DNA from: a virus
Taxonomy: Duplodnaviria; Caudoviricetes
DNA length: 64,000 bases
Virus record (IMG/VR): IMGVR_UViG_2706795719_000001
Coordinates: 64,001 to 128,000 of that record
Strand: one strand, 5' to 3'
Shown: piece by piece, positions 1 through 64,000 of the stretch
Layout: every line of letters begins with the position of its first letter
Position numbering within the stretch: the first letter of the stretch is position 1
Notes under the pieces: generated by a model
The model's input: only the letters and a program-made list of their open reading frames with translations
Database searches by the model: none
Told to the model about the DNA's origin: nothing
Position numbers and translations under genes: made by a program

Positions 1-14
1 TATACCAAGGCCGC

Positions 15-275
15 TTAAATTTGTTCTACATCTGTGATTTGACCTAAATAAAATGAAATTCTATATTCTATAAATTCATTATTATGGTACGAAATTAAAT
101 CTAAGTCACCACTATATTCTAAAATGTTATTTTTGAAATGTAAATGGTTTTTGTCAATAGTAAATTCATTAAAATTTGGTTCTAAATCTTTTGTTTGAAA
201 TTCTAAACCATTATGTTCTTGTTTAAAATTTTTATGTTTAATTGATTTAACACTAATTGTATCGTATACACCCAT
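15..275 (-). CDS. hypothetical phage protein
   Basis: 86-aa ORF, GAGG RBS upstream, MGxYDTI...FQTKDL pattern. Confidence 0.7.
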   Translation of the reverse strand: MGVYDTISVKSIKHKNFKQEHNGLEFQTKDLEPNFNEFTIDKNHLHFKNNILEYSGDLDLISYHNNEFIEYRISFYLGQITDVEQI

Positions 276-300
276 AATAATACCCTCACGTTATCAAATG

Positions 301-403
301 AATATCCACTCATAAGTTTTAAATAACCTATGTCACGTCTGGTCCAGAAAATCGAATTTCGAATAATCCGGAACCGATTAATCGGAACGTCTAAGTGGAT
401 ATT
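301..403 (-). ncRNA. candidate structured small RNA (closing stem + 3 hairpins) just 3' of tRNA-Pro
   Basis: 10-bp terminal inverted repeat AATATCCACT/AGTGGATATT; internal hairpins 311-332, 344-371, 374-385; G-U pairs form only on the minus strand. Confidence 0.55.
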
Positions 404-407
404 GATT

Positions 408-484
408 TGGTCTGTACGGAAGGATTCGAACCTTCGACCCGATGCATCCAAAGCACCTACGCTACCAGACTGCGCTACGTACAG
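408..484 (-). tRNA. tRNA-Pro(UGG)
   Basis: Cloverleaf CTGTACG/CGTACAG, anticodon loop TT-TGG-AT, GGTTCGAATCC, encoded CCA. Confidence 0.95.
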
Positions 485-667
485 TTATCTTTTAGTACTC
501 CAATTTTTATCAGTAGCTTTATCTACTGCTTTATAATACCAATTTTTAATATCTTTTGACACAGAATAACCAGTTAATATGTTTGCAATTGAAATACTAT
601 AAAAAGCCATTAGTAATATGCATGACACAAATCCTAATATAACACAAATAATTCCTAAAGCACTCAT
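485..667 (-). CDS. small membrane protein
   Basis: MSALGIICVILGFVSCILLMAF hydrophobic N-terminus, GAGGA RBS. Confidence 0.65.
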   Translation of the reverse strand: MSALGIICVILGFVSCILLMAFYSISIANILTGYSVSKDIKNWYYKAVDKATDKNWSTKR

Positions 668-686
668 ATTATCCTCACAATTAATT

Positions 687-762
687 TGGTGACCCACCAT
701 GGAATCGAACCATGCTCCAACGCTTATGAGGCGTTCGCTTTCAACCAGTAAGCTAGAGGGCC
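687..762 (-). tRNA. tRNA with CAU anticodon, probably Ile2 (lysidine) rather than Met
   Basis: Cloverleaf, CT-CAT-AA loop, acceptor GGCCCTC/GTGGGTC with C4-G69 and C5-G68, encoded CCA. Confidence 0.9.
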
Positions 763-767
763 AAATT

Positions 768-852
768 TGGTGGTACCGGGTAGACTCGAACTACCGAAGG
801 CCGAAGCCTGGAGATTTACAGTCTCCTGTCATTGCCGCTAGACTACGATACC
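768..852 (-). tRNA. tRNA-Tyr(GUA)
   Basis: CT-GTA-AA loop, long variable arm AGGCTTCGGCCT, encoded CCA. Confidence 0.93.
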
Positions 853-859
853 AATAAAA

Positions 860-936
860 TGGTACACACTACAGGATTCGAACCTGTGACCTAGGGCTTA
901 GAAGGTCCTTGCTCTATCCAACTGAGCTAAGTGTGC
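860..936 (-). tRNA. tRNA-Arg(UCU)
   Basis: GCACACT/AGTGTGT acceptor, CT-TCT-AA loop, GGTTCGAATCC, CCA. Confidence 0.95.
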
Positions 937-994
937 ATTATTAATAAATTCTAGTTTAAAACTTATTAATAATGGCAGGATATCCTGCCTAAAC

Positions 995-1267
995 TTAAAC
1001 TCTGTACTTATTTATAATATCTAAAACAGTGGATTCGTTTTCCTTCAATTCCAAGTAGATGTTATCTCTAACTTCAGTATCACTGATATGCCACTTCATA
1101 GCATCTATCAATAAATCTCTTGGGATCATATTAAACAATTCATTTAATAAAGCAACATTATTTTCTAATTCTATATCAAATAATTCAAAAATAGAATCAT
1201 GCACAGAATTATAAAAATCAGTATACTCTATATCATACTTTGATAAGTTTTCAATAAAATTAATCAT
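995..1267 (-). CDS. acidic hypothetical protein
   Basis: ORF with phage-like composition; start placed at MINFIE. Confidence 0.65.
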   Translation of the reverse strand: MINFIENLSKYDIEYTDFYNSVHDSIFELFDIELENNVALLNELFNMIPRDLLIDAMKWHISDTEVRDNIYLELKENESTVLDIINKYRV

Positions 1268-1313
1268 ATTATATCCCAACCCGATTCTAAACCCAAGAAA
1301 ATGAAAATAAGGT

Positions 1314-1697
1314 TTATTTACATAATTCAGGATATGACCGTTTAAACTTGCTGTTAGAACACAAAGCCTTTACCAATTTGTCACCAAATCTTTTCTTGAC
1401 ACTTTCCCCAGATTCTTCATAATCTAGTTTAATGTTTTTCAATATTCTTTCACCACCCGTAAAGGTCATTTTAGCTTCATACCCCTTCTTGGGATCATAG
1501 TTTATGAAATCTAATGTCACTTTGACACTGAGTCCTTTATTCGCGTCATGGTTAATAAAAATTTGTTTTCTGTTATCATCCAGAACTGGAAACAAAATCA
1601 CATATTGGTTGCGTGAATATGTTTTTTCTATTTTATATTCTGGTAAAGCAGATTCTGTGAGAACGCTTTCAGTGATAAATTCTTTAAATGACTTCAT
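1314..1697 (-). CDS. putative internal head protein (capsid-targeting sequence)
   Basis: N-terminus MKSFKEFITES resembles the T4 IP capsid-targeting sequence (MKTYQEFIAE); basic body. Confidence 0.7.
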   Translation of the reverse strand: MKSFKEFITESVLTESALPEYKIEKTYSRNQYVILFPVLDDNRKQIFINHDANKGLSVKVTLDFINYDPKKGYEAKMTFTGGERILKNIKLDYEESGESVKKRFGDKLVKALCSNSKFKRSYPELCK

Positions 1698-1761
1698 TTC
1701 TCATCCTATTATTTTGATAAATCGTTACCAACGTATCTTTCCAGCCCGACCTTCAGCAAGA

Positions 1762-1818
1762 CGAACTCACGTAAAACAGATTAACAGTCCGCTGCTTAAA
1801 CCACTCAGCCAACTACCC
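1762..1818 (-). pseudogene. truncated tRNA-Asn(GUU)
   Basis: 5' acceptor strand, D arm, GCGGA-CT-GTT-AA-TCTGT anticodon arm and GTGAG-TTCG present; no 3' acceptor strand or CCA. Confidence 0.7.
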
Positions 1819-1981
1819 AATATATTTAACATTCTTTTGATAAGATTCTATTGAATCCAATTCAGAAGTATGCATTGAAACAGTTTTACCATTTGTGAAC
1901 TCTATAACTATATTTATAGCATAAATAGAGGTGGTATTTTCGTCAGAATTAATAATATTCTTCACTTGTTGGTAGAAGAAT

Positions 1982-2009
1982 ATATTATCACATATATTAT
2001 GAAAGCATA
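1982..2009 (-). promoter_or_regulatory. T4-type middle promoter (MotA box + -10)
   Basis: TATGCTTTC-13 bp-TAATAT. Confidence 0.5.
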
Positions 2010-2393
2010 TCATCGAACTTCTAAATCAGGAATAACAACAGTAGGTTTAAAAATAACTTTATAATGATAAGGGCTTGCTTTGGCACTGTCGACTTGTTCA
2101 ATAAAGAAAGTTACATTATCAGAAAGTCCAAGCATATGTTTTTTATATTCATTAGGTCCTGTTTGACAGACAATACCAAGAACACGATCTGTACTTGTAT
2201 TATCACGGGTGCACTTACCTTCTATTTGAAGCATATAATCATTAGTGATACCATTATAAAATACAATACGGCGTTCAATTTTAAAATTATCAGAATCTTT
2301 ACTCAGATTACGTGATACAACATCTGAATCATTTGGGCACCCAGTTAATAAAAATGCAGCACCTAATACTACACATGATAATAGTTTTTTCAT
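2010..2393 (-). CDS. lipoprotein, conserved phage family
   Basis: Signal peptide with lipobox LTGC; RRIVFYNGIT motif. Confidence 0.8.
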   Translation of the reverse strand: MKKLLSCVVLGAAFLLTGCPNDSDVVSRNLSKDSDNFKIERRIVFYNGITNDYMLQIEGKCTRDNTSTDRVLGIVCQTGPNEYKKHMLGLSDNVTFFIEQVDSAKASPYHYKVIFKPTVVIPDLEVR

Positions 2394-2743
2394 TGATAAA
2401 CCCTTTTTGTTTTTCTTACTAAAATAACTTGGTGAGGAGTATTCATAATATAAGCAAATACATCTTTATCATAATCACGTGGGTGGTAATACTCATAGAC
2501 CGCTACACGAAATCCTTCTTTAGTAAATCCTAAGATGACACCAACGCTAATGCCTTTCCAGGGTCCTGTAGATGAGAACGAGACAATATCTCCTACAGAT
2601 ATTAAATTACCTATCATGTCTTCTTTAGGTGTTCCCTGCATTAATTTAGGGTGAATTTCTAATTCTGGGTCATTGGCATAAATTTCTTTAAACCCAATTT
2701 TATTTTGTTCTTTAAATAAACTAAATGCTTCATTAATATTCAT
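2390..2743 (-). CDS. hypothetical protein
   Basis: 117-aa ORF with ATGA overlap to the next gene. Confidence 0.7.
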   Translation of the reverse strand: MNINEAFSLFKEQNKIGFKEIYANDPELEIHPKLMQGTPKEDMIGNLISVGDIVSFSSTGPWKGISVGVILGFTKEGFRVAVYEYYHPRDYDKDVFAYIMNTPHQVILVRKTKRVYQ

Positions 2744-2960
2744 TTCTTATCTCTTCAAAAAATTCATCAATTGACCAGTGGTATTTTTATGGGTTTCAGA
2801 AAAAACAAATACACCATTGGCTTCTATTTTGGTATAATCAGATTCATTTACATAATTAGATATATCACAGACAAAAATTAAAGCCTTCTATACTATCACA
2901 CCAGCCATTGGAATTGAACACGTTGTTTTCATAACGAATAATATCCATTAGGATTCTCCG

Positions 2961-3218
2961 CTACTGCTGACCGAGGGCTTTTGCGATTACAGCGTCAACG
3001 ATATCTAAATCATCGTCATCATCTGGTTTATAGCTTGCAATTTTATTGCGAAGTCTTATTAACTGCTCTAATAACTCTGGTGCTGATGTGATTAGGTTGG
3101 CGTTTGATTTACGCTCTTCTAACTGACCAGCATCCCATGCTTCTTCTGCTATTTCTTCTATGTTGCAATCTCTAGTTAGCCTGGCATAGTTATCCTCGAA
3201 CCATTTATTAAACTCCAT
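2961..3218 (-). CDS. hypothetical protein with temperate-phage-like C-terminus
   Basis: NANLITSAPELLEQL...AVIAKALG motif. Confidence 0.7.
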   Translation of the reverse strand: MEFNKWFEDNYARLTRDCNIEEIAEEAWDAGQLEERKSNANLITSAPELLEQLIRLRNKIASYKPDDDDDLDIVDAVIAKALGQQ

Positions 3219-3219
3219 A

Positions 3220-3408
3220 TCACCCCCTGGCCTTTAACATTGCATCGGCATATGCATAAGCAAGTTTCGCATAATATTCAGTGGCCTCTTTAACCGAAGT
3301 AAAAGCAACGTTACTCGTATCACTATGAGATAAGCATCCGTTCAGCGCGGCTATTGCGAACTTGTCACGTAACTCTTCTAATTCCGATGATAATAGTTTA
3401 TCCGCCAT
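3220..3408 (-). CDS. small temperate-phage-type protein
   Basis: LRDKFAIAALNG...AYAYADAMLKAR motif; GGAG RBS. Confidence 0.75.
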   Translation of the reverse strand: MADKLLSSELEELRDKFAIAALNGCLSHSDTSNVAFTSVKEATEYYAKLAYAYADAMLKARG

Positions 3409-3472
3409 ACTTTCTCCATTATATCAATAAAATCTAAACAATATAAATCCGCAATTAAACAGGTTTTGACTT

Positions 3473-3500
3473 AATATAACTCATCATCCTTTGAAGCATT
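3473..3500 (-). promoter_or_regulatory. T4-type middle promoter
   Basis: AATGCTTCA-13 bp-TATATT. Confidence 0.6.
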
Positions 3501-4020
3501 ATTTACTAGCATCCATATAAACTTTATAAGCAAATTCTGTTTCTTTGGACGTAAATTCATCGGATCTAGATGATCTAGCTACTTTCATATCATATTTTTC
3601 GGCATAAGATGCAAATTCAGATCTATCTTTAAATCGTAGGCCATTTGTAAAATCTTTATATAATTGGTGCATAAAGGCCGAAAATTTATTTAAGAAATCA
3701 AATTTTCCTTTAACAGGACCGACAACTAAATTAGTTCCGGAAATAGCTTTAACTTTGATATATCTCGTATATTTAGAAATAGCATCCGCGAACGGTCCTT
3801 TAATTTCTTTTGCCCAAATAGACCGATTAAACTGGAATGTCCAATTACCGACTTTTATATCGTTTGCAATATATTCGTAACCCCAGTCTTTATAATCTTT
3901 TAACTTCATTTTATTGAACAAGCTCTGATCGAAATCTCTCTTATTAGGATTTTCTTCAATCATTTCTCTAGTTAATACAGGCTTTTTAGATTCATTCAAA
4001 AATTCATTAAATGTTTTCAT
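3499..4020 (-). CDS. putative internal head protein at the ipI locus
   Basis: MKTFNEFLNES capsid-targeting-like N-terminus; directly downstream of 57B as ipI is in T4. Confidence 0.75.
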   Translation of the reverse strand: MKTFNEFLNESKKPVLTREMIEENPNKRDFDQSLFNKMKLKDYKDWGYEYIANDIKVGNWTFQFNRSIWAKEIKGPFADAISKYTRYIKVKAISGTNLVVGPVKGKFDFLNKFSAFMHQLYKDFTNGLRFKDRSEFASYAEKYDMKVARSSRSDEFTSKETEFAYKVYMDASK

Positions 4021-4047
4021 TTTTATTCCTAATTTCGATTTAGGAGT

Positions 4048-4077
4048 ATCATATCATCCTAAATCGAATGTGTAAAC
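4048..4077 (-). promoter_or_regulatory. early promoter
   Basis: GTTTACA...TATGAT; -10 box lies in the loop of a 12-bp inverted repeat (4034-4068). Confidence 0.75.
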
Positions 4078-4538
4078 TATAATTTGTCTGTCCAATCCAA
4101 ATCAAGTGGTTCTGTGTATTCATAATCTAAAATGATAGGAATATCAAATGTACCTTCAATTTTAAGTTCTCCAATATCATAGCTCAATGTTATATGTGGA
4201 GAATAATCCGGAAAGTCATGAGTACCACCAATAGCAATACCATAATTATGTCTATAAGTGAGATAATCTGATGTATACTTAAAAACTAAAGCAGATTTAC
4301 CTGACTCAGTTTTCCATGTATCTAAAGTTCCATGATCTGCTAATTTAAAACTGCCTGAACTAGGAACATAAGGAACGTTTACCCTAGAATATAAAATAGT
4401 ACTATGCAATTTTTCTCTAGGAACAGGAAACGGGACCTTTAAATCCCGTTGTAATTGTTCGATTGCATCTAGTGTTAATCCTGAGAACTTGGCACCGACA
4501 TATGTGCCTTTATTATGAATCACTTCTAGGAATTCCAT
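4077..4538 (-). CDS. 57B: gp57B / Acb1-like 2H phosphodiesterase
   Basis: Two HxT motifs ([17 protein letters not shown]); position after 57A. Confidence 0.9.
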
Positions 4539-4782
4539 CCGTTTCTACTTCTTCAACACAATCTTGTGGTTTTAAAGCTTCAATAGCATCATAAATATCT
4601 TGAATTTTAACCTGTCCTTCTTGTTCGATTTCTAATAAAGAAATTACATTAGAAATAATAGTTTGAAGTTTTTCTTGTTCTTGCATTAATTCACGAACTT
4701 TGTCTTCTGCGTCAAATGTACGGATTTTAAGAACATTAACTTGGACTTGTAAATTTTCTAATTCAGAGTTTTGAGTATTCAT
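4513..4782 (-). CDS. 57A: gp57A tail-fibre chaperone
   Basis: Acidic coiled coil (LKIRTFD), synteny between genes 1 and 57B. Confidence 0.8.
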
Positions 4783-5422
4783 TTTTTACCTTTTTATAAA
4801 AATCGTCTAAAGAACTATTATTTTCAATAACAATATCACCTTCTAAAATTTGGAGGTCTTGCTCGGTGATATGATTATCATTTGTATTTGTGTTTTTCTT
4901 AATATGGATAACTTTTCCATTATGTAATCTGATTGCTTCTATTTCATGTATCTGTCGACAATCAGTAATAACAATTGTATGGGACTTAGGGATTCTTTTA
5001 TTAATATAATTAAATACTATATCCACCCAATACATTTTATCCATGCTTACAACAATATCTGTTCCAAGGGTCTGTAGGAACTTCCGAATTGTAAATTCAT
5101 TATTATTTATAACAGGGATTTTAGGTGTATCACCTTTAAGTCCATTTCTTTTTAAATGGGCAACACATCTCAACATATAATCTTCAAATTGGTCTTGTGT
5201 CATATCTAATTTAAATTCACGGTCAATACCGTGACCATCAAAATCTTTATAAGACAAATTAACACCATTATAATTTTGCCAATTTATAGACAATGTAAAT
5301 TTTAAATAATCAGCAAAGGCTATTTTGTGACAATATCTATTTTGTTCATCACATAATGATTCAATATAATTTGCACATGTATCTTTACCACTTCTTTTTT
5401 TGCCAGTCAATCCTATAATCAT
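4763..5422 (-). CDS. 1: dNMP kinase
   Basis: GKKRSGKDT P-loop, RKFLQTLGTD, TDCRQIHE. Confidence 0.95.
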   Translation of the reverse strand: MIIGLTGKKRSGKDTCANYIESLCDEQNRYCHKIAFADYLKFTLSINWQNYNGVNLSYKDFDGHGIDREFKLDMTQDQFEDYMLRCVAHLKRNGLKGDTPKIPVINNNEFTIRKFLQTLGTDIVVSMDKMYWVDIVFNYINKRIPKSHTIVITDCRQIHEIEAIRLHNGKVIHIKKNTNTNDNHITEQDLQILEGDIVIENNSSLDDFYKKVKNEYSKL

Positions 5423-5425
5423 TTA

Positions 5426-6004
5426 TTACCTCATAGATGGATGTAAATTTCGCCCAATAGAAATTGCTGAATCTTGGATAGACGGACGAGATACTATTAT
5501 TTTGTTATCTTTTTCAATTTCAAAATATTTAAAATTAAAATTAACGGTCATATAAACAGCTGGATCTCCTTCTGTATCATATCCATATTCTATATCAGAA
5601 ATAGAAGAAGGCCAAGCTCCATAATAATTAAAAGATACTAATGATTTCTTTTTATCATTATCTAGTATGTGTAATATGATACCTTCAGGTTGTCCAGAAA
5701 CATCCCAGGCACTATTATTATGAGTAATATAGTTATTTATTGATAACATCCATTTGTATATCTCGATGTACGAGAGGAGCTCCTCATCTAATAATACTTT
5801 AGCTATTAATTCACCGTGTTCTAATGTAGATCCAGGTAAATTTGATCTTCCAAGTCCTTTCGTTCCTAAAGGAACTTCTGTAATAGGTATTCTAACATCT
5901 GGAAGGATAAAGCTTTGAACATTTAGAGTAAAAGCTTCTGTTAATTTACTATCCGGTATATCTATTCTAAAGTTAGTAGAATTAGTTTGATTAAAAAAAC
6001 TCAT
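5426..6004 (-). CDS. 3: gp3 tail tube terminator
   Basis: FNQTNSTNF...LHILDN...YYGAWPS; synteny. Confidence 0.93.
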   Translation of the reverse strand: MSFFNQTNSTNFRIDIPDSKLTEAFTLNVQSFILPDVRIPITEVPLGTKGLGRSNLPGSTLEHGELIAKVLLDEELLSYIEIYKWMLSINNYITHNNSAWDVSGQPEGIILHILDNDKKKSLVSFNYYGAWPSSISDIEYGYDTEGDPAVYMTVNFNFKYFEIEKDNKIIVSRPSIQDSAISIGRNLHPSMR

Positions 6005-6005
6005 T

Positions 6006-6213
6006 ATAGTTTCCTTAGTTTATTATTTTATTAAAAGTATAGTATATTCTATATAACTATTAAGTAATAAATTAATAACTCTATGTTATTATTAAAATAT
6101 TAAAAATCTGGAGCGCAGCTCCAGAAAATAGTTTCTTCTAGTTATTATTTTATTAAAAGTATAGTATATTCTATATAACTATTAAGTAATAAATTAATAA
6201 CTCCATGTTATTA
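6006..6213. repeat. repeat-hairpin-repeat cassette, copy A
   Basis: Two ~85-bp AT-rich direct repeats (6006-6091, 6128-6213; period 122) flanking TCTGGAGC-GCA-GCTCCAGA (6107-6125). Confidence 0.95.
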
Positions 6214-7020
6214 TCTTTTCCAGACTTTAGAAGCAGCAAATCTTGAACCTTGAGACATAAATTGCTGAGTAGGCATAAAAATAATATTAGACCAGTCTTG
6301 AGGCTTAACTTCTATTATTGGTCCTTTAATATGACCTGGTAAATAAGCTTTTATCATTTGATCGGACCCATGCATTCCTCTAACACTACTCCAATTTATT
6401 TTTAGCTTGGTCTTAGATGAAATATTACTTGTAGAGGAAAACCGTTTTAATAATTCTTCTAAAAATGCTTGTCTGGCTTTAGGTGGTATATAATGAAGGT
6501 TTAAACCATATAATAATTGATTACCATTACCTGCTGTTTTCGCACCTAAGAATATAATTAAAGGAAACTTATCCCAATACGGGAGAGTATCTTTATTTTT
6601 GGCATCATAAACATAAGTATAAATCTTACCAATTTCTGGTGTTTTAGTAGTTCTTGTTCTAACACCAGTTTTAATAGTTTCTTTAAACCACTTTATAGAT
6701 TTATTGTTTACTGCTGCACCTTCGTTTCTTATTTTTTTCTTTAAAGTACTTCTAAACTCATTAACTATTGCAAGTTCGCGTTCTCTTCTTGTTAAATTAT
6801 GTTTAGATTTACCTTTAATGGCTTCAACTTCTAAAGCTTCTTTTATTTTATCTGAATACCTGCTCATTGCAGAAGTAAAAGTGCTATATTTTATTCCTTT
6901 ATGTTCTGCAAACTTTTTAGAAGATATACTTCGTCTCACTTTAGAAAATTCAACACCTAATTTAATCCAGTCTTGGGCCGATTTAGGTAATGTTTTTTCT
7001 TCTTCAATTTCAAATATCAT
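6211..7020 (-). CDS. 2: gp2 DNA end protector
   Basis: YDAKNKDTLPYWDKFPLII, GLNLHYIPPKAR. Confidence 0.95.
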   Translation of the reverse strand: MIFEIEEEKTLPKSAQDWIKLGVEFSKVRRSISSKKFAEHKGIKYSTFTSAMSRYSDKIKEALEVEAIKGKSKHNLTRRERELAIVNEFRSTLKKKIRNEGAAVNNKSIKWFKETIKTGVRTRTTKTPEIGKIYTYVYDAKNKDTLPYWDKFPLIIFLGAKTAGNGNQLLYGLNLHYIPPKARQAFLEELLKRFSSTSNISSKTKLKINWSSVRGMHGSDQMIKAYLPGHIKGPIIEVKPQDWSNIIFMPTQQFMSQGSRFAASKVWKR

Positions 7021-7466
7021 CCTTTCCACCCCATGGTCTTTAATGAGCTTTCAGTCACTATCTTAAATTGTAAATTCATTTTATCCGCTAATTTTTTAGC
7101 AGCTTTCCATTTATCAGAATTAACTTGATATGTATACATTTCTTCCATAAATCGTTTCTTTGCTTTAACTGTGACATTAGCAGGTGGTCTTGGCGGTTGA
7201 GTTTCTTTAAATGGTTTAACTTCAAAAAGGAATTCTTGGCCACTTTTAAACTTAGCCCAGAAATCCATAAAATATCTTCTTTTTTTACCATCTGCATTAC
7301 TAAAATACGGAATTATGACAGTTTCAGAACTCCAAGACACAACATCAGAATTATTATCAAGCCATTTCATAAAAAAATGTTCCCAAGATGATCTATAAGT
7401 TATTTTTCGCCAATCCCCTTTATATTTGTCTTTATTTACTGGCAAAAACTTACCTTTATATGCCAT
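7017..7466 (-). CDS. 4: gp4 head completion protein
   Basis: YRSSWE...RRYFMDF...EVKP motifs. Confidence 0.95.
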   Translation of the reverse strand: MAYKGKFLPVNKDKYKGDWRKITYRSSWEHFFMKWLDNNSDVVSWSSETVIIPYFSNADGKKRRYFMDFWAKFKSGQEFLFEVKPFKETQPPRPPANVTVKAKKRFMEEMYTYQVNSDKWKAAKKLADKMNLQFKIVTESSLKTMGWKG

Positions 7467-7479
7467 AATAGGTCCTCTT

Positions 7480-7504
7480 TATAAATACATATATAATATT
7501 TATA
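7480..7504. promoter_or_regulatory. opposed late promoters for genes 53 and 4
   Basis: TATAAATA on + (7480-7487) and on - (7497-7504). Confidence 0.8.
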
Positions 7505-7516
7505 ACAGGGGGTAAA

Positions 7517-8068
7517 ATGATATTTTCCTTTTTTGATCCAGTTGAATATAGAGGTAAACCTACAACTAATATATTCAAAAATTATAAAGTATACATAAAA
7601 AGAGTTCTTTCTGATTACAAATTAAAAACATATTACATAAAGGGTTCTCCTAGACCTGAAGAATTAGCAAATACATTATATGGCAATCCACAATTATATT
7701 GGGTTCTTTTAATGATAAATGATAATTATGACCCATTTCATGGTTGGATAAAAGGACAAGAGGCTTCTTATCAAAGCGCTATACAACGCTACGAGAACGC
7801 AGGTGGGCAACAAGTTCTGTACCATATAGATAACAATGGCGAAAGATATTATAACCTTGTAGAAGATCCTGATAACCCTGGCCTTTGGTACGATAAAGGC
7901 GATAAAGATATGGAACACTTGCAATATAATGGGCCTTTGGCTGCTGTAGATATTTTAGAAGATGCCATTCTAAGAAATGAAGAATCACGCGAAATAAAAA
8001 TAATTGACCCAAAAGAAATACAATCATTTATTAGTGCAATTATTAGAGAAATGGAAAAATCATTATGA
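7517..8068 (+). CDS. 53: gp53 baseplate wedge
   Basis: RPEELANTLYGNPQLYWVLLMIN (LysM-like). Confidence 0.95.
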   Translation: MIFSFFDPVEYRGKPTTNIFKNYKVYIKRVLSDYKLKTYYIKGSPRPEELANTLYGNPQLYWVLLMINDNYDPFHGWIKGQEASYQSAIQRYENAGGQQVLYHIDNNGERYYNLVEDPDNPGLWYDKGDKDMEHLQYNGPLAAVDILEDAILRNEESREIKIIDPKEIQSFISAIIREMEKSL

Positions 8069-9795
8069 ATATACAAAATACTTATCTTCAACCATTTTTT
8101 GGTGTTGTTGAAGATCGTATGGACCCAAAAAAATTAGGACGCGTTAGAGTACGTATATATGGTGATCACCCATTTTCAAAAACAAAAGGTGACGTAGCTG
8201 GGTTAGAAACTGAAGATCTTTTATGGTTCCAAGTTCTTTTACCGGCAACATCTGCAACAGAATCTGGAGTAGGCAATTCTCCAACCGGAATATTAGAAGG
8301 CTCTTCAGTCTTTGGTTTATATTTAGACAAATATAAAACTTCTGGCATTGTTTTAGGAACATGGGCAGGTATAAGAACAGAAATGCCTAATTACACTGAA
8401 GGCTTTTCAGACCCAAATCAACAATATCCAACAAAACTTGGGAATGACTTAAATGATTTGTCTTTGGGTGGGAGAATAGGTAGAGAATCTATTGTTAACA
8501 TAATTCAAAATGATAATAGAGAAACTGCGCCGAACCCATCAAATACTCCGGCTGGCGAAGAACCAGAAAATAATAATCCAGTATTAACAATAGAAAAAAT
8601 GTTACAACGGGATGAAGGCTTACGTTTACGTTGGTACCCAGATAATGGATACGCAAGTATAGGTATTGGACATTTAATAAAAGCCCAGAAAACATCAGAC
8701 CCAGATTTAATTAATAAATGGATATCAGAACTAGTTGGAAGAAAGGTTACTAATGGCACAATCACTATGGATGAGTGTATGGCTATTTTTAAATCCGATA
8801 TTAAAAAAGTTAAAGATGGAATAGTTAAGCACCCTACAATAGGACCCATATACAAAAAATGTAATGCTTCTAGGAAAATGGCTTTAGAAAATATGGCTTA
8901 TCAAATGGGCCTTGGTGGATTAGCCAAATTTAAGAAAACTCTAAAATACATGGAAGAAGAGAAATGGGAAGATGCTTATATAAATCTTCAACAATCTTTG
9001 TGGTTTAGACAAACAAAAGGACGAGCGTCAAGGGTTTCTTTGATTATTCGTAATGGTAATTTAGAATCATATGGTGAGAAGACACCTAGTAATGCCAGGG
9101 CATTATCATCACAAAGGAATATAAACATAGAGCCTGAAGATCCTTATGTCCCTAACGATACCAGAGTGATGTTTGAAGAACCAAAAACAGAGTATAACAG
9201 CCAATATCCGTATAATAAAACTTTTGGTACTGAGTCTGGGATGATTCAAGAATTTGACGATACACCTGGTGCCGAACGATATAGATTAACCCATACTTCC
9301 GGGACATACCAAGAAATTTCTCCAGATGGAAGAAATGTTCAGAAAATAATAGGTGATAATTATAAAATTGTTCAACAAGATGACCATATACTTGTTCAAG
9401 GTGATGTTAAATTAGTTATTGGCGGTAATTCTAATGTTTATATAATGGGAACTTTAAACCAAACCATAGATGGAAGTGTTAATCAGACAGTTCGTGGTAA
9501 TGTGGTCCAACATGTCGAAGGAAATGTCAAAGCAACAATAGATCAAACAGCCGATATTCTTGTAAAAGAAGAAGCCATGCTTACTGTAGAAAAAGATGTA
9601 ACAGTTAACGCTAATCAAAATGCAGAAATAAATGTTAAAGAGCAAGCAACTGTTAATGCAGAAAATATTTCTGTTAATGCAGAAAAGAAAATGGAATTTA
9701 AAGCTGAAGATGTTGATTTTAGCGCAGTAAAAACATTTTCTGTTGATTCTGGGGTTCTTACTAAAATTACTGGTGCTAATGTACAGGTGGGATAA
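8065..9795 (+). CDS. 5: gp5 baseplate hub / tail lysozyme spike
   Basis: GVVEDRMDPKKLGRVRVR OB-fold, RDEGLR...IGIGH lysozyme, VxGN beta-helix repeats. Confidence 0.97.
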   Translation: MNIQNTYLQPFFGVVEDRMDPKKLGRVRVRIYGDHPFSKTKGDVAGLETEDLLWFQVLLPATSATESGVGNSPTGILEGSSVFGLYLDKYKTSGIVLGTWAGIRTEMPNYTEGFSDPNQQYPTKLGNDLNDLSLGGRIGRESIVNIIQNDNRETAPNPSNTPAGEEPENNNPVLTIEKMLQRDEGLRLRWYPDNGYASIGIGHLIKAQKTSDPDLINKWISELVGRKVTNGTITMDECMAIFKSDIKKVKDGIVKHPTIGPIYKKCNASRKMALENMAYQMGLGGLAKFKKTLKYMEEEKWEDAYINLQQSLWFRQTKGRASRVSLIIRNGNLESYGEKTPSNARALSSQRNINIEPEDPYVPNDTRVMFEEPKTEYNSQYPYNKTFGTESGMIQEFDDTPGAERYRLTHTSGTYQEISPDGRNVQKIIGDNYKIVQQDDHILVQGDVKLVIGGNSNVYIMGTLNQTIDGSVNQTVRGNVVQHVEGNVKATIDQTADILVKEEAMLTVEKDVTVNANQNAEINVKEQATVNAENISVNAEKKMEFKAEDVDFSAVKTFSVDSGVLTKITGANVQVG

Positions 9796-11861
9796 TGAAC
9801 TATTACGATAAAATAGATGAAGTGGTCTCAAACTTTGTTCATCCATGTGAAAGAGAAGTGCCAGATGGGTTCTATAGACGGGTTAAGTGGGAGCTATATA
9901 ATCCATCAAAAGAAAATAAAGGGCCAGGGAACGGCGAAGAGTGGGATACTGAGATAATAAAAATAGGCACTAGATTATATGACGCGAACCCATTTGGGCA
10001 TAAATCAGAAGAATTCCCGGAACCTTCTGTAGAAGGAGAAGATGAAGAAAAATGCAAATTTTGGTCTAAAAAAATAGGAATATGCTTCAAATCCCAACAA
10101 GAGCTTACTGATTATGTAGAATCTATAGGGTCTAAATTATTACCAGGCAATGATTGGTACGGGGCAGATTTATCTAAATCAAATCTGTTTAAAACACCAC
10201 ATGAATATAAAATGTACCAAATAGAAAACGCTGGTGGGACTTGGTCTAAAACAGGTCCTTCTATTGATAAAAGAACCATGATGATGGTAGACAAGGATTA
10301 TAATATTTCTATCAATTATAATGGCGTTTATGATTCAAGATCCGCTTATTTGAAACATTATGAAGACAAACCATGTACATATGTTGGTATAAGATTAAAC
10401 CTTGATGTAGATTTAAGTGTACCAGGAATACCTGAATCAGAACCTCCTACAATTGAAGGACTTCCACCTGAATTACCTGCATTAATGTTTGCAGCAAGAA
10501 GTTTACCTGCAATTGGATGTATTCCATTTAAAGCTAAATTTCCGTATAATGGATTATCACAAGCAATAGTTGAAGCATGGAATGAATCTAGAAGATCTTT
10601 TAAATTAATATGGGCAGATATTCCTGGCTTACCTGAAGGCGAAGGTTCTATCTGGAGTACCATGTATTCTGGTGTGTCTATTGCTATGGAAGAACTTGGT
10701 AATGCTGCATTGGGTATGTGCCAATATGTCCAACAAATGGCTTGGCTATCATTTAAAGAAGTTATTTCACAAGCATTAAACATTGTTGGTGGTGGTTGGG
10801 ATTTATTAAAATCATTTATTCCTAAAGTAACTATTCTTGGAATAACTTTTGACATAGAAGATATATGTACTTCAGGTAATGGGTTACAAAAATTAAAAGA
10901 AGCTTTTTCTAAATTTGATACAGAAAAAGTAATAGAAGGAATATATGCATTTATAGGAAGTGCCTACGAATATTCTGTAGAGTATGTGAAGGTATTTTCA
11001 AGAGACTTAATAGATGCTTTAACAGATTTATACGACTATTTGTGGTATGTTTTAATGACCGCTGGTGTAGCTTTATGCAAAACCCTTGTTAATTTAGCAG
11101 AAATTTGGTCCATTCCACCATGGATTCCAAACCCATTATGGAATGTTGTGATTGCAGTAAAAGAACTAATGAAACAAATAGAACCATTAGATATGATTCT
11201 TAAAGGTGGATTTCCTGGATTTACTGCTTCAGATTTATATTACATGGTAGAACGAAAAGTCAAAGAACTTATTGATGAAGCATACACCAAAATAGAATCT
11301 TTAAAAAATCAAGCCATTAAATTATGGGAACAAGTAAAAGAGGCAAAAGACAAGTGGCAAAAAGAATCTATAGGATTTAAACAATACCTTAAAGGCATGT
11401 ATGGCGCTGTCAGTGAAGAACTTACTCGTCAAAAAGAAGCTTTAGTACAAGAAGCAAAAGATATATACGAAAATTTATTAGCTAAATATGAAGCATTAAA
11501 TATAAATATAGACACACTTAAAGCTTCTGTTTCTAATGTACTTGAATTAGCATTAAATGAATTAAGAAATCTTCCTATAGTAGCCCAAATAGAACAACTT
11601 CTTTCATTAATAGGAACTTCATTTGATGAGATGATAACCACTATTAAAAATAGTATAACTGGTGCTCAATCATTATATAAAAACTTTACAGATGGAAGTC
11701 GATCACTAAAAGATATATGTAAATATATCTTCAGTCAAATTTCTACATTATCTTTGAGTAAAGTTACTCAATGGATTAATAAATTATTGAGTATATTCGG
11801 TTTAGAAATTAAATTTCCTGAATTAGAACTGTGTATACCATACGTAAAATACGAGGAATAA
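9795..11861 (+). CDS. large unknown protein (amphipathic helices + coiled coil) in place of 5.1/5.4
   Basis: 688-aa ORF, TAATG-coupled to gene 5, ends 1 nt before gene 6; no PAAR motif. Confidence 0.85.
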   Translation: MNYYDKIDEVVSNFVHPCEREVPDGFYRRVKWELYNPSKENKGPGNGEEWDTEIIKIGTRLYDANPFGHKSEEFPEPSVEGEDEEKCKFWSKKIGICFKSQQELTDYVESIGSKLLPGNDWYGADLSKSNLFKTPHEYKMYQIENAGGTWSKTGPSIDKRTMMMVDKDYNISINYNGVYDSRSAYLKHYEDKPCTYVGIRLNLDVDLSVPGIPESEPPTIEGLPPELPALMFAARSLPAIGCIPFKAKFPYNGLSQAIVEAWNESRRSFKLIWADIPGLPEGEGSIWSTMYSGVSIAMEELGNAALGMCQYVQQMAWLSFKEVISQALNIVGGGWDLLKSFIPKVTILGITFDIEDICTSGNGLQKLKEAFSKFDTEKVIEGIYAFIGSAYEYSVEYVKVFSRDLIDALTDLYDYLWYVLMTAGVALCKTLVNLAEIWSIPPWIPNPLWNVVIAVKELMKQIEPLDMILKGGFPGFTASDLYYMVERKVKELIDEAYTKIESLKNQAIKLWEQVKEAKDKWQKESIGFKQYLKGMYGAVSEELTRQKEALVQEAKDIYENLLAKYEALNINIDTLKASVSNVLELALNELRNLPIVAQIEQLLSLIGTSFDEMITTIKNSITGAQSLYKNFTDGSRSLKDICKYIFSQISTLSLSKVTQWINKLLSIFGLEIKFPELELCIPYVKYEE

Positions 11862-11862
11862 A

Positions 11863-13782
11863 ATGGATTTAATTAAAAAACAAATAAACAGTATTCCTGA
11901 AGTATACACTTCAGCCACTTTTGACGAGATAAAAGCAGATTGGATTAATTGGCTTAGAGGCCAAGACGAATTTAAAGACTATGATTTTAAAGGCTCTAGA
12001 TTAAATATTTTATTAGATCTTTTAACATATAATGTGTTATATATCCAACAATTTAGTAATTCAGCCTTATATGAATCATTTATACGAACTGCTTCATTAA
12101 GGTCTTCAGTTGTACAAGCCGCTCAAGATATGGGGTATTTTCCATCATCTATGACCGCGGCAGAATGTTCTATCATGTTAGAATGTACACATAAATTAAA
12201 TCCACAAAGTATTAAAATTCCTAGAGGAACCAAATTTTTAGCATCATCCAAAGATGGCCCAACACAGCCATATAATTTTGTAGTTAAAGAAGATGTTAAT
12301 GTTGTTAAGAGTAAAGATGGTAAATACTACCCAATAATTAATTTAGTCCAGGGCCGCGTTGTTAGAACTGAATTGGAATATGACCCAGATCAACAAATTC
12401 TTATTCGTGATAAATTTATGGACAGGCACACTGTTAGAGTTATGGTTAACGGTGTAAAATGGGAAGACTGGACAGAAAAATCTATTGTTAATATTTCAGG
12501 AACAAGTCATGTATTCTATATGAGAGAAACAATAGATGAATATACAGAAATATTTTTTGGCGAAGGTCAAGCTGATTATTCTGTTGTGGATGGAAGCTTA
12601 CAAAGCCATTATATCGGTGGATTAAAACCCGTTGCTGGGAGTAATATTGTAATAGAATATATTAGAACCGATGGCGGAAAGGCTAATGGGTCTATTAACT
12701 TTAGTTATGCCGATACACTTCAGTATGTCTCTGTAGTCAATATTATAGAAAACTATGATGAATCTGCTGACTATATCGGTGCATTTGGTGGTGGCGATCC
12801 TGAAGATATAGAAAGAATAAGAGAACTTGGCCCAATTAAAAGAGAATCACAAAGACGATGTGTAACTGCAACAGACTATGAATCATTTATTTCTGAACGA
12901 TTTGGTCCTATTGTCCAAGCAATACAATGTTTTACAGATAGAGATAAACCAGGATATGCATTTATAGCAATTAAACCTAAAGAAGGATTAAGATTATCAT
13001 CTGTACAACGTGAAGATATCCAAAATTATCTTAAAGAATATAATATTTCTACCATTACACCAAGTGTAATGTCTCCGAACTACATGTTCTTAAAACATAA
13101 AGTTAAAGTGACTTATTCTATGAATAAACTTTCTGAATCAGAACAGTGGTTAAAAGGACAAATCATAGACCAAATAGATAAATATTATAAAGATGAAGTA
13201 GAAATATTTAATAAAAGTTTCCACAAATCAAAAATGTTAACTTACGTTGATGATGCAGATATTTCTATTTTAGGTTCTTCTGCAGAAATAACTATGGTCA
13301 GAGAATTGGAAAATTTCTTTAAGACTCCAATGGCTGGTGTCAAATATAATAATAAAATAGTCCCAAAAGGATTATTGAGTAATGTATTTGAATACACTGT
13401 TAATGATGATTTGTCTTATGGAGTTAGATTAGCTTCGACAGAACCTAAAGGTGATTTAAAAGAAGGTAAAATTGTTATAGGACCATTTAGACAAGGCGAC
13501 ATCAAAATTAGCCCTTATCTTGGAACAGATTTTGAAAAATTAAAAACATCTGACAATCGTAATAGTTATTTTGTTGTTGGTAAAATCATTCATGAAGAAG
13601 ATTATATTTATTGGGATCTTGGACAATTAAATGTCACAAGTGATAAATTTTTGGTCCCAAGTATAGAATTATATGGAACTCCAGGAGATTCTAATATCTT
13701 TACAAAAGATGGGTCACTTATTGTGTTTGAAAATAATTTAAGACCCGAATACACAGAAATTATTATGGAGCCTATAGCTTAA
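11863..13782 (+). CDS. 6: gp6 baseplate wedge
   Basis: DYDFKGSRLNILLDLL, SSVVQAAQD, RCVTATDY. Confidence 0.96.
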   Translation: MDLIKKQINSIPEVYTSATFDEIKADWINWLRGQDEFKDYDFKGSRLNILLDLLTYNVLYIQQFSNSALYESFIRTASLRSSVVQAAQDMGYFPSSMTAAECSIMLECTHKLNPQSIKIPRGTKFLASSKDGPTQPYNFVVKEDVNVVKSKDGKYYPIINLVQGRVVRTELEYDPDQQILIRDKFMDRHTVRVMVNGVKWEDWTEKSIVNISGTSHVFYMRETIDEYTEIFFGEGQADYSVVDGSLQSHYIGGLKPVAGSNIVIEYIRTDGGKANGSINFSYADTLQYVSVVNIIENYDESADYIGAFGGGDPEDIERIRELGPIKRESQRRCVTATDYESFISERFGPIVQAIQCFTDRDKPGYAFIAIKPKEGLRLSSVQREDIQNYLKEYNISTITPSVMSPNYMFLKHKVKVTYSMNKLSESEQWLKGQIIDQIDKYYKDEVEIFNKSFHKSKMLTYVDDADISILGSSAEITMVRELENFFKTPMAGVKYNNKIVPKGLLSNVFEYTVNDDLSYGVRLASTEPKGDLKEGKIVIGPFRQGDIKISPYLGTDFEKLKTSDNRNSYFVVGKIIHEEDYIYWDLGQLNVTSDKFLVPSIELYGTPGDSNIFTKDGSLIVFENNLRPEYTEIIMEPIA

Positions 13783-16700
13783 TGAAAGCACCTAAAGTTA
13801 CTAGTTTAAGAATAATAAAATTATCTGCTAACCAGGTTCATATTAAATGGGACCCTGTAGGTAGTAATTTTTATTATTTTGTGGAACTAGCAGAATCAAG
13901 AAACGACGGAACGAAAGTTCCGTTAGATAAACTACAATGGCAGAATCTAGGGTATAGTTCTGATAATGATAGATTCATTAGTATTGGAATAATCCCTAAT
14001 ACACATTATTTGATTAGAGTATCTGTTAGAGCAAAGGGGTTTGAACAATCAGATTGGGCATATACAGAAGAATTTTTGACATTTAAATCAAATGCATATT
14101 CTTTTGACCATATGAAAGAATTTACTTTATCTGAACAATTTATTAAAGAAAAATTTGTTAAAAATAACTCAAACTATATTAATTTTAATACTGACCAATT
14201 GTTAGCCTCTTTAATGACAGAAGATTTTCAATTCACACCTAAATATAATGATGTATCTCAAATTTCTAATAAAATATTAAAAGAAGCTAATTTTCATGAG
14301 ATACAAGGAACACCTGAAGGAATAACTAGAGTTTGTTCTGATATCAATAGAGTTATGCCTGCAGAAATGGATGGAGTTTTATATCTATTTGAAAGGTTCC
14401 AAAATGTTGTTAAAGTTTCTAATGATAAAGGGCAGACCTGGAAGTATTATAAAGCTCTAGATGATCGTGTAGGTAATCCTGTTTCTAAAACATGTATATA
14501 TCAATCAGATACAACTTCATACGTTCTAGGCTACGATAGAGTGTTTTATGGCCGTAGAAGTTCTGATGTTAGATGGTCTGATGATCAACATCGTTTTTCT
14601 GAAACAGATTTAACATTTGCAAAAATAGGAGATACTTTACATTTAGGGTTTGATGTCGAGGTTTTTGGCACATTATCATTTTTACCTGGTAACGTATCCA
14701 GATTTGCTGAAGCAATTGCATCCAATAACGATTTTTTATATGTTGCTGCTAAAAATAATTTAAGATTTTTAGACCTTCACAATGCAGATGTAGATATGGA
14801 TGAAGGTTCTATATCATATGGTAAAAAATTATTTGATGAAAAGTCTATAAAAATAACAGATAATGAAAATATCGTTGTTAAAAAAATGGATGTTCTTAAT
14901 GGAGAACTTTATATTTTAGTCACGGGTGAAGTCAAGAAATATTTTATGGACCCAACTAAACCTGAAAATGTTATAGATTCTAAAGATAAAGGCGTATATA
15001 AATTAGTAGATGATAAGCTGGTTCGTGTTTTTGGTAATACTGAAGAAGAACGTAGAAAAATAGAGCATGAATATACCAATATGTCAACTGATGGAAAAGA
15101 ACTTTTTATTAGCTATGCCAATTTTAAATATACCGAATATACAAAAGACGATAAACTAGAAAATGGTATCAAATATATAAAAACTGAAAGCGGACTTTCT
15201 GATAAACATTATCACATGGGTTCTATTAGAACTTCAGACGGTGAAACATGGAAACCATATTATATGAGTTATTACGCTGAGCCATGGTTTACTTGGATGA
15301 ATAGAACAAAAACTCGTGTATGGATTAATAATGATAATCGACCTGTTGTTATATACCCATCAAAAACATACACAAAAATAATCGATACCGTTGGTCCAAC
15401 AGGTGAAGACCGGGTTGTCAAAGAAGTTTGGGATAAAGGCCATGGAACCTTTTATTGTAAAAATATATTTTTTGAAGGATTTAAACAATATTCAGGTGGT
15501 GTATTAATCCATAAAAGTTCCGGCGAAATAGTAGGATATTACGAATATAATTACAGGGTTAGAGATAATGCTAAAATTATTTGGATTCCAAAATTAATAT
15601 GTTTACAGGCTACTTTACAAAACCAAGAACACCCAGAAATATGGGAACCAAAACACAACAAAGGCGAAAAAGATCCTGATTTAAGACCTTTACTAAATAC
15701 AATGATTCCAGATAGTTATCTATTACAAAACAGTAATTTTGAAAAGTTCTGTGAATATTACCTCCAATTTTTATCTGATGGTAAAAACACACATTACAAT
15801 AAATTACTAAATTTAATACGTAATAAGTACCCAAGAGAAACTGATTCTGTTGAATACTTGTGGTCTGAAATAAATAAGCGAAACATTTATTTAGACAAAG
15901 AAAAAAGAGATCAAGTTATTAGATTTTTTGAATCAAGAAAATCTGATTTTTATAGCACAAAAGGAACCGAAGCCAGTTATAAATTCTTGTTTAAACTTTT
16001 ATATAATGAAGATGTTGAAATAGAAATAGAATCTAATTCTGGGTTAGAATATGATATTGTAGTTTATTCTGATAATATCAATGAAGACATCGTCGGACGA
16101 ACAATATACACTCCTACCGGCCGTTGTAATGTCACATATATTGAAAGAGAATATGCCAAAGGAAAATTACAATGGCGTATGACTATTCATAATATGATTG
16201 GTCGTTTTTTAGTAGGGCAAAATATTCTAGGCGAAAGAAGTGATTTTAAAGGACAAATAATCCAAGGGATTAAAGGTAAAGAAATATTATCTAATAAAGA
16301 AGATCTTGCTAATAGGTCTAGAAGTTATTATGTAATGAAAATAAAGTCTAAACTTCCAACATCAAGATATTCTTCTGATGTACTAAGATTTGTCCACCCA
16401 GTAGGATTTGGATTTATTGGGATTACTTTATTAACAATGTTTATAAATTCTGGCTTGTCCCTTAAACATTCTGAAACCATTATCAATAAACTGATTACAT
16501 ATAGGTATGATTCTGGGTATCCTTCTATATGGCCTGATAGAGTTGCTATATTAAAAAATGATATTATAGAGCTCGATCCTATAACAGGAGAAGCGTTATA
16601 TACATTACATCCTAAAGCTGGTGAAGATTTTGATATTCCCGATGATTATGACAAAAATGAAGGCTTTATAGGACCAGAAAAACCATATACAAATATGGAA

Positions 16701-16889
16701 GAGTATTTAAAAAATGTTCCACCTTCTAAGAGAAGACATAAGTATAGTCCTTTATTTGATCAGTCTGGATTAACATATTCTATTTTTAGAGATATGACAA
16801 ATCTACTCATCCAAAGTGATAAATATAGATATAAAGATAATATTAACAATCCAAGGGACCCTGAAAAGCCTTCACAGGAGAAAGTATAA
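13782..16889 (+). CDS. 7: gp7 baseplate wedge initiator
   Basis: 1035 aa; LRIIKLSANQV start, KGTEASYKFLFKLLYNEDV, VHPVGFGF. Confidence 0.96.
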   Translation: MKAPKVTSLRIIKLSANQVHIKWDPVGSNFYYFVELAESRNDGTKVPLDKLQWQNLGYSSDNDRFISIGIIPNTHYLIRVSVRAKGFEQSDWAYTEEFLTFKSNAYSFDHMKEFTLSEQFIKEKFVKNNSNYINFNTDQLLASLMTEDFQFTPKYNDVSQISNKILKEANFHEIQGTPEGITRVCSDINRVMPAEMDGVLYLFERFQNVVKVSNDKGQTWKYYKALDDRVGNPVSKTCIYQSDTTSYVLGYDRVFYGRRSSDVRWSDDQHRFSETDLTFAKIGDTLHLGFDVEVFGTLSFLPGNVSRFAEAIASNNDFLYVAAKNNLRFLDLHNADVDMDEGSISYGKKLFDEKSIKITDNENIVVKKMDVLNGELYILVTGEVKKYFMDPTKPENVIDSKDKGVYKLVDDKLVRVFGNTEEERRKIEHEYTNMSTDGKELFISYANFKYTEYTKDDKLENGIKYIKTESGLSDKHYHMGSIRTSDGETWKPYYMSYYAEPWFTWMNRTKTRVWINNDNRPVVIYPSKTYTKIIDTVGPTGEDRVVKEVWDKGHGTFYCKNIFFEGFKQYSGGVLIHKSSGEIVGYYEYNYRVRDNAKIIWIPKLICLQATLQNQEHPEIWEPKHNKGEKDPDLRPLLNTMIPDSYLLQNSNFEKFCEYYLQFLSDGKNTHYNKLLNLIRNKYPRETDSVEYLWSEINKRNIYLDKEKRDQVIRFFESRKSDFYSTKGTEASYKFLFKLLYNEDVEIEIESNSGLEYDIVVYSDNINEDIVGRTIYTPTGRCNVTYIEREYAKGKLQWRMTIHNMIGRFLVGQNILGERSDFKGQIIQGIKGKEILSNKEDLANRSRSYYVMKIKSKLPTSRYSSDVLRFVHPVGFGFIGITLLTMFINSGLSLKHSETIINKLITYRYDSGYPSIWPDRVAILKNDIIELDPITGEALYTLHPKAGEDFDIPDDYDKNEGFIGPEKPYTNMEEYLKNVPPSKRRHKYSPLFDQSGLTYSIFRDMTNLLIQSDKYRYKDNINNPRDPEKPSQEKV

Positions 16890-17896
16890 TGGATTCAGTA
16901 GAATTGTATAGATCGGTTGTTACATCTAAATTTAGAACCGGTAAATTATTAAGTTTTTATGACTCTATAGGTGATTCTGATTCTAAAACCACAATTTATG
17001 TTGGATTTGGACGTCAAGAACCATGGGCAGATAATGAAAAAGAGGTGGGTTTTGCCCCGCCTTATCCAATAGATGATGTATCAGGTGTTTCTGACATGTG
17101 GACACATATGATAGGTTTAATGAAAGTTGACAAGAGTTTAGTTGATGCCTTGATTCCACGTCGGGATTGGGGTGATTCAAGATACCCAAACCCGAGAACA
17201 TTTAATATTGGTGATATCGTAGTTACAAACTCGGCTCCTTATAACCAAACAGATATTGGTGATGGATGGAAAGTTTATAGAGTAGTAGATATTCCTAAAA
17301 CCGGTGTTTGTTCTATAAGTAATATTAAGAATAAAGACGAGTGTATTAAATTAGGTGGGACTTGGACACCATCATACGAATCTGTTTTTCCACCAAAAGG
17401 AAGAGGAGATGCAGAAAAAGGTGGATTAGTTGATATGGAAGATGGATATTTATGGGAATATTTATATACTATTCCACCTGATGTATCAATTAATAGATGT
17501 ACTAACGAATATATTGTTGTCCCTACACCAGATGAATTAGGGCAAGATCTAGAACGTTGGGGATATGAAGATAATTTATCATGGCAACAAAATGATAATA
17601 ATTTAGTGTATAGACTTAAAGTTGTGACTTTACGTTTTAGAGCTTTTATGGACTCTGTTTATTTTCCAGAAGCTTCTTGGCCTGGAAATAACGGGTTTAG
17701 ACAAATATGTGTTGTTATAAATCCATTAGAAAAGAAACAATGGCCCAATGACCCAAATGTAAAAGCAACTAAAAACTATTATCGTGTATCTCAAGTAGAA
17801 CGTAATTCTGGTGAAATGATATATCTAGAAAACAGACCACCTATAACAAGATCTATAGACCAAACAGAACTTGTGGATTTGGTTTTTAGTTTTTAA
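16889..17896 (+). CDS. 8: gp8 baseplate wedge
   Basis: YRSVVTSKFRT, GFAPPYP, SGEMIYLENRPPI. Confidence 0.96.
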   Translation: MDSVELYRSVVTSKFRTGKLLSFYDSIGDSDSKTTIYVGFGRQEPWADNEKEVGFAPPYPIDDVSGVSDMWTHMIGLMKVDKSLVDALIPRRDWGDSRYPNPRTFNIGDIVVTNSAPYNQTDIGDGWKVYRVVDIPKTGVCSISNIKNKDECIKLGGTWTPSYESVFPPKGRGDAEKGGLVDMEDGYLWEYLYTIPPDVSINRCTNEYIVVPTPDELGQDLERWGYEDNLSWQQNDNNLVYRLKVVTLRFRAFMDSVYFPEASWPGNNGFRQICVVINPLEKKQWPNDPNVKATKNYYRVSQVERNSGEMIYLENRPPITRSIDQTELVDLVFSF

Positions 17897-17899
17897 ATT

Positions 17900-17931
17900 A
17901 AGGAGCCTAGTGCTCCTTTTTTGTATAAATA
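17900..17931 (+). terminator. terminator followed by late promoter
   Basis: AAGGAGC-CTAGT-GCTCCTT-T run; TATAAATA at 17924-17931. Confidence 0.75.
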
Positions 17932-17954
17932 AGGATATATAACGAGGGCTCAAT

Positions 17955-18806
17955 ATGCAAGAATATAAAACACTTATTGACACTGGTATTAAAGGAAATT
18001 CTTCAACTGGGGATATTTTATACGACGGTGGCGAAAAACTAAATATCAATATGAACAATATCTATAATACTTTTGGCGATTATAGATTATTTGATGAAAC
18101 ACTTCAAGGCCAAGGAAAACAAAAACTCCATGGAACAGGGTATTATCAAAAACATACAAGAATGTATTATTTAGATACCCCTGAAGGAGTAGAAATGGGG
18201 TCTTTGCATGATGTTGACACTAGTACAGGCAAACTTGATATAAAACTTCCTGCCGCTAAATTGGGCGAAGGAATTGTCATTATCAATAGTAATGGGTCTT
18301 TAAGTAAAGATACACCGGTTATTTTATCTACATTTGGTTCAGATACTATTGCTGGGCATGGTGCTAGATTATCTTTAGAAATGCCAAAAACCAAAACAAC
18401 ACTATGGTGTACACGTCAAGACCAAGGTATAGGCGTATGGGAATATAAAATAGAATCCATGTTTGGTAATCACCAATTGGCCGTTGATTCTGATTTGATG
18501 TTAGACACTACTGAAAAAACTATAGAAATTGGTAACGTAGACCACTATAACACCATAAAATTGCTTCTTCACGGTGTATCCCAAAACCAAAAATCTTTTA
18601 AAAGCTCAGAGATGCTGATTTCTATTTTACATTCTGCCGGAGAAGTATATAAAACAGAATACGCTGTTTTAAAAAATAATGGCGATTTGTTTTCAATAGA
18701 TTTTGTTATAGAATCTGGTATTTTAAAAGCCAAAGTAAAATCATTATCAGGAAACGTAGCTTTTTCTATTAAATCTATTGGAACTATTAAGGTAGGAGCC
18801 GTATGA
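17955..18806 (+). CDS. 9: gp9 baseplate/long tail fibre connector
   Basis: GNSSTGDILYDGGEKLN motif. Confidence 0.95.
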   Translation: MQEYKTLIDTGIKGNSSTGDILYDGGEKLNINMNNIYNTFGDYRLFDETLQGQGKQKLHGTGYYQKHTRMYYLDTPEGVEMGSLHDVDTSTGKLDIKLPAAKLGEGIVIINSNGSLSKDTPVILSTFGSDTIAGHGARLSLEMPKTKTTLWCTRQDQGIGVWEYKIESMFGNHQLAVDSDLMLDTTEKTIEIGNVDHYNTIKLLLHGVSQNQKSFKSSEMLISILHSAGEVYKTEYAVLKNNGDLFSIDFVIESGILKAKVKSLSGNVAFSIKSIGTIKVGAV

Positions 18807-20538
18807 TACAAGTAATTAATATTGGTAATACCGTAGATGACGGAACTGGCGACTATTTACGTAAAGGTGGCCAAAAAACAAATGAAAACTTTAAAGAAAT
18901 ATACCATGAATTAGGTGATGATAAAATATTACATTCCGCCGGTGCTTGGAAAACATATACTGCTAAATCTGGAGCATTAACACCACAATTTGGTCAATCA
19001 TTAGCACTTAATACGTTAGAAGGCCCTATAAATGTAACATTGCCTAAAGGGTCGGTAGAAGATTATAACAAAGTTATTAGAATCCGAGACGTTTGGAATT
19101 CATGGGAAAAATCACCTGTTAATATTATAGCTTCAAAAGGTGATACTATAAAAGGATCTTCGGGTTCTAAGAAATTTGACAAGAACTTAATGGACTTAGA
19201 ATTAGTGTATTGTGCTCCCGGGCGATGGGAATATGTTGAAAATAAACGTGTAGACAGATTAACTAATCCTAATATGTCTACTGTAATTAAACGAAGTATT
19301 ATTGCTAAACAAGGGCAAAAAGATTTTTTAGATATTTTTAATGGTAATCTATATAATACACGAAACTTTGATGTATATCGTCGTGGTAATATTTTATATT
19401 ACGGTGATAATTCTTTTGATAAAGCTAATGCCGATTATGGTTCTCCAGATGGGGCTTCTAATATTAAAGCACTTGATGGCAAAAACGTTAGATTAAAAGA
19501 TGCATGTGAAGCCGGTGATGTAATTACGTTTATTTCATTTTTAGATGGGATTGATTCTTGGAAAAGTTCATATAATAGAAAAACTGTGACATTAGTTGAT
19601 AAAACTTTATCTTCTGAAACAACTATCCCAGGAAGATTAATTTCTGTAGACTTTACAAAATGGCCATTAGAAATTTCGATGAACGACTTCGGATTTTTTG
19701 ATGGAGAATCTGCGAATCCATATGCATTAGAAGTTTTAGTTAATGGGGTTCAATATACTCAATTAAATGATTCAAACACCCAGTCTATGTCTGGTGACTA
19801 TGAATTTAAAATGACAAATGGAAAAATAGAGGCTATTGTATTCCATTCAAGATTAAATCATAACGATAATATAGTTTTACGATGGTTTAATAACGATATA
19901 GGTACAACTCTTCCTATAGAAGAAATAACATCTATAACGGACCAAATGTACGTTGCATCAGAAACACTCAAAGTTTCAAATAGAATAGCATATACTGATA
20001 CAGATAATCCATCTCAAAAAACAAAGTAAAAGTTGACGATGATGGAGATTATAAAGTTAATAATGTATCTAAAATATTTGATTTATTCTATCCAATTGGA
20101 ACTATATATGAAAATGCCCATAATGCTGCTAATCCTGCGACATATATGGGTATAGGTACTTGGGTTAGATACGCTGAAGGTATGACAACTGTCGGTTGGA
20201 ATTCAGATTCAAATGATAAAAGCTTCCATTACAATAATTCTGATTTAAATGCCCAAGGTGTTCCTTCTAAAACTGCCGGTGGTAAAGTTGGTAAAGCTTT
20301 TGTTGCATTAGAAAAGGCTAATCTTCCTGGAACAGAAACAAATGAAGATGTATTAATTAAAGATAAAAATGGAACTATTATCATCGGTGGGTGCCAATTT
20401 GATCCAGATGATGAAGGTCCTGGCTATGACAAATACAGAGAAGATAAAGCAACAACAGGGACTCAATCCGATTTTGGCAGAGAATTTAGTTTAATACAGC
20501 CATCTATAACAACGTATAAATGGATAAGGGTAGCATAA
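18803..20538 (+). CDS. 10: gp10 baseplate wedge/tail pin, interrupted by a -1 frameshift at ~20008-20029
   Basis: INIGNTVDDGTGDYLRKGG N-terminus ends at TAA 20027-20029; the -1 frame continues VKVDDD...FYPIGTIYENAHNAANPATYMG...YKWIRVA. Confidence 0.9.
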
Positions 20539-21158
20539 TGAAAAATAATAATGTATCACATTCATCACCTAATTCTAGTGAAATTTACTATTCTGTAGGT
20601 AATGATACTTTATCTGGTAATAGGGTTCCATTAGGAACCCAAGATACAAGACAATCAAGTTTAAATGTATATCAACCTAATGTGCAGGCAGCTCTAGATG
20701 ACTTTAAGGGAGCTTTTTTACCATTAAATGCATTAATCTACAACACAGATGGTGAAAACCCACAGGGCGCATCTCAAGTGGATTTTGTAGATTTTAGTGG
20801 AACCGTTGAAGGAACAGGCCCTGTTATAGTTCAAATATTTGGTATTCCATTACAAGTTACTGGCGGAAATACTGCATCTGAAGTTAGAGAAGCATTTGAA
20901 AATCTAGCCCAAGACCTAGTAGCTAAGAATCAATATTTTTCTTTTGTCCAAAAAGAATCCGAAACAAGATTAACAGTAAAGTATATTGATTATAGAGACC
21001 ACGATGCTATAAATACATATAGTAATGGTATTAATATATCAACAGAAATTCAATCACCTGCAAAATATGGATATGGGACATGGGTTAAATTAGGGGTTAA
21101 AAACGAAACCTTAGGAGATACAGAATTACCAGTCTACGTATTCAAAAGGATAGCATGA
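20538..21158 (+). CDS. 11: gp11 baseplate wedge/tail pin
   Basis: QPNVQAAL, GYGTW...YVFKRIA; synteny. Confidence 0.9.
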   Translation: MKNNNVSHSSPNSSEIYYSVGNDTLSGNRVPLGTQDTRQSSLNVYQPNVQAALDDFKGAFLPLNALIYNTDGENPQGASQVDFVDFSGTVEGTGPVIVQIFGIPLQVTGGNTASEVREAFENLAQDLVAKNQYFSFVQKESETRLTVKYIDYRDHDAINTYSNGINISTEIQSPAKYGYGTWVKLGVKNETLGDTELPVYVFKRIA

Positions 21159-22501
21159 TGCAAAATACATATAAACATATAAGTGACAGCTCATCATTTG
21201 TCACATTTAATCCAGTAGGAACCCAATGGGACCAATCAATTAAAGATGTTCAAACAGCTTTATCAAAGATTGGTTCTTGGGCTATGATAGGTAAGGGATT
21301 ACCTATTTCAACAGAAACATTAAATGGTATAATTAGAACCGCCACTAGAGATGAAGTTTTAAAAGGCCAAGGTTCAGGTGCAGTAACTCCGAAATATTTA
21401 GAAGAACGACTGGCTCATCCACAAGCAACTGAAACTGTTTTAGGATTAACAAAATATGCTAATAATTCTGAAACGCTAGCTGGAACCCTTAATAATAAGG
21501 CTGTTGTTCCAACTGGGTTAAAACATACTTTAGATTCCAGAACTTCAACTGAAGGAAGAACAGGTTTAATTAAAATTTCTTCTTTATCAGCCGCAGCACA
21601 AGGTGTTGATGACACAACGGCAATGACCCCTAAAAAAGTCAAACATGCAATTAATCAATTATCGCCGTCTTATGGCATAGCAACAGAAAAAAATAGTGGA
21701 ACTGTTAATATTGCTTCTTTAGGCCAAGTTGCTCAAGGACAAGCACATGATGGTATAGCTGTTTCTCCAAAAGGATTTATTTCTACTAGAGCTTCTGAAT
21801 CTCAAATTGGTACAACAAAAATAGCCACAGTGGCCCAAACAAAGGCCTTGTCTGATGCATCATTAGTGGTTTCTCCTAAAAACTTAGGACAATTAAAGGC
21901 ATCAGAGTCTGAATTTGGATTAGTTAAAACTACAACAACTATTGGTAATACAGGGGCTAATTTAGCATTAAGTCCAATGGCCCCAGTTGTTCCTACATCT
22001 AGGACAATAAACAACAAACCATTAACAGGGAATATTGTTTTAAATTCTGATGACGTTGGATCATATTCTAAATCTCAAGTATGGACTAAATCAGAATCAG
22101 ATGAGAGATATATGCCTAAAACAGATATTCCAAAACAGTCATTTTATACTTATTTTGATGCTTGGCAGTTAGAAGGCCACTATCCTATAGGCCGTGGTGG
22201 GTATTGGGCTGAATTAGGTAAAACACGATTACCTTTTGGTGAATATACACGTTTACAATTTAATATGACCATTAATAACACTAGGGATTTAAGACCTTTT
22301 GTAATGAAAATATATAAAAATGATGAAGTAATTAAAGAATATTCAAGATTCGTTGGATATCCAAATAATTACAGTTTTACAGATAGATTATTAATTAATG
22401 GCAAATTTAAAGCTGGGGATGTTATTAGGGCCGAAGCCACAGCCAATGGTGGTCCTAATTATTCGTATAATTTTAAAACATGGTACCTATTATTCACATA
22501 A
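21155..22501 (+). CDS. 12: gp12 short tail fibre with non-T4 C-terminus
   Basis: NTYKHISD start, ATETxxG repeats, GVDDTTAMTPKK. Confidence 0.92.
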   Translation: MMQNTYKHISDSSSFVTFNPVGTQWDQSIKDVQTALSKIGSWAMIGKGLPISTETLNGIIRTATRDEVLKGQGSGAVTPKYLEERLAHPQATETVLGLTKYANNSETLAGTLNNKAVVPTGLKHTLDSRTSTEGRTGLIKISSLSAAAQGVDDTTAMTPKKVKHAINQLSPSYGIATEKNSGTVNIASLGQVAQGQAHDGIAVSPKGFISTRASESQIGTTKIATVAQTKALSDASLVVSPKNLGQLKASESEFGLVKTTTTIGNTGANLALSPMAPVVPTSRTINNKPLTGNIVLNSDDVGSYSKSQVWTKSESDERYMPKTDIPKQSFYTYFDAWQLEGHYPIGRGGYWAELGKTRLPFGEYTRLQFNMTINNTRDLRPFVMKIYKNDEVIKEYSRFVGYPNNYSFTDRLLINGKFKAGDVIRAEATANGGPNYSYNFKTWYLLFT

Positions 22502-22510
22502 GGAAATAGA

Positions 22511-24247
22511 ATGGATAAAATAGAATTACTTCCACTGCCATTTGTTGACGGCCCAATTAAAGACCAAACACAGATAGAATGGATTTTAAACAAAAAAGAA
22601 TGTTTAACCGGTGCATCTAAATACGGTAAATCTGACGGGGTCCTTAACAGGGTCCCAGCTCAATTATATGAAAATATAAAAACTCTCCATGAAAACGATA
22701 CATTAATTAATGGACAAGTAAATGAATTAATCGATTCTGTTGACACTATTAATGAATCGTTAGAAATAGGAAATAATAAAGACTTAATAAAAACTATAAT
22801 AGAAACTAAAGATCGTGCTGATATTTTTGAAAGCGTTATACAAAGTAATTCTGACGATATATTTGAATTAGATGAAGATATTAAAGAATTGAAAGACGAA
22901 GTTGGAGTTCATAATCCAGTTGATACAGTAAAAAGAACCCTTCGTGATGATACGCTTTGGATTAAAAAAGAAATAGGTTCTTACCCTGGCCAAGACATAA
23001 ATGGTCAAACTTCGCAAGAATCTTTAGGTAGTGGCATGAAACGTCGTATTATAGATGTTGCTACACAAACCGTAGATAATACAAAAAGAATAGGTGTCCT
23101 AGAAAAAACATGGGCTGATTCCGATGTTGGTAGTTTAACCATAGAAGTTGGTAAATTAAGAGAAGAACTTGGAAAATCATCAGATCAAGAATATTTGTCT
23201 GTTTACAAAAGACTTTCTGTTATAGAGGACAATGTCGACAAAGGGTCTGAAGTTATAAGCGATATTATGACTAAAATAGGCCCAGGCAATGTATCTGAAA
23301 CCGTATCTATTAATACTCAAGAAATATCAAAATTGAACGAAGAAGTTCTAGGGACATCTGGATTAAAAACGAGAGTTTCTAGAATTGAATCTAAATTAGG
23401 CGACGAAACTAGCCCATTTACTATTTTATATGATATTAGTAAAAATAAAGAAGGGCTAAAAGACCTAAATACTATTGTTGGTGCCGATACAAGTTCAGGA
23501 TTACGTGGACAAGTTACATGGATCCAATCCCAAGTTGGATTAGGAGATGAACCACCTGCACCTGGTACAGTATTATCTAAAATAGATTTGTTGACTAACA
23601 GTACTAATGAACTTAGTATCGATGTTCAAAATTTACAGTCAGAGATAGGTAATAATAAAACCGGTATAAAAGGAACTGTTATTCAATTAGTCAAAGCTAT
23701 TGAAGGTACAGACCCTGAAGGATCGACTGTAAAAGAAATAGGTATCCAAAAAGCAACCGAAGACATGTATGAAGTATATGACAAAGGAATGCCTCTTCCA
23801 CCAGAAGATGGTAAAGCTTACATTTGTAGATATAAAACATGGACACCTATTCCAACTTCTTTGGGTGTATTTACGGCGAAGTATGCCAAAGCCTTAGAAG
23901 AAGGGTTAAATGATGTTGATATATCAGAAACTCTAATTAGTAAATTGTGTGAACTTACAGATGGTAAAGTATCAGTATTTGATAGTGGTCATTATGAAAT
24001 AGATTTTGAATCTCTTATTCCAAAAGAATTTAAAGATCGAAAAATAAAGTTTAGTATTTTTAAAAATGATGAAGTATTTTTTGAGACAAGCGATTTAATA
24101 TCAACAAATAATTCTAATGTTTTTAAAGAATCAACTATAGTTGAAATATCAGAAAATGATCAAATCCATGTAAAAGTGGAATCAACAGACTCTGATTTTT
24201 CTGAGATATCTTTTGGTATTAAATTACAAATTAAACCATTAATATAA
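22511..24247 (+). CDS. wac: fibritin with C-terminal extension
   Basis: LPFVDG N-terminus, segmented coiled coil, foldon-like PPEDGKAYICRYKTW followed by >120 extra aa. Confidence 0.92.
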   Translation: MDKIELLPLPFVDGPIKDQTQIEWILNKKECLTGASKYGKSDGVLNRVPAQLYENIKTLHENDTLINGQVNELIDSVDTINESLEIGNNKDLIKTIIETKDRADIFESVIQSNSDDIFELDEDIKELKDEVGVHNPVDTVKRTLRDDTLWIKKEIGSYPGQDINGQTSQESLGSGMKRRIIDVATQTVDNTKRIGVLEKTWADSDVGSLTIEVGKLREELGKSSDQEYLSVYKRLSVIEDNVDKGSEVISDIMTKIGPGNVSETVSINTQEISKLNEEVLGTSGLKTRVSRIESKLGDETSPFTILYDISKNKEGLKDLNTIVGADTSSGLRGQVTWIQSQVGLGDEPPAPGTVLSKIDLLTNSTNELSIDVQNLQSEIGNNKTGIKGTVIQLVKAIEGTDPEGSTVKEIGIQKATEDMYEVYDKGMPLPPEDGKAYICRYKTWTPIPTSLGVFTAKYAKALEEGLNDVDISETLISKLCELTDGKVSVFDSGHYEIDFESLIPKEFKDRKIKFSIFKNDEVFFETSDLISTNNSNVFKESTIVEISENDQIHVKVESTDSDFSEISFGIKLQIKPLI

Positions 24248-24250
24248 TTT

Positions 24251-24273
24251 AAGGACCTTCGGGTCCTTTTTTT
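24251..24273 (+). terminator. Rho-independent terminator
   Basis: GGACC-TTCG-GGTCC + T7. Confidence 0.85.
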
Positions 24274-24283
24274 GGTAGTAAAC

Positions 24284-25210
24284 ATGGCAGGATATAATGC
24301 GTATAACCCTAAAGAATTAAAAGATGTTATTTTAAGAAGATTAGGTGCACCTATTATTAATATAGAAGTAACAGAAGACCAGATTTATGATTGTATTCAA
24401 AGAGCCTTAGAACTTTATGGCGAATATCATTTTGATGGCCTTAATAAAACATACCAAACATTTTACGTTGGAGAAGACGAAACCTATACAAATGGTGTCT
24501 TTGATTTACACCCATCAGTTTTTGCTGTAACACAAATAGTTAGAACTAATGTAGGTTCAATTACATCTATGGATGGCAATGCAACATATCCGTGGTTTAC
24601 AGATTTTTTAATGGGTATGGCTGGTATTAATGGTGGCATGGGCTCTTCTTGTAATAAGTTTTATGGACCAAACGCATTTGGTGCTGATTTAGGATATTTT
24701 ACCCAATTAATGCAATATAGAAGCATGATGCAAGATATGTTGACCCCACTACCAGATTATTGGCAGAATTCAGATACCAATCAACTTAAAGTGATGGGTA
24801 ATTTTAAGCCCGGAGATATTATAATTTGTGAAGTTTACGTTAAATCATATATAGATGTTCCTGATAATATGGGCGCCACTTCTGGTTATGCCTGGGCTGG
24901 CGGATGTGAAGAAGAATCAAGTGTTTCTGATATATATGATAACCCATATAAAAAATTAACAGGCTATGTTGCTGGAGATGATTCTCAAGTCCATCAAGGT
25001 TCTTATAATAATAGATGGGTAAAAGATTATTCTACTACTTTAGTTAAAGAACTAAACGGACAAATTTTGGCTAAACATCAAGGAATGCAATTAGCAGGTG
25101 GTGTTACTGTAGACGGGATTAGATTAATAGAAGAAGCAAGAGAAGAAAAAAGAATTCTAAGAGAAGAATTAGAATTATTAGACGGGCCAGTAGGAATATT
25201 AATAGGATAA
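24284..25210 (+). CDS. 13: gp13 neck protein
   Basis: [23 protein letters not shown]. Confidence 0.96.
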
Positions 25211-25213
25211 CTT

Positions 25214-25957
25214 ATGTATGATAGCAGCTTATTTGCAAAATTAGAATCAAATGAAGGGTATCATAAAACAAATGAAACACAGATCCTCAATCCTTATGTT
25301 AACTTCATGAAACACGGTAATACCCAAGAACTTGCTGACGTTTTAGTTCAAGAAACAATACAAATGAGAGGGCTCGAATTATATTACATTCCAAGAGAAT
25401 ATGCAAATCTAGACCTTTTATTTGGCGAAGACCCAAATTCTAAATTCACAAAAGCTTGGAAATTTGCAGCATATTTAGATTCTTTTGAAGGTTATTCTGG
25501 TGATAATTCTTTTATATCTTCATTTGGGTATCAAGTTAATGACCAAGTAAAATTCATCATTAATCCATCTTTGTTTAAACATCAGGTTAATGGTAAAGAA
25601 CCTATTGAAGGTGACTTAATTTATTTTCCAATGGATAATTCGTTATTTGAAATAAATTGGGTAGAACCATATACTCCATTTTATCAAGTTGGTAAAAATG
25701 CTCAAAGACAGATTGTTGCAGAGAAATTTATTTATTCGGGTGAAGAGCTTAACCCAGAACTTCAAAAAAACCAAGGAATAGAAATAGACGAATTTAGCGT
25801 ATTAGATTTAGAACCCGTTAAGAATTTAGATGGTCTGGCTGATATAACATCTGATGAATATTCTGAAGTTAAACAAATTAATAAAGAAGCTAAAGAATTT
25901 GTACAACCATATTATGTTGGAAATGGACGTGGAACCCCTTTTGAAGACTTTGAATAA
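25214..25957 (+). CDS. 14: gp14 neck protein
   Basis: DLLFGED...[21 protein letters not shown]. Confidence 0.96.
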
Positions 25958-25979
25958 ATAATAATAAAGAGAGGTTAAA

Positions 25980-26813
25980 ATGTTTGGACATTGGTATAAC
26001 AGTTCATTAAGAAGATATATAGTATTAATGGGAGATTTGTTCTCCCATATTTCTGTTGCTAGAATGAGAGACAACAAAGTAAATTATATTAAAGTTCCTA
26101 TTACATATAAATCAAAAGAACGGTTTGTCCAAGTATTGAATAAATACACGAATCCTTCTTCTCAAGAAAATATCGCTAAAGTAGAAACAGTTCTACCACG
26201 CATGAATTTAAATCTTGTAGATATGATGTACAACTCAGGATATAAGACATCCCAGGCAAATAGAACCATGTCTAGAGACAATGGAATAAGGACATATTCA
26301 CAATATGCCCCTACGGCTTTTAAAATGATTTTTGAATTAGGGATATATACAAGAAATCAAGATGATATGTTCCAAATAGTGGAACAAATTCTCCCTTATT
26401 TTCAACCGCATTTCAACACCACAATAACTGAAATGCATACTAACCCTATTAAACAATTTGATAGAGATATAAGAATTGCATTCCAGAGTGTAGCTATAGA
26501 TGAAACACCTGATGGGGATGTTAATACAAGAAGACATATAGAATGGTCTATTATGTTTGAAGTTAATGGATGGATTTATCCACCAGTTGCAGATATTAAA
26601 GGAGAAATTAAGACGGTATATGTTAATTTCTTTAATGAGAAAGTTGAATTAACCCCTGAAGGTGAATTTGAAGACTTAGAAGAATTTGAATCTGTCGATC
26701 ACCAGGTTGTCCCTAAAGACGTCCAGGAAGCGGATTGGGATGGAGAAAGTATTACTACATATTCTAGAAATAAACCCATTCCTGTTGATCCTGATGCACC
26801 TAAACCGAGGTAA
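25980..26813 (+). CDS. 15: gp15 tail sheath terminator
   Basis: [34 protein letters not shown]. Confidence 0.96.
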
Positions 26814-26815
26814 TT

Positions 26816-29066
<2,251 letters not shown>

Positions 29067-29095
29067 TAAATAATATAAACAAATGAGGATAAATT

Positions 29096-31090
29096 ATGTC
29101 ATCTACATTACTTTCACCTGGAGTTGAATCTAGGGAAACTAGCGTACAATCTACGATTGTTAGAAACGCTACAGGAAGAGCGGCTCTTGCAGGTAAATTT
29201 GCATGGGGTCCGGCATTCCAAGTTGTACAAATTACAAATGAAGTCGAATTAGTAGACACTTTTGGTGGACCAAATAACGACACTGCTGATTATTTTATCA
29301 GTGCAATGAACTTTTTACAATACGGTAACGATTTACGTATTGTTCGAGCTGTTGATAAAGAAAATGCTAAAAATGCATCTCCTTTATTTGGACAAATTAA
29401 ATCTAAAATCGTTTCAGGTGGTTCTAACTATACTGTTGGTGATAAAGTTGTTGTAAAATATAACAATAAAATCATTGAAGAAGACGGTATTGTTACACAA
29501 GTTGCTAGTGATACTAAAAAAATTGAGAAGATTTTTATTCCATCAGCTAAAATTATTGCACATTCAAAAGCAATTGGCACATACCCACAATTAGGTGCAG
29601 GATGGACCGCCGAAGTTTCAAAAAGTACTTCTGGTGTTGCAGGTTCAATCACTTTAGATTCTATTATTGTTGATTCAGGTATTTTACTAACAGAATCTGA
29701 TTCTGCAAATAGTATTATTACTTCTGAAGAATATATGGAACAAATTAAAGCTTATTCATTACCTGCTATTGCCGCTATATACCCCGGTGAACGCGGTTCT
29801 AATATAGAAGTAGAGATTATTTCTAAAGAATCTTATGAAAAGAACACAACTTTAAATCAATACCCAGAAGGTGGCGAAAAACAAACTTCTGGTCCTTTAG
29901 TATTTCAATACGGGCCACAAAACGAAGACCAATACGGGATTATTGTCCGTGTTGATGGTGTTATCCAAGAATCAATGATTCTAAGCGTTAAACGTGGCGA
30001 TAAAGATGTTTATGGTTCTAATATCTTTATGGATGATTATTTCTCTAAAGGTTCAAGTAAATTCATTTACGCAAGTTCAATGAATTGGCCTAAAGGTTTT
30101 TCTGGATTTATTAAATTAGGTGGAGGCGTATCATCTAATAAAACGGTTTCTGCTGGTGATTTAATGCAAGCATGGGACCATTTTGCTGATCGTGAATCAT
30201 TACATGTTAATTTGCTGATTGCTGGGTCTTGTGCTGGTGAATCTGAAGAAATAGCTTCAACTGTTCAGAAACATGTTATTTCTATTGCAGATGAACGTCA
30301 AGATTGTTTAGCTTTAGTGTCGCCACCAAGAGAGTTAGTAGTTAACGTTCCTTTGGCCAAAGCTGTTTCTAATATAACATCATGGAGAAAAGGCAGAAAT
30401 TCTTCAGGCGAAGCCCTGGACAACAATATGAACGTTAATAGCACATATTTTGAGATTGACGGTAATTATAAATATCAATATGACAAGTATAATGATGTTA
30501 ATAGATGGGTCCCATTAGCAGCAGATATCGCTGGTCTGTGTGCAAGAACAGATTCTGTAGCACAACCATGGGCTTCACCAGCTGGATATAATCGTGGTCA
30601 AATCATGAATTGTATCAAACTTGCTATTGAGCCAAGACAATCTCATCGTGATGAATTATACCAATTAGGAATCAACCCTGTTGCAGGTTTTGCAGGTGGT
30701 GATGGATTTATTTTATTTGGTGATAAGACTGGAGCGTTATCTCCAACACCTTTTGATCATATTAACGTTCGTCGATTGTTTAATATGCTCAAGAAAAATA
30801 TTGGAGATTCTGCTAAATACAAGTTATTTGAAATAAACGATGACTTTACTCGTAAATCATTTAGAATGGAAGTTTCCCAGTATCTAAGTGGATTAAAATC
30901 TCTTGGTGCAATGTATGATTTCCGAGTTGTTTGTGATACTACAAATAATACACCTGCAGTAATCGATAGGGGTGAATTTGTAGCTTCTATATACATTAAA
31001 CCGGCAAGATCGATAAATTATATCACATTAAACTTCATTGCTACTAATACTGGCGCTGATTTTGATGAATTAATTGGACCTCAACAATAA
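29096..31090 (+). CDS. 18: gp18 tail sheath
   Basis: LLSPGVESRE, INVRRLF, PARSINYITLNF. Confidence 0.98.
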   Translation: MSSTLLSPGVESRETSVQSTIVRNATGRAALAGKFAWGPAFQVVQITNEVELVDTFGGPNNDTADYFISAMNFLQYGNDLRIVRAVDKENAKNASPLFGQIKSKIVSGGSNYTVGDKVVVKYNNKIIEEDGIVTQVASDTKKIEKIFIPSAKIIAHSKAIGTYPQLGAGWTAEVSKSTSGVAGSITLDSIIVDSGILLTESDSANSIITSEEYMEQIKAYSLPAIAAIYPGERGSNIEVEIISKESYEKNTTLNQYPEGGEKQTSGPLVFQYGPQNEDQYGIIVRVDGVIQESMILSVKRGDKDVYGSNIFMDDYFSKGSSKFIYASSMNWPKGFSGFIKLGGGVSSNKTVSAGDLMQAWDHFADRESLHVNLLIAGSCAGESEEIASTVQKHVISIADERQDCLALVSPPRELVVNVPLAKAVSNITSWRKGRNSSGEALDNNMNVNSTYFEIDGNYKYQYDKYNDVNRWVPLAADIAGLCARTDSVAQPWASPAGYNRGQIMNCIKLAIEPRQSHRDELYQLGINPVAGFAGGDGFILFGDKTGALSPTPFDHINVRRLFNMLKKNIGDSAKYKLFEINDDFTRKSFRMEVSQYLSGLKSLGAMYDFRVVCDTTNNTPAVIDRGEFVASIYIKPARSINYITLNFIATNTGADFDELIGPQQ

Positions 31091-31126
31091 TAAAGGCCGA
31101 AAGGCCTTTAATAAAAGGATTAAACA

Positions 31127-31618
31127 ATGAATCTTACAGATTTAACACGTGCCTTTGAATCAGGAGATTTCGCCCGTCCAAACTTGTTCGAGGTCGAAAT
31201 TCCTTTCTTAGGAAATAACTTTAAACTTAAATGTAAAGCCGCTACAATGCCACCAAGTATTGTAGAAAAAATTCCTGTTGGATATATGAACCGTAAATTA
31301 AACATTGCAGGTGATCGTACTTACGATGACTGGACTATTACGGTTTATAACGATGATGCACATTCAACAAGACAAAAATTGTTAGATTGGTCACATATGA
31401 CCCATGGACGTGGTGATGAGATTTCAGGCTCTTCACCTGCAGAATATAAGAAAACCGCATTGGTTCGTCAATTCCATCGTAACGGTAAAGATGTTACACA
31501 TGAAGAAACTGTTCAAGGAATTTGGCCTACTAACGTTGGTGAAGTCCAATTAGATTGGGATTCAAATAACGAAGTTGAAACATTTGAAGTAACATTCTCT
31601 GTTGACTGGACCGAATAA
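31127..31618 (+). CDS. 19: gp19 tail tube
   Basis: RAFESGDFARPNLFEVEI, AGDRTYDDW. Confidence 0.98.
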   Translation: MNLTDLTRAFESGDFARPNLFEVEIPFLGNNFKLKCKAATMPPSIVEKIPVGYMNRKLNIAGDRTYDDWTITVYNDDAHSTRQKLLDWSHMTHGRGDEISGSSPAEYKKTALVRQFHRNGKDVTHEETVQGIWPTNVGEVQLDWDSNNEVETFEVTFSVDWTE

Positions 31619-31675
31619 TAACGGGCCTACGGGCCCTTATTAATGGATATAAATATTAGTAACAATGGAGATATT

Positions 31676-33226
31676 ATGTTTGAAACTTTAAAAATGTTTA
31701 GCCCTTGGGCTAAAGAAGACCAATCAACGTATAACCAAATAATTAATAATAACAACGATTCTATAACAGGTCCTAAATTTGATGACGGTGCTATAGAATA
31801 TGAATCTGATTCATCTTCATATAATGTTTTAATGCAGCAATTCTTCGGTTCTAATATAAGTCCAGAAGTTAAAAATACAACAGACCTAATTAAAACATAT
31901 AGAGCTTTAGTTAACATTCATGAAGTAGATAATGCTGTTTCGGAAATAGTTAATGACGCTATAGTTTTTGATGACGACGAAGAAGTTGTATCAATAAATT
32001 TAGATAGTACTTCATTTAGCGATTCTATTAAAACAAAAATTCAAGAAGAGTTTGATTCAGTTTTAAATATTTTAGATTTTAGAAGAAGAGCCCAAGACCA
32101 TTTTAGAAGATGGTATATTGATTCTAGAATTTATTTCCATAAAGTCATTGATGTTAATAATCCCAAAAAAGGGATAATGGAACTTAGAAGATTAAATCCT
32201 TTTAATGTACAGTATGTTAGAGAAATCATAACCGAAACTGAAAATAACGTCAAGATTGTTAAAGGATATAAAGAATCTTTCATATATGATACTGGAAACG
32301 AAAGCTATACTATTGGTGGAAGAATATACGGCCCTAATACTAAAATCTCTATACCTAAATCAGCTATTGTCTATGCACATTCAGGATTAGTTGATGAATG
32401 CGGTAAAAATATTATTGGGTATTTGCATCGGGCGGTAAAACCTGCAAATCAGTTAAAATTACTAGAAGATGCCATGGTTATTTACCGTATTACTCGTTCA
32501 CCCGAAAGACGTGTATTTTATATTGATACTGGTAATATGCCAAATAAAAAGGCAACTCAACATATGAACAATATTATGAATGGTTTAAAAAACCGAGTAG
32601 TATATGATGCTACGACCGGTAAAATTAAAAACCAGCAACATAATATGGCTATGACAGAAGATTACTGGTTACAAAGAAGAGATGGAAAAGCAGTAACAGA
32701 TGTAACTTCATTGCCTGGCGCAACAGGAATGAATGAAATCGAAGACGTTAGATGGTTTAATCAAAAATTATATGAAGCCCTAAGAATTCCGTTATCAAGA
32801 ATCCCAAATCCACAAGGTGGTGTTAATTTCGGGATGGGTTCAGAAATTACACGGGACGAATTAAACTTTTTTAAATTTATCAAAATTCTTAGACACCAAT
32901 TTGAAGCAATTCTTTCTGACCCACTTAAATCAAATTTAATCCTTAAAAAGATTATAACTGAAGACGAATGGAATGAAGAACGTAATAATATTAAAATCGT
33001 ATTTAATAATGATTCATACTTTACAGAACTTAAAGATGCTGAAATATTAGAACGTAGATTAAATATGCTTCAAATGGTAGAACCATTTATTGGTAAATAT
33101 TACTCTAATCGTTCTGTTATGAAAGATATTCTCAAAATGACAGACGAACAAATAGAACAAGAATTTAAACAAATAGAATTGGAATCAAAAGATTCTAAAT
33201 TTAATAATGAACCCGAGGAATTTTAA
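31676..33226 (+). CDS. 20: gp20 portal
   Basis: [30 protein letters not shown]; late promoter TATAAATA at 31648-31655. Confidence 0.98.
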
Positions 33227-33448
33227 ATGGAAGACATGATTTTAGCAATTAAAAACAAAGACCTTGTAGAAGTTAAAAAACTTTTTTCTGAAGGAATGAA
33301 AGAAAAAATCGGTAAATTGATTGAATCAGAAAAAATAAAACTATGTCAAAACATTGTCATTGAAGGCGAAGAAAAAGAAAGCGATGAAGATGACAAAGAT
33401 GAAGAATCAGATAATAAAGATAAAAAAACTGATAAAGCAGAAGAATAA
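33227..33448 (+). CDS. 67: gp67 prohead core
   Basis: AIKNKDLV N-terminus with acidic tail; synteny. Confidence 0.88.
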   Translation: MEDMILAIKNKDLVEVKKLFSEGMKEKIGKLIESEKIKLCQNIVIEGEEKESDEDDKDEESDNKDKKTDKAEE

Positions 33449-33460
33449 AGGAGATATCTT

Positions 33461-33883
33461 ATGATTATTGTCGAAAATGATTTTGATATCACCATGGAAA
33501 ATATTGAACAATTTTCTGAAGAAGCGTCTATTAAATTTGACAATATAAAAGCGCTAGAAAAAGATGATATAAATAGAATTATAGAGAACATTGCTTCTAG
33601 TGGTGAATACGGCTTAGCCATTTGTATGGGTTCATTAAACGAAAATATGCCATTAAATGAATATATTGTTAAACACGTATCTTCTAAAGGTGAAGTTACA
33701 AGAACCAAAGATAGAAAAACCCGTGAACGAAACGCTTTTAAAACAACTGGTTTAAGTAAATCTAAACGCAGACAAATTGCAAGACGCGCAGTTAAAACAA
33801 AACGTGCAAATCCTTCTATTCAAACTAGAGCATTAAGAAAACGTAAAAAAGCTCTTAAACGAAGAGAGGCCCTTGGATTATGA
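33461..33883 (+). CDS. 68: gp68 prohead core
   Basis: [23 protein letters not shown]. Confidence 0.93.
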
Positions 33884-34506
33884 GTGAAATGCTTTTAATC
33901 GAAGACTGGGGATTACCAGGTGAAACCTTAAACGGAACACCCTTAATTGAATCTTCAGAATCAGACGGCACCCTTTATATAGAAGGTATTTTTATGCAGG
34001 CTGAAGTCGTTAATAGAAATAAACGTCTTTATCCTAAAAAAATCTTAGAACAAGCCGTAGATAAATATATAAAAGAACAAGTTAATTCTAAACAAGCTTT
34101 AGGCGAATTAAACCACCCACCACGGGCTTCTGTGGATCCAATGCAAGCTGCAATTTTAATAGAAAAACTTTGGTGGGAAGGTAATAATGTCTATGGGAGA
34201 GCTAGAGTCATTGAAGGCGATTATGGCCCAGGAGATAAATTAGCAGCTAATATACGAGCTGGTTGGATTCCTGGCGTTAGTTCTCGTGGATTAGGATCTT
34301 TAAAATCTTCTGGAAAAGGTTATAACATTGTTCAAGAAGGGTATAGATTAACTGTGGGTGTGGATGTTGTATGGGGCCCTTCAGCACCTGATGCAATGGT
34401 TACTCCTAAAAGGATTCAGGAATCAACAGATATTCCTAAAAATATAGAAAATAGTGCTGATAAGGCATTTTCTTTATTATCAAAACGTTTAAAAGAAACG
34501 TTATAA
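33880..34506 (+). CDS. 21: gp21 prohead protease
   Basis: [31 protein letters not shown]. Confidence 0.97.
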
Positions 34507-34538
34507 ATAATTATGTAATTTAACAACAGGACTTAAAA

Positions 34539-35330
34539 ATGCTTAAAGAATTTTTAATTGAAGAAGCAGAGAAACTTAATGACGTTTCTGTAGCTCTAGA
34601 TGGCATTTTCGAATCAGTTGAATTGTCTGATGATGTAAAAGCCCAATTCAGTACTGTTTTCGAAACTGCGGTAAAATCTAATGCTATTAAATTAGCAGAA
34701 AGCCATATCACTGAATTAATTGAAAAGGCTGAAACAAAAGAACAAGAGCTTAAAGAATCTATCCAAGAATCTGTAGAAAAAGAAATGGCAGAAAACATTT
34801 CTAAATTTATGGATCATGTTTCACAAGAATGGTTAGAAGAAAATAAATTAGCTGTAACAAATGGTATTAAAGCTGATTTGTTTGAATCTATGTTCCAGAG
34901 TATTAAAACCGTAGTTATTGACCATAATATTATTCTTCCTGAAGAATCTGTAGATGTTGTCAAAGAAATGGAAGAAGAACTTGAAGAAAGTAAATCTGAA
35001 GTAGCTTCACTTTTCGATAAGACTGTATCTTTACAAGAAAAAGTAAACTCTCTTGAGAAAGAAAAAATTATCAAAGAACAAACTGCCGAGCTGACTGAAT
35101 CCCAAAAAGAAAAAGTTGCTAATTTGATTGAAGGCATTGCTTATGGTGAAAAATTCAAATCTAGTTTAGAAGCTATTGTTTCTATGGTTTCTAAATCTAC
35201 AGAAGAAAAAGCACCTATTTCTGAAGATATAAATAATGATGAGAGTGGTATGAACTATACCCCAGAAAAACCAGTCGTTAAAAACGACCCAATGAGTGTT
35301 TATACAGCTGCGGCTAAAAAAATCAATTAA
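34539..35330 (+). CDS. 22: gp22 scaffold
   Basis: Acidic coiled coil, GIKADLFES; late promoter at 34502-34509. Confidence 0.95.
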   Translation: MLKEFLIEEAEKLNDVSVALDGIFESVELSDDVKAQFSTVFETAVKSNAIKLAESHITELIEKAETKEQELKESIQESVEKEMAENISKFMDHVSQEWLEENKLAVTNGIKADLFESMFQSIKTVVIDHNIILPEESVDVVKEMEEELEESKSEVASLFDKTVSLQEKVNSLEKEKIIKEQTAELTESQKEKVANLIEGIAYGEKFKSSLEAIVSMVSKSTEEKAPISEDINNDESGMNYTPEKPVVKNDPMSVYTAAAKKIN

Positions 35331-35350
35331 TTTAATTTAAAGGTATTAAA

Positions 35351-36901
35351 ATGGAAATCAAAAATAAAGATGCATTAATCGAAAAATGGGGTGATTTTAT
35401 GAACAACCCTGACCTTGGAGTTATTGAAGGTACTACTAAACAGGCTATTATGGCCAAAATCCTTGAAAACCAAGAAATGGACATTCATAAATCTCCAGAA
35501 TATCGTGATGAAAAAATTGCAGAAGCTTTCGGCGATTTTTTAACCGAAGCCGAAGTTGGTGGTGACCATGGTTATGACGCTAGCAATATTGCTATGGGTA
35601 AAACAAGTGGTGCCGTAACACAAATTGGACCTGCTGTAATGGGTATGGTACGTCGTTCATTCCCTAACATGATTGGTTTTGATATCGCTGGTGTTCAGCC
35701 AATGAATGGACCAACTGGTCAGTACTTCTCATTACGTTCTATTTACGGTGAAGATCCGTTAGCAAAAGATGCTAAAGAAGCATTCCATCCTATGTTTGCA
35801 CCTGATGCAATGTACGGTGGTCGTGGTTCACACGAGAAATTTGAAAAAATCGAAGCCTCTAAAGAATTAACAGAAGGTAAAGTATATACTTTCGAATTCA
35901 CAGAAACTGGTACGGCCCATTTACAAGCAGTTGAAACTGTAACTATCGCAGATACAGAAGTTGAAGCCGATGTACTTAAGAATTTAGAAGCTGGTAAATT
36001 AGTAGAAATTGCTGAAGCAATGGCTACAAGTATTGCAGAATTACAAGAAAGTTTTAATAAGTCCAAAGATAACCCATGGGACGAAATGACTTTCCGTATT
36101 GACAAACAGGTTGTTGAAGCCAAATCAAAACAACTTAAAGCAAGCTATTCTATTGAACTAGCACAAGATTTACGTGCAGTACATGGTATGGATGCTGATG
36201 CTGAATTAAGTTCTATCCTTGCTACAGAAATTCTGTTAGAAATGAACCGTGAATTAGTTAACTGGATTAACTATACTGCTCAACCTGGTAAAACTGGTAT
36301 GACTTTAACCATGGGTTCAAAAGCAGGTGTATTTGACTTCCAAGACCCAATCGATACACGTGGCGCACGTTGGGCGGGTGAAAGCTTTAAGGCTCTGTTA
36401 TATCAAATTGATAAAGAAGCTGCAGAAATTGCACGTCAAACTGGACGTGGTGCTGGAAACTTCTTAATCGCTTCACGTAACGTTGTTAATATCTTAGCCT
36501 CAGTGGATGTTAACGTTACTCCAGCTGCTCAAGGTTTAGCACGTGGTCTGAATACAGATACAACTAAAGCAGTATTTGCCGGTGTTCTTGGTGGTAAATA
36601 TAAAGTTTATATTGACCAATATGCACGTCAAGACTACTTTACAGTAGGTTATAAAGGTGCTAACGAAATGGATGCTGGTATTTACTACTGCCCATACGTT
36701 GCATTAACACCATTACGTGGTAGTGATCCTAAGAACTTCCAACCAGTAATGGGCTTCAAAACACGTTATGGTATTGGTATTAACCCATTTGCTGATTCTC
36801 GTTCACAGTCTCCAAAAGACAGAATCACTTCTGGTATGCCATCACTGGATTCAATTGGTAAAAATGCTTACTTCCGACGTGTATGGGTTAAAGGTTGTTA
36901 A
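35351..36901 (+). CDS. 23: gp23 major capsid protein
   Basis: EAEVGGDHGY, GVQPMNGPTG, ELAQDLRAVHGMDADAEL. Confidence 0.99.
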   Translation: MEIKNKDALIEKWGDFMNNPDLGVIEGTTKQAIMAKILENQEMDIHKSPEYRDEKIAEAFGDFLTEAEVGGDHGYDASNIAMGKTSGAVTQIGPAVMGMVRRSFPNMIGFDIAGVQPMNGPTGQYFSLRSIYGEDPLAKDAKEAFHPMFAPDAMYGGRGSHEKFEKIEASKELTEGKVYTFEFTETGTAHLQAVETVTIADTEVEADVLKNLEAGKLVEIAEAMATSIAELQESFNKSKDNPWDEMTFRIDKQVVEAKSKQLKASYSIELAQDLRAVHGMDADAELSSILATEILLEMNRELVNWINYTAQPGKTGMTLTMGSKAGVFDFQDPIDTRGARWAGESFKALLYQIDKEAAEIARQTGRGAGNFLIASRNVVNILASVDVNVTPAAQGLARGLNTDTTKAVFAGVLGGKYKVYIDQYARQDYFTVGYKGANEMDAGIYYCPYVALTPLRGSDPKNFQPVMGFKTRYGIGINPFADSRSQSPKDRITSGMPSLDSIGKNAYFRRVWVKGC

Positions 36902-36912
36902 TCTTTAATTTT

Positions 36913-36968
36913 AAATAGGGACTTCGGTCCCTATTTTTGCTTAAAAATCCGTGGTTGGATTATAAATA
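36913..36968 (+). terminator. gene 23 terminator and late promoter for gene 24
   Basis: ATAGGGAC-TTCG-GTCCCTAT-TTTT; TATAAATA at 36961-36968. Confidence 0.85.
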
Positions 36969-36994
36969 TTAGTATAACCAGAAGGAAATTTAAT

Positions 36995-38245
36995 ATGACT
37001 GATAAGATTCAAAATTTATTGCGCGAATCAAGTACAACTGCGGGTTCTTCAAATGGACGTCCGGATCTTGTTGGATTAACTCGCGCAACACATGATTTAA
37101 TATTCACTGATTTAATTGCTATTCAAAATACAAATCAGCCAGAAGCGACACTTTACGGTGTTAAATATTTAAATGACAATAACCAAATGAGTTTTATGAC
37201 ACCCGCTACATATTCAGGTGCTGTAAAATCTATAGAAAATATTGAAGAACTTGATGTATCAAAATCTTATTCTAAAGGTGATATGGTTAAATTAGATGAG
37301 GTGGTTTATAAAGTAGTACTAGATAACCCATTTAAAGATTTAGGTTCTTTACCAAAAGAAGAGGCTTTAGGCCAGGCCATTATTGATGGTTCAATTAGAT
37401 TTATGTCAGAAGCGGCTTTAACAGGGCATTTTGAACAAAAAAATGTAGAAATTGCTGAAGCTTCTGTTAGATTAGATAGATGGAATATTCCTGTAAGAAC
37501 TAGAAAAATTAAAACAGAATTAACCGTTGAATTTGCGCAAGATTTAAATTCAAGCCAATTTGAATCAGGTGCTGTAATTGATGACATGCTAGCTACTATT
37601 TTAGCTGAAGACGTAAACAAAGATGTTATTCAAAAAATAATGACTGTTTCTAGTCGATATAAAGTTAAAGGAATTTCTGATAAAGGAATGTTAGATTTAA
37701 CTAAAACGGATGTGGCCCCAGAACAAGGACGTACTTTATATCGATACATTTGTGAAATGAATGCTTCGATAGAAAGAAACACTACCTATGATGGAACATA
37801 TGTTTTGGCTAGTTCACGTTGTGCAGCTATTTTATCTGCTTCTGGTTGGATGGATATTAATCCAGATTATCCATTAGCGGCAGGAACACTTAAAAATGGA
37901 TTACCGGTTTATTCTGACCCATGGTCTCCTGTAGATTATGTTGTTGTCGGAACTAAACAAAATTTAGGTGAATTAGAACATGTTGGTTCATTGTTCTACG
38001 CTCCTTATGTTGATTTTGATGGGGCTGGTGCATATAAATTGGTTGTTGACCCAGACAGTTTACAACCTAAATTGGCATTAATGGTACGTTATGGGCTTTC
38101 TATTAACCCGTACACAGTTATTGAAGTAGACGATAAACCACAAAAAGAATCTATGCTAGTTCAAGGAGATGACTGGGATAATTTAGTTGGTAAGTCTAAA
38201 ATGTCTTATATCTTAGGTGTTCAATTACCTAAACTTATAGAATAA
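36995..38245 (+). CDS. 24: gp24 capsid vertex protein
   Basis: LLRESSTT...RPDLVGLTRAT, gp23 paralogue. Confidence 0.95.
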   Translation: MTDKIQNLLRESSTTAGSSNGRPDLVGLTRATHDLIFTDLIAIQNTNQPEATLYGVKYLNDNNQMSFMTPATYSGAVKSIENIEELDVSKSYSKGDMVKLDEVVYKVVLDNPFKDLGSLPKEEALGQAIIDGSIRFMSEAALTGHFEQKNVEIAEASVRLDRWNIPVRTRKIKTELTVEFAQDLNSSQFESGAVIDDMLATILAEDVNKDVIQKIMTVSSRYKVKGISDKGMLDLTKTDVAPEQGRTLYRYICEMNASIERNTTYDGTYVLASSRCAAILSASGWMDINPDYPLAAGTLKNGLPVYSDPWSPVDYVVVGTKQNLGELEHVGSLFYAPYVDFDGAGAYKLVVDPDSLQPKLALMVRYGLSINPYTVIEVDDKPQKESMLVQGDDWDNLVGKSKMSYILGVQLPKLIE

Positions 38246-38280
38246 ATTTATTTAATTTCCGGTAATTTATTACCTTTTTT

Positions 38281-38302
38281 GGGAACTTAGGTTCCCTTTT
38301 TT
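38281..38302 (+). terminator. terminator after gene 24
   Basis: GGGAAC-TTAG-GTTCCC + T6. Confidence 0.75.
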
Positions 38303-38303
38303 A

Positions 38304-38867
38304 TTAAAAAAGCCAATCTAAACTAGGATCTGTATATCCTATCATTTCTTTAAATTCTTCCATTATCATAAAATTATTTAAATTATAGGTTTTAATCCCT
38401 AATGATCTAGCTAAATAAACAGCTGTTCTTGTACCACCAGAAACATTTCCAAATTTATCTTCAGGTGCCCAAAAAATAACGCTATCTACAGGGTCTTCTA
38501 ATGTAGGGCTTAATATTTGCATGCAATTTCGACATTGCAGATGTTTAACTGTTTTAGAACATGAATCTAATTTTGGATAGAACCTTCTTATTATATTAGC
38601 ACTTTTGTCTTGTAATTCTTTATTAAAATCTGTAAATACATGAATACCAGGTTCTTTATAGTGGTTATTAAATCCAAGGTGAGGAATAATAATACATCTT
38701 AAATCATGACTATATTCCTTCATAAAATTGTAATCACTCCCAGGCGCACCTCCTGACAATCCTAGGACACCTTGATCTGATATGTATTTTCCACCCTTTA
38801 TTAAAATATTATATAATTTAGTAGGAATTTCTCTTGACCCTATTAAAGCAACAGAATTTTTAATCAT
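38304..38867 (-). CDS. stand-alone SLOG-superfamily (DprA/Smf/LOG-like) protein
   Basis: ALIGSR, LSGGAPGSD, RN..I, SGGTRTAV motifs. Confidence 0.8.
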   Translation of the reverse strand: MIKNSVALIGSREIPTKLYNILIKGGKYISDQGVLGLSGGAPGSDYNFMKEYSHDLRCIIIPHLGFNNHYKEPGIHVFTDFNKELQDKSANIIRRFYPKLDSCSKTVKHLQCRNCMQILSPTLEDPVDSVIFWAPEDKFGNVSGGTRTAVYLARSLGIKTYNLNNFMIMEEFKEMIGYTDPSLDWLF

Positions 38868-38899
38868 AATATACCCTAAAGGACCCGAAGGTCCTTCAT

Positions 38900-39076
38900 T
38901 TAAGATTTAACAATCAAAGCCGCAATAGTTGTAATAACAATTATAATAAGTAAAATACTTGCTGGGATCCATAATGGTGACAATACCCACCACCAAGACC
39001 ATGTAATTGTTCCAACAAGTTTAAGAACAACGAATATAAGAGTTAAAATTTGTAAAAACCCAATATTTAATTTCAT
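38900..39076 (-). CDS. small two-TM membrane protein
   Basis: LKLVGTITWSWWWVLSPLWIP motif common in phage membrane proteins. Confidence 0.8.
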   Translation of the reverse strand: MKLNIGFLQILTLIFVVLKLVGTITWSWWWVLSPLWIPASILLIIIVITTIAALIVKS

Positions 39077-39077
39077 A

Positions 39078-39323
39078 TTACCACCCTGATATATTAATGA
39101 CATTAGAGTCGTATTGGGTACGTTTAACTTTAAGACCTTCTTCTTTTAGTACATTAATTACTGCTTCTTGGACTATATAAGAAGATTCGTCAAAGGCCCA
39201 ATTTAAATCAGTGTGTCCTGATTTAGCCCTAAAAAGAAGTGAGTTTTTAATTTCGTTAAGTATAACTTTTGAAGCTAAATCTACTTGTTCATTTTTTACT
39301 TTAATAAGTGTATCAATTAACAT
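39078..39323 (-). CDS. hypothetical protein (distant paralogue of 42175/42431 ORFs)
   Basis: IK...A.SG...L...E......V...L.EEGLKV pattern. Confidence 0.7.
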   Translation of the reverse strand: MLIDTLIKVKNEQVDLASKVILNEIKNSLLFRAKSGHTDLNWAFDESSYIVQEAVINVLKEEGLKVKRTQYDSNVINISGW

Positions 39324-40318
39324 ATAATATTCACCCAATCTTTTCTAATAAATTCTTGAACTTCTTTTTGGATAGATTTTTTAATTAAAGATGGGTCATC
39401 ATATTCTAAAATATCATTACCATCTTTAAGCATATCTTTAAGAATATCTTGCATCATTAGGCCTTGAACTTTACCAAAGTCTTTGGTTTTAACTTCACCA
39501 ATATGACTTAATACATTAGATAGTCTTTGTTTTGTGATATATGCTGTAGCCGTATTGACAAGTTCCTGGTCATCATTTGACAATTCAACAACTGGTTTTA
39601 CTTTACGAACTTTTCCGGTTTCTTTAAATAATTCGTTTTTGCACTTAAATATAACACGACTTTTATTATTAAATTCTACAGGAAGTACTGGTTTTAATAC
39701 ATAACCTTCTGCGATATTATCTTTGCCTTTTGGTTGTGGACCAAAAATGGTTGAATTGGCTTCAGGAATACCATGTTCTTTAGCAATGCGGTTAAATTCA
39801 GGAATTAAACTATCAAACGCTCGTTCTAAATTGGACAAATTATCAAAATTACCTACAGTAATAACTGGACAAATTTTAAACCCATGTTTAGAAGAAAGGA
39901 ATCTTATAAAAGCTGCATCAACTAAATTTCCATTAATTAGAATATCGAATACCCAAAAATCTTTTTCTTTATAATCAACTTCACGTTGAATACCAGGGCC
40001 AGCGTATTCACCAAAAATTGTTAATTCTTCTAAATCGGGCATAGATTCTTTAAGAAAAGAATACATTTCTAAAATATTTGTTTTATACCGTTTAAGAATT
40101 AATTCATATCCAAAAAATGATTCAGTTTCGCCTATAACACTAGTTCGTTTAGCACATACTACATCTTTACCATCACAAATAAAACTAAAATTAGTACCAT
40201 GGACTTTTTCTTGAGCAATCCAAAAAATACCAGGAGAAGTAAATCCTTCAAAAAATGCTTTTTCAACTAATTTTTTGTTATCAATATTCTCAATAGAACC
40301 ATATTTAATAAATTTCAT
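39317..40318 (-). CDS. rnlB: RNA ligase 2
   Basis: EKVHGTNFS motif I, IFGEYAG, FWVFDI, AEGYVLKP, FKCKN. Confidence 0.96.
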   Translation of the reverse strand: MKFIKYGSIENIDNKKLVEKAFFEGFTSPGIFWIAQEKVHGTNFSFICDGKDVVCAKRTSVIGETESFFGYELILKRYKTNILEMYSFLKESMPDLEELTIFGEYAGPGIQREVDYKEKDFWVFDILINGNLVDAAFIRFLSSKHGFKICPVITVGNFDNLSNLERAFDSLIPEFNRIAKEHGIPEANSTIFGPQPKGKDNIAEGYVLKPVLPVEFNNKSRVIFKCKNELFKETGKVRKVKPVVELSNDDQELVNTATAYITKQRLSNVLSHIGEVKTKDFGKVQGLMMQDILKDMLKDGNDILEYDDPSLIKKSIQKEVQEFIRKDWVNIIC

Positions 40319-40319
40319 A

Positions 40320-40667
40320 TTATACCTTAAATAGTCTAATCTGTAGTTCTGAAGGAATTTCTGATGTGTATTTGATTTCTAAATTAAATACCCGTCCACT
40401 GTAAATAACTAATATTTGGTCTGGATTTTTCTCTGCCCAATCAATATTATCAGGTCCAATAATATTAAGCATCTCTAAATCAGAGAAGCAACTTAATGCA
40501 AAAGCTTTTTTTAGGAATGTATGTATATCAGCCCATTTAGTTTCATCACAAATGGCTGGTTTAGCAACTGATAATTTATGGGTATAACATTCTTTATCAC
40601 ACCAACGTGTAAAAAATGCTTTCTGTTTTTCTTCTAAAGGAATAACCCCTGCTGTATACCAACCCAT
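40320..40667 (-). CDS. 24.2-like paralogue
   Basis: C-terminus NPDQILVIY..LEIKYT matches the adjacent ORF. Confidence 0.65.
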   Translation of the reverse strand: MGWYTAGVIPLEEKQKAFFTRWCDKECYTHKLSVAKPAICDETKWADIHTFLKKAFALSCFSDLEMLNIIGPDNIDWAEKNPDQILVIYSGRVFNLEIKYTSEIPSELQIRLFKV

Positions 40668-40676
40668 AATAACCCC

Positions 40677-40961
40677 TTACTTAGATGGAACAATACGGAA
40701 CTTATATTCGCCGCCATTGGTAAATTTAACTTCTAATTGGGTTGATTCACCAACATAAAGAACTAAAATTGAATTTTTATTAGAACGTAACCAATCTTGA
40801 TATTCTTCAAAAGCCTTGCGTAAAGATGGGACACTATTTTTATATCGTCCTAAAATAGTCCAAGAAAACTCACCAGAGCCCATCCATTTAGTTTTACGGC
40901 TATATTTTAAAAGGTCTTCAATATCAATACTCAGCCATGTTTTAAAATTTTCTTTAATCAT
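40677..40961 (-). CDS. gp24.2-like protein
   Basis: SRxxxWMGSGEF..ILxR motif; synteny. Confidence 0.7.
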   Translation of the reverse strand: MIKENFKTWLSIDIEDLLKYSRKTKWMGSGEFSWTILGRYKNSVPSLRKAFEEYQDWLRSNKNSILVLYVGESTQLEVKFTNGGEYKFRIVPSK

Positions 40962-41149
40962 TTTCTTACCTTCATTCGTTTACGATAAACAATCTTTTCT
41001 CTTGATTTAAATTCTTTCTGTTTTTCTTCTACTTCAATAAAAACAGTTGCCATTTCTTTAGCTGTACCACCCATTTTTCTTGCTATATCAACAAAGTGCA
41101 TACCTTGTTCTCTAAGAAAATGGATTTTGATTTTATCATGATTTGTCAT
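40958..41149 (-). CDS. gp24.3-like HTH protein
   Basis: LREQGMHFVDIAR...REKIVYRKR. Confidence 0.75.
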   Translation of the reverse strand: MTNHDKIKIHFLREQGMHFVDIARKMGGTAKEMATVFIEVEEKQKEFKSREKIVYRKRMKVRK

Positions 41150-41309
41150 TATTTTCTTCAAAGTCTTTACAGATGCCAATAAGTTTTTTATTTAACTCTT
41201 CAACAAATTCTGTTACCGATTCTGGGTACTCATCAAATAAAAAACATAGATACTCAGAATGTATTTCATGAGCAACTTGAGAAACCATAGACTTAAGTTC
41301 TTTGTTCAT
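41136..41309 (-). CDS. 57-aa hypothetical protein (missing from ORF track)
   Basis: GAGGTG RBS; MNKELKSMVSQVAHE...EENNDKS fills the operon gap. Confidence 0.65.
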   Translation of the reverse strand: MNKELKSMVSQVAHEIHSEYLCFLFDEYPESVTEFVEELNKKLIGICKDFEENNDKS

Positions 41310-41311
41310 AA

Positions 41312-41746
41312 TCACCTCTCAATAATGTGTATTCTATCATCTAAAATATCAATAAGCACAGATTCAACGTTATCCCAATTTAAACCACCATTAGAACACC
41401 CAGGTTTAGGTAGGAGAACTCTTTTAAAATTGTTATTAGATACTATATCCATAAGTTCTAAAGCACTCTGGCGTATCAGAGATATGTCAGATTTATCATA
41501 CCAGTTATACTTGGTTGGAAATGAAATTAAACTTATGTTATTATATTTTGTTAGAACTCTACACACATGTCCATATTGGATTAATGATTTAGCCATAATA
41601 AGATCTAAATTATTAACCTTACAGGAAAAGAGCCGGGCTATACCAGCTCCCATTACAGCTCTTTTATTTTTCTTAATATTCATATTAGTGGTTATACATA
41701 TTGCATCACATGGAATATTAAGAATATCACCTTTTATTATTTTCAT
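41312..41746 (-). CDS. Macro-domain (ADP-ribose binding/hydrolase) protein
   Basis: KGDIL...AICITTN...VMGAGIA...FPTK...LPKPGCSNGGLNW. Confidence 0.9.
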   Translation of the reverse strand: MKIIKGDILNIPCDAICITTNMNIKKNKRAVMGAGIARLFSCKVNNLDLIMAKSLIQYGHVCRVLTKYNNISLISFPTKYNWYDKSDISLIRQSALELMDIVSNNNFKRVLLPKPGCSNGGLNWDNVESVLIDILDDRIHIIER

Positions 41747-42165
41747 AAGGCCTGTTTAAGATGTTCAATAGCATTTAAAATTTCAGATGGTATTCCACCA
41801 CGCGGATGATGATGAATATTGTCGCCATAATGTCTAAAATCCATACCAATTACACGAACTTTATACTTGGTTTCAGGCAAATGCTCATCTTTATAACTAG
41901 AACCCCATGTATTAGAGCTTGTAACTTCTTTTGTTTCAAAATAAGTACATCCACGATGACAATAATTATCCCAAAAATCAACATCTTTATCAAATAATGG
42001 GTGATCTTCGCGAATTGTTAAATAAACAGCATAGGCCCAATCTGGATTTTCTTGAAATAACTTTTTGTATTCTACAGGCAATCCAACATACCAAGATGCT
42101 ACTTCAATTGCTTCGCCTTTTTGAGTATCATTATGTACGGTAAAAACATATTTTAAAATATCCAT
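41743..42165 (-). CDS. hypothetical protein
   Basis: 140-aa ORF, AGGA RBS, ATGA coupling to the Macro gene. Confidence 0.75.
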   Translation of the reverse strand: MDILKYVFTVHNDTQKGEAIEVASWYVGLPVEYKKLFQENPDWAYAVYLTIREDHPLFDKDVDFWDNYCHRGCTYFETKEVTSSNTWGSSYKDEHLPETKYKVRVIGMDFRHYGDNIHHHPRGGIPSEILNAIEHLKQAL

Positions 42166-42174
42166 ATCATTTCC

Positions 42175-42477
42175 TTAATAAGTCCAAGAAATTTTAACTC
42201 TGTCATGATATACCACTTTATCATGGTTTTTTGAAACTGTAAACCCATTTTTTGTCAAAATTTCAATAATATCTGATTTAATAGTCTCATCTTCAGAAAG
42301 CTTGTAGTATATTTCTTTGCGGCCATCCATTGCTACTTCTCGGATGGCTTTAAAGATAAAACAGAGGTCTTTATCAATAACACTAGATTTAAGTTCTTCT
42401 ACAGTCATATTATTAACCTTATAATCAAAATTAGTATAAAGAAATTCTAATACATCCACGATAGTCGTCATTTCCAT
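42175..42477 (-). CDS. hypothetical protein, paralogue pair
   Basis: AIREVAMDGRKEIYYKL. Confidence 0.7.
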   Translation of the reverse strand: MEMTTIVDVLEFLYTNFDYKVNNMTVEELKSSVIDKDLCFIFKAIREVAMDGRKEIYYKLSEDETIKSDIIEILTKNGFTVSKNHDKVVYHDRVKISWTY

Positions 42478-42652
42478 GGTTTTCCGATATTTTATAACCT
42501 TTTTCTCCCAAAATATTATAGACCCATAACTCTATAATGGGATTTTCTGGAAGTTCATAATAAAGTTCTTTTTTACCACTTTGGGAAGCTTCTTTTATAG
42601 CGTTAAGAACATTTATTATTTCTCTTTGCACCATAATTTGTTGGATATTCAT
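42431..42652 (-). CDS. hypothetical protein, paralogue pair
   Basis: AIKEASQSGKKELYYEL; GAGG RBS. Confidence 0.7.
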   Translation of the reverse strand: MNIQQIMVQREIINVLNAIKEASQSGKKELYYELPENPIIELWVYNILGEKGYKISENHGNDDYRGCIRISLY

Positions 42653-42681
42653 GTGTACCTCTTATAACGTAATTAGGTTTA

Positions 42682-42771
42682 AATATACTTCAAACAGGGT
42701 TTAATGTAAACTACAAAATTACTTTTATTTCTCAAAAAAACAGTTTACATATGCTTTCAACATGATATTAT
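42682..42771. promoter_or_regulatory. back-to-back early promoters
   Basis: GTTTAC on - (42706-42711) with TATATT; GTTTAC on + (42743-42748)-17 bp-TATTAT. Confidence 0.75.
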
Positions 42772-42809
42772 AGACATATCAAAACACACAAACATAAATG
42801 GAGTATATA

Positions 42810-43169
42810 ATGACTAAATCACAAATTAACCAAATTTTAAAAACTTTAGGTTATGGTAATTTAAAATATGCTAACGGCAAATCAGTCAAAAATGGTACAT
42901 CATTTGTTAAAGGTATAGAACTTCATTCAACAGGTCCAATGAATATCTCTGAACCACAATATGCCAAAATGGATAACTTAGTAAAAGAATTATCATCTCA
43001 TTTTAACAAAGAATATTATCACAACAGCCAAATAGCAGTTTTTACAACCTATGATTCTAAGTTAAAAATAATTATCTCAATGAGAGAATTTAACACCTAT
43101 GGATATGATAGATATGCTGATTCTGGATATTTAACACATTATGCTTCAATAGTTATAGAGAAAAATTAA
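42810..43169 (+). CDS. hypothetical early protein on the + strand
   Basis: GGAG RBS, own early promoter, ends at a bidirectional terminator. Confidence 0.8.
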   Translation: MTKSQINQILKTLGYGNLKYANGKSVKNGTSFVKGIELHSTGPMNISEPQYAKMDNLVKELSSHFNKEYYHNSQIAVFTTYDSKLKIIISMREFNTYGYDRYADSGYLTHYASIVIEKN

Positions 43170-43170
43170 A

Positions 43171-43200
43171 CAAAAATGGGACCTTACGGTCCCATTTTTT
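43171..43200. terminator. bidirectional terminator
   Basis: AAAAATGGGACC-TTAC-GGTCCCATTTTT between convergent genes. Confidence 0.85.
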
Positions 43201-44113
43201 ATATTAATCTGGTTATAGCCCCTATACCTCCACCGGCCCCACCTAATCTTGTTAAATTTCTTAATGAAGAACTTAAAGAATTTTCTTCAGATATATTATC
43301 AATGGCTCCAACGGTTTTAGATTCTAGCCAATCTAATGCGGCTTGTCGTCCTACTGACCCAACTTGCATTGCTCTATATGCAAATGTAACATCAAATACC
43401 GCTATAGTATTATTGTCTTCATATGATAATTCAGGTGCACTGACAGAAACTGGGACGCATCCTGTGAACATTGCAACAGTGTGCGGTAACCCGCTTCTAT
43501 TATGCAGATTAACTTGTATATCAGCTTCTACATCGATAGGTAGGGCCCTTAATCCTGTTATTGGATCTTCAACAGCATTAACCCAATCTTGCATAGCCCT
43601 ATAATTACTTGCTTCTGAGTCCATTCTAAATGATATTATTAAAGGATCATATTCTCTAGATAATATTTTTATATTAGGAGAATTATGGTTTTTATCCATT
43701 TCATAAGATAATCTATTTTCCGGTAATTTAGCAGAATAAACCATTAATCCGGAAGTTGGGAAAGCCATATTAAAAAAATCTAGTAAATATGTACCTACTT
43801 CAAATTCACCTAATAATGATTGAACTACTCTATTAGTCATTGCTCCTAAAAGATATTTAGATACACCTGATTTCCTCACTAATTTTTGGGTCCCAGAAAC
43901 GATAAGACTAGAAACAGCACTTGTCACGTCACCTTGGGTTATTCCTAAAAAATCCGTATCTATTGGCAAGTTATTAAACAAAAATCCGCCAAAATTATCT
44001 AACAGCTCATTTGTTTTTGAAGATGGGGCTGTTGCAAAAACAACACTAAACATATTAGTTCGTTGAAAATCCAAATTCACAGCTTGACTTTTAAATTCTT
44101 CTAATGTATACAT
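43199..44113 (-). CDS. 54: gp54 baseplate-tube initiator
   Basis: DFQRTNMFSVVFAT, WVNAVEDPITGLRALP. Confidence 0.96.
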   Translation of the reverse strand: MYTLEEFKSQAVNLDFQRTNMFSVVFATAPSSKTNELLDNFGGFLFNNLPIDTDFLGITQGDVTSAVSSLIVSGTQKLVRKSGVSKYLLGAMTNRVVQSLLGEFEVGTYLLDFFNMAFPTSGLMVYSAKLPENRLSYEMDKNHNSPNIKILSREYDPLIISFRMDSEASNYRAMQDWVNAVEDPITGLRALPIDVEADIQVNLHNRSGLPHTVAMFTGCVPVSVSAPELSYEDNNTIAVFDVTFAYRAMQVGSVGRQAALDWLESKTVGAIDNISEENSLSSSLRNLTRLGGAGGGIGAITRLI

Positions 44114-45156
44114 TATAATAATCCTTCTGCAAATAATGTTCCACGATTTAATGTTAATATTTCTCTAAATGTTATTTCGAGAGTAAAGGTGCTTGGTAAA
44201 TTTGGGGCCATTGCTAGACCATTAAAATGACCATTAGGAGATTTGTCAAATCTTATACTTGATATTTGTGCTGGTCCAAATATGTCAGTTCTTCCATCAT
44301 AAGAAGAGGTTTTACCGAAATTTCGTATAACCCATATTGTTGGATTACTTACAACCAAGACATTAGATAAAAAACTTGTTATATTTTCTAATATTGTTCC
44401 AGAAGTATCAGCCCCAGTTGGAGTATTAGGATTTATTAATGTAGTTTTATACCATTCATCAATAGCTGCTTTAATTTCTTTAGCAAATTTAGATACACCC
44501 GTTTCCCCATAAGAAAAATAACTAAATATTTCATATATATAAAGTATTTGAATTAGGTCTTGGGGTGTTCTTGGGGTTAGATGCCATGTAAAAACTTTAG
44601 TTCTATTATCCGCACCGGCGTACATAGAACGAGCAGTGGTATAAATTTGTTCACCTTTATCAGCCATAATTCCTTGTGTTATAGAATCCAATGCTCCAAA
44701 AACGGCTGTAGAAGCCACATTACTTAAAGCCCCGGTTACAGAACCGCCACCTTTGGTCAATAATGAATCACCAACATCATTAAATCTATGAGAAATATTA
44801 TCTACGTCAGACTGGCTTCTGGGCATTAATATATTTGCAACAGATTCTTGCTTAAATGTTGTAGTTCCACCTTTACTAGAAAAATCTATATTAATAGCAT
44901 CAACGGTACTTTGTTTTTTTCTAAAATCTCTTAAAGATCCAGTATCTCTAGCATTATAATTATATGCAGTAAATAATAAGCCATTTTTATATAAGTCATT
45001 TAATCTAAAATCTAAATCATTATCTGTTCCTGAAGCTCGTTCTGCCGGAAATTGTGCAACTAAAGTTTTTGTCGGGCTAGTTGTGGGATTAGAAGCCCCG
45101 GCCGATACTTTAGTTCCTATATTTTCAACAGATTCTTCTAAAATTTTTAGTTTCAT
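44113..45156 (-). CDS. 48: gp48 baseplate tube cap
   Basis: AQFPAERASG, NLPSTFTLEITFREI. Confidence 0.95.
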   Translation of the reverse strand: MKLKILEESVENIGTKVSAGASNPTTSPTKTLVAQFPAERASGTDNDLDFRLNDLYKNGLLFTAYNYNARDTGSLRDFRKKQSTVDAINIDFSSKGGTTTFKQESVANILMPRSQSDVDNISHRFNDVGDSLLTKGGGSVTGALSNVASTAVFGALDSITQGIMADKGEQIYTTARSMYAGADNRTKVFTWHLTPRTPQDLIQILYIYEIFSYFSYGETGVSKFAKEIKAAIDEWYKTTLINPNTPTGADTSGTILENITSFLSNVLVVSNPTIWVIRNFGKTSSYDGRTDIFGPAQISSIRFDKSPNGHFNGLAMAPNLPSTFTLEITFREILTLNRGTLFAEGLL

Positions 45157-46868
45157 TAATTAACCTCTAGTGCTTTATACATGCCAGGAGCAGCATATCC
45201 TGTTACAGGAGTTTGTTGAATAACAGTTTTATTATTTGCAACATTATTTTGGACATTAGCAGTGTTTGTTGTAGATTGGATAGTAGATTCTGATGTTTGA
45301 ATATTATTAATATTTTCAGCACTAGTATAATCTTGGGATTCTTTAGGGTCTTCAGGCTTAATATTAGGGATTTGTTCTAACAATAAGTCAGATTTATCTA
45401 AGGCCTCTATTCCAAGTTTATAATAATCCGAATCAACTTCTACACTTTGATTATCTATAATTGAGCTTGCTAATTCTCTGAGTTCCCTAGCTATTTTAGA
45501 CAAATTTTCCGGGCTATTTCTTTGAGCTTCAGCCATAGCTATAAGATTATTTAATCTTGCTTCTGTCTTTACTTGTTCTTCTATATTACTAGCTTCAGGA
45601 TTGTTTTGATTAGTTTCTTTAATTGCAGTATCAGCCTGTTCTTGGGTTATAATTCCACCTTCAACAAATTTGGCTGCTTCTTCTTCAACTGTAGTTCCAA
45701 ACATTCTAGCTTTGGCTTTAACAACTCTTGTCCATCCAGAATCTTCTTCTTGGGATGTATTTCTAACATCATTTCCACGAACTTTGGCCATTAATTTTAA
45801 TTCATCATCTGTTGGCATATACCCGGTATTTTTATTATAAGCCTCTATCGCGGCAACTTCTAATTCATCTGCCCAAGTATCTTGTCCCATAGCTCGGAGT
45901 AAAGATGATAATAATTTACCTAATGCAAATTGTATACCTTGCAATAAATTTTCCAAAACATTTACAAGGCCTTTAACTATTGCTAATGTTAAATTACCAA
46001 AATCACCTTCTTTCCAGAATTTTTTGACATCTTCTAATGTTGCAAAAATTGATCTCAATATTGGTGCTAATGGCCCAAGTTTTTCTTCAAAATCATCAAA
46101 AGCTTCATTAAACAATTTACCCCAGTATTTAAAATGGATCATTATCAAATCCATTGCTAATACAACAGCTAACATTATAGCGGCCCATTTAGCAGCAAAT
46201 AAAGCAGCACTTACTGTGTATTTAAATAACATATCTGCTATTCTATTTGTCATACCATACGCAGATTTAAACCCGGTTTTGACATTTTTATTCAAAGTCC
46301 CAAGAATTTTACTTAAAGAATCTTTTTCTTTATTGTCCTTTTTGGGTTCTTTATTTTTCTTTTCTTCTTCAGGTTTAGGTATTCTATCAATATCTTCTTT
46401 ATTAATAATTAAATCTTTAATAGCAGACTCTAGCTTAGAATCTTCAACTGGGACTGGAAGTTTAGAAAATGCTTCTTCTGTTTCAGATACTTCAGGCTCT
46501 ATAACTTCTTGTTTTTCTGGTTTAAATTTCTCTTTTAATAAATTACTTAATTTAGAGATATTAGAAGAAAATGTATCTGATAATTTAGATGTTGAAGACG
46601 ATAAATCCTTTAAACTGTTATTAGTTTCTTGGTTAGAATCTATTAATAATTCAACACCAGCTTGGACATCTTGGACAGAAGAATTTATTTTAGTCGAGGT
46701 GCTTTCTATTGTCTCTGCTACAAGTTCAATACCACTAGATAAATCTGTCAAAGAATCAGAGACAGACCCCATTGAATTAGCAACATTTTCTTGTCCTTTA
46801 GCCTCTTTAGATATTTTGTTTTTTTCTTCTATAACTTTAGTTCTTCTAAATGAATCAGGTGTTTTCAT
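45156..46868 (-). CDS. 29: gp29 hub / tape measure
   Basis: IADMLFKYTVSA + hydrophobic helix, ~570 aa, synteny. Confidence 0.92.
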   Translation of the reverse strand: MKTPDSFRRTKVIEEKNKISKEAKGQENVANSMGSVSDSLTDLSSGIELVAETIESTSTKINSSVQDVQAGVELLIDSNQETNNSLKDLSSSTSKLSDTFSSNISKLSNLLKEKFKPEKQEVIEPEVSETEEAFSKLPVPVEDSKLESAIKDLIINKEDIDRIPKPEEEKKNKEPKKDNKEKDSLSKILGTLNKNVKTGFKSAYGMTNRIADMLFKYTVSAALFAAKWAAIMLAVVLAMDLIMIHFKYWGKLFNEAFDDFEEKLGPLAPILRSIFATLEDVKKFWKEGDFGNLTLAIVKGLVNVLENLLQGIQFALGKLLSSLLRAMGQDTWADELEVAAIEAYNKNTGYMPTDDELKLMAKVRGNDVRNTSQEEDSGWTRVVKAKARMFGTTVEEEAAKFVEGGIITQEQADTAIKETNQNNPEASNIEEQVKTEARLNNLIAMAEAQRNSPENLSKIARELRELASSIIDNQSVEVDSDYYKLGIEALDKSDLLLEQIPNIKPEDPKESQDYTSAENINNIQTSESTIQSTTNTANVQNNVANNKTVIQQTPVTGYAAPGMYKALEVN

Positions 46869-47373
46869 TTTGGAATAATCCTAATATATCATCGCCATAC
46901 ACAACTTTATCATCTAAATTTATAGCGATACTTTTTCCGAGTTCATCGGCCCATTTATAAACAAAAGCCGGCATACTACCAAAATCTACTTTTTCTAAAG
47001 ATAATGTTTCTAATAATTCTTTAGCAGTTGAAAATTTTTCTCCTGGTAATATGTCTCTAAATTTATATTCTTTTCCTTGATATGTAAATTTAGGTGTTGG
47101 TAAAATGTAAACATCATTAATAGAATATATTTTATTGTTATACTCAAATGTGTCGTTGCATTTTCCATTAAATTCAGCTAAATGAAGTAATACTAAATGG
47201 GCTTCTTTAAATGATAAATTCTTATCAACTGAGTCTAAAACAATTTTTAATGTTTCTTCAGGAGATTTGGCTTCTTTAAATTTTTCATAATAGTTAAGAC
47301 CTAATTTAGGAATAACTAATTCTTTTCCATTTATATTAATCTTCTTCAACGGAAGAATTATCTTTAATTTCAT
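46855..47373 (-). CDS. 28: gp28 hub distal subunit
   Basis: IPKLGL, MPAFVYKWAD. Confidence 0.9.
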   Translation of the reverse strand: MKLKIILPLKKININGKELVIPKLGLNYYEKFKEAKSPEETLKIVLDSVDKNLSFKEAHLVLLHLAEFNGKCNDTFEYNNKIYSINDVYILPTPKFTYQGKEYKFRDILPGEKFSTAKELLETLSLEKVDFGSMPAFVYKWADELGKSIAINLDDKVVYGDDILGLFQNENT

Positions 47374-48481
47374 TTTTTACCTTAATATGATCTACAGGTT
47401 TAAGAACTTTACTATTACTAAACATGTATATGTGAGTAAAACTTTGGTTATTAGACATTTCATGTATAACAGAATCCACATAAAATGTACTTAAAAATTG
47501 GTTTTTAGGGTCATAAAATTCCAATTTAGTCCCAGGTGTTATATCAAAATCACCATAAGTTGTGCATTTAGCATAAGAATCATATTGGGCCATGGTATTA
47601 AGCTTAGTTGCTTCTTCATACCCATTTCTGAATAATTGGTCAGAATAACCACCATTGCGAGATACTAATATAGAATTCTCTCCATTACCATTTACTATTC
47701 TTGTACAATTTTTATCAATCATACTAAATGAATATATTGTAGAATTCTCGTATGGATTTCTGTTATATGAATTTGTTTTTGTTATCCATTCAAAATCATA
47801 TGCTAATGGGTATTCTAATTGATCGGCAAATTGCCCGACCATTAATGGTTCTCCTACTACCATTTCTTTAACTTTAGAATTAATAATTTGTTGGAAATCC
47901 GTGATGTGGATCCCATTAAAATCATCCCAAACCAAAGCAAACATATCAGATGCAACAGAAATACCAGTATCTCTAACATAATCCATATATTCCTTAATTC
48001 CTAGTACCCATGGAACTAGAGGTACGTGTATATTAGTCCCTGTTATCGTAGGTTTCAATAGTGGCGCATCTGTATATAAAACATTAATCATTTCTTCAAT
48101 AGTTTCTGTAGCGTTCTTAAAGAACACCCTACTAAATTTAAGATTTTTATTTTTATATGGTGGTATTAATTGCATTGTGATAATATTATCACCTTTTTGG
48201 TCTACAGAAACAGATGAATATTTAACAGCATAAATTCTGGTTTTTGATATAGATGTATTAGCATTTCCTACAGAAATCTGAAGTATTTGGTCCCCATCAA
48301 GTTTAGTATGCATATTCTTATGGTCATAAATCTGAAGCATGCCTTCATTTGTCCCATATAAATCATCTCTGATAGTTAACGTAGTAAATGTTCCACCTAG
48401 TTCAACAAATCTATTTTCTAACCAAGCATCATAGTTTTGGTAGAGTTTTATAGATACATTAGGATATCCCACTCTTTGCAT
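47336..48481 (-). CDS. 27: gp27 hub
   Basis: GYPNVSIKLYQNYDAWLENRFVEL. Confidence 0.95.
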   Translation of the reverse strand: MQRVGYPNVSIKLYQNYDAWLENRFVELGGTFTTLTIRDDLYGTNEGMLQIYDHKNMHTKLDGDQILQISVGNANTSISKTRIYAVKYSSVSVDQKGDNIITMQLIPPYKNKNLKFSRVFFKNATETIEEMINVLYTDAPLLKPTITGTNIHVPLVPWVLGIKEYMDYVRDTGISVASDMFALVWDDFNGIHITDFQQIINSKVKEMVVGEPLMVGQFADQLEYPLAYDFEWITKTNSYNRNPYENSTIYSFSMIDKNCTRIVNGNGENSILVSRNGGYSDQLFRNGYEEATKLNTMAQYDSYAKCTTYGDFDITPGTKLEFYDPKNQFLSTFYVDSVIHEMSNNQSFTHIYMFSNSKVLKPVDHIKVKNEIKDNSSVEED

Positions 48482-49232
48482 GTTTTTTGTCCTTTATATC
48501 TTTTTCTATCAGTGCTAGTGTAATTGTTCGGTTCATAGGGGTCATTTTCTCAATATCAGATAAAGAATATCCCTGTTTAACCATTATATGGTTTATTTTA
48601 TAAAACGTAATTATCTCTTCTTCAGAAAGTATTATTTTAAATAAATCTAAAATATTTCTATATGTCATTTCATGAGATTCACAACAACTAAATTTAATTG
48701 GAATATAAATTGGATATATATCTTTTATGATAGTTTCAAAATCGTCTAATGATATAACAGACATGACAAGATTTTTATTTTCTTGGTCTAAGTCTTCCCA
48801 TAGATATTCACTATTAGCATCTTCTATTTTATATATACAACTATCAAATAATTGTTTTATATCAGTTGTCATGTTATTTGTAAAATCAAAATATATTTTT
48901 ATCCCTGAAGTCTCAAGAACTGGTCTATTAAGTTTTTTTAATTCTAAATTTAGAAATGTCTTTTTTTCTTTACCACATTTGGGGCACTTGAATCTTATAG
49001 GTAAAACTGTTTTACCTATTGATGCGGTAAACCATATAATAAATGCATATGGTCTATATATTTTTGGCATATCAGGAAAACATTCTTCTAAAAGCTCATC
49101 TAAAATTTGTTCTGCTTCATCTGGGTTTTTTTCTATTTCACTTCTCACAAAAAGTAATTGTAAATAATCATCATTAGAAAATTGTCTTATTCTATATGTT
49201 TTTTCAGGCGTAACAATTCTTATTATGTTCAT
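48459..49232 (-). CDS. 51: gp51 hub assembly protein
   Basis: SIGKT..P..F.CPKCGK; synteny. Confidence 0.9.
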   Translation of the reverse strand: MNIIRIVTPEKTYRIRQFSNDDYLQLLFVRSEIEKNPDEAEQILDELLEECFPDMPKIYRPYAFIIWFTASIGKTVLPIRFKCPKCGKEKKTFLNLELKKLNRPVLETSGIKIYFDFTNNMTTDIKQLFDSCIYKIEDANSEYLWEDLDQENKNLVMSVISLDDFETIIKDIYPIYIPIKFSCCESHEMTYRNILDLFKIILSEEEIITFYKINHIMVKQGYSLSDIEKMTPMNRTITLALIEKDIKDKKHAKSGIS

Positions 49233-49248
49233 AGTGTCTCCTCTTATT

Positions 49249-49260
49249 TATTTATAAATA
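49249..49260. promoter_or_regulatory. overlapping divergent late promoters (51/26)
   Basis: TATTTATAAATA contains TATAAATA on both strands. Confidence 0.8.
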
Positions 49261-49277
49261 CATAAAAAGGAGACACT

Positions 49278-49862
49278 ATGTTTGAAATAACATGCAATGA
49301 TTTAATATATAAAGCCAGATATTTCACCCTGGATGAATACGAGGCAACTCTTCTCAAAATAACTGATAATAATATTAAAGAAGCTATAACTAAGCTCTTA
49401 ATTGATTGTGTGGATTCCTATGATACAAATTTACCTAAACACTACGCAGAATGTATTTTTCTTAAACTATGGGCTCATAGTTTAGGTGGAGTGACAAAAG
49501 ACTTAAATGGTGTTTTTGTCAATTTTAATTATATAGAATCTCCAGCAGAAAAAGGCTTTATCTATAAAATAGAAAATTTAAGCTTAAAAATGAGGTATCC
49601 AAAATTATTTGAAGATTCTGATAAGCTGGAAATGGTTATTAATTGTATTGATTCTGTAATATTAGAAAATGAAACGGAAATAAAGATACAAGACCTTTCA
49701 TCAGAAGATATAGAAGCTTTATATTCGCTTTTAACAAAAGACTCTATTATTGCATTAAGAGATGAATTGCTTAGACCAAAACCATATATTGCTTTTCCAC
49801 TTGATGGAGAAATACATAAAATAGAAGGGTTTAAAAACTTATTAGAGGTGATAGATGAGTAA
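49278..49862 (+). CDS. 26: gp26 hub protein
   Basis: AECIFLKLWAHSLG, MRYPKLFED; synteny. Confidence 0.88.
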   Translation: MFEITCNDLIYKARYFTLDEYEATLLKITDNNIKEAITKLLIDCVDSYDTNLPKHYAECIFLKLWAHSLGGVTKDLNGVFVNFNYIESPAEKGFIYKIENLSLKMRYPKLFEDSDKLEMVINCIDSVILENETEIKIQDLSSEDIEALYSLLTKDSIIALRDELLRPKPYIAFPLDGEIHKIEGFKNLLEVIDE

Positions 49863-50241
49863 AATGAATGTTTTATACTCTGACTTGGACCCTAAAATGG
49901 AAAAAGGCTGGGATAAAGATCTACATAAAGTTGTAGGAGATAGAGCTGTTAAAAATTCTATTCTTGGGATAATTAGTACAAGAAAAGGGTCTAGACCCTT
50001 TGATCCAGAATTTGGGTGTAACATAACAGATCAGTTATTTGAAAATATGAGCCCATTAATAGAAGATACTATAGAACGATCTATTGTGTCTGCTATAAAA
50101 AATTATGAACCAAGGGTTCAACGTTTAAAAGTCTCTGTTACTACATTATATGATTCTAATTCTATCATAGTGGATATAATTTTTTCTATAGTAGATAATC
50201 CAGATACATTAGAACAAATAAAAGTTCAATTATCTAAATAA
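49855..50241 (+). CDS. 25: gp25 baseplate wedge
   Basis: LYSDLDP, TRKGSRPFDPEFGC, NYEPR. Confidence 0.96.
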   Translation: MSKMNVLYSDLDPKMEKGWDKDLHKVVGDRAVKNSILGIISTRKGSRPFDPEFGCNITDQLFENMSPLIEDTIERSIVSAIKNYEPRVQRLKVSVTTLYDSNSIIVDIIFSIVDNPDTLEQIKVQLSK

Positions 50242-50249
50242 TTTACTAT

Positions 50250-50413
50250 AGTTATTAATTTATTACTTAATAGTTATATAGAATATACTATACTTTTAAT
50301 AAAATAATAAACTAAGGAAACTATTTTCTGGAGCGCAGCTCCAGATTTTAATAACACAGAGTTATTAATTTATTACTTAATAGTTATATAGAATATACTA
50401 TACTTTTAATAAA
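50250..50413. repeat. repeat-hairpin-repeat cassette, copy B (reverse complement of copy A)
   Basis: Two AT-rich repeats (period 110) flanking TCTGGAGC-GCA-GCTCCAGA (50327-50345). Confidence 0.95.
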
Positions 50414-50484
50414 TTAGTTTACTATAGTTATTAATAATAGGCTATTATTATAATTTGTATATAATGTATCTTTATGGAGGAATT

Positions 50485-50895
50485 ATGAATTTAGAAGAAT
50501 TACAAACAATGTTATCAGAAGACCTAAAAATAGATTCGTTAAAACTTCAATATGAAGCTGCCAATAACCCATCATTATATGGTAAATGGTTAAAAATTTA
50601 TTCTGATATAAAGAAAGGAATTATTTCTTATGAGGCTAATAAGAAAAGATTACTAAAACAACGATTAGACCATTATACAGGCCGTGGCGATGAAGTATGT
50701 ATGGATTTATATGAAAAATCTGAACTAAAAACTGTTATTGCGGCTGACCCAGAAATATTAAAAACCCAAACATCAGTTGAATATAGAAATCTTTTATTAG
50801 ATTTTGCATCCAAAGCTTTAGATGCAATAAAGGCTCGTGGGTTTAGTATTAAACATATTCTTGAATGTAGACAATTTGAGGCAGGTACAAAATGA
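50485..50895 (+). CDS. uvsY: UvsY recombination mediator
   Basis: DLKIDSLKLQYEAANNP.LY.KW, ALDAIKARGFSIK...FEAG. Confidence 0.95.
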   Translation: MNLEELQTMLSEDLKIDSLKLQYEAANNPSLYGKWLKIYSDIKKGIISYEANKKRLLKQRLDHYTGRGDEVCMDLYEKSELKTVIAADPEILKTQTSVEYRNLLLDFASKALDAIKARGFSIKHILECRQFEAGTK

Positions 50896-51272
50896 CGAGC
50901 ATTGATATCATTAAAGAAAATTTAGATATGGTGTTAGCAATGGAGAATTTGACAACGGATTCTCAAAGAGACTTAGCTATTAATGCCATGAAACGGCATT
51001 TAACTAATATAAATAATATTAAGCTGATGGCTGAAGGTATTGATAAAAGTGGGTTATTACCTAATTATTCTTTACCACAAATAATTGAAGAAATAAAAGG
51101 ATGGGCTATGGACCATATTTGTGTAGTTTGTAAAAAGCCTATTGATGAAAGTTTAGTTATCTTTAACGATAATAATGAACCTGTTCATCCTGGGCCATGT
51201 TATAATTTCTCCAAAGAACAACCAGTAACAGAATCTGGGAGTTCTTTAAATGAAGTAGAATTATTAATGTAA
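50892..51272 (+). CDS. unknown N-domain fused to a uvsY.-2-like Zn-finger domain
   Basis: C-terminal ICVVCKKPID...VHPGPC; internal RBS and ATG at 51108. Confidence 0.8.
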   Translation: MTSIDIIKENLDMVLAMENLTTDSQRDLAINAMKRHLTNINNIKLMAEGIDKSGLLPNYSLPQIIEEIKGWAMDHICVVCKKPIDESLVIFNDNNEPVHPGPCYNFSKEQPVTESGSSLNEVELLM

Positions 51273-51287
51273 AAATAAAAGACGAGA

Positions 51288-51509
51288 TCACTCGTCTTTT
51301 TCTGTTTCTAGATCTTCTAATTCCAATCTTTTACCTTCTAATGCATCTCTGATAGAAATATCATCTGTATCTTTAATTTTTAATTCTTTAATTCGTTTAG
51401 AATAATATTTTTCTAACTCTTCTAATCCAGCCAATGTTTGGCATTCTCTAATTTTATTCATAAAAGTTTCTACACTAGCTTCTATTAAAATATCTTTAAA
51501 CGATATCAT
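51288..51509 (-). CDS. uvsW.1: UvsW.1
   Basis: CQTLAGLEELEKYY...DDISIRDAL. Confidence 0.9.
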   Translation of the reverse strand: MISFKDILIEASVETFMNKIRECQTLAGLEELEKYYSKRIKELKIKDTDDISIRDALEGKRLELEDLETEKDE

Positions 51510-53008
51510 AATTTAACCTCTCTCATTGAATAGTCAAATTTTTCACTTGCATATCTTTCTATACGTTCTAAAGCGTGCTTTAAAGCATAGTTCAAATGAA
51601 CATATTTCTTTTTAGTATTTTTAGACTTGGGTTTTACACCCATATCATCAACAATATCCCAAAGTACACCTTCTGCTTTAGAACCATGTAATCTAAGGAC
51701 CCTACCAATAGATTGAAGAACTGTTACTTTGGATTTAATAGGATGTGCAAATATAACATGGTGTAAATTCTTAATAGAGACACCAGCACTAAAAACACCA
51801 TAAGAAGCTACTACGACCATCCCTGAGCGTTTTTCTGCCATAGCCTTTATAATATCTCTATCTTTATCTTTAACCTCTCCTGCGATAAAGAAGACATTCT
51901 CTTCACCATGGATAGATTTACAATATTCGTAAAGATCTTTGCCGTGTGCGATTCTATCAAACATTACAAAAACATTTTCATCTTTGGACCCAAGTTTACA
52001 AGCTAACTTAGCAATCCATTCATTACGTTGTTTTGCTTTGATAATTATTTTTATTTCATCTTGATATGCAAAACCTTTAACCTTTTCCGTAAAAGCATCA
52101 GGATATCTTAAAAATAAAGTATTGATTTTAAGCTTAGAGACTTGTCCGGCTTCCATTAATTCTGCTGTAGATACTGGACGATAGATGTTTCCAAATAATC
52201 CAATATATTGCATAATATTAGCTTTACCGTCTTTTACTGTACCAGTTAATCCAAATTTGAATTTACAATTACTTAAGCCATTGATAATAGTACTAATGCT
52301 CTTTCCCGTAGCTAGATGGCACTCATCATTCATTAACATTCCGAACTGTTCAAACCATTCTTTAGGTTGTTTTATGGCCGTTTGCCATGTTGATACATAA
52401 ACCAATGCATCAGAATCTTTAGCAGTACCACCTTTAATTCCTAGAAGCATTTCTCTAGAAAATAATCTATAGTCAACTAAATCATCAATCATTTGTTTAA
52501 CAAGGATAGTAGTAGGAACTAAAATTAAAACCTTACCTTGGAAATTCTCAATATAATATCTAGCCAGGAGTGCCTGGATCAACGATTTACCAGCTGATGT
52601 AGGTAAATTCAACAATGCCCTGTTTTGTGACAGGCCTTTAACTACAGAGTCTTTTTGATACCAATGAGGCGTTATCTTAGTAGAACCAGAATAAACATCT
52701 TTAGAGTCCACCCAATCAGAAATTTCTTTTTCTGTAATTCCACCATTGTCTGTTATTTTAGGGTCTATTTCTACTTTATAATCCATATTATCAGCAAATT
52801 TTTTAACATAGTCCACTAATCCATACGGAAGCAGTCCATCATATCCTAAAATACGGATTTTACCGTCCCACTGCCCATATTTGAATTTAGGATTAAACTG
52901 GTAACCTGGAGTCTCAAAAGAAAAATAATCTCTAAGTTCAAAGAAAATAGAATCTTCACATTCGATTTTTACACTACTATAATCGTAAAACTTTAATTTA
53001 ATATCCAT
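51506..53008 (-). CDS. uvsW: UvsW helicase
   Basis: LPTSAGKS, NDECH, QSIGRVLR. Confidence 0.97.
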   Translation of the reverse strand: MDIKLKFYDYSSVKIECEDSIFFELRDYFSFETPGYQFNPKFKYGQWDGKIRILGYDGLLPYGLVDYVKKFADNMDYKVEIDPKITDNGGITEKEISDWVDSKDVYSGSTKITPHWYQKDSVVKGLSQNRALLNLPTSAGKSLIQALLARYYIENFQGKVLILVPTTILVKQMIDDLVDYRLFSREMLLGIKGGTAKDSDALVYVSTWQTAIKQPKEWFEQFGMLMNDECHLATGKSISTIINGLSNCKFKFGLTGTVKDGKANIMQYIGLFGNIYRPVSTAELMEAGQVSKLKINTLFLRYPDAFTEKVKGFAYQDEIKIIIKAKQRNEWIAKLACKLGSKDENVFVMFDRIAHGKDLYEYCKSIHGEENVFFIAGEVKDKDRDIIKAMAEKRSGMVVVASYGVFSAGVSIKNLHHVIFAHPIKSKVTVLQSIGRVLRLHGSKAEGVLWDIVDDMGVKPKSKNTKKKYVHLNYALKHALERIERYASEKFDYSMREVKL

Positions 53009-53022
53009 TACTTTCACCTTAT

Positions 53023-53044
53023 TATAAATACATATATATTTATA
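53023..53044. promoter_or_regulatory. opposed late promoters (inh / uvsW)
   Basis: TATAAATA on + (53023-53030) and on - (53037-53044). Confidence 0.75.
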
Positions 53045-53064
53045 CAAAGCCTAAAGAGGACATT

Positions 53065-53775
53065 ATGAAAATTGACCAACAATATATTGATTCTTTAACT
53101 GAAGAATATACTTCAGGCGAAATTGATAGAAAAACAGCTAAACAAAAATTATCTGAATATGCAAAAGAATCATTTAATTTTGATTTAAACAAACAAAAAA
53201 GTTTTGAAAATATGATCGTCCAACTTAAAGAACTGATTGACAATTATGAAGAACCTGAATTAGAAGATCAAGACGGTATTTCTATTAAAGATCTAATTAC
53301 CGCAGCTGACCAATTAGATGGTAAAAGTGTTTTTAATGATGCTAATGAAGAAGCTATTGATCTTATAGAATCTATTTCGACACCAGAAGATCATAAACAA
53401 TCTAAAGAAAAAACTATTGGTCTAGAAAAACCCGTGGTTGAACCAATGAATGTTGAAACATCAATCTCTGAAGTGCAGGAATCACCTGTAGAACATCCTA
53501 CAACACAAGAACAGATAACTATAAAAGAAAATTATATCCTTCCAGAAGAGTTCTCTCCAACTATTACCTTAATAGGCAAAGCTCCTGGATATTACACTCT
53601 CCCATGGTGGATTTATAAATGGATTTTAGAAAACGAAGATTGGAAATCTCGCCCTGAAGAATGTCCTGAATTCTCTGCAATTAATATTTTAAAATCGTTA
53701 ATTTATTTTATTAACCGAGATGGACAAGTTAAAATACGAGAAACTAGAAATTCTAGATTTTATACACTAAAATAA
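53065..53775 (+). CDS. inh: inhibitor of prohead protease
   Basis: KSFENM, GYYTLPWWIYKWI, IRETRNSRF. Confidence 0.93.
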   Translation: MKIDQQYIDSLTEEYTSGEIDRKTAKQKLSEYAKESFNFDLNKQKSFENMIVQLKELIDNYEEPELEDQDGISIKDLITAADQLDGKSVFNDANEEAIDLIESISTPEDHKQSKEKTIGLEKPVVEPMNVETSISEVQESPVEHPTTQEQITIKENYILPEEFSPTITLIGKAPGYYTLPWWIYKWILENEDWKSRPEECPEFSAINILKSLIYFINRDGQVKIRETRNSRFYTLK

Positions 53776-53787
53776 AATGGAAAAAAT

Positions 53788-54867
53788 ATGCCAACACTAA
53801 ATATATCTCCTACAAATCCGTCTATAACATTAGGACAGACTCAAAAGTTTACAGCAGAAATATTAGACCCAATACCAGAATCAGTTACAACATATAAATG
53901 GTTTGTTGATGGTGAACTTGATGATACATCATCTACAGAGACATTTAGTTTAACACCTAATACTATTGGAGAAAAAATTATAAAAGTAGAATCAACAAGT
54001 ACAGGTTCAGAAGAACCAGTAGTTTTGACAGATGAAACAACTCTGACTATTAAAAAGAAAACAATGAATCCTATTGTTAATATTGAAGTTGATAAATCTA
54101 CTACAGAAGTTGGAAATACAGTTAAATTTACTGTTAAAATTGAAGGCGCTCCAGAAGGTTCAACAACAAAATACTTATGGGATTCTGGAGAAACTGAAGA
54201 ATCTATTAATGTTGTTACTACAGAAGTTGGGAATCTTAAAAAAGAGTGTACAGTTACTATATCGCATAGTGATTATGACACTAAAGAAATTAATGCATCT
54301 TCTACTGTAGATGTTACAGCTAAGACCATGGATGACGTTATACTTGATATTGTTATAACACCAGATAAAGTAAAAGTTGGCGAAGATTATGAAGTCGAAG
54401 CTATTGTTACAGGTGGTCCGTCTGACAAATCAATCAAATATAAATGGAATACTGGGCAGGAGTCATCTAAATTTACAATAACAGCAAAAGATATTGGTAT
54501 AATCAAATATGAATGTACTATTACAGTAGATGCCAAAGACTATTTATCATTTAGCACCAAATCGTCCCATTCGGTTAGTATAGAAAAAGCCCCAGAAGAG
54601 CCAGAAATTGCATGCCGATACATTCATCCATTAGACCATAGAAAATCTGCATATTTGTGGGTTGGGTATTGGGTACTAGAAGAAATAGAAAAGGCTGTTG
54701 AAGAAGGAATTGACTGGAAAAAACCAAATAATACAGATTTAAAATATAAATGTGACTTACAAACACTTGCTCTTATGTTAGAGACATATCCTAATATAGA
54801 AGTTCAAGAATCAAGAAATGGATATATTTTATCTAAAGAAGATATTGAAAATGGAGTTATTTACTAA
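53788..54867 (+). CDS. hoc: Hoc with three Ig-like domains
   Basis: Three repeats with YKW/YLW; C-terminal YIHPL.HR.SAY.W.G.W...QESRNG. Confidence 0.93.
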   Translation: MPTLNISPTNPSITLGQTQKFTAEILDPIPESVTTYKWFVDGELDDTSSTETFSLTPNTIGEKIIKVESTSTGSEEPVVLTDETTLTIKKKTMNPIVNIEVDKSTTEVGNTVKFTVKIEGAPEGSTTKYLWDSGETEESINVVTTEVGNLKKECTVTISHSDYDTKEINASSTVDVTAKTMDDVILDIVITPDKVKVGEDYEVEAIVTGGPSDKSIKYKWNTGQESSKFTITAKDIGIIKYECTITVDAKDYLSFSTKSSHSVSIEKAPEEPEIACRYIHPLDHRKSAYLWVGYWVLEEIEKAVEEGIDWKKPNNTDLKYKCDLQTLALMLETYPNIEVQESRNGYILSKEDIENGVIY

Positions 54868-54869
54868 AC

Positions 54870-54897
54870 AAAAAAGGGACCGTATGGTCCCTTTTTA
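54870..54897. terminator. bidirectional terminator
   Basis: AAAAAAGGGACC-GTAT-GGTCCCTTTTT. Confidence 0.85.
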
Positions 54898-54900
54898 TTT

Positions 54901-55167
54901 TTATTTTCTAAAGATCTTACCAAATTTACTAATCACAAAATTCTCACCGACTTTAATATCAATTCTTATTGAAGTATTTCCAATAATATTTGAAGACAAC
55001 ATTTCATCTAAATCTATTGAAGAAATTCTATCAAAATCTTGAACAATATTAAACCCACCATTATCACAGAAGGAATCAATAAATTCTTCTATTTTACATG
55101 AACACTCATCGGATAATATATCTCCATATAAACGACAAGTAGACCCATCAATATTCAAAATAACCAT
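54901..55167 (-). CDS. hypothetical protein, probably alt.-3-like
   Basis: AGGAG RBS, own early promoter (55197-55226), C-terminus ...GKIFRK; synteny. Confidence 0.7.
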   Translation of the reverse strand: MVILNIDGSTCRLYGDILSDECSCKIEEFIDSFCDNGGFNIVQDFDRISSIDLDEMLSSNIIGNTSIRIDIKVGENFVISKFGKIFRK

Positions 55168-55226
55168 AATATTCTCCTATTTGTTTAGACATGTAGATAA
55201 TACCACATGTCTATTCTATTGTAAAC

Positions 55227-55430
55227 TTAAAATTCACCCATTTCTTCAATAAATTCTTCATGATCAAATGGGAACATCTTCCAAAATTCTTCAACCTTTT
55301 CATCAGAAGTAAATTCTACAAATAATCCTTCAGAGTCTGGTAAAATTTGAACTATTTCCATTTGTAATTCTGAAATAGCTTTGAAATGTTCTGAAGTTAA
55401 AGCTCTTATCCAAATATGAAAAGTTGTCAT
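55227..55430 (-). CDS. acidic hypothetical protein
   Basis: AGGAG RBS, early promoter 55463-55491. Confidence 0.75.
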   Translation of the reverse strand: MTTFHIWIRALTSEHFKAISELQMEIVQILPDSEGLFVEFTSDEKVEEFWKMFPFDHEEFIEEMGEF

Positions 55431-55493
55431 TTTTATTTCTCCTAATATGTTGGTATAGTGGTATAATATCATATTAGAAGCAAAAGTAAACAT

Positions 55494-57536
55494 TTAATTG
55501 ATAAATTTTTCAGGTATTTGGTCAAAATCCATTATATCGGCTAAAATAGACATGGCTTCAGACGATTCAAGTGTTTGATTTTCTTTAATAATCTCTTGTT
55601 CTTTAACAAAATTTCTAAAGTTAATTTTTTCAAGAACACCTTCATTTAAGAATTTATCACCATCGAAAACCTCTGTACATTCAACTAAGTCTTCTGCTGG
55701 CATATACACAGTATCGATAAGAAAAGATTTACTCAATTCTCCTGACCCATGAATAGATCTAATTTTTAAAGCTGAACCACGAGGTAATATAACTTCAGAT
55801 TCATGAGAAAATCTAGAAAGATCCCCTGGGACAATAACTTTGACTTTGTGAACACCCGAGATCATAATACCCAGTCTAGCAATATAATCTGAACTACGTT
55901 CTGCATTTGAGTCTACTACTTTATCCCCTAAAGTTTCCCTAGCTTCGGTTTCCCAGTCTTGTGGTTGTCCTATATAAGAAGAAGCAGAATTAGAAAAACC
56001 TTTATTAAAAAATATCGGCGCTAAAGACGTCGAAACAAAGTTTGGGAAATACAATATTTTATTTTTAACACTTTTATCAAGATCTTTGTATTCATGACGC
56101 TGGGCCCTATATAAAATCGTAGATCTATCTAATTTAACTCCTTTAGAAAAGGCTTTGTCTAAATTAGGGATATATGTATTAATTGTCTTTTTAGTGGCTT
56201 CATCATTTCCTAATAAAAAACTATTAATATCTTCATAATTCTGACTTGTATAGTTTGTTATTGCATCTTTTTCTTCTGCTGTATAGTCTATGGATTCTTC
56301 TAGATTTCTATAAGAGCTACCTACTACATCAGTATATGAACTAGAAATAGCTTGTATAATTTTACTGATACTAGATAGTTTTTCAGAGTACTCTATATCA
56401 GAAGGCAAATATTTTAAAGTATACTCAGTAATATCTTTAAATTTGAAAATAATTTCTTTATCAGATTTTAAAATTTCTGAAAGTTTCAACATATATGGTT
56501 TTATTTTTAAATCTAGTTCAGATGGCGATAAATATTTATCTTCATTATGAATAGCTAAGACAACTGCTGTTCGTATATTATCTAATTCTGTGTGGTATTT
56601 TGACTCAACTTGTTCATCATCAGACATAGGCAACATATCGGCTATATTAGAAAATGTTTCTTTAGTTTTTTCATTAACTCGTGTTTGAATTCTGGAAAAG
56701 GGTGCATCTACACTACTATATATAGGTGGATTACCTTGGAACTTAACAAAAGCTTCTTTAGCTTCTTTCGAATAGCCATCTAAATCGTCTGGTTTAGAAA
56801 TACTATACAATGCAGTCATAAGTTCACGTCTAGAAACTTTAGTTTTAGAAATTAAAGAACGTTCATTTCTCTCATTTTCTTGGGCTGCAATACTACCTGC
56901 AATGGCTTCCATTTTAGAAACTTGTTTGCCTGTTTTATAGTTAATATAAACATCACCTACTTTAGATTCTACTTTGGTATACAACGATGAATCTATGTCA
57001 GGAATCCCAGAGATGTCTTCTAATGGTTTATTTTTACGGTATATAAGAACATATGCGTGTTTACCAGTAAATTGATAGAGGTCTTCTAGGACTACAAATT
57101 TACCACCCGTGCGTTGCATAGCCAATCGTTTAATAATACGTTGTAAAGATTTTTCTTGGCCTTTCATTTTCTTAGCTGGGAATCTGAACAATACAGCGTC
57201 TATTTTTAATTTTTTAACTTGTTCATAAACAGTATCAAAAATAGTATTCAAAGCCCCAATAGGGTCTGCGCCTAATCCATCTCTTAACTCAGCAGCATTA
57301 CCGTTTTTAGATAAACTCATTAAAAATACTTGGACAAATTTATCGCCCATTTTAACTTGTTTTACTGCATCCCCTTTAGACAAATAAGAAACCATACGAA
57401 CTAAAAGATTATCATTACCTGGGACTTTTATGTTCCAAAGCTGTGGAACTTTCGCTTTTTGATTAACATTAATAGCTTGATATTGTGCTATTTCTGAATC
57501 AAAAACTTCATTTAAATTAATTTCACTTAATTCCAT
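55494..57536 (-). CDS. alt: Alt ADP-ribosyltransferase
   Basis: N-half like T4 Alt; R-S-E motifs LYRAQ, FVSTS, ESEVILPRG; late promoter at 57567-57574. Confidence 0.93.
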   Translation of the reverse strand: MELSEINLNEVFDSEIAQYQAINVNQKAKVPQLWNIKVPGNDNLLVRMVSYLSKGDAVKQVKMGDKFVQVFLMSLSKNGNAAELRDGLGADPIGALNTIFDTVYEQVKKLKIDAVLFRFPAKKMKGQEKSLQRIIKRLAMQRTGGKFVVLEDLYQFTGKHAYVLIYRKNKPLEDISGIPDIDSSLYTKVESKVGDVYINYKTGKQVSKMEAIAGSIAAQENERNERSLISKTKVSRRELMTALYSISKPDDLDGYSKEAKEAFVKFQGNPPIYSSVDAPFSRIQTRVNEKTKETFSNIADMLPMSDDEQVESKYHTELDNIRTAVVLAIHNEDKYLSPSELDLKIKPYMLKLSEILKSDKEIIFKFKDITEYTLKYLPSDIEYSEKLSSISKIIQAISSSYTDVVGSSYRNLEESIDYTAEEKDAITNYTSQNYEDINSFLLGNDEATKKTINTYIPNLDKAFSKGVKLDRSTILYRAQRHEYKDLDKSVKNKILYFPNFVSTSLAPIFFNKGFSNSASSYIGQPQDWETEARETLGDKVVDSNAERSSDYIARLGIMISGVHKVKVIVPGDLSRFSHESEVILPRGSALKIRSIHGSGELSKSFLIDTVYMPAEDLVECTEVFDGDKFLNEGVLEKINFRNFVKEQEIIKENQTLESSEAMSILADIMDFDQIPEKFIN

Positions 57537-57576
57537 TTTATCACCTTTATAATAAGAATATAGTATTATTTATACC

Positions 57577-57602
57577 AAAAAAGGGCCGAAGCCCTTATTT
57601 TT
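57577..57602 (-). terminator. terminator
   Basis: GGGC-TTCG-GCCC + T6 on the minus strand. Confidence 0.8.
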
Positions 57603-57613
57603 ATGTATTCCTT

Positions 57614-57853
57614 TTATTCAGATATTCTTGCTTCTAAATTTAACGTATCAATTTCAACATCAAATTCTAAAACTTCTGGATTTTCATCAGAAGATATAGC
57701 CGTTTTGTATTTTTCTATCCCATTTTTTGATGATAATAAAGTAGATTTGACTACATTAAGTTCTTCCGAGTATTCAAAATCACCGTAAATATTACCGTCA
57801 GTTTTTGAAGCTTTTTTAAACATTTTTAATAATTCATCGTTTGAGTATTTCAT
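57614..57853 (-). CDS. hypothetical early protein
   Basis: GGAG RBS; terminator-GTTTAC promoter cassette at 57882-57931. Confidence 0.75.
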   Translation of the reverse strand: MKYSNDELLKMFKKASKTDGNIYGDFEYSEELNVVKSTLLSSKNGIEKYKTAISSDENPEVLEFDVEIDTLNLEARISE

Positions 57854-57930
57854 TTTAATCTCCATTTGTTTTGATGAGCCTATAGTATCAAACTTAAAAG
57901 CAAAAGTAAACAAAAAAGGGACAAAAGTCC

Positions 57931-58116
57931 CTAAATAATTTTTTGAAGCTCTAAAGCAATATTTTTTAGTTTTTCTACGTCGGATTTTCTAAAATTAGAA
58001 TTCTTATCAAGATTAAAAGAAACCAAGGCATTGCTCCATATAGTTTCTTCTAACAAATCTAAGTTATCGTTTAAAATATTCTTCTGGCGATTGTCCGAAG
58101 ATTTCATAAAAATCAT
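57931..58116 (-). CDS. small hypothetical protein overlapping the ligase 3' end
   Basis: Fills the gap to the terminator; position of T4 alt.1. Confidence 0.5.
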   Translation of the reverse strand: MIFMKSSDNRQKNILNDNLDLLEETIWSNALVSFNLDKNSNFRKSDVEKLKNIALELQKII

Positions 58117-59530
58117 TAGCCTCTTGTTTATCTAGACGACGCATTTTTACACGGGGTAAAAATAAACTATAAGTTTCTCGTCCTTCTACCTTTTGGGCTG
58201 CATTACATACACCAGAAATAATCATGCCGATAAGTTTGCCCTGTTTATGTAAATCCCATAAAAGACGTCGGTCTAATTCATGACGTTCTTCTAATGGAAT
58301 CCAGACTTTTTTACCTTTAACTTTTTCGTAATCTTTATCTTTAAAACCTGAACCACAATCAACTAAAATAGTTCCATCTCTAGATTTTAAATTAACTCCA
58401 CCAAGTTTTTCTGGGTCTTTAGAATGTGGATAGGCCCCAATAATTTCTAGGTCAAAATCTTTTTCTTCTTTAAATTTGACCTGGTCACAAGTACGCCCAT
58501 CGGCCCAAATACCATTTTTATTTTTTAAAATAATACCTTCTAACTTCATATCTACATATTTCCTGTAAATAATCTGGGCTTCTTCTAAAGTTTTAACTTC
58601 TTCTGAAGGGATTAATTCAAGGCGTTCTGAATTTAATGTAATTTTTTCTAAATCTTTTAAACGGACTTCATAAGGTTTATTGATTTCATTTTTATTTGAA
58701 GATGTTCCTTGTGTAACTTCATAATTGATTAAATCCCATACTTGGAATCGTACACAATCTGCTTCGTCTTTAGTAATTGTTCCTTGGATAGATTTATTAG
58801 CAATACCATTGCCTTCTTCCCGAGATGCAACAATATTTTCTTCTTCCTCTTCATCAAAAAACATATCAAGACCCTGTTTTTTAGATTTAGGGAAATATAC
58901 TAATTCACCATCCACAACGACATTACCAAGACCTTCAGTAATTTTTAATATTTCTTCTTTTAATGAATCTAATCCTTGATATTCGCTTCCAGAACGAGAA
59001 TATAAATTAACTTCACCATCTACAACTTCAGCAAAACATCTAGCCCCATCTGCTTTTAATTGGGCTATAGCCGGGAATTTAATTTTAGATATATTTGCTT
59101 TACTAAATGGCGCGGCTAAAAATTGTGGCTGTTTAGGTAAAAGATTTTCCCATACTTTATTAGGAATACTTCTGCCTACACCGCATTCTAAATCACGTTT
59201 AATAATACGTTTAACTAAAGCTGCATCTTTTGGACATAAACTTTCTAGTACTTCTTTTAACCCGGCAATACCTGCATGTCCTGTTAAAACTCTGGCTCCT
59301 AATACATTTTCTAAAAAATCTAATGCATCTTGTAAAGTTTTAGATTCATCTTTAGGTTCATATTCCGGAATCTTTTTAAGATGGAATTTGACCTTTTGAG
59401 AATACGTTAATCTAAATACATCTTTAACAAGATGATTTTGTTTATATTTTAAAAGAATGGCTTCTTTTTCTTTTAATGAATCTGTAGAAGCCAATTCAGC
59501 AATAATATCGTATACCATACCTTTTTCCAT
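58064..59530 (-). CDS. 30: ATP-dependent DNA ligase
   Basis: QLKADGAR, VDGELV, EGIILKN, SLFLPR. Confidence 0.97.
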   Translation of the reverse strand: MEKGMVYDIIAELASTDSLKEKEAILLKYKQNHLVKDVFRLTYSQKVKFHLKKIPEYEPKDESKTLQDALDFLENVLGARVLTGHAGIAGLKEVLESLCPKDAALVKRIIKRDLECGVGRSIPNKVWENLLPKQPQFLAAPFSKANISKIKFPAIAQLKADGARCFAEVVDGEVNLYSRSGSEYQGLDSLKEEILKITEGLGNVVVDGELVYFPKSKKQGLDMFFDEEEEENIVASREEGNGIANKSIQGTITKDEADCVRFQVWDLINYEVTQGTSSNKNEINKPYEVRLKDLEKITLNSERLELIPSEEVKTLEEAQIIYRKYVDMKLEGIILKNKNGIWADGRTCDQVKFKEEKDFDLEIIGAYPHSKDPEKLGGVNLKSRDGTILVDCGSGFKDKDYEKVKGKKVWIPLEERHELDRRLLWDLHKQGKLIGMIISGVCNAAQKVEGRETYSLFLPRVKMRRLDKQEANDFYEIFGQSPEEYFKR

Positions 59531-59539
59531 TTATAGTCC

Positions 59540-60175
59540 TTATTTTATACTATTTAATGATTCTTCTAAGTCAGGTAAAATTGTTTCAAAGTCATACCAA
59601 TCTTTAACATTGATAATAGGGCAATCTGGTAAATCACGCTTACCACGAGGCATATGGATAAGAGGTAATCTAGAAATAACTTTATGACAGTCTTCTAAAT
59701 TATGAGCCAAATCATCAACAAAACATAACAGATTTTTAGTATGTTTAACTTTAACATCTAAATAATGAGGCGTTTTGGATTCACCGTAATTAACTAATAA
59801 AATATCGCTAAATGCATTTGGGAATAAAGAATTCAAGTTATATAAACGATTAAATAATGCTTGGTCTGTTGTACCTAATGCCGTAATAGCTACAAATTCA
59901 TATTTCTCTTTAAGACGATTAATTACTTCAATAGCGTCTGTATATCCTGTTAAATATTTTATGTATTTTGAATTATTATATTCTGTCATCAATTTTAAGC
60001 CAAGTTCTTCGTTACATCGAAACATTTGTCCTGGCGACATAAATACATTTTCAGTAATAACTTTAAGGATATTTGTTGTATCGATACCATAATCTTGAGC
60101 AAAATAAGGAAGTCCAGACGCCCACTGGACCAAGATACCATCAACATCAGTTAAAATAACAGGTTTTAAATTCAT
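59540..60175 (-). CDS. 30.2: gp30.2-like HAD hydrolase
   Basis: LTDVDGIL, FVDDLAHN. Confidence 0.88.
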   Translation of the reverse strand: MNLKPVILTDVDGILVQWASGLPYFAQDYGIDTTNILKVITENVFMSPGQMFRCNEELGLKLMTEYNNSKYIKYLTGYTDAIEVINRLKEKYEFVAITALGTTDQALFNRLYNLNSLFPNAFSDILLVNYGESKTPHYLDVKVKHTKNLLCFVDDLAHNLEDCHKVISRLPLIHMPRGKRDLPDCPIINVKDWYDFETILPDLEESLNSIK

Positions 60176-60627
60176 TTCACATCCTCATAATAAACACTGA
60201 CAGAAGCATTTGCAGTATACTCAAAGATTTTAACAATTCTTTGATTATTATCGCTTAAGAATTTTTTAATTTTTGTATCAAGTTCTTTTTTAATCAATGG
60301 ACCCACAATTGTTTTAGCTTCTCCTTCGATAAATACCGCAATTAATTCTTTATTTTCTACTTTTTCATTATATGATGATATATTTTCTATTTCTTCAAAA
60401 AATTCATATTCATCACTTGTCAAAATAATAGATAAATCCTTTTCTATGTCTTCACCATTATAAATTTTATTATTAAAGAATATACTAGTTACAGACCCGT
60501 CACCTTCTATAGAATCTATTTTAAACGGGTTTGTACCAATAAATTCGGCAATAGCTGCATTATACATAGATTCCCTTGAAAACATTTCAGGTTTATCTAA
60601 CTTGTACCATTTATTTAGCTCAAACAT
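60172..60627 (-). CDS. hypothetical protein, Frd.2/MotB.2-like family
   Basis: MFELNKWYK...DEYEFFEE. Confidence 0.75.
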   Translation of the reverse strand: MFELNKWYKLDKPEMFSRESMYNAAIAEFIGTNPFKIDSIEGDGSVTSIFFNNKIYNGEDIEKDLSIILTSDEYEFFEEIENISSYNEKVENKELIAVFIEGEAKTIVGPLIKKELDTKIKKFLSDNNQRIVKIFEYTANASVSVYYEDVK

Positions 60628-60636
60628 AATATTTCC

Positions 60637-61083
60637 TTAGTTATAAACTACGCCCATAGAAGCCACTTTAGAAAGAACATAAATTTCTACTTTTCCTTTA
60701 GGGTTGTTAGATAAAAAATCCTCAACACACTCATCTACTTTATGTTTAGCAGTTATAAGTGGGAATGACTTAACTCCATCTAAAATTTGGACCAGTACTA
60801 CACAATCGTCTTCATCTTTATCATCAGAAGTTTTTTTAACTTCTTCAAAAAACCAGGCTTCGTTTTTTGAAAAAACGATATCTAACCCAGAAGAAATGTC
60901 AGATGCAATTAATTCGCGGCCATTGACTAAAATTTTACTTACATTTTTTGTATCAGGTAAAAATTCTAACACCTTAAACACATGTCCTTCAATGATATTA
61001 TATATTTTCTCGTTATACATTGATTCATCAAAAAACTCACTTCTAGAACCGACAAATTTATACCATTTATTTAACTCAAACAT
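60637..61083 (-). CDS. hypothetical protein, paralogue of 60172..60627
   Basis: Identical MFELNKWYK start, ESMYN, FFEE. Confidence 0.75.
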   Translation of the reverse strand: MFELNKWYKFVGSRSEFFDESMYNEKIYNIIEGHVFKVLEFLPDTKNVSKILVNGRELIASDISSGLDIVFSKNEAWFFEEVKKTSDDKDEDDCVVLVQILDGVKSFPLITAKHKVDECVEDFLSNNPKGKVEIYVLSKVASMGVVYN

Positions 61084-61127
61084 ATTATTTTCCTATTGTC
61101 AGTTTAACTTTATAATCTTCAGTTATT

Positions 61128-61583
61128 TTAATTAACTACTCTTTTTCTCAATGCTATTAGTATACCACAAAATTCTTTATTTGTTAATATAGTTTCAAAT
61201 ATATTTTCACTACCTATACTATGTACTAATTTCTTATTACCAGTGTAAGCCAGGGCATCCCTAAAAGTCTTATTTTGATTAAACATATGAATATATGCCT
61301 TAATCAATAAACGTTTGTAGGCTTCGCTGTGTCTATTAATGGGTGTTCCTTTATACCACATTGTGTTGTTTTTAATTTTTGGACCTGCTAGTTTAGCTTC
61401 TAATCCATGTAGTTTAAAAACACGTTTCTGTTCTATAGGGTCTTGAATTTTTAGACCTTGTAAAAATCCTTCTATGCTGGCAAATTCTTGGTTATCCATT
61501 ATAAAAGGATGGTATGTAAAATTGCTTAATTCATTAGAGGGCCAGGACCCTCTAGAATGAATATCAACAACCTGAGAACTCAT
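61128..61583 (-). CDS. 30.3: gp30.3-like NADAR-domain protein
   Basis: WPSNELSNF..HPF.MD..EFASIEGFLQGLK...QNKTFRDAL..TG...L.HSIG. Confidence 0.88.
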   Translation of the reverse strand: MSSQVVDIHSRGSWPSNELSNFTYHPFIMDNQEFASIEGFLQGLKIQDPIEQKRVFKLHGLEAKLAGPKIKNNTMWYKGTPINRHSEAYKRLLIKAYIHMFNQNKTFRDALAYTGNKKLVHSIGSENIFETILTNKEFCGILIALRKRVVN

Positions 61584-62055
61584 ATGCTTTAACCTCGTTA
61601 CAACAAGATACGCGTTTATAAATGACCCAATCAGTTGGGTCATATTTTCCTAAAACTACTTTTTTTGCTTCATCTAAAGAAAGTCCATCTAAATCTAATT
61701 CCATACGTGATGGATTAAAAACAGCATAAATGTCTTCTGATTCTTGTTGATCTTGTTTTTTCTGTGGTTTTTCTAACAGATTTCTTTCTTCATCTGAAGA
61801 AAAGAAAATATCAAAACCTTTAGGATTTTTTTCCTCTGGGATAATATCATCTACAGAATATAATTTCATAACACCTTGACTAGTGATAATCCCTAAGATA
61901 TCATTACTATCATTTAACCAAAAATTAGGAAATCCTAATTTTTCTAAAAACTCTATTAAACATATGTTGAAACTATACGTATATTGGTTATTGCTTAAAA
62001 CAGATGTTTTTGTGATTTCAGGATGTTTTAATTTATACTCAGTCATAGTTTTCAT
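61564..62055 (-). CDS. hypothetical protein (possible third family member)
   Basis: AGGA RBS, early promoter 62083-62112; IFFSSDEE motif. Confidence 0.72.
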   Translation of the reverse strand: MKTMTEYKLKHPEITKTSVLSNNQYTYSFNICLIEFLEKLGFPNFWLNDSNDILGIITSQGVMKLYSVDDIIPEEKNPKGFDIFFSSDEERNLLEKPQKKQDQQESEDIYAVFNPSRMELDLDGLSLDEAKKVVLGKYDPTDWVIYKRVSCCNEVKAYEFSGC

Positions 62056-62106
62056 AATATATCCTTTAAATTAATTTTGGCTATACTACACTAATTTTTA
62101 GTACTT

Positions 62107-62158
62107 GTAAACACTTATTTTCAATAAAATCAAAAAAGGAGACCGAAGTCTCCTTAAA
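62107..62158 (-). repeat. terminator+promoter cassette, copy 1
   Basis: 52-bp direct repeat, 2 mismatches versus 62456-62507. Confidence 0.9.
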
Positions 62159-62166
62159 ATTATTTT

Positions 62167-62403
62167 TCATAACGACACTAAGTCTAAGATACGCTTCATT
62201 TGACTAATAATTGCTTTACCAGAATCATTATCATAAACAAATTTTGTTAATGCTATATCTCTTATAGTAGTTGTTTTTGCTAATTCTTTAAGATCGTTGT
62301 TAAAGAAATAAAGTGCATCAGCTTCATTGTCGAAGTACTTATTATAAACCTTTTTTTCTTTAACAATTCTGTATACTAAATTATATTCAGTTGATGTTGA
62401 CAT
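62167..62403 (-). CDS. hypothetical early protein
   Basis: GGAGG RBS; flanked by the 52-bp repeats. Confidence 0.8.
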   Translation of the reverse strand: MSTSTEYNLVYRIVKEKKVYNKYFDNEADALYFFNNDLKELAKTTTIRDIALTKFVYDNDSGKAIISQMKRILDLVSL

Positions 62404-62455
62404 TTTAGACCTCCATTATTAATTGTGATCTATAATATCCTTTTTTAAAAGAGAA

Positions 62456-62507
62456 GTAAATACTTATTTTCAATAAAAACAAAAAAGGAGACCGAAGTCT
62501 CCTTAAA
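62456..62507 (-). repeat. terminator+promoter cassette, copy 2
   Basis: GGAGAC-TTCG-GTCTCC-T6 hairpin, AT spacer, (G/A)TTTAC -35. Confidence 0.9.
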
Positions 62508-62508
62508 T

Positions 62509-62643
62509 TTATTTCTTGTTACCAAGGTTAGCTAAAAACTTAGCTCGGCCATTTTCTTGTCGTTTAACAAATCCAACCAATTTATCTAAGTCTTGGTTAA
62601 TGCGTTTATTCGTTTTTCGTTTGTAACCTTTACGTGCAGACAT
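62509..62643 (-). CDS. gp30.9-like small basic protein (missing from ORF track)
   Basis: MSARKGYKRKTNKRINQ..., AGGA RBS, directly after rIII. Confidence 0.75.
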   Translation of the reverse strand: MSARKGYKRKTNKRINQDLDKLVGFVKRQENGRAKFLANLGNKK

Positions 62644-62652
62644 AATAATTCC

Positions 62653-62898
62653 TTATTTCAATGTAACAATATAATGACGAACAGCTTTACGGGCATTGGA
62701 ACTTAAATGCTTAGCATATTTTAAATTATCGTTTTCTAAAAGCTCTTGATGAAGAGATTTTTGAGCCGGATTTAAATGTTTAAAACCTTCAAGAACTTTT
62801 AGTGCTTCAGCCAGAACATCAATTGATGCTCCATAATTTTCATGGCCATTTTGAAAAGAATTACGTTGGATATCTAAAATTGTTTTTACAAAAGTCAT
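62653..62898 (-). CDS. rIII: lysis inhibition accessory protein
   Basis: QRNSFQNGHENYGASIDVLAEAL...GFKHLNPAQ. Confidence 0.93.
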   Translation of the reverse strand: MTFVKTILDIQRNSFQNGHENYGASIDVLAEALKVLEGFKHLNPAQKSLHQELLENDNLKYAKHLSSNARKAVRHYIVTLK

Positions 62899-62970
62899 AA
62901 GTGCCTCAAAAATGCGAGGTTAATATTTAGTGGTCTAATTGACCACCGTTTAGAACATTAGTTCATATAC

Positions 62971-63294
62971 TTATTTATACACTGCTGCGATTGACCTGTA
63001 ATGGGCCGTAATAAATTTTTGGTCTAATTCTTTAGCTTTTTTATTATTAAAAACTGTTTCTGGGTGAGGGACATTACGCATATTACCATTTGGTAAAGGC
63101 ACAACGTCACCAATTTCAAAATAACCTTTAGGAACACTATCGCCGATAGAATAAATTTCACCCAATTGTGGGATTTCTCCTTCAGCCCGTTGAGTTGAAA
63201 TAATAATACCACTAGAAGATCGTTCTTCTGTTCCTGCAGATTTAGCAATTGCCGTGATAACAACGGATTCGCCAAGAGCTTTAATATCTTTCAT
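62971..63294 (-). CDS. 31: gp31 co-chaperonin
   Basis: IKALGE.V...SSGIII...GDVVPLP.G....VPHP. Confidence 0.93.
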   Translation of the reverse strand: MKDIKALGESVVITAIAKSAGTEERSSSGIIISTQRAEGEIPQLGEIYSIGDSVPKGYFEIGDVVPLPNGNMRNVPHPETVFNNKKAKELDQKFITAHYRSIAAVYK

Positions 63295-63611
63295 TAAACC
63301 AACCTTAAAATTTCTTCATACAACATAGAATTAACAGAAATAATATTTTCAGTAATAATAGAACGCCATGCATTAATTTCGGTATCAAATACACGAATAT
63401 AACTTGGAGTTTTAGTTTCTTTTTCTGTTAACAGTTTTGAATCATCTTGTTTAGGATGATATTCTGTAGGAATAATATCATAATCTAACGTACAGCGAAT
63501 AACACGAACTGAATTATCTTTTTTCTTAAAAACTATTTCGTTTTTACCATTATGTAATAACGTACGAATTAACGCATTTAATTTAGTTTTTCTTTCTTCT
63601 GTAAGTTTCAT
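63294..63611 (-). CDS. gp31.1-like protein
   Basis: F.KKD.S.R...CTLD...VFDTE..AWRS; synteny. Confidence 0.8.
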   Translation of the reverse strand: MKLTEERKTKLNALIRTLLHNGKNEIVFKKKDNSVRVIRCTLDYDIIPTEYHPKQDDSKLLTEKETKTPSYIRVFDTEINAWRSIITENIISVNSMLYEEILRLV

Positions 63612-64000
63612 TTTACACCACAATAGTTAGTTATAGTAGACCAATCAATATGATTAAGATTAGAACGTTCGTATTTAATAACTTCAATGCCTGAATCTAA
63701 TAGAATTTTGTCCCAACCGGGAACATTTCGGTCATATGTTTCTGCATACACGAGTTTTTTAATACCTGATTGGGCAATTGCTTTAGCACAGTCAGGGCAA
63801 GGGGATAATGTCACATACATAGTCCCACCATCAATAGAAATACCGTTTCGAGCAGCAAAAATAATAGCATTTAATTCTGCATGGATTTCATGTTTAGAAG
63901 ACCAATCATTATGATGTTCACGGAATTCCATATTTAACCCGGTTATAGATTTTGGTCGAGAACCACCATTAATAATTAAAGGCTTAGTCCAACCCTGGTC
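63608..64000 (-). CDS. cd: dCMP deaminase (5' part outside window)
   Basis: HAELNAI, TLSPCPDCAKAIAQSGIK; frame open to the window end. Confidence 0.96.
   Translation of the reverse strand, partial: DQGWTKPLIINGGSRPKSITGLNMEFREHHNDWSSKHEIHAELNAIIFAARNGISIDGGTMYVTLSPCPDCAKAIAQSGIKKLVYAETYDRNVPGWDKILLDSGIEVIKYERSNLNHIDWSTITNYCGVK

Follow-up and report, generated by a model that had tools for sequence, protein, structure and literature searches.

Four syntenic copies of a conserved non-coding hairpin cassette, possibly origin-like, in Bragavirus genomes and related phages

The window considered here, the whole 64,000-nt stretch of DNA that was analysed (bases 64001–128000 of a 161,989-bp genome, 31.1% GC), raises the question of why an identical 54-nt unit should stand in pairs around a GC-rich hairpin at two intergenic places 44 kb apart. 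The initial annotation, which had noticed these pairs, located them accurately. An exact match search found four copies of the unit in the window, two on the plus strand as written (6027–6080 and 6149–6202, locus A) and two as the reverse complement (50250–50303 and 50360–50413, locus B, exactly the span assigned to the second pair), and each pair brackets an 8-bp GC stem, with hairpins at 6107–6125 and 50327–50345. The observation that only the loop is inverted between the two loci was also correct: in the direction of transcription, the loop reads TGC at locus A and GCA at locus B, and GCGCAGC stands on the plus strand at both. No match to the 54-nt unit occurred in 100 shuffles. The family is, however, larger than the two loci that had been described; both of these are real, but the genome has four such loci, with six exact copies of the unit (U1) and two variant copies (U2). 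At loci A and B, the order in the direction of transcription is stop codon, unit, leader-like segment, hairpin with T-run, unit, and next gene, and the individual features are as follows.

Locus A and its neighbours, in the direction of transcription:
6211–7029, minus strand: gene 2 (DNA end protector), upstream of the cassette (phrog_429, E 2e-74; PM2 annotation)
6149–6202, minus strand: distal unit (U1), starting 8 nt past the gene 2 stop codon (exact 54-nt match; alignment with relatives)
6126–6148, minus strand: decayed copy of the gene 3 leader and RBS (AATAATAACTAGAAGAAACTATTTT), adjoining the hairpin (sequence and locus A alignment)
6107–6125, minus strand: perfect GC hairpin, TCTGGAGC-TGC-GCTCCAGA in the direction of transcription, with GCA on the plus strand
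6097–6106, minus strand: T-run after the hairpin
6027–6080, minus strand: proximal unit (U1), immediately upstream of the gene 3 RBS (exact match)
6002–6016, minus strand: gene 3 RBS and start codon (AAGGAAACTATAATG; ORF list)
5426–6004, minus strand: gene 3 (PHROG tail completion/tube family)

Locus B and its neighbours:
49855–50241, plus strand: gene 25, with its stop codon at 50239–50241
50250–50303, plus strand: distal unit (U1), starting 9 nt past the gene 25 stop codon (exact match; locus B alignment)
50304–50324, plus strand: copy of the gene 3 leader and RBS (ATAATAAACTAAGGAAACTAT) with no gene behind it, equal to the gene-3-proximal flank at locus A
50327–50345, plus strand: perfect GC hairpin, TCTGGAGC-GCA-GCTCCAGA (terminator-like match; fold)
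50346–50349, plus strand: T-run after the hairpin
50360–50413, plus strand: proximal unit (U1; exact match)
50414–50435, plus strand: truncated start of a third unit (TTAGTTTACTATAGTTATTAAT), whose 5' flank is that of the full 66-nt period at loci C and D
50440–50465, plus strand: candidate MotA-type middle promoter of uvsY itself, GGCTATT-N13-TATAAT, outside the cassette
50485–50895, plus strand: uvsY

The four loci are roughly evenly spaced along the genome, at about 38, 70, 114, and 150 kb:
Locus C, 38.4–38.6 kb of the genome: between a 473-aa ORF and gene 55
Locus A, 70.0–70.2 kb: between genes 2 and 3
Locus B, 114.25–114.41 kb: between gene 25 and uvsY
Locus D, 150.29–150.43 kb: between genes 35 and 36

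Loci C and D read unit, unit, hairpin, and are followed by genes with promoters of their own, sigma-70-like before gene 55 (locus C) and TATAAATA before gene 36 (locus D).

The stretch between genes 2 and 3 is one of four syntenic copies of a conserved non-coding cassette, whose conservation extends well beyond this genome. The nearest records, the Proteus phages PM2 (98%), SJ_PmiM (SJ), and phiP4-3 and the “Shigella” phage Sdy006, all belong to Bragavirus. In PM2, SJ, phiP4-3, and Sdy006, and also in the Morganella phage MP1 (Gualtarvirus), the core TATTACTTAATNNTTATATA is paired at the four junctions. Providencia phages (Gualtarvirus) also carry the cassette at these junctions, and Muldoonvirus genomes (Serratia phages Muldoon and WSPA and Cronobacter phage VP8) have exactly one unit and one hairpin at each of the four. 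The four-junction cassette, in pairs or singles, was therefore found in 11 genomes of at least three genera, and a reversed-pattern control for the core gave 0 matches in the Bragavirus and MP1 comparison and 0–1 over all comparisons. When IMG/VR was scanned for further relatives, it returned mostly single chance matches in AT-rich contigs, together with the known genomes. Because the same cassettes are present in more than 10 independent genome records, misassembly is ruled out, and the proposal that this is a real, conserved cis element holds. Among the Bragavirus copies, a 20-nt core is identical in 39 of 40, whereas the flanking genes are merely 83–86% identical; the conservation of the cassette exceeds that of the neighbouring genes, which indicates purifying selection on top of homogenisation. 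The cassettes start about 10 nt or less after a stop codon and are co-oriented with transcription with one exception, locus B of WSPA, where the module is inverted relative to the genes. No match to the cassette was obtained from Rfam at E ≤ 1, and no published description of the motif was found in a literature search; the genome papers on MP1 and on Proteus phage vB_PmiM_Pm5461 (PMC4923195) give generic promoter and terminator counts with no description of the cassette.

Each cassette consists of one or two AT-rich dyad boxes beside a perfect GC palindrome. The cross-genus comparison showed that the unit is a nested dyad, TTATTAC-N8-TATAT-N3-ATATA-N8-(G/T)TAATAA, which in this genome takes the form TTATTAC...TAATAA around TATAG-AA-TATA. 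The dyad arms and centre are conserved across genera and the N8 spacers vary, the right-hand spacer being free and the least conserved part. The earlier description of the unit as an imperfect palindrome is valid for the duplex but not for a folded single strand: as ssDNA, the unit folds no better than its shuffles (z −0.4 to −0.6), so the dyad symmetry, if it matters, acts in duplex recognition. The hairpins of loci A and B, with an 8-bp stem and a 3-nt loop, have DNA folding energies of −7.7 to −8.0 kcal/mol on either strand (z −5 to −7). Their RNA energy is −12.7 kcal/mol for both loop forms, and the energies of the DNA hairpins are also equal. All of the 30-odd cassette hairpins are perfect palindromes, even though their stems differ across loci and genera (CTGGAGC, CAAGGAGC, CTGGGAGC, CTGGGCC, CTGCGC, CGAGGC, and others), indicating that pairing itself has been selected. 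Furthermore, when the 162-kb genome is ranked by GC content in 120-bp windows, the cassettes occupy the four lowest places (10.0, 10.8, 12.5, and 13.3% GC), and the next-lowest window has 15.8% GC.

Gene conversion keeps the copies of a genome alike. The gene 3 RBS and leader (AAGGAAACTAT; …AAACTAAGGAAACTAT) are repeated after the distal unit of locus B, at 50304–50324, and in a decayed form after the distal unit of locus A. In the alignments, the leader copy is missing from locus B of SJ, phiP4-3, and Sdy006, and phiP4-3 and Sdy006 also lack the 12 nt of decayed leader at 6126–6148 and have an ancestral U2-type unit there. Both of these phages have the order U2-hairpin-U1 at loci A and B, whereas U1 and the gene 3 leader have taken the place of the upstream U2 in this genome and PM2; SJ is a mosaic, with the new form (that of this genome) at locus A and the old phiP4-3-type form at locus B. 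The U1 and U2 unit types have also been exchanged between loci. The distribution of leader and units across these relatives indicates that the gene 3 leader moved from locus A to locus B and that the RBS at locus B was carried along by gene conversion as a passenger. The RBS had been called part of the repeat, and it is indeed copied at locus B, but as a gene-conversion product from locus A it is no sign of function there. A comparable spread occurred in Muldoon, where the Shine–Dalgarno (SD) sequence of gene 3 (GGAG) lies in the right spacer of the locus A unit, a spacer that has also reached loci B and D; the order of unit and hairpin at locus A is swapped between Muldoon and WSPA.

The loop of the hairpin inverts often and specifically, and has no fixed strand. 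Read in the direction of transcription, the loops of five Bragavirus genomes are as follows:
Locus A: this genome TGC; PM2 GCA; SJ ACA; phiP4-3 GCA; Sdy006 GCA
Locus B: this genome GCA; PM2 GCA; SJ GCA; phiP4-3 GCA; Sdy006 TGC
Locus C: this genome TTC; PM2 GAA; SJ GCA; phiP4-3 GAA; Sdy006 GCA
Locus D: this genome GAA; PM2 TTC; SJ AAA; phiP4-3 AAA; Sdy006 TTT

The locus A loops of the Providencia phages PSTRCR_121 and PSTRCR_127 likewise read AAA and TTT, respectively. The comparison of these few close genomes implies at least six independent exact inversions, and loop orientation follows neither genome strand nor transcription. As a control, all 84 perfect hairpins of the genome (stem ≥6 bp, loop 3–6 nt) were compared with their orthologues. 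Relative to PM2 (98% identical), three of the four cassette hairpins (A, C, and D) were flipped, compared with only 1 of 63 others (Fisher p = 3.3e-4). Between phiP4-3 and Sdy006, two of four cassette hairpins (B and D) and 1 of 67 others were flipped; here, D was scored by the script and B by long-flank alignment, because the script mis-paired the near-identical A and B paralogs. The ordinary terminators of the genome mostly have fixed UUCG- or GAAA-type tetraloops.

Small inversions of hairpin loops are known from the intergenic hairpins of chloroplast genomes, and quasipalindrome template switching is reportedly the basis of Ripley's model for T4 rII. As in those systems, the change in the cassette loops is an exact reverse-complement swap between perfect inverted repeats, and it is recurrent and homoplasious among very close relatives. 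Unlike in those systems, the flips are concentrated in one class of hairpin (3/4 vs 1/63), suggesting either unusually frequent extrusion or an unusually relaxed constraint. The flips may be intrastrand template switches or hairpin-mediated inversions, and they may be frequent because a GC palindrome within the most easily melted DNA of the genome would extrude readily. Both loop forms are probably functionally equivalent, in which case orientation would be selectively neutral. We infer that the frequent inversion reflects easy extrusion, neutral orientation, or both. The excess of flips could instead reflect a relaxed constraint on the triloops compared with the UUCG and GAAA tetraloops of the terminators.

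Our best guess as to the function of the cassette, held with low confidence (a probability of roughly 0.35), is an origin-like element that acts at the DNA level by unwinding and by extruding its hairpin. The cassette would then be an entry point for the replication or recombination machinery, comparable to the promoter-plus-DUE origins oriF and oriG of T4, and in this genome the hairpin may have the secondary role of forming the 3' end or terminator of the late operon upstream. Below this reading we rank, in descending order, a transcription boundary, which follows closely, another kind of protein-binding site, small RNA genes, and a strand-specific or MITE-like cassette. The initial annotation had also suggested an origin or unwinding role, which is possible to the extent that no other windows of the genome are as AT-rich as the four cassettes, as expected of an A+T-rich DNA unwinding element, and that one of them, locus B between gene 25 and uvsY, lies at the position of T4 oriF (PMC3016281). 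The origin-like reading is further favoured by the roughly even spacing of the loci, by dyad-symmetric boxes with conserved arms beside an extrudable and invariably perfect palindrome, by the excess of flips together with the equal energy of both loop forms, and by the retention of four junctions in 11 genomes with a core that is almost invariant. Moreover, separate promoters for uvsY, gene 55, and gene 36 are retained downstream of the cassette. Because the hairpins of Muldoonvirus mostly have no T-run and locus B of WSPA is inverted, the conserved role is not simply that of a terminator or a directional promoter.

Other observations weaken the origin-like reading. The origins of T4 share no common motif (PMC3016281), and of the four loci just one falls at a T4 origin (oriF); oriC near rI.-1, oriE near repEA, and oriG inside gene 34 all lie elsewhere. 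The co-orientation with transcription, the proximity to stop codons, and the terminator-like hairpins at three of the four loci are just as compatible with a role in transcription, no other promoter is recognisable for gene 3, and the excess of flips may reflect relaxed constraint rather than extrusion. In their general design, the cassettes are similar to oriF and oriG: they are about 100–200 bp long, intergenic, extremely A+T-rich, and present at several sites per genome, one at gene 25/uvsY (the position of oriF) and another near the tail-fibre genes. Unlike the T4 origins, however, the four cassettes share a motif, and they carry a GC palindrome, which oriF and oriG do not. The unit also has no canonical MotA box, and the middle-type promoter of uvsY is located downstream of the cassette. 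No initiator was identified. The 473-aa helicase-like ORF upstream of locus C, which has a weak DEAD-box match, was considered as a partner or initiator but is not co-distributed with the cassette: it occurs in 239 phage records, including RB49, RB43, and Aeromonas phages, and in RB49 only 40 nt, with no cassette, separate its homologue from gene 55.

The next candidate is a transcription boundary resembling the PeSL/PmSL elements (Arbiol et al. 2010, PMC2839356; Comeau et al. 2014, PMC4122927), which we regard as only slightly less probable. In this case, the hairpin would end or attenuate the upstream late operon and the AT-rich unit would be a promoter or a UP- or MotA-like element for the genes downstream (gene 3/gene 1 and uvsY), with the copies kept alike by phage recombination and the flips neutral. 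The hairpin and T-run score as an intrinsic terminator at loci A, B, and D, three of the four in this genome; the number of terminator-like matches expected by chance was 0.0–0.1 at loci A and B (0.0 in the shuffles for locus A), and the annotators of MP1 and VP8 labelled the orthologous hairpins terminators. However, the GC stem and U-tract of a Rho-independent terminator, which are present at A and B, are not general for the family: the T-run is absent at locus C of this genome and at most Muldoon and WSPA loci, Muldoonvirus hairpins mostly have no U-tract, and the inverted module at WSPA locus B does not suit a boundary element. As for the promoter, the arrangement of hairpin, AT-rich unit, RBS, and ATG at gene 3 follows the PeSL layout (PMC4122927), no TATAAATA late promoter stands upstream of this gene, and in Muldoon the SD and ATG of gene 3 lie inside or at the unit. 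U1 contains a single, weak sigma-70-like hexamer pair, TTAATA-N16-TATACT, and also TACTTAA-N13-TATACT, which has the MotA-promoter geometry of T4 PuvsY (TGCTTCA-N13-TATAAT) with the G of the box changed to A; motA and asiA are present in the genome. On the other hand, sigma-70-like matches are no commoner in the unit than in shuffles, no −35/−10 pair is conserved across genera, and the −10 of the unit is missing in U2 and in several of the copies from MP1 and the Providencia phages. The canonical early, middle, and late promoters (GTTTAC-N18-TAnnAT, TGCTT-N12-TAnnnT, and TATAAATA) all fail to match the unit. The early consensus of this genome is aGTTTACa-N18-TAnnAT; the 5' flank of the unit does contain GTTTAC, but the sequence at N18 is ACTTAA, unlike the early promoter of a PeSL. 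MotA boxes of the canonical TGCTT type are found at other places in the genome. Loci C and D have both of their units upstream of the hairpin, and their downstream genes have promoters of their own. The uvsY promoter outside the cassette, GGCTATT-N13-TATAAT, has the T4 PuvsY geometry and is conserved in SJ, phiP4-3, and MP1.

Taken as a class, the cassettes share with PeSLs and PmSLs a short intergenic stem-loop combined with an AT-rich promoter-like segment, which sometimes ends in the SD and ATG of the next gene, and copies that recombine with one another, as seen in the transfer of the leader, the exchange of U1 and U2, and the SJ mosaic. They differ in number and position, with each of 11 genomes from several genera having exactly four loci, all at conserved core junctions, whereas PeSLs number in the tens and are found in hyperplastic regions next to ORFans. 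They also differ in that the unit has no phage early-promoter consensus, is often upstream of the hairpin, and is dyad-symmetric, and in that the hairpins have flipping triloops and often no U-tract. Ordinary PeSL-like sites, in which a GC hairpin and T-run are followed by GTTTAC-N18-TAnnAT, also occur in this genome.

It is unlikely that the units are operator-like sites for a dimeric or tetrameric DNA-binding protein of the phage or host, for example, an architectural, IHF-like protein, with a role other than replication, such as insulation, enhancement of late transcription, concatemer processing, or packaging. The nested dyad with conserved arms and variable spacers, the lack of a stable single-strand fold in the unit, and the invertible orientation at WSPA locus B are all consistent with such a site. 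The MP1 units, read by eye, match eight of the nine positions of the IHF core consensus, which we take to be WATCAANNNNTTR, but spurious symmetries and IHF-like matches are frequent in AT-rich DNA, the analysis yielded no candidate protein, and nothing ties the four junctions to packaging or clamp loading. The REP/BIME (RIP) elements of enterobacteria are GC-rich extragenic palindromes at the 3' ends of operons, accompanied by AT-rich IHF-binding motifs. The cassettes resemble them, by description rather than by sequence, in combining a GC palindrome with an AT-rich motif and in being homogenised within a genome; in contrast, REP/BIME belong to the host, number in the hundreds, and are not conserved in position.

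Small RNA genes, in which a promoter in the unit would fire into the nearby hairpin to give a 45–60-nt AU-rich RNA ending there, seem very improbable. The order unit then hairpin is the most conserved one (Muldoonvirus, loci C and D), and a promoter facing a terminator otherwise makes little sense, but there is no conserved promoter and no Rfam match, the hairpins outside Bragavirus mostly have no U-tail, and the putative RNA body, which falls in the right N8 spacer, is the least conserved part. Weakest of all, and scarcely credible, is the interpretation first placed on this locus, namely a strand-specific d(GCGNAGC) ssDNA hairpin kept on the plus strand at paired origins or helicase-loading sites, or a MITE-like mobile cassette: although the GNA form is on the plus strand at all four hairpins of this genome (GAA, GCA, GCA, and GAA), four on one strand arise by chance in 1 of 8 cases, and the GNA form in PM2 is on the minus, minus, plus, and minus strands. 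Selection for the polarity of the GNA loop is ruled out by the varying loop orientation among relatives, the very outcome that the initial annotation had named as refuting it, with flips in PM2 (A, C, and D), in Sdy006 relative to phiP4-3 (B and D), and between PSTRCR_121 and PSTRCR_127. GNA triloops are not kept across genera (ACA in SJ; TAT, ATA, and AT in WSPA; AAA and TT in MP1; TC in PSTCR6), so the special d(GCGNAGC) structure is not the conserved feature. Mobility in the MITE sense conflicts with the fixed syntenic positions at the same four junctions in at least three genera, where no target-site duplications were seen.

In its most specific form, the origin-like reading would make the cassettes sequence-defined sites of replication initiation or replisome loading, in which the AT-rich dyad acts as an unwinding box and the palindrome extrudes as a hairpin or cruciform in vivo. 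We consider this form rather unlikely. The flip-flop of the loop would then be the evolutionary footprint of extrusion, with an outcome analogous to the flip and flop forms of hairpin-replicating viruses, and if the cassettes are indeed replication-initiation sites, this would be the first shared origin motif in the T4 superfamily. The origins and long-range cis elements of T4-like phages beyond T4 are essentially unmapped, and the cassette, at four fixed sites in several genera, is a concrete candidate that can be tested as an origin, boundary element, or protein-binding site. Its hairpin loops are a natural readout of hairpin extrusion or template switching (3/4 vs 1/63 at 2% divergence). 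The phages that carry the cassettes infect clinically relevant Enterobacterales, and for phage engineering the cassettes represent recombination-active repeats that are able to rearrange or convert one another.

Loop inversion, in which a hairpin loop is replaced by its reverse complement between relatives, is not confined to the cassettes (non-coding elements of AT-rich dyad units and a GC hairpin) but occurs elsewhere at a lower rate, as shown by the following hairpin:

Window 43172–43199 (genome 107172–107199): hairpin AAAAATGGGACC-TTAC-GGTCCCATTTTT with a 12-bp stem, resembling a bidirectional terminator.

This was the only non-cassette hairpin with a loop flipped relative to the Bragavirus PM2, and one further non-cassette flip, AAAGGAACC-AAAA/TTTT, was found between phiP4-3 (position 102199) and Sdy006.

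The same genome also carries ordinary sites resembling the promoter-early stem-loop (PeSL) cassettes of T4-type phages, at 158.1 kb, at 61.75 kb, and within the window:

Window 57880–57935 (genome about 121.9 kb), − strand: PeSL-like site with a hairpin, a T-run, and an early promoter.

In this layout, the GC hairpin GGGAC-TTTT-GTCCC is followed by a T-run and then directly by the early promoter GTTTAC-N18-TAnnAT, and at two of these sites (genome 119491 and 121911) a TGCTT MotA box lies within the promoter spacer. A fifth, weak match to the 20-nt core of the cassette unit, TATTACTTTATTCTTATAAA, with two mismatches, lies outside the window (genome 23594–23613) and is conserved in three Bragavirus genomes (PM2 10143–10162 and SJ 4858–4877).

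Compared with T4 and Serratia phage Muldoon, the block 51 / 26-25-uvsY-uvsY.-1 / uvsW.1-uvsW (window 48459–53047) has the opposite orientation, and cassette B is inverted along with its genes. Downstream of this cassette lies a candidate promoter:

Window 50440–50465: candidate MotA-type middle promoter of uvsY, GGCTATT-N13-TATAAT.

Its position is equivalent to that of T4 PuvsY, the oriF promoter, and it is also kept in SJ, phiP4-3, and Morganella phage MP1.

Upstream of locus C, and adjoining gene 55, is an ORF that is common among non-T-even T4-like phages (239 records):

Genome 38567–39988 (L010 2068–3489), − strand: 473-aa ORF, annotated only as hypothetical.

Its similarity to DEAD-box helicases is weak, with a sub-threshold match to PF00270 (E = 0.002).

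In Providencia phage PSTRCR_121, a “mobile endonuclease” ORF (L048 720–1397) is inserted at locus A immediately behind gene 2 and a short way upstream of the cassette, and a homing endonuclease also lies between genes 2 and 3 in E. coli phage VR25. The canonical late promoter TATAAATA, present at 14 other late genes, was absent at gene 3 (window 5426–6016), whose expression must proceed either from the cassette unit or by read-through of the cassette hairpin.

Follow-up and report, generated by a model that had tools for sequence, protein, structure and literature searches.

Spike tips of T4-like phages

A PAAR cone or else a fused apex was believed to form the end of nearly all contractile injection systems. 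In T4 the tip is the PAAR protein gp5.4 (PDB 4KU0), a monomer of 97 residues that has to meet the gp5 trimer with local three-fold symmetry and contains a tetrahedral iron site formed by three His and one Cys. An unusual spike tip has been proposed for phage RB43, where Mattenberger et al. (bioRxiv 2025, doi 10.1101/2025.08.28.672839; PMC12407873) assigned this role to orf205w. RB43, RB16 and Lw1 are without gene 5.4, and orf205w occupies the 5.1-5.4 locus (PMC12407873). Cryo-EM of the RB43 baseplate at 17.7 Å shows an enlarged tip, the density of which was "possibly" assigned to orf205w and is fitted by its AlphaFold model, while the authors' attempt to co-express orf205w with a gp5 beta-helix fragment failed (PMC12407873).

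A second member, gp203 of the Klebsiella phage Helios, was modelled as a spike tip with AlphaFold3 (Viruses 2026;18:942; PMC13611949). [quoted passage not shown] In both papers the spike-tip role is a hypothesis, drawn from a low-resolution map or from models (PMC12407873, PMC13611949).

The present study concerns a 688-aa protein encoded by a Proteus T4-like phage (Bragavirus; genome of 161,989 bp, 99% complete), of which a stretch of 64,000 nucleotides, here called the window, was analysed. The protein is not new, as its family and the spike-tip proposal were already published in 2025-26, and RB43 orf205w and Helios gp203 are among its orthologues.

Genomic context and family

The gene (P0001; positions 9795-11861, plus strand, 688 codons) lies in a row of baseplate genes on the same strand. 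It is preceded by gene 53 (7517-8068; baseplate wedge subunit, PF11246, E 3e-69) and by gene 5 (8065-9795), which codes for the central spike and tail lysozyme of 576 aa, and is followed by gene 6 (11863-13782; baseplate wedge subunit, five gp6 Pfam domains with E 1e-26 to 1e-42). The gene 5 product was recognised by the Pfam domains Gp5_OB (E 2e-46), Phage_lysozyme and Gp5_trimer_C and by phrog_430 (E 6e-204), and its residues 1-531 are 49% identical to T4 gp5. These Pfam assignments agree with the late baseplate operon inferred in an earlier note made on this DNA from the sequence alone. The junctions are also as described there: the final A of the gene 5 TAA (9793-9795) is the first base of the following ATG (junction GGATAATGAAC), and a single base separates the stop codon of the 688-aa ORF from the ATG of gene 6 at 11863. 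The string 53-5-X-6-7, where X is the gene under study, is headed by TATAAATA (7480-7487, plus strand), located 30 nt 5' of gene 53, which is a match to the T4-type late-promoter consensus and is to be read as a consensus match only; the motif is not enriched in the window, with 22 occurrences observed vs 19 expected by chance.

Along its entire sequence the protein matches phrog_5296 (E 0, 1184 bits, residues 1-686, 685 profile positions). Identity to RB43 orf205w (YP_239181) is 42.5% over residues 1-685, and the homologues from RB43, RB16, Bp7, SP18 and KP27 are 42–59% identical over about 100% of their length. Full-length homologues were detected by tblastn in 214 of 50,697 phage records. 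The two most distant homologues, P0061 and P0062, retain 33–35% identity; scanning viral contigs for these two gave no hit, and a tblastn search with P0061 gave the same tally of 214 records and nothing further. The gene order 53-5-X-6, with X a homologue, is common to RB43, Bp7, phT4A, PM2 and SG1. A search of NCBIfam returned no match.

Comparison with a phiP4-3-type copy, which is 85% identical, gave a dN/dS of 0.05 for the gene as a whole and less than 0.08 for each domain. Purifying selection, together with full-length homologues in 214 phage records, establishes that the gene is real.

Absence of PAAR, gp5.4 and gp5.1

The earlier note had failed to recognise a PAAR/gp5.4 or a 5.1 gene in the window, and this absence extends to the entire genome. 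The window and the full 161,989 bp yielded neither PAAR/gp5.4 (PF05488, phrog_281, PF13665, and tblastn with T4 gp5.4) nor gp5.1 (phrog_1168 and tblastn with T4 gp5.1). The T4 genome served as a positive control for these searches, with phrog_281 detected at E 4.9e-39 and T4 gp5.4 scoring 39 bits against PF05488. A phyletic comparison, which had been suggested as a check of mutual exclusion, gave the same picture, as phrog_281 had no match in any of the ten carrier genomes tested (the source phage and nine others).

The 688-aa protein was itself considered as a divergent version of the missing components and rejected. PF05488 is not among its Pfam matches at E up to 0.1, and hhalign probabilities are 0.1% against T4 gp5.4 and 0.5% against gp5.1. 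A small all-beta PAAR cone is also unlike the predicted structure, in which residues 297-667 are almost wholly helical.

A matching gp5 C-terminus exchanged as a cassette

The translated gene 5 ends in ..KITGANVQVG, as had been noted from the sequence. We refer to the last 70 codons (9583-9792, plus strand) as the VQVG-type beta-helix end and propose it as the docking platform for the tip protein. In 11 carrier phages, the last ~12 residues of gp5 are near-invariant (L-T/S-K-I/V-T/S-G-G/A-N/T-VQVG), while gp5 is otherwise 46–52% identical; against T4, identity over the last 50 alignment columns is 6–14%. A tblastn search with the C-terminal 70 residues of gp5 found 214 of 50,697 phage records, and the tallies by genus and host are identical to those obtained with the 688-aa protein. 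These identical tallies support the view that the VQVG end and the 688-aa protein are carried one-to-one.

In SG1-like Tequatroviruses the two travel together. Both flanks of their locus are 97–99% identical to T4, while the last ~73 gp5 codons and genes 5.1-5.4 are exchanged for a VQVG-type gp5 end and a 688-aa-type gene. In L009, a phage of this group, nucleotide identity to T4 is 98.6% up to gp5 codon ~502 and resumes at 97% only 10 nt 5' of gene 6; between these T4-like flanks are the VQVG-type end and a homologue of the 688-aa protein. When L009 is compared to Bp7, the C-terminal 75 columns of gp5 are 91% identical, the 688-aa homologue 73%, and the remainder of gp5 62%. The gp5 end and the proposed tip gene have been exchanged as one cassette.

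Predicted structure and conserved residues

An AlphaFold2 (AF2) model of the 688-aa protein, built with a metagenome-derived alignment, reached a pLDDT of 87.3 and a pTM of 0.80. The layout that had been read from the sequence is recovered in this model. The N-terminal part of about 200 residues is predicted as an alpha/beta domain (residues 1-205; 9795-10409) and folds at a pLDDT of ~94 when modelled without the remaining protein. It is followed by a variable region (residues 206-290; 10410-10664) which comprises the Pro-rich linker, a low-confidence stretch at residues 209-238 (pLDDT 52–70 at 220-240 in the full model), and a strand at residues 240-248 that disappears from the model when the C-terminal part is omitted. 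The coiled coil, estimated previously at ~110 residues, is modelled as an antiparallel hairpin of residues 478-580 (11226-11534) with helices 478-532 and 541-578. Its length is exactly 103 residues in 37 of 37 homologues, yet it is the least conserved segment in sequence, and its tip loop is conserved (QY-L/K-x-G-M-W).

The three similar helical blocks of the earlier note hold up in part: AF2 places three long helices there, but their similarity is weak. Core helix 1 spans residues 297-331 (10683-10787), core helix 2 residues 401-438 (10995-11108) and core helix 3 residues 634-667 (11694-11795), all with a pLDDT above 90. Core helix 2 is the most hydrophobic segment, and the top 19-residue Kyte-Doolittle mean of 1.55 falls within it (residues 419-437). 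Pairwise hhalign comparison of the blocks gave E values of 5e-4, 4.6e-3 and 0.06 with probabilities of at most 31%; a pattern is common to all three, but a repeat relation is not demonstrated. The model closes with a strand at residues 676-685 (11820-11849). Four cysteines are invariant: C18 and C194 in the N-terminal domain, C242 in the strand after the linker, and C680 in the C-terminal strand. All of these segments are encoded on the plus strand.

The comparison with known profiles and folds that had been suggested as a check gave a divided result, with the full-length phrog_5296 match on the one hand but no Foldseek match of the whole model in the PDB at E <= 0.001 on the other. A fold search of BFVD returned family members alone, and a PDB sequence-profile search had no significant match. 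With VIA-align wide, the whole model matched generic coiled-coil hairpins only, at Z ~10–11, the range quoted for helical models, and the hairpin likewise matched generic hairpins only, e.g. HlyD (Z 11.4). The N-terminal domain was without a fold match in the PDB (best Foldseek E 1.8; best VIA-align wide Z 2.0). ESM Atlas feature scores did not exceed 0.82 and its own model had a pTM of only 0.28, so that no usable lead was obtained.

Comparison with described tip proteins

RB43 orf205w shares full-length homology, the slot between genes 5 and 6, a PAAR-less genome and a VQVG-type gp5 ending with the Proteus locus. The two differ in their origin, an E. coli Pseudotevenvirus vs a Proteus Bragavirus, and in their models, as the authors describe theirs as being of "low" confidence while the Proteus protein is modelled at a pLDDT of 87. 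Helios gp203 is likewise a large protein that replaces 5.1/5.4 (PMC13611949). Its core helices F287-I327, E398-W440 and K631-I670, matched by their published ranges, correspond to residues 297-331, 401-438 and 634-667 here, a likeness that is by description and to an AlphaFold3 model alone.

T4 gp5.4 resembles the 688-aa protein in its proposed job, in its genomic slot and in being a monomer that faces the gp5 trimer with local three-fold symmetry, but it is all-beta rather than mostly helical, is far smaller, and has a different gp5 C-terminus as partner. Four invariant Cys are found here where gp5.4 has three His and one Cys. The gene of T4 gp5.1 is displaced by the same cassette, and gp5.1 has no sequence similarity to the 688-aa protein. 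In phage P1, the PAAR protein UpfC and the alpha-helical tripod UpfB also form a helical extension past the tip with a distal loop (by description, PMC13611949). P1, however, keeps its PAAR protein and has the helical part as another protein, present three times, while both jobs would fall to one chain here.

A proposed alternative spike tip

We favour the interpretation that the 688-aa protein is a structural protein of the virion which caps the gp5 beta-helix trimer in place of gp5.4, and perhaps of gp5.1, and assign it a probability of roughly 0.78. An alternative spike tip in place of 5.1/PAAR had been one of the two roles suggested by the earlier note, and it is supported by the absence of PAAR, the matching gp5 end, the cassette swap and the published proposal for its orthologues.

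The protein would sit where the gp5 trimer ends bluntly at its C-terminus, in the slot of the T4 PAAR protein gp5.4. One chain of 688 residues would supply a roughly three-fold base from the three core helices and the Cys-bearing strands 195-198, 240-248 and 676-685, and this base would be seated on the triangle that the ..VQVG ends of gp5 offer as a platform. The rigid hairpin of fixed length (103 residues, ~8 nm), with its conserved aromatic loop, would be directed away from the phage and, upon contraction of the sheath, would be the first part to touch the outer membrane. The complex of gp5 and tip would then be freed into the periplasm, as with other spikes. The contact geometry, a single copy per virion and any metal site are features that we only infer, and the extra tip density, which possibly represents this family, is that described in the literature for virions of RB43 (PMC12407873), not of the source phage.

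A more elaborate version, which we regard as distinctly unlikely, is a metal-stapled single-chain helical needle that later inserts into the inner membrane and aids DNA passage. C18, C194, C242 and C680 would bind a metal tetrahedrally, in analogy to the iron site of gp5.4, and so hold the N-terminal domain together with the linker and C-terminal strands in a base docking to gp5; in the periplasm, the hairpin with its aromatic loop and the core helices would open and enter the inner membrane. If true, this would be a new class of spike tip that joins piercing with assistance to a channel.

Alternative explanations

The other role suggested by the earlier note, membrane-active cargo borne by the spike, is compatible with a location at the tip, as it concerns what the protein does after delivery: it would ride into the periplasm, rearrange, and perforate or bridge the inner membrane for DNA entry, somewhat as the tape-measure proteins that long-tailed phages eject. 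Residues ~250-670 do match tape-measure PHROGs (phrog_1535, E 5e-9; phrog_1272, E 5e-8), a weak similarity that may mirror helical composition alone, and the phage retains its own gp29. The hydrophobic helix 401-438 and the conserved aromatic and hydrophobic residues of the hairpin loop would suit a membrane-active protein, but the peak Kyte-Doolittle mean of 1.55 is under the usual threshold and no segment is convincing as transmembrane. The corresponding helices of Helios gp203 are placed in an intramolecular triple coiled-coil core in the AlphaFold3 model (PMC13611949), and those of the Proteus protein are confidently modelled by AF2 (pLDDT > 90). The spike of phage P2 was shown to reach the periplasm, an entry that is expected for any spike and its cap. 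Among pore-forming families there was no significant match; the sole toxin-like hit, to Hbl B in the PDB sequence-profile search (E 0.012, 17 bits), is weak, is confined to the coiled-coil region and contains no single stretch that would pass alone. The suggestion of a delivered, pore-forming protein found no support, and we consider it unlikely.

Inheritance together with the gp5 C-terminus and a location in the late operon would also suit a dedicated factor that helps to fold or scaffold the VQVG-type gp5 end or the hub and is missing from the finished particle. The only virion mass-spectrometry table found, that of Morganella phage MP1, lists nothing between gp2 and gp6; it is without gp5 too, and therefore uninformative, and the papers on KP15/KP27 and phiEap-3 report no mass spectrometry. 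Such an assembly factor would however leave the added density of RB43 virions, which lies precisely at the tip, with no other candidate gene (PMC12407873), and a size of 78 kDa, full-length conservation and a hairpin of fixed length seem unlike the known small phage chaperones, which makes this explanation very improbable. Some database records would make the protein a baseplate hub component or an additional tape measure, which is hardly credible even with the partial PHROG matches mentioned above (E 5e-9 or weaker). The genuine gene 29, which codes for the tape measure and hub protein, was found at 45156-46868 on the minus strand (PF25671, E 2e-52, full length), next to gp48, gp28 and gp27, and the 688-aa protein is therefore not the tape measure; PF25671 is not among its Pfam matches. 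A direct relation to gp29 was rejected as well, since BLASTP between the two gave E 0.18 and the gene occupies the slot between genes 5 and 6 rather than a place among the hub genes 26-51-27-28-29-48-54.

Implications

The orf205w-type family is a large, mostly helical candidate alternative to the PAAR cone. SG1- and PD112-type Tequatroviruses represent a natural experiment, as they combine T4 sequence on both sides with the alternative gp5 end and tip cassette. A PAAR tip can thus be set against a non-PAAR one in an almost isogenic phage background. T4 gp5.4 matters on deep-rough LPS hosts, which could be used for this comparison. For binding or co-expression trials, the rule would be to pair the protein with its cognate VQVG-type gp5 end. 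Some homologues are labelled "tail length tape measure protein" or "baseplate hub structural protein" in the databases, and these are wrong annotations.

Exchange of the gp5 end together with the putative tip gene

The 688-aa protein P0001, encoded between genes 5 and 6, is supported as a putative alternative, non-PAAR spike tip by three lines of evidence: the absence of PAAR genes, the co-occurrence with a particular C-terminal end of the central spike protein gp5, and a natural cassette swap. In 11 phages carrying a P0001 homologue (carriers), gp5 is only 46–52% identical to that of the window, but its final dozen residues hardly vary and finish with VQVG. The ending of T4 gp5 differs, and identity to T4 drops to 6–14% over the last 50 alignment columns. 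By tblastn, the last 70 residues of the window gp5 are found in 214 records, as are full-length P0001 homologues, and the genus and host tallies, on which this comparison is based, are identical for both.

The cassette swap is seen in IMGVR_UViG_2974742932_000001 (169,650 bp; swap at 3734–6028 of the locus), a genome whose tip protein shares 99.6% identity with its counterpart in the Tequatrovirus Salmonella phage SG1. It shares 98.6% nucleotide identity with T4 from gene 2 to about codon 502 of gene 5, and 97% identity resumes 10 nt upstream of gene 6. In between, 1.6 kb of T4 sequence (the last ~73 gp5 codons together with 5.1, segC, 5.3 and 5.4) are replaced by 2.3 kb comprising a VQVG-type gp5 end and a large tip gene. 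The replacement resembles the Dhakavirus version; identity to Bp7 is 91% for the gp5 end, 73% for the tip protein and 62% for the rest of gp5. The locus, which has the same layout in SG1, is a clean natural chimera; PD112, another carrier, likewise has a T4 backbone. Because of this swap and its identities to Bp7, we conclude that gp5 end and tip gene move as one unit that substitutes for a unit of gp5 end and PAAR gene, and such joint transfer is what a physical partnership of the two products predicts.

Homing endonuclease genes occur in the locus of both versions (segC in T4; HNH/NUMOD3 in the RB16 type), and these enzymes are a plausible driver of the exchange. In the RB16-type record, the HNH/NUMOD3 gene (6091–6768 of that locus) codes for 225 aa and is inserted after the tip gene, ahead of gene 6.

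Absence of PAAR genes in carriers

The earlier note had recognised no PAAR/gp5.4 or 5.1 gene in the window, and this holds for the whole genome of the phage (161,989 bp, 99% complete), which gave no match to PF05488, phrog_281 (the family of T4 gp5.4), phrog_1168 (T4 gp5.1) or the Tox-PAAR-like family PF13665, and in which tblastn with T4 gp5.4 and gp5.1 as queries found nothing. As a positive control, T4 gp5.4 scores well on both families used for it, and the genome search recovers T4. A phyletic check bears out mutual exclusion with PAAR: neither this genome nor any of nine further carriers, all of them entire deposited records or genomes of 98–100% completeness, has a PAAR family match, whereas T4 does. 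That P0001 might itself be a PAAR or gp5.1 homologue was rejected by direct comparison.

The idea of a spike tip is already in the literature for orthologues of P0001. Gene 5.4 is missing in RB43, RB16 and Lw1, where orf205w occupies the 5.1–5.4 locus (Mattenberger et al., bioRxiv 2025, PMC12407873). This protein of about 690 residues, mixed alpha/beta in residues 1–220 and helical in the remainder, was termed a "putative" tip by these authors. In a 17.7 Å reconstruction of the RB43 baseplate the tip is larger and a low-confidence AlphaFold model fits, while co-expression of orf205w with a gp5 beta-helix fragment failed (PMC12407873). RB43 orf205w and P0001 are 42.5% identical across their entire length. 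In Klebsiella phage Helios, gp203 has been modelled on the gp5 trimer with AlphaFold3, giving a triple coiled-coil core (287–327, 398–440, 631–670) and a distal loop, with no experimental proof of function yet according to its authors (2026, PMC13611949). P0001 is a further member of this large kind of spike tip, still putative at the experimental level. Our results on the cassette swap and on co-occurrence strengthen the published hypothesis and suggest clean experiments.

Predicted structure of the putative tip protein

An AlphaFold2 model of P0001, computed from a 37-sequence, mostly metagenomic alignment, reached a pLDDT of 87.3 and a pTM of 0.80. The N-domain (1–205) is predicted to fold without the rest of the protein (pLDDT about 94). 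It found no match in the PDB with Foldseek (best E 1.8), and its best Z was 2.0 among 48,161 chains with VIA-align; so low a score may point to a novel fold, or else to a domain that is non-globular and wraps around a partner. Of the three similar helical blocks described in the earlier note, the blocks themselves are recovered as three long helices outside the hairpin (297–331, 401–438 and 634–667), which correspond to the core described for Helios gp203. Their mutual sequence similarity is weak.

Of all segments, the hairpin (478–580) shows the lowest sequence conservation, but its length is 103 residues without exception across the 37 homologues, and its loop motif is conserved. This would fit a stiff projection of defined length. 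The cysteines at four positions (18, 194, 242 and 680) are invariant. In T4 gp5.4, folding and gp5 binding require a tetrahedral site where three His and one Cys hold a metal, so that a structural metal site would be a reasonable hypothesis for P0001 as well.

The earlier note had also considered P0001 as a delivered, membrane-active cargo, a role that is currently without support. Profile and fold searches gave no significant relation of P0001 to pore-forming toxins, and the protein has no clear transmembrane segment.

Gene context

The genes of this region are all on the plus strand: gene 53 (7517–8068) and gene 5 (8065–9795), both identified by ORF call and Pfam, are followed by the 688-codon ORF of P0001 (9795–11861), by gene 6 (11863–13782; ORF call and Pfam) and by gene 7 (13782–16889), a single ORF of 1035 codons. 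The tight packing originally described is evident, with a TAATG overlap joining the gene 5 stop to the start of the P0001 ORF, and 1 base separating the ORF stop from the start of gene 6. The phage is a T4-like phage of Proteus; the closest record over the P0001 gene is Proteus phage PM2 (Bragavirus), with 97% nucleotide identity, and the phiP4-3-type copy is 85% identical. The ORF is a real gene, as dN/dS against the 85% identical copy is 0.05 overall, and none of five segments reaches 0.08.

The T4 late-promoter consensus is present 30 nt upstream of gene 53. It also occurs, as TATAAATA, at 11501–11508, within the tip gene, in its 3′ portion, and 360 nt before gene 6; this may be a chance match, the motif not being enriched in the window.

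Family, distribution and annotation

P0001 is a full-length match (1184 bits) to phrog_5296, for which PHROGs gives the function as unknown, and Pfam yields only coiled-coil matches, all sub-threshold. A search of 1.84 billion representative proteins yields only 12 representatives of the family, which is therefore narrow. Among the matches listed, all homologues are from T4-like phages of Enterobacterales, including RB43/RB16/Lw1, the JS98-type Bp7 and SP18, the KP15/KP27 group, and phages of Cronobacter, Citrobacter, Enterobacter, Yersinia, Pectobacterium, Pantoea, Morganella and Providencia. One carrier (IMGVR_UViG_3300045988_066415) has a 403-aa ORF without Pfam match at 992–2203 of its locus, between gene 53 and gene 5.

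Some homologues (H21, H24, H27, H37) are labelled "tail length tape measure protein" or "baseplate hub structural protein". These labels are very likely wrong, because the phages concerned have their own gp29, and they seem to have been propagated by annotation pipelines from weak PHROG hits. For P0001, identity as a tape measure was rejected: the genuine gp29 is encoded at 45156–46868 among the hub genes and is unrelated to it.

In Escherichia phage phT4A, the annotated homologue is just 485 aa long and lacks the N-domain, with a 170-nt gap after gene 5 (3846–4016 of that locus), and 340–360-aa pieces of family members are also present in BFVD; these forms are probably frameshifts or sequencing errors and not natural short versions. 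In the PM2 annotation, gene 7 appears as two ORFs (15988–19097 of that locus) versus one in the window, and genes 9, 10 and 12 appear as fragments; this record probably contains frameshift errors.
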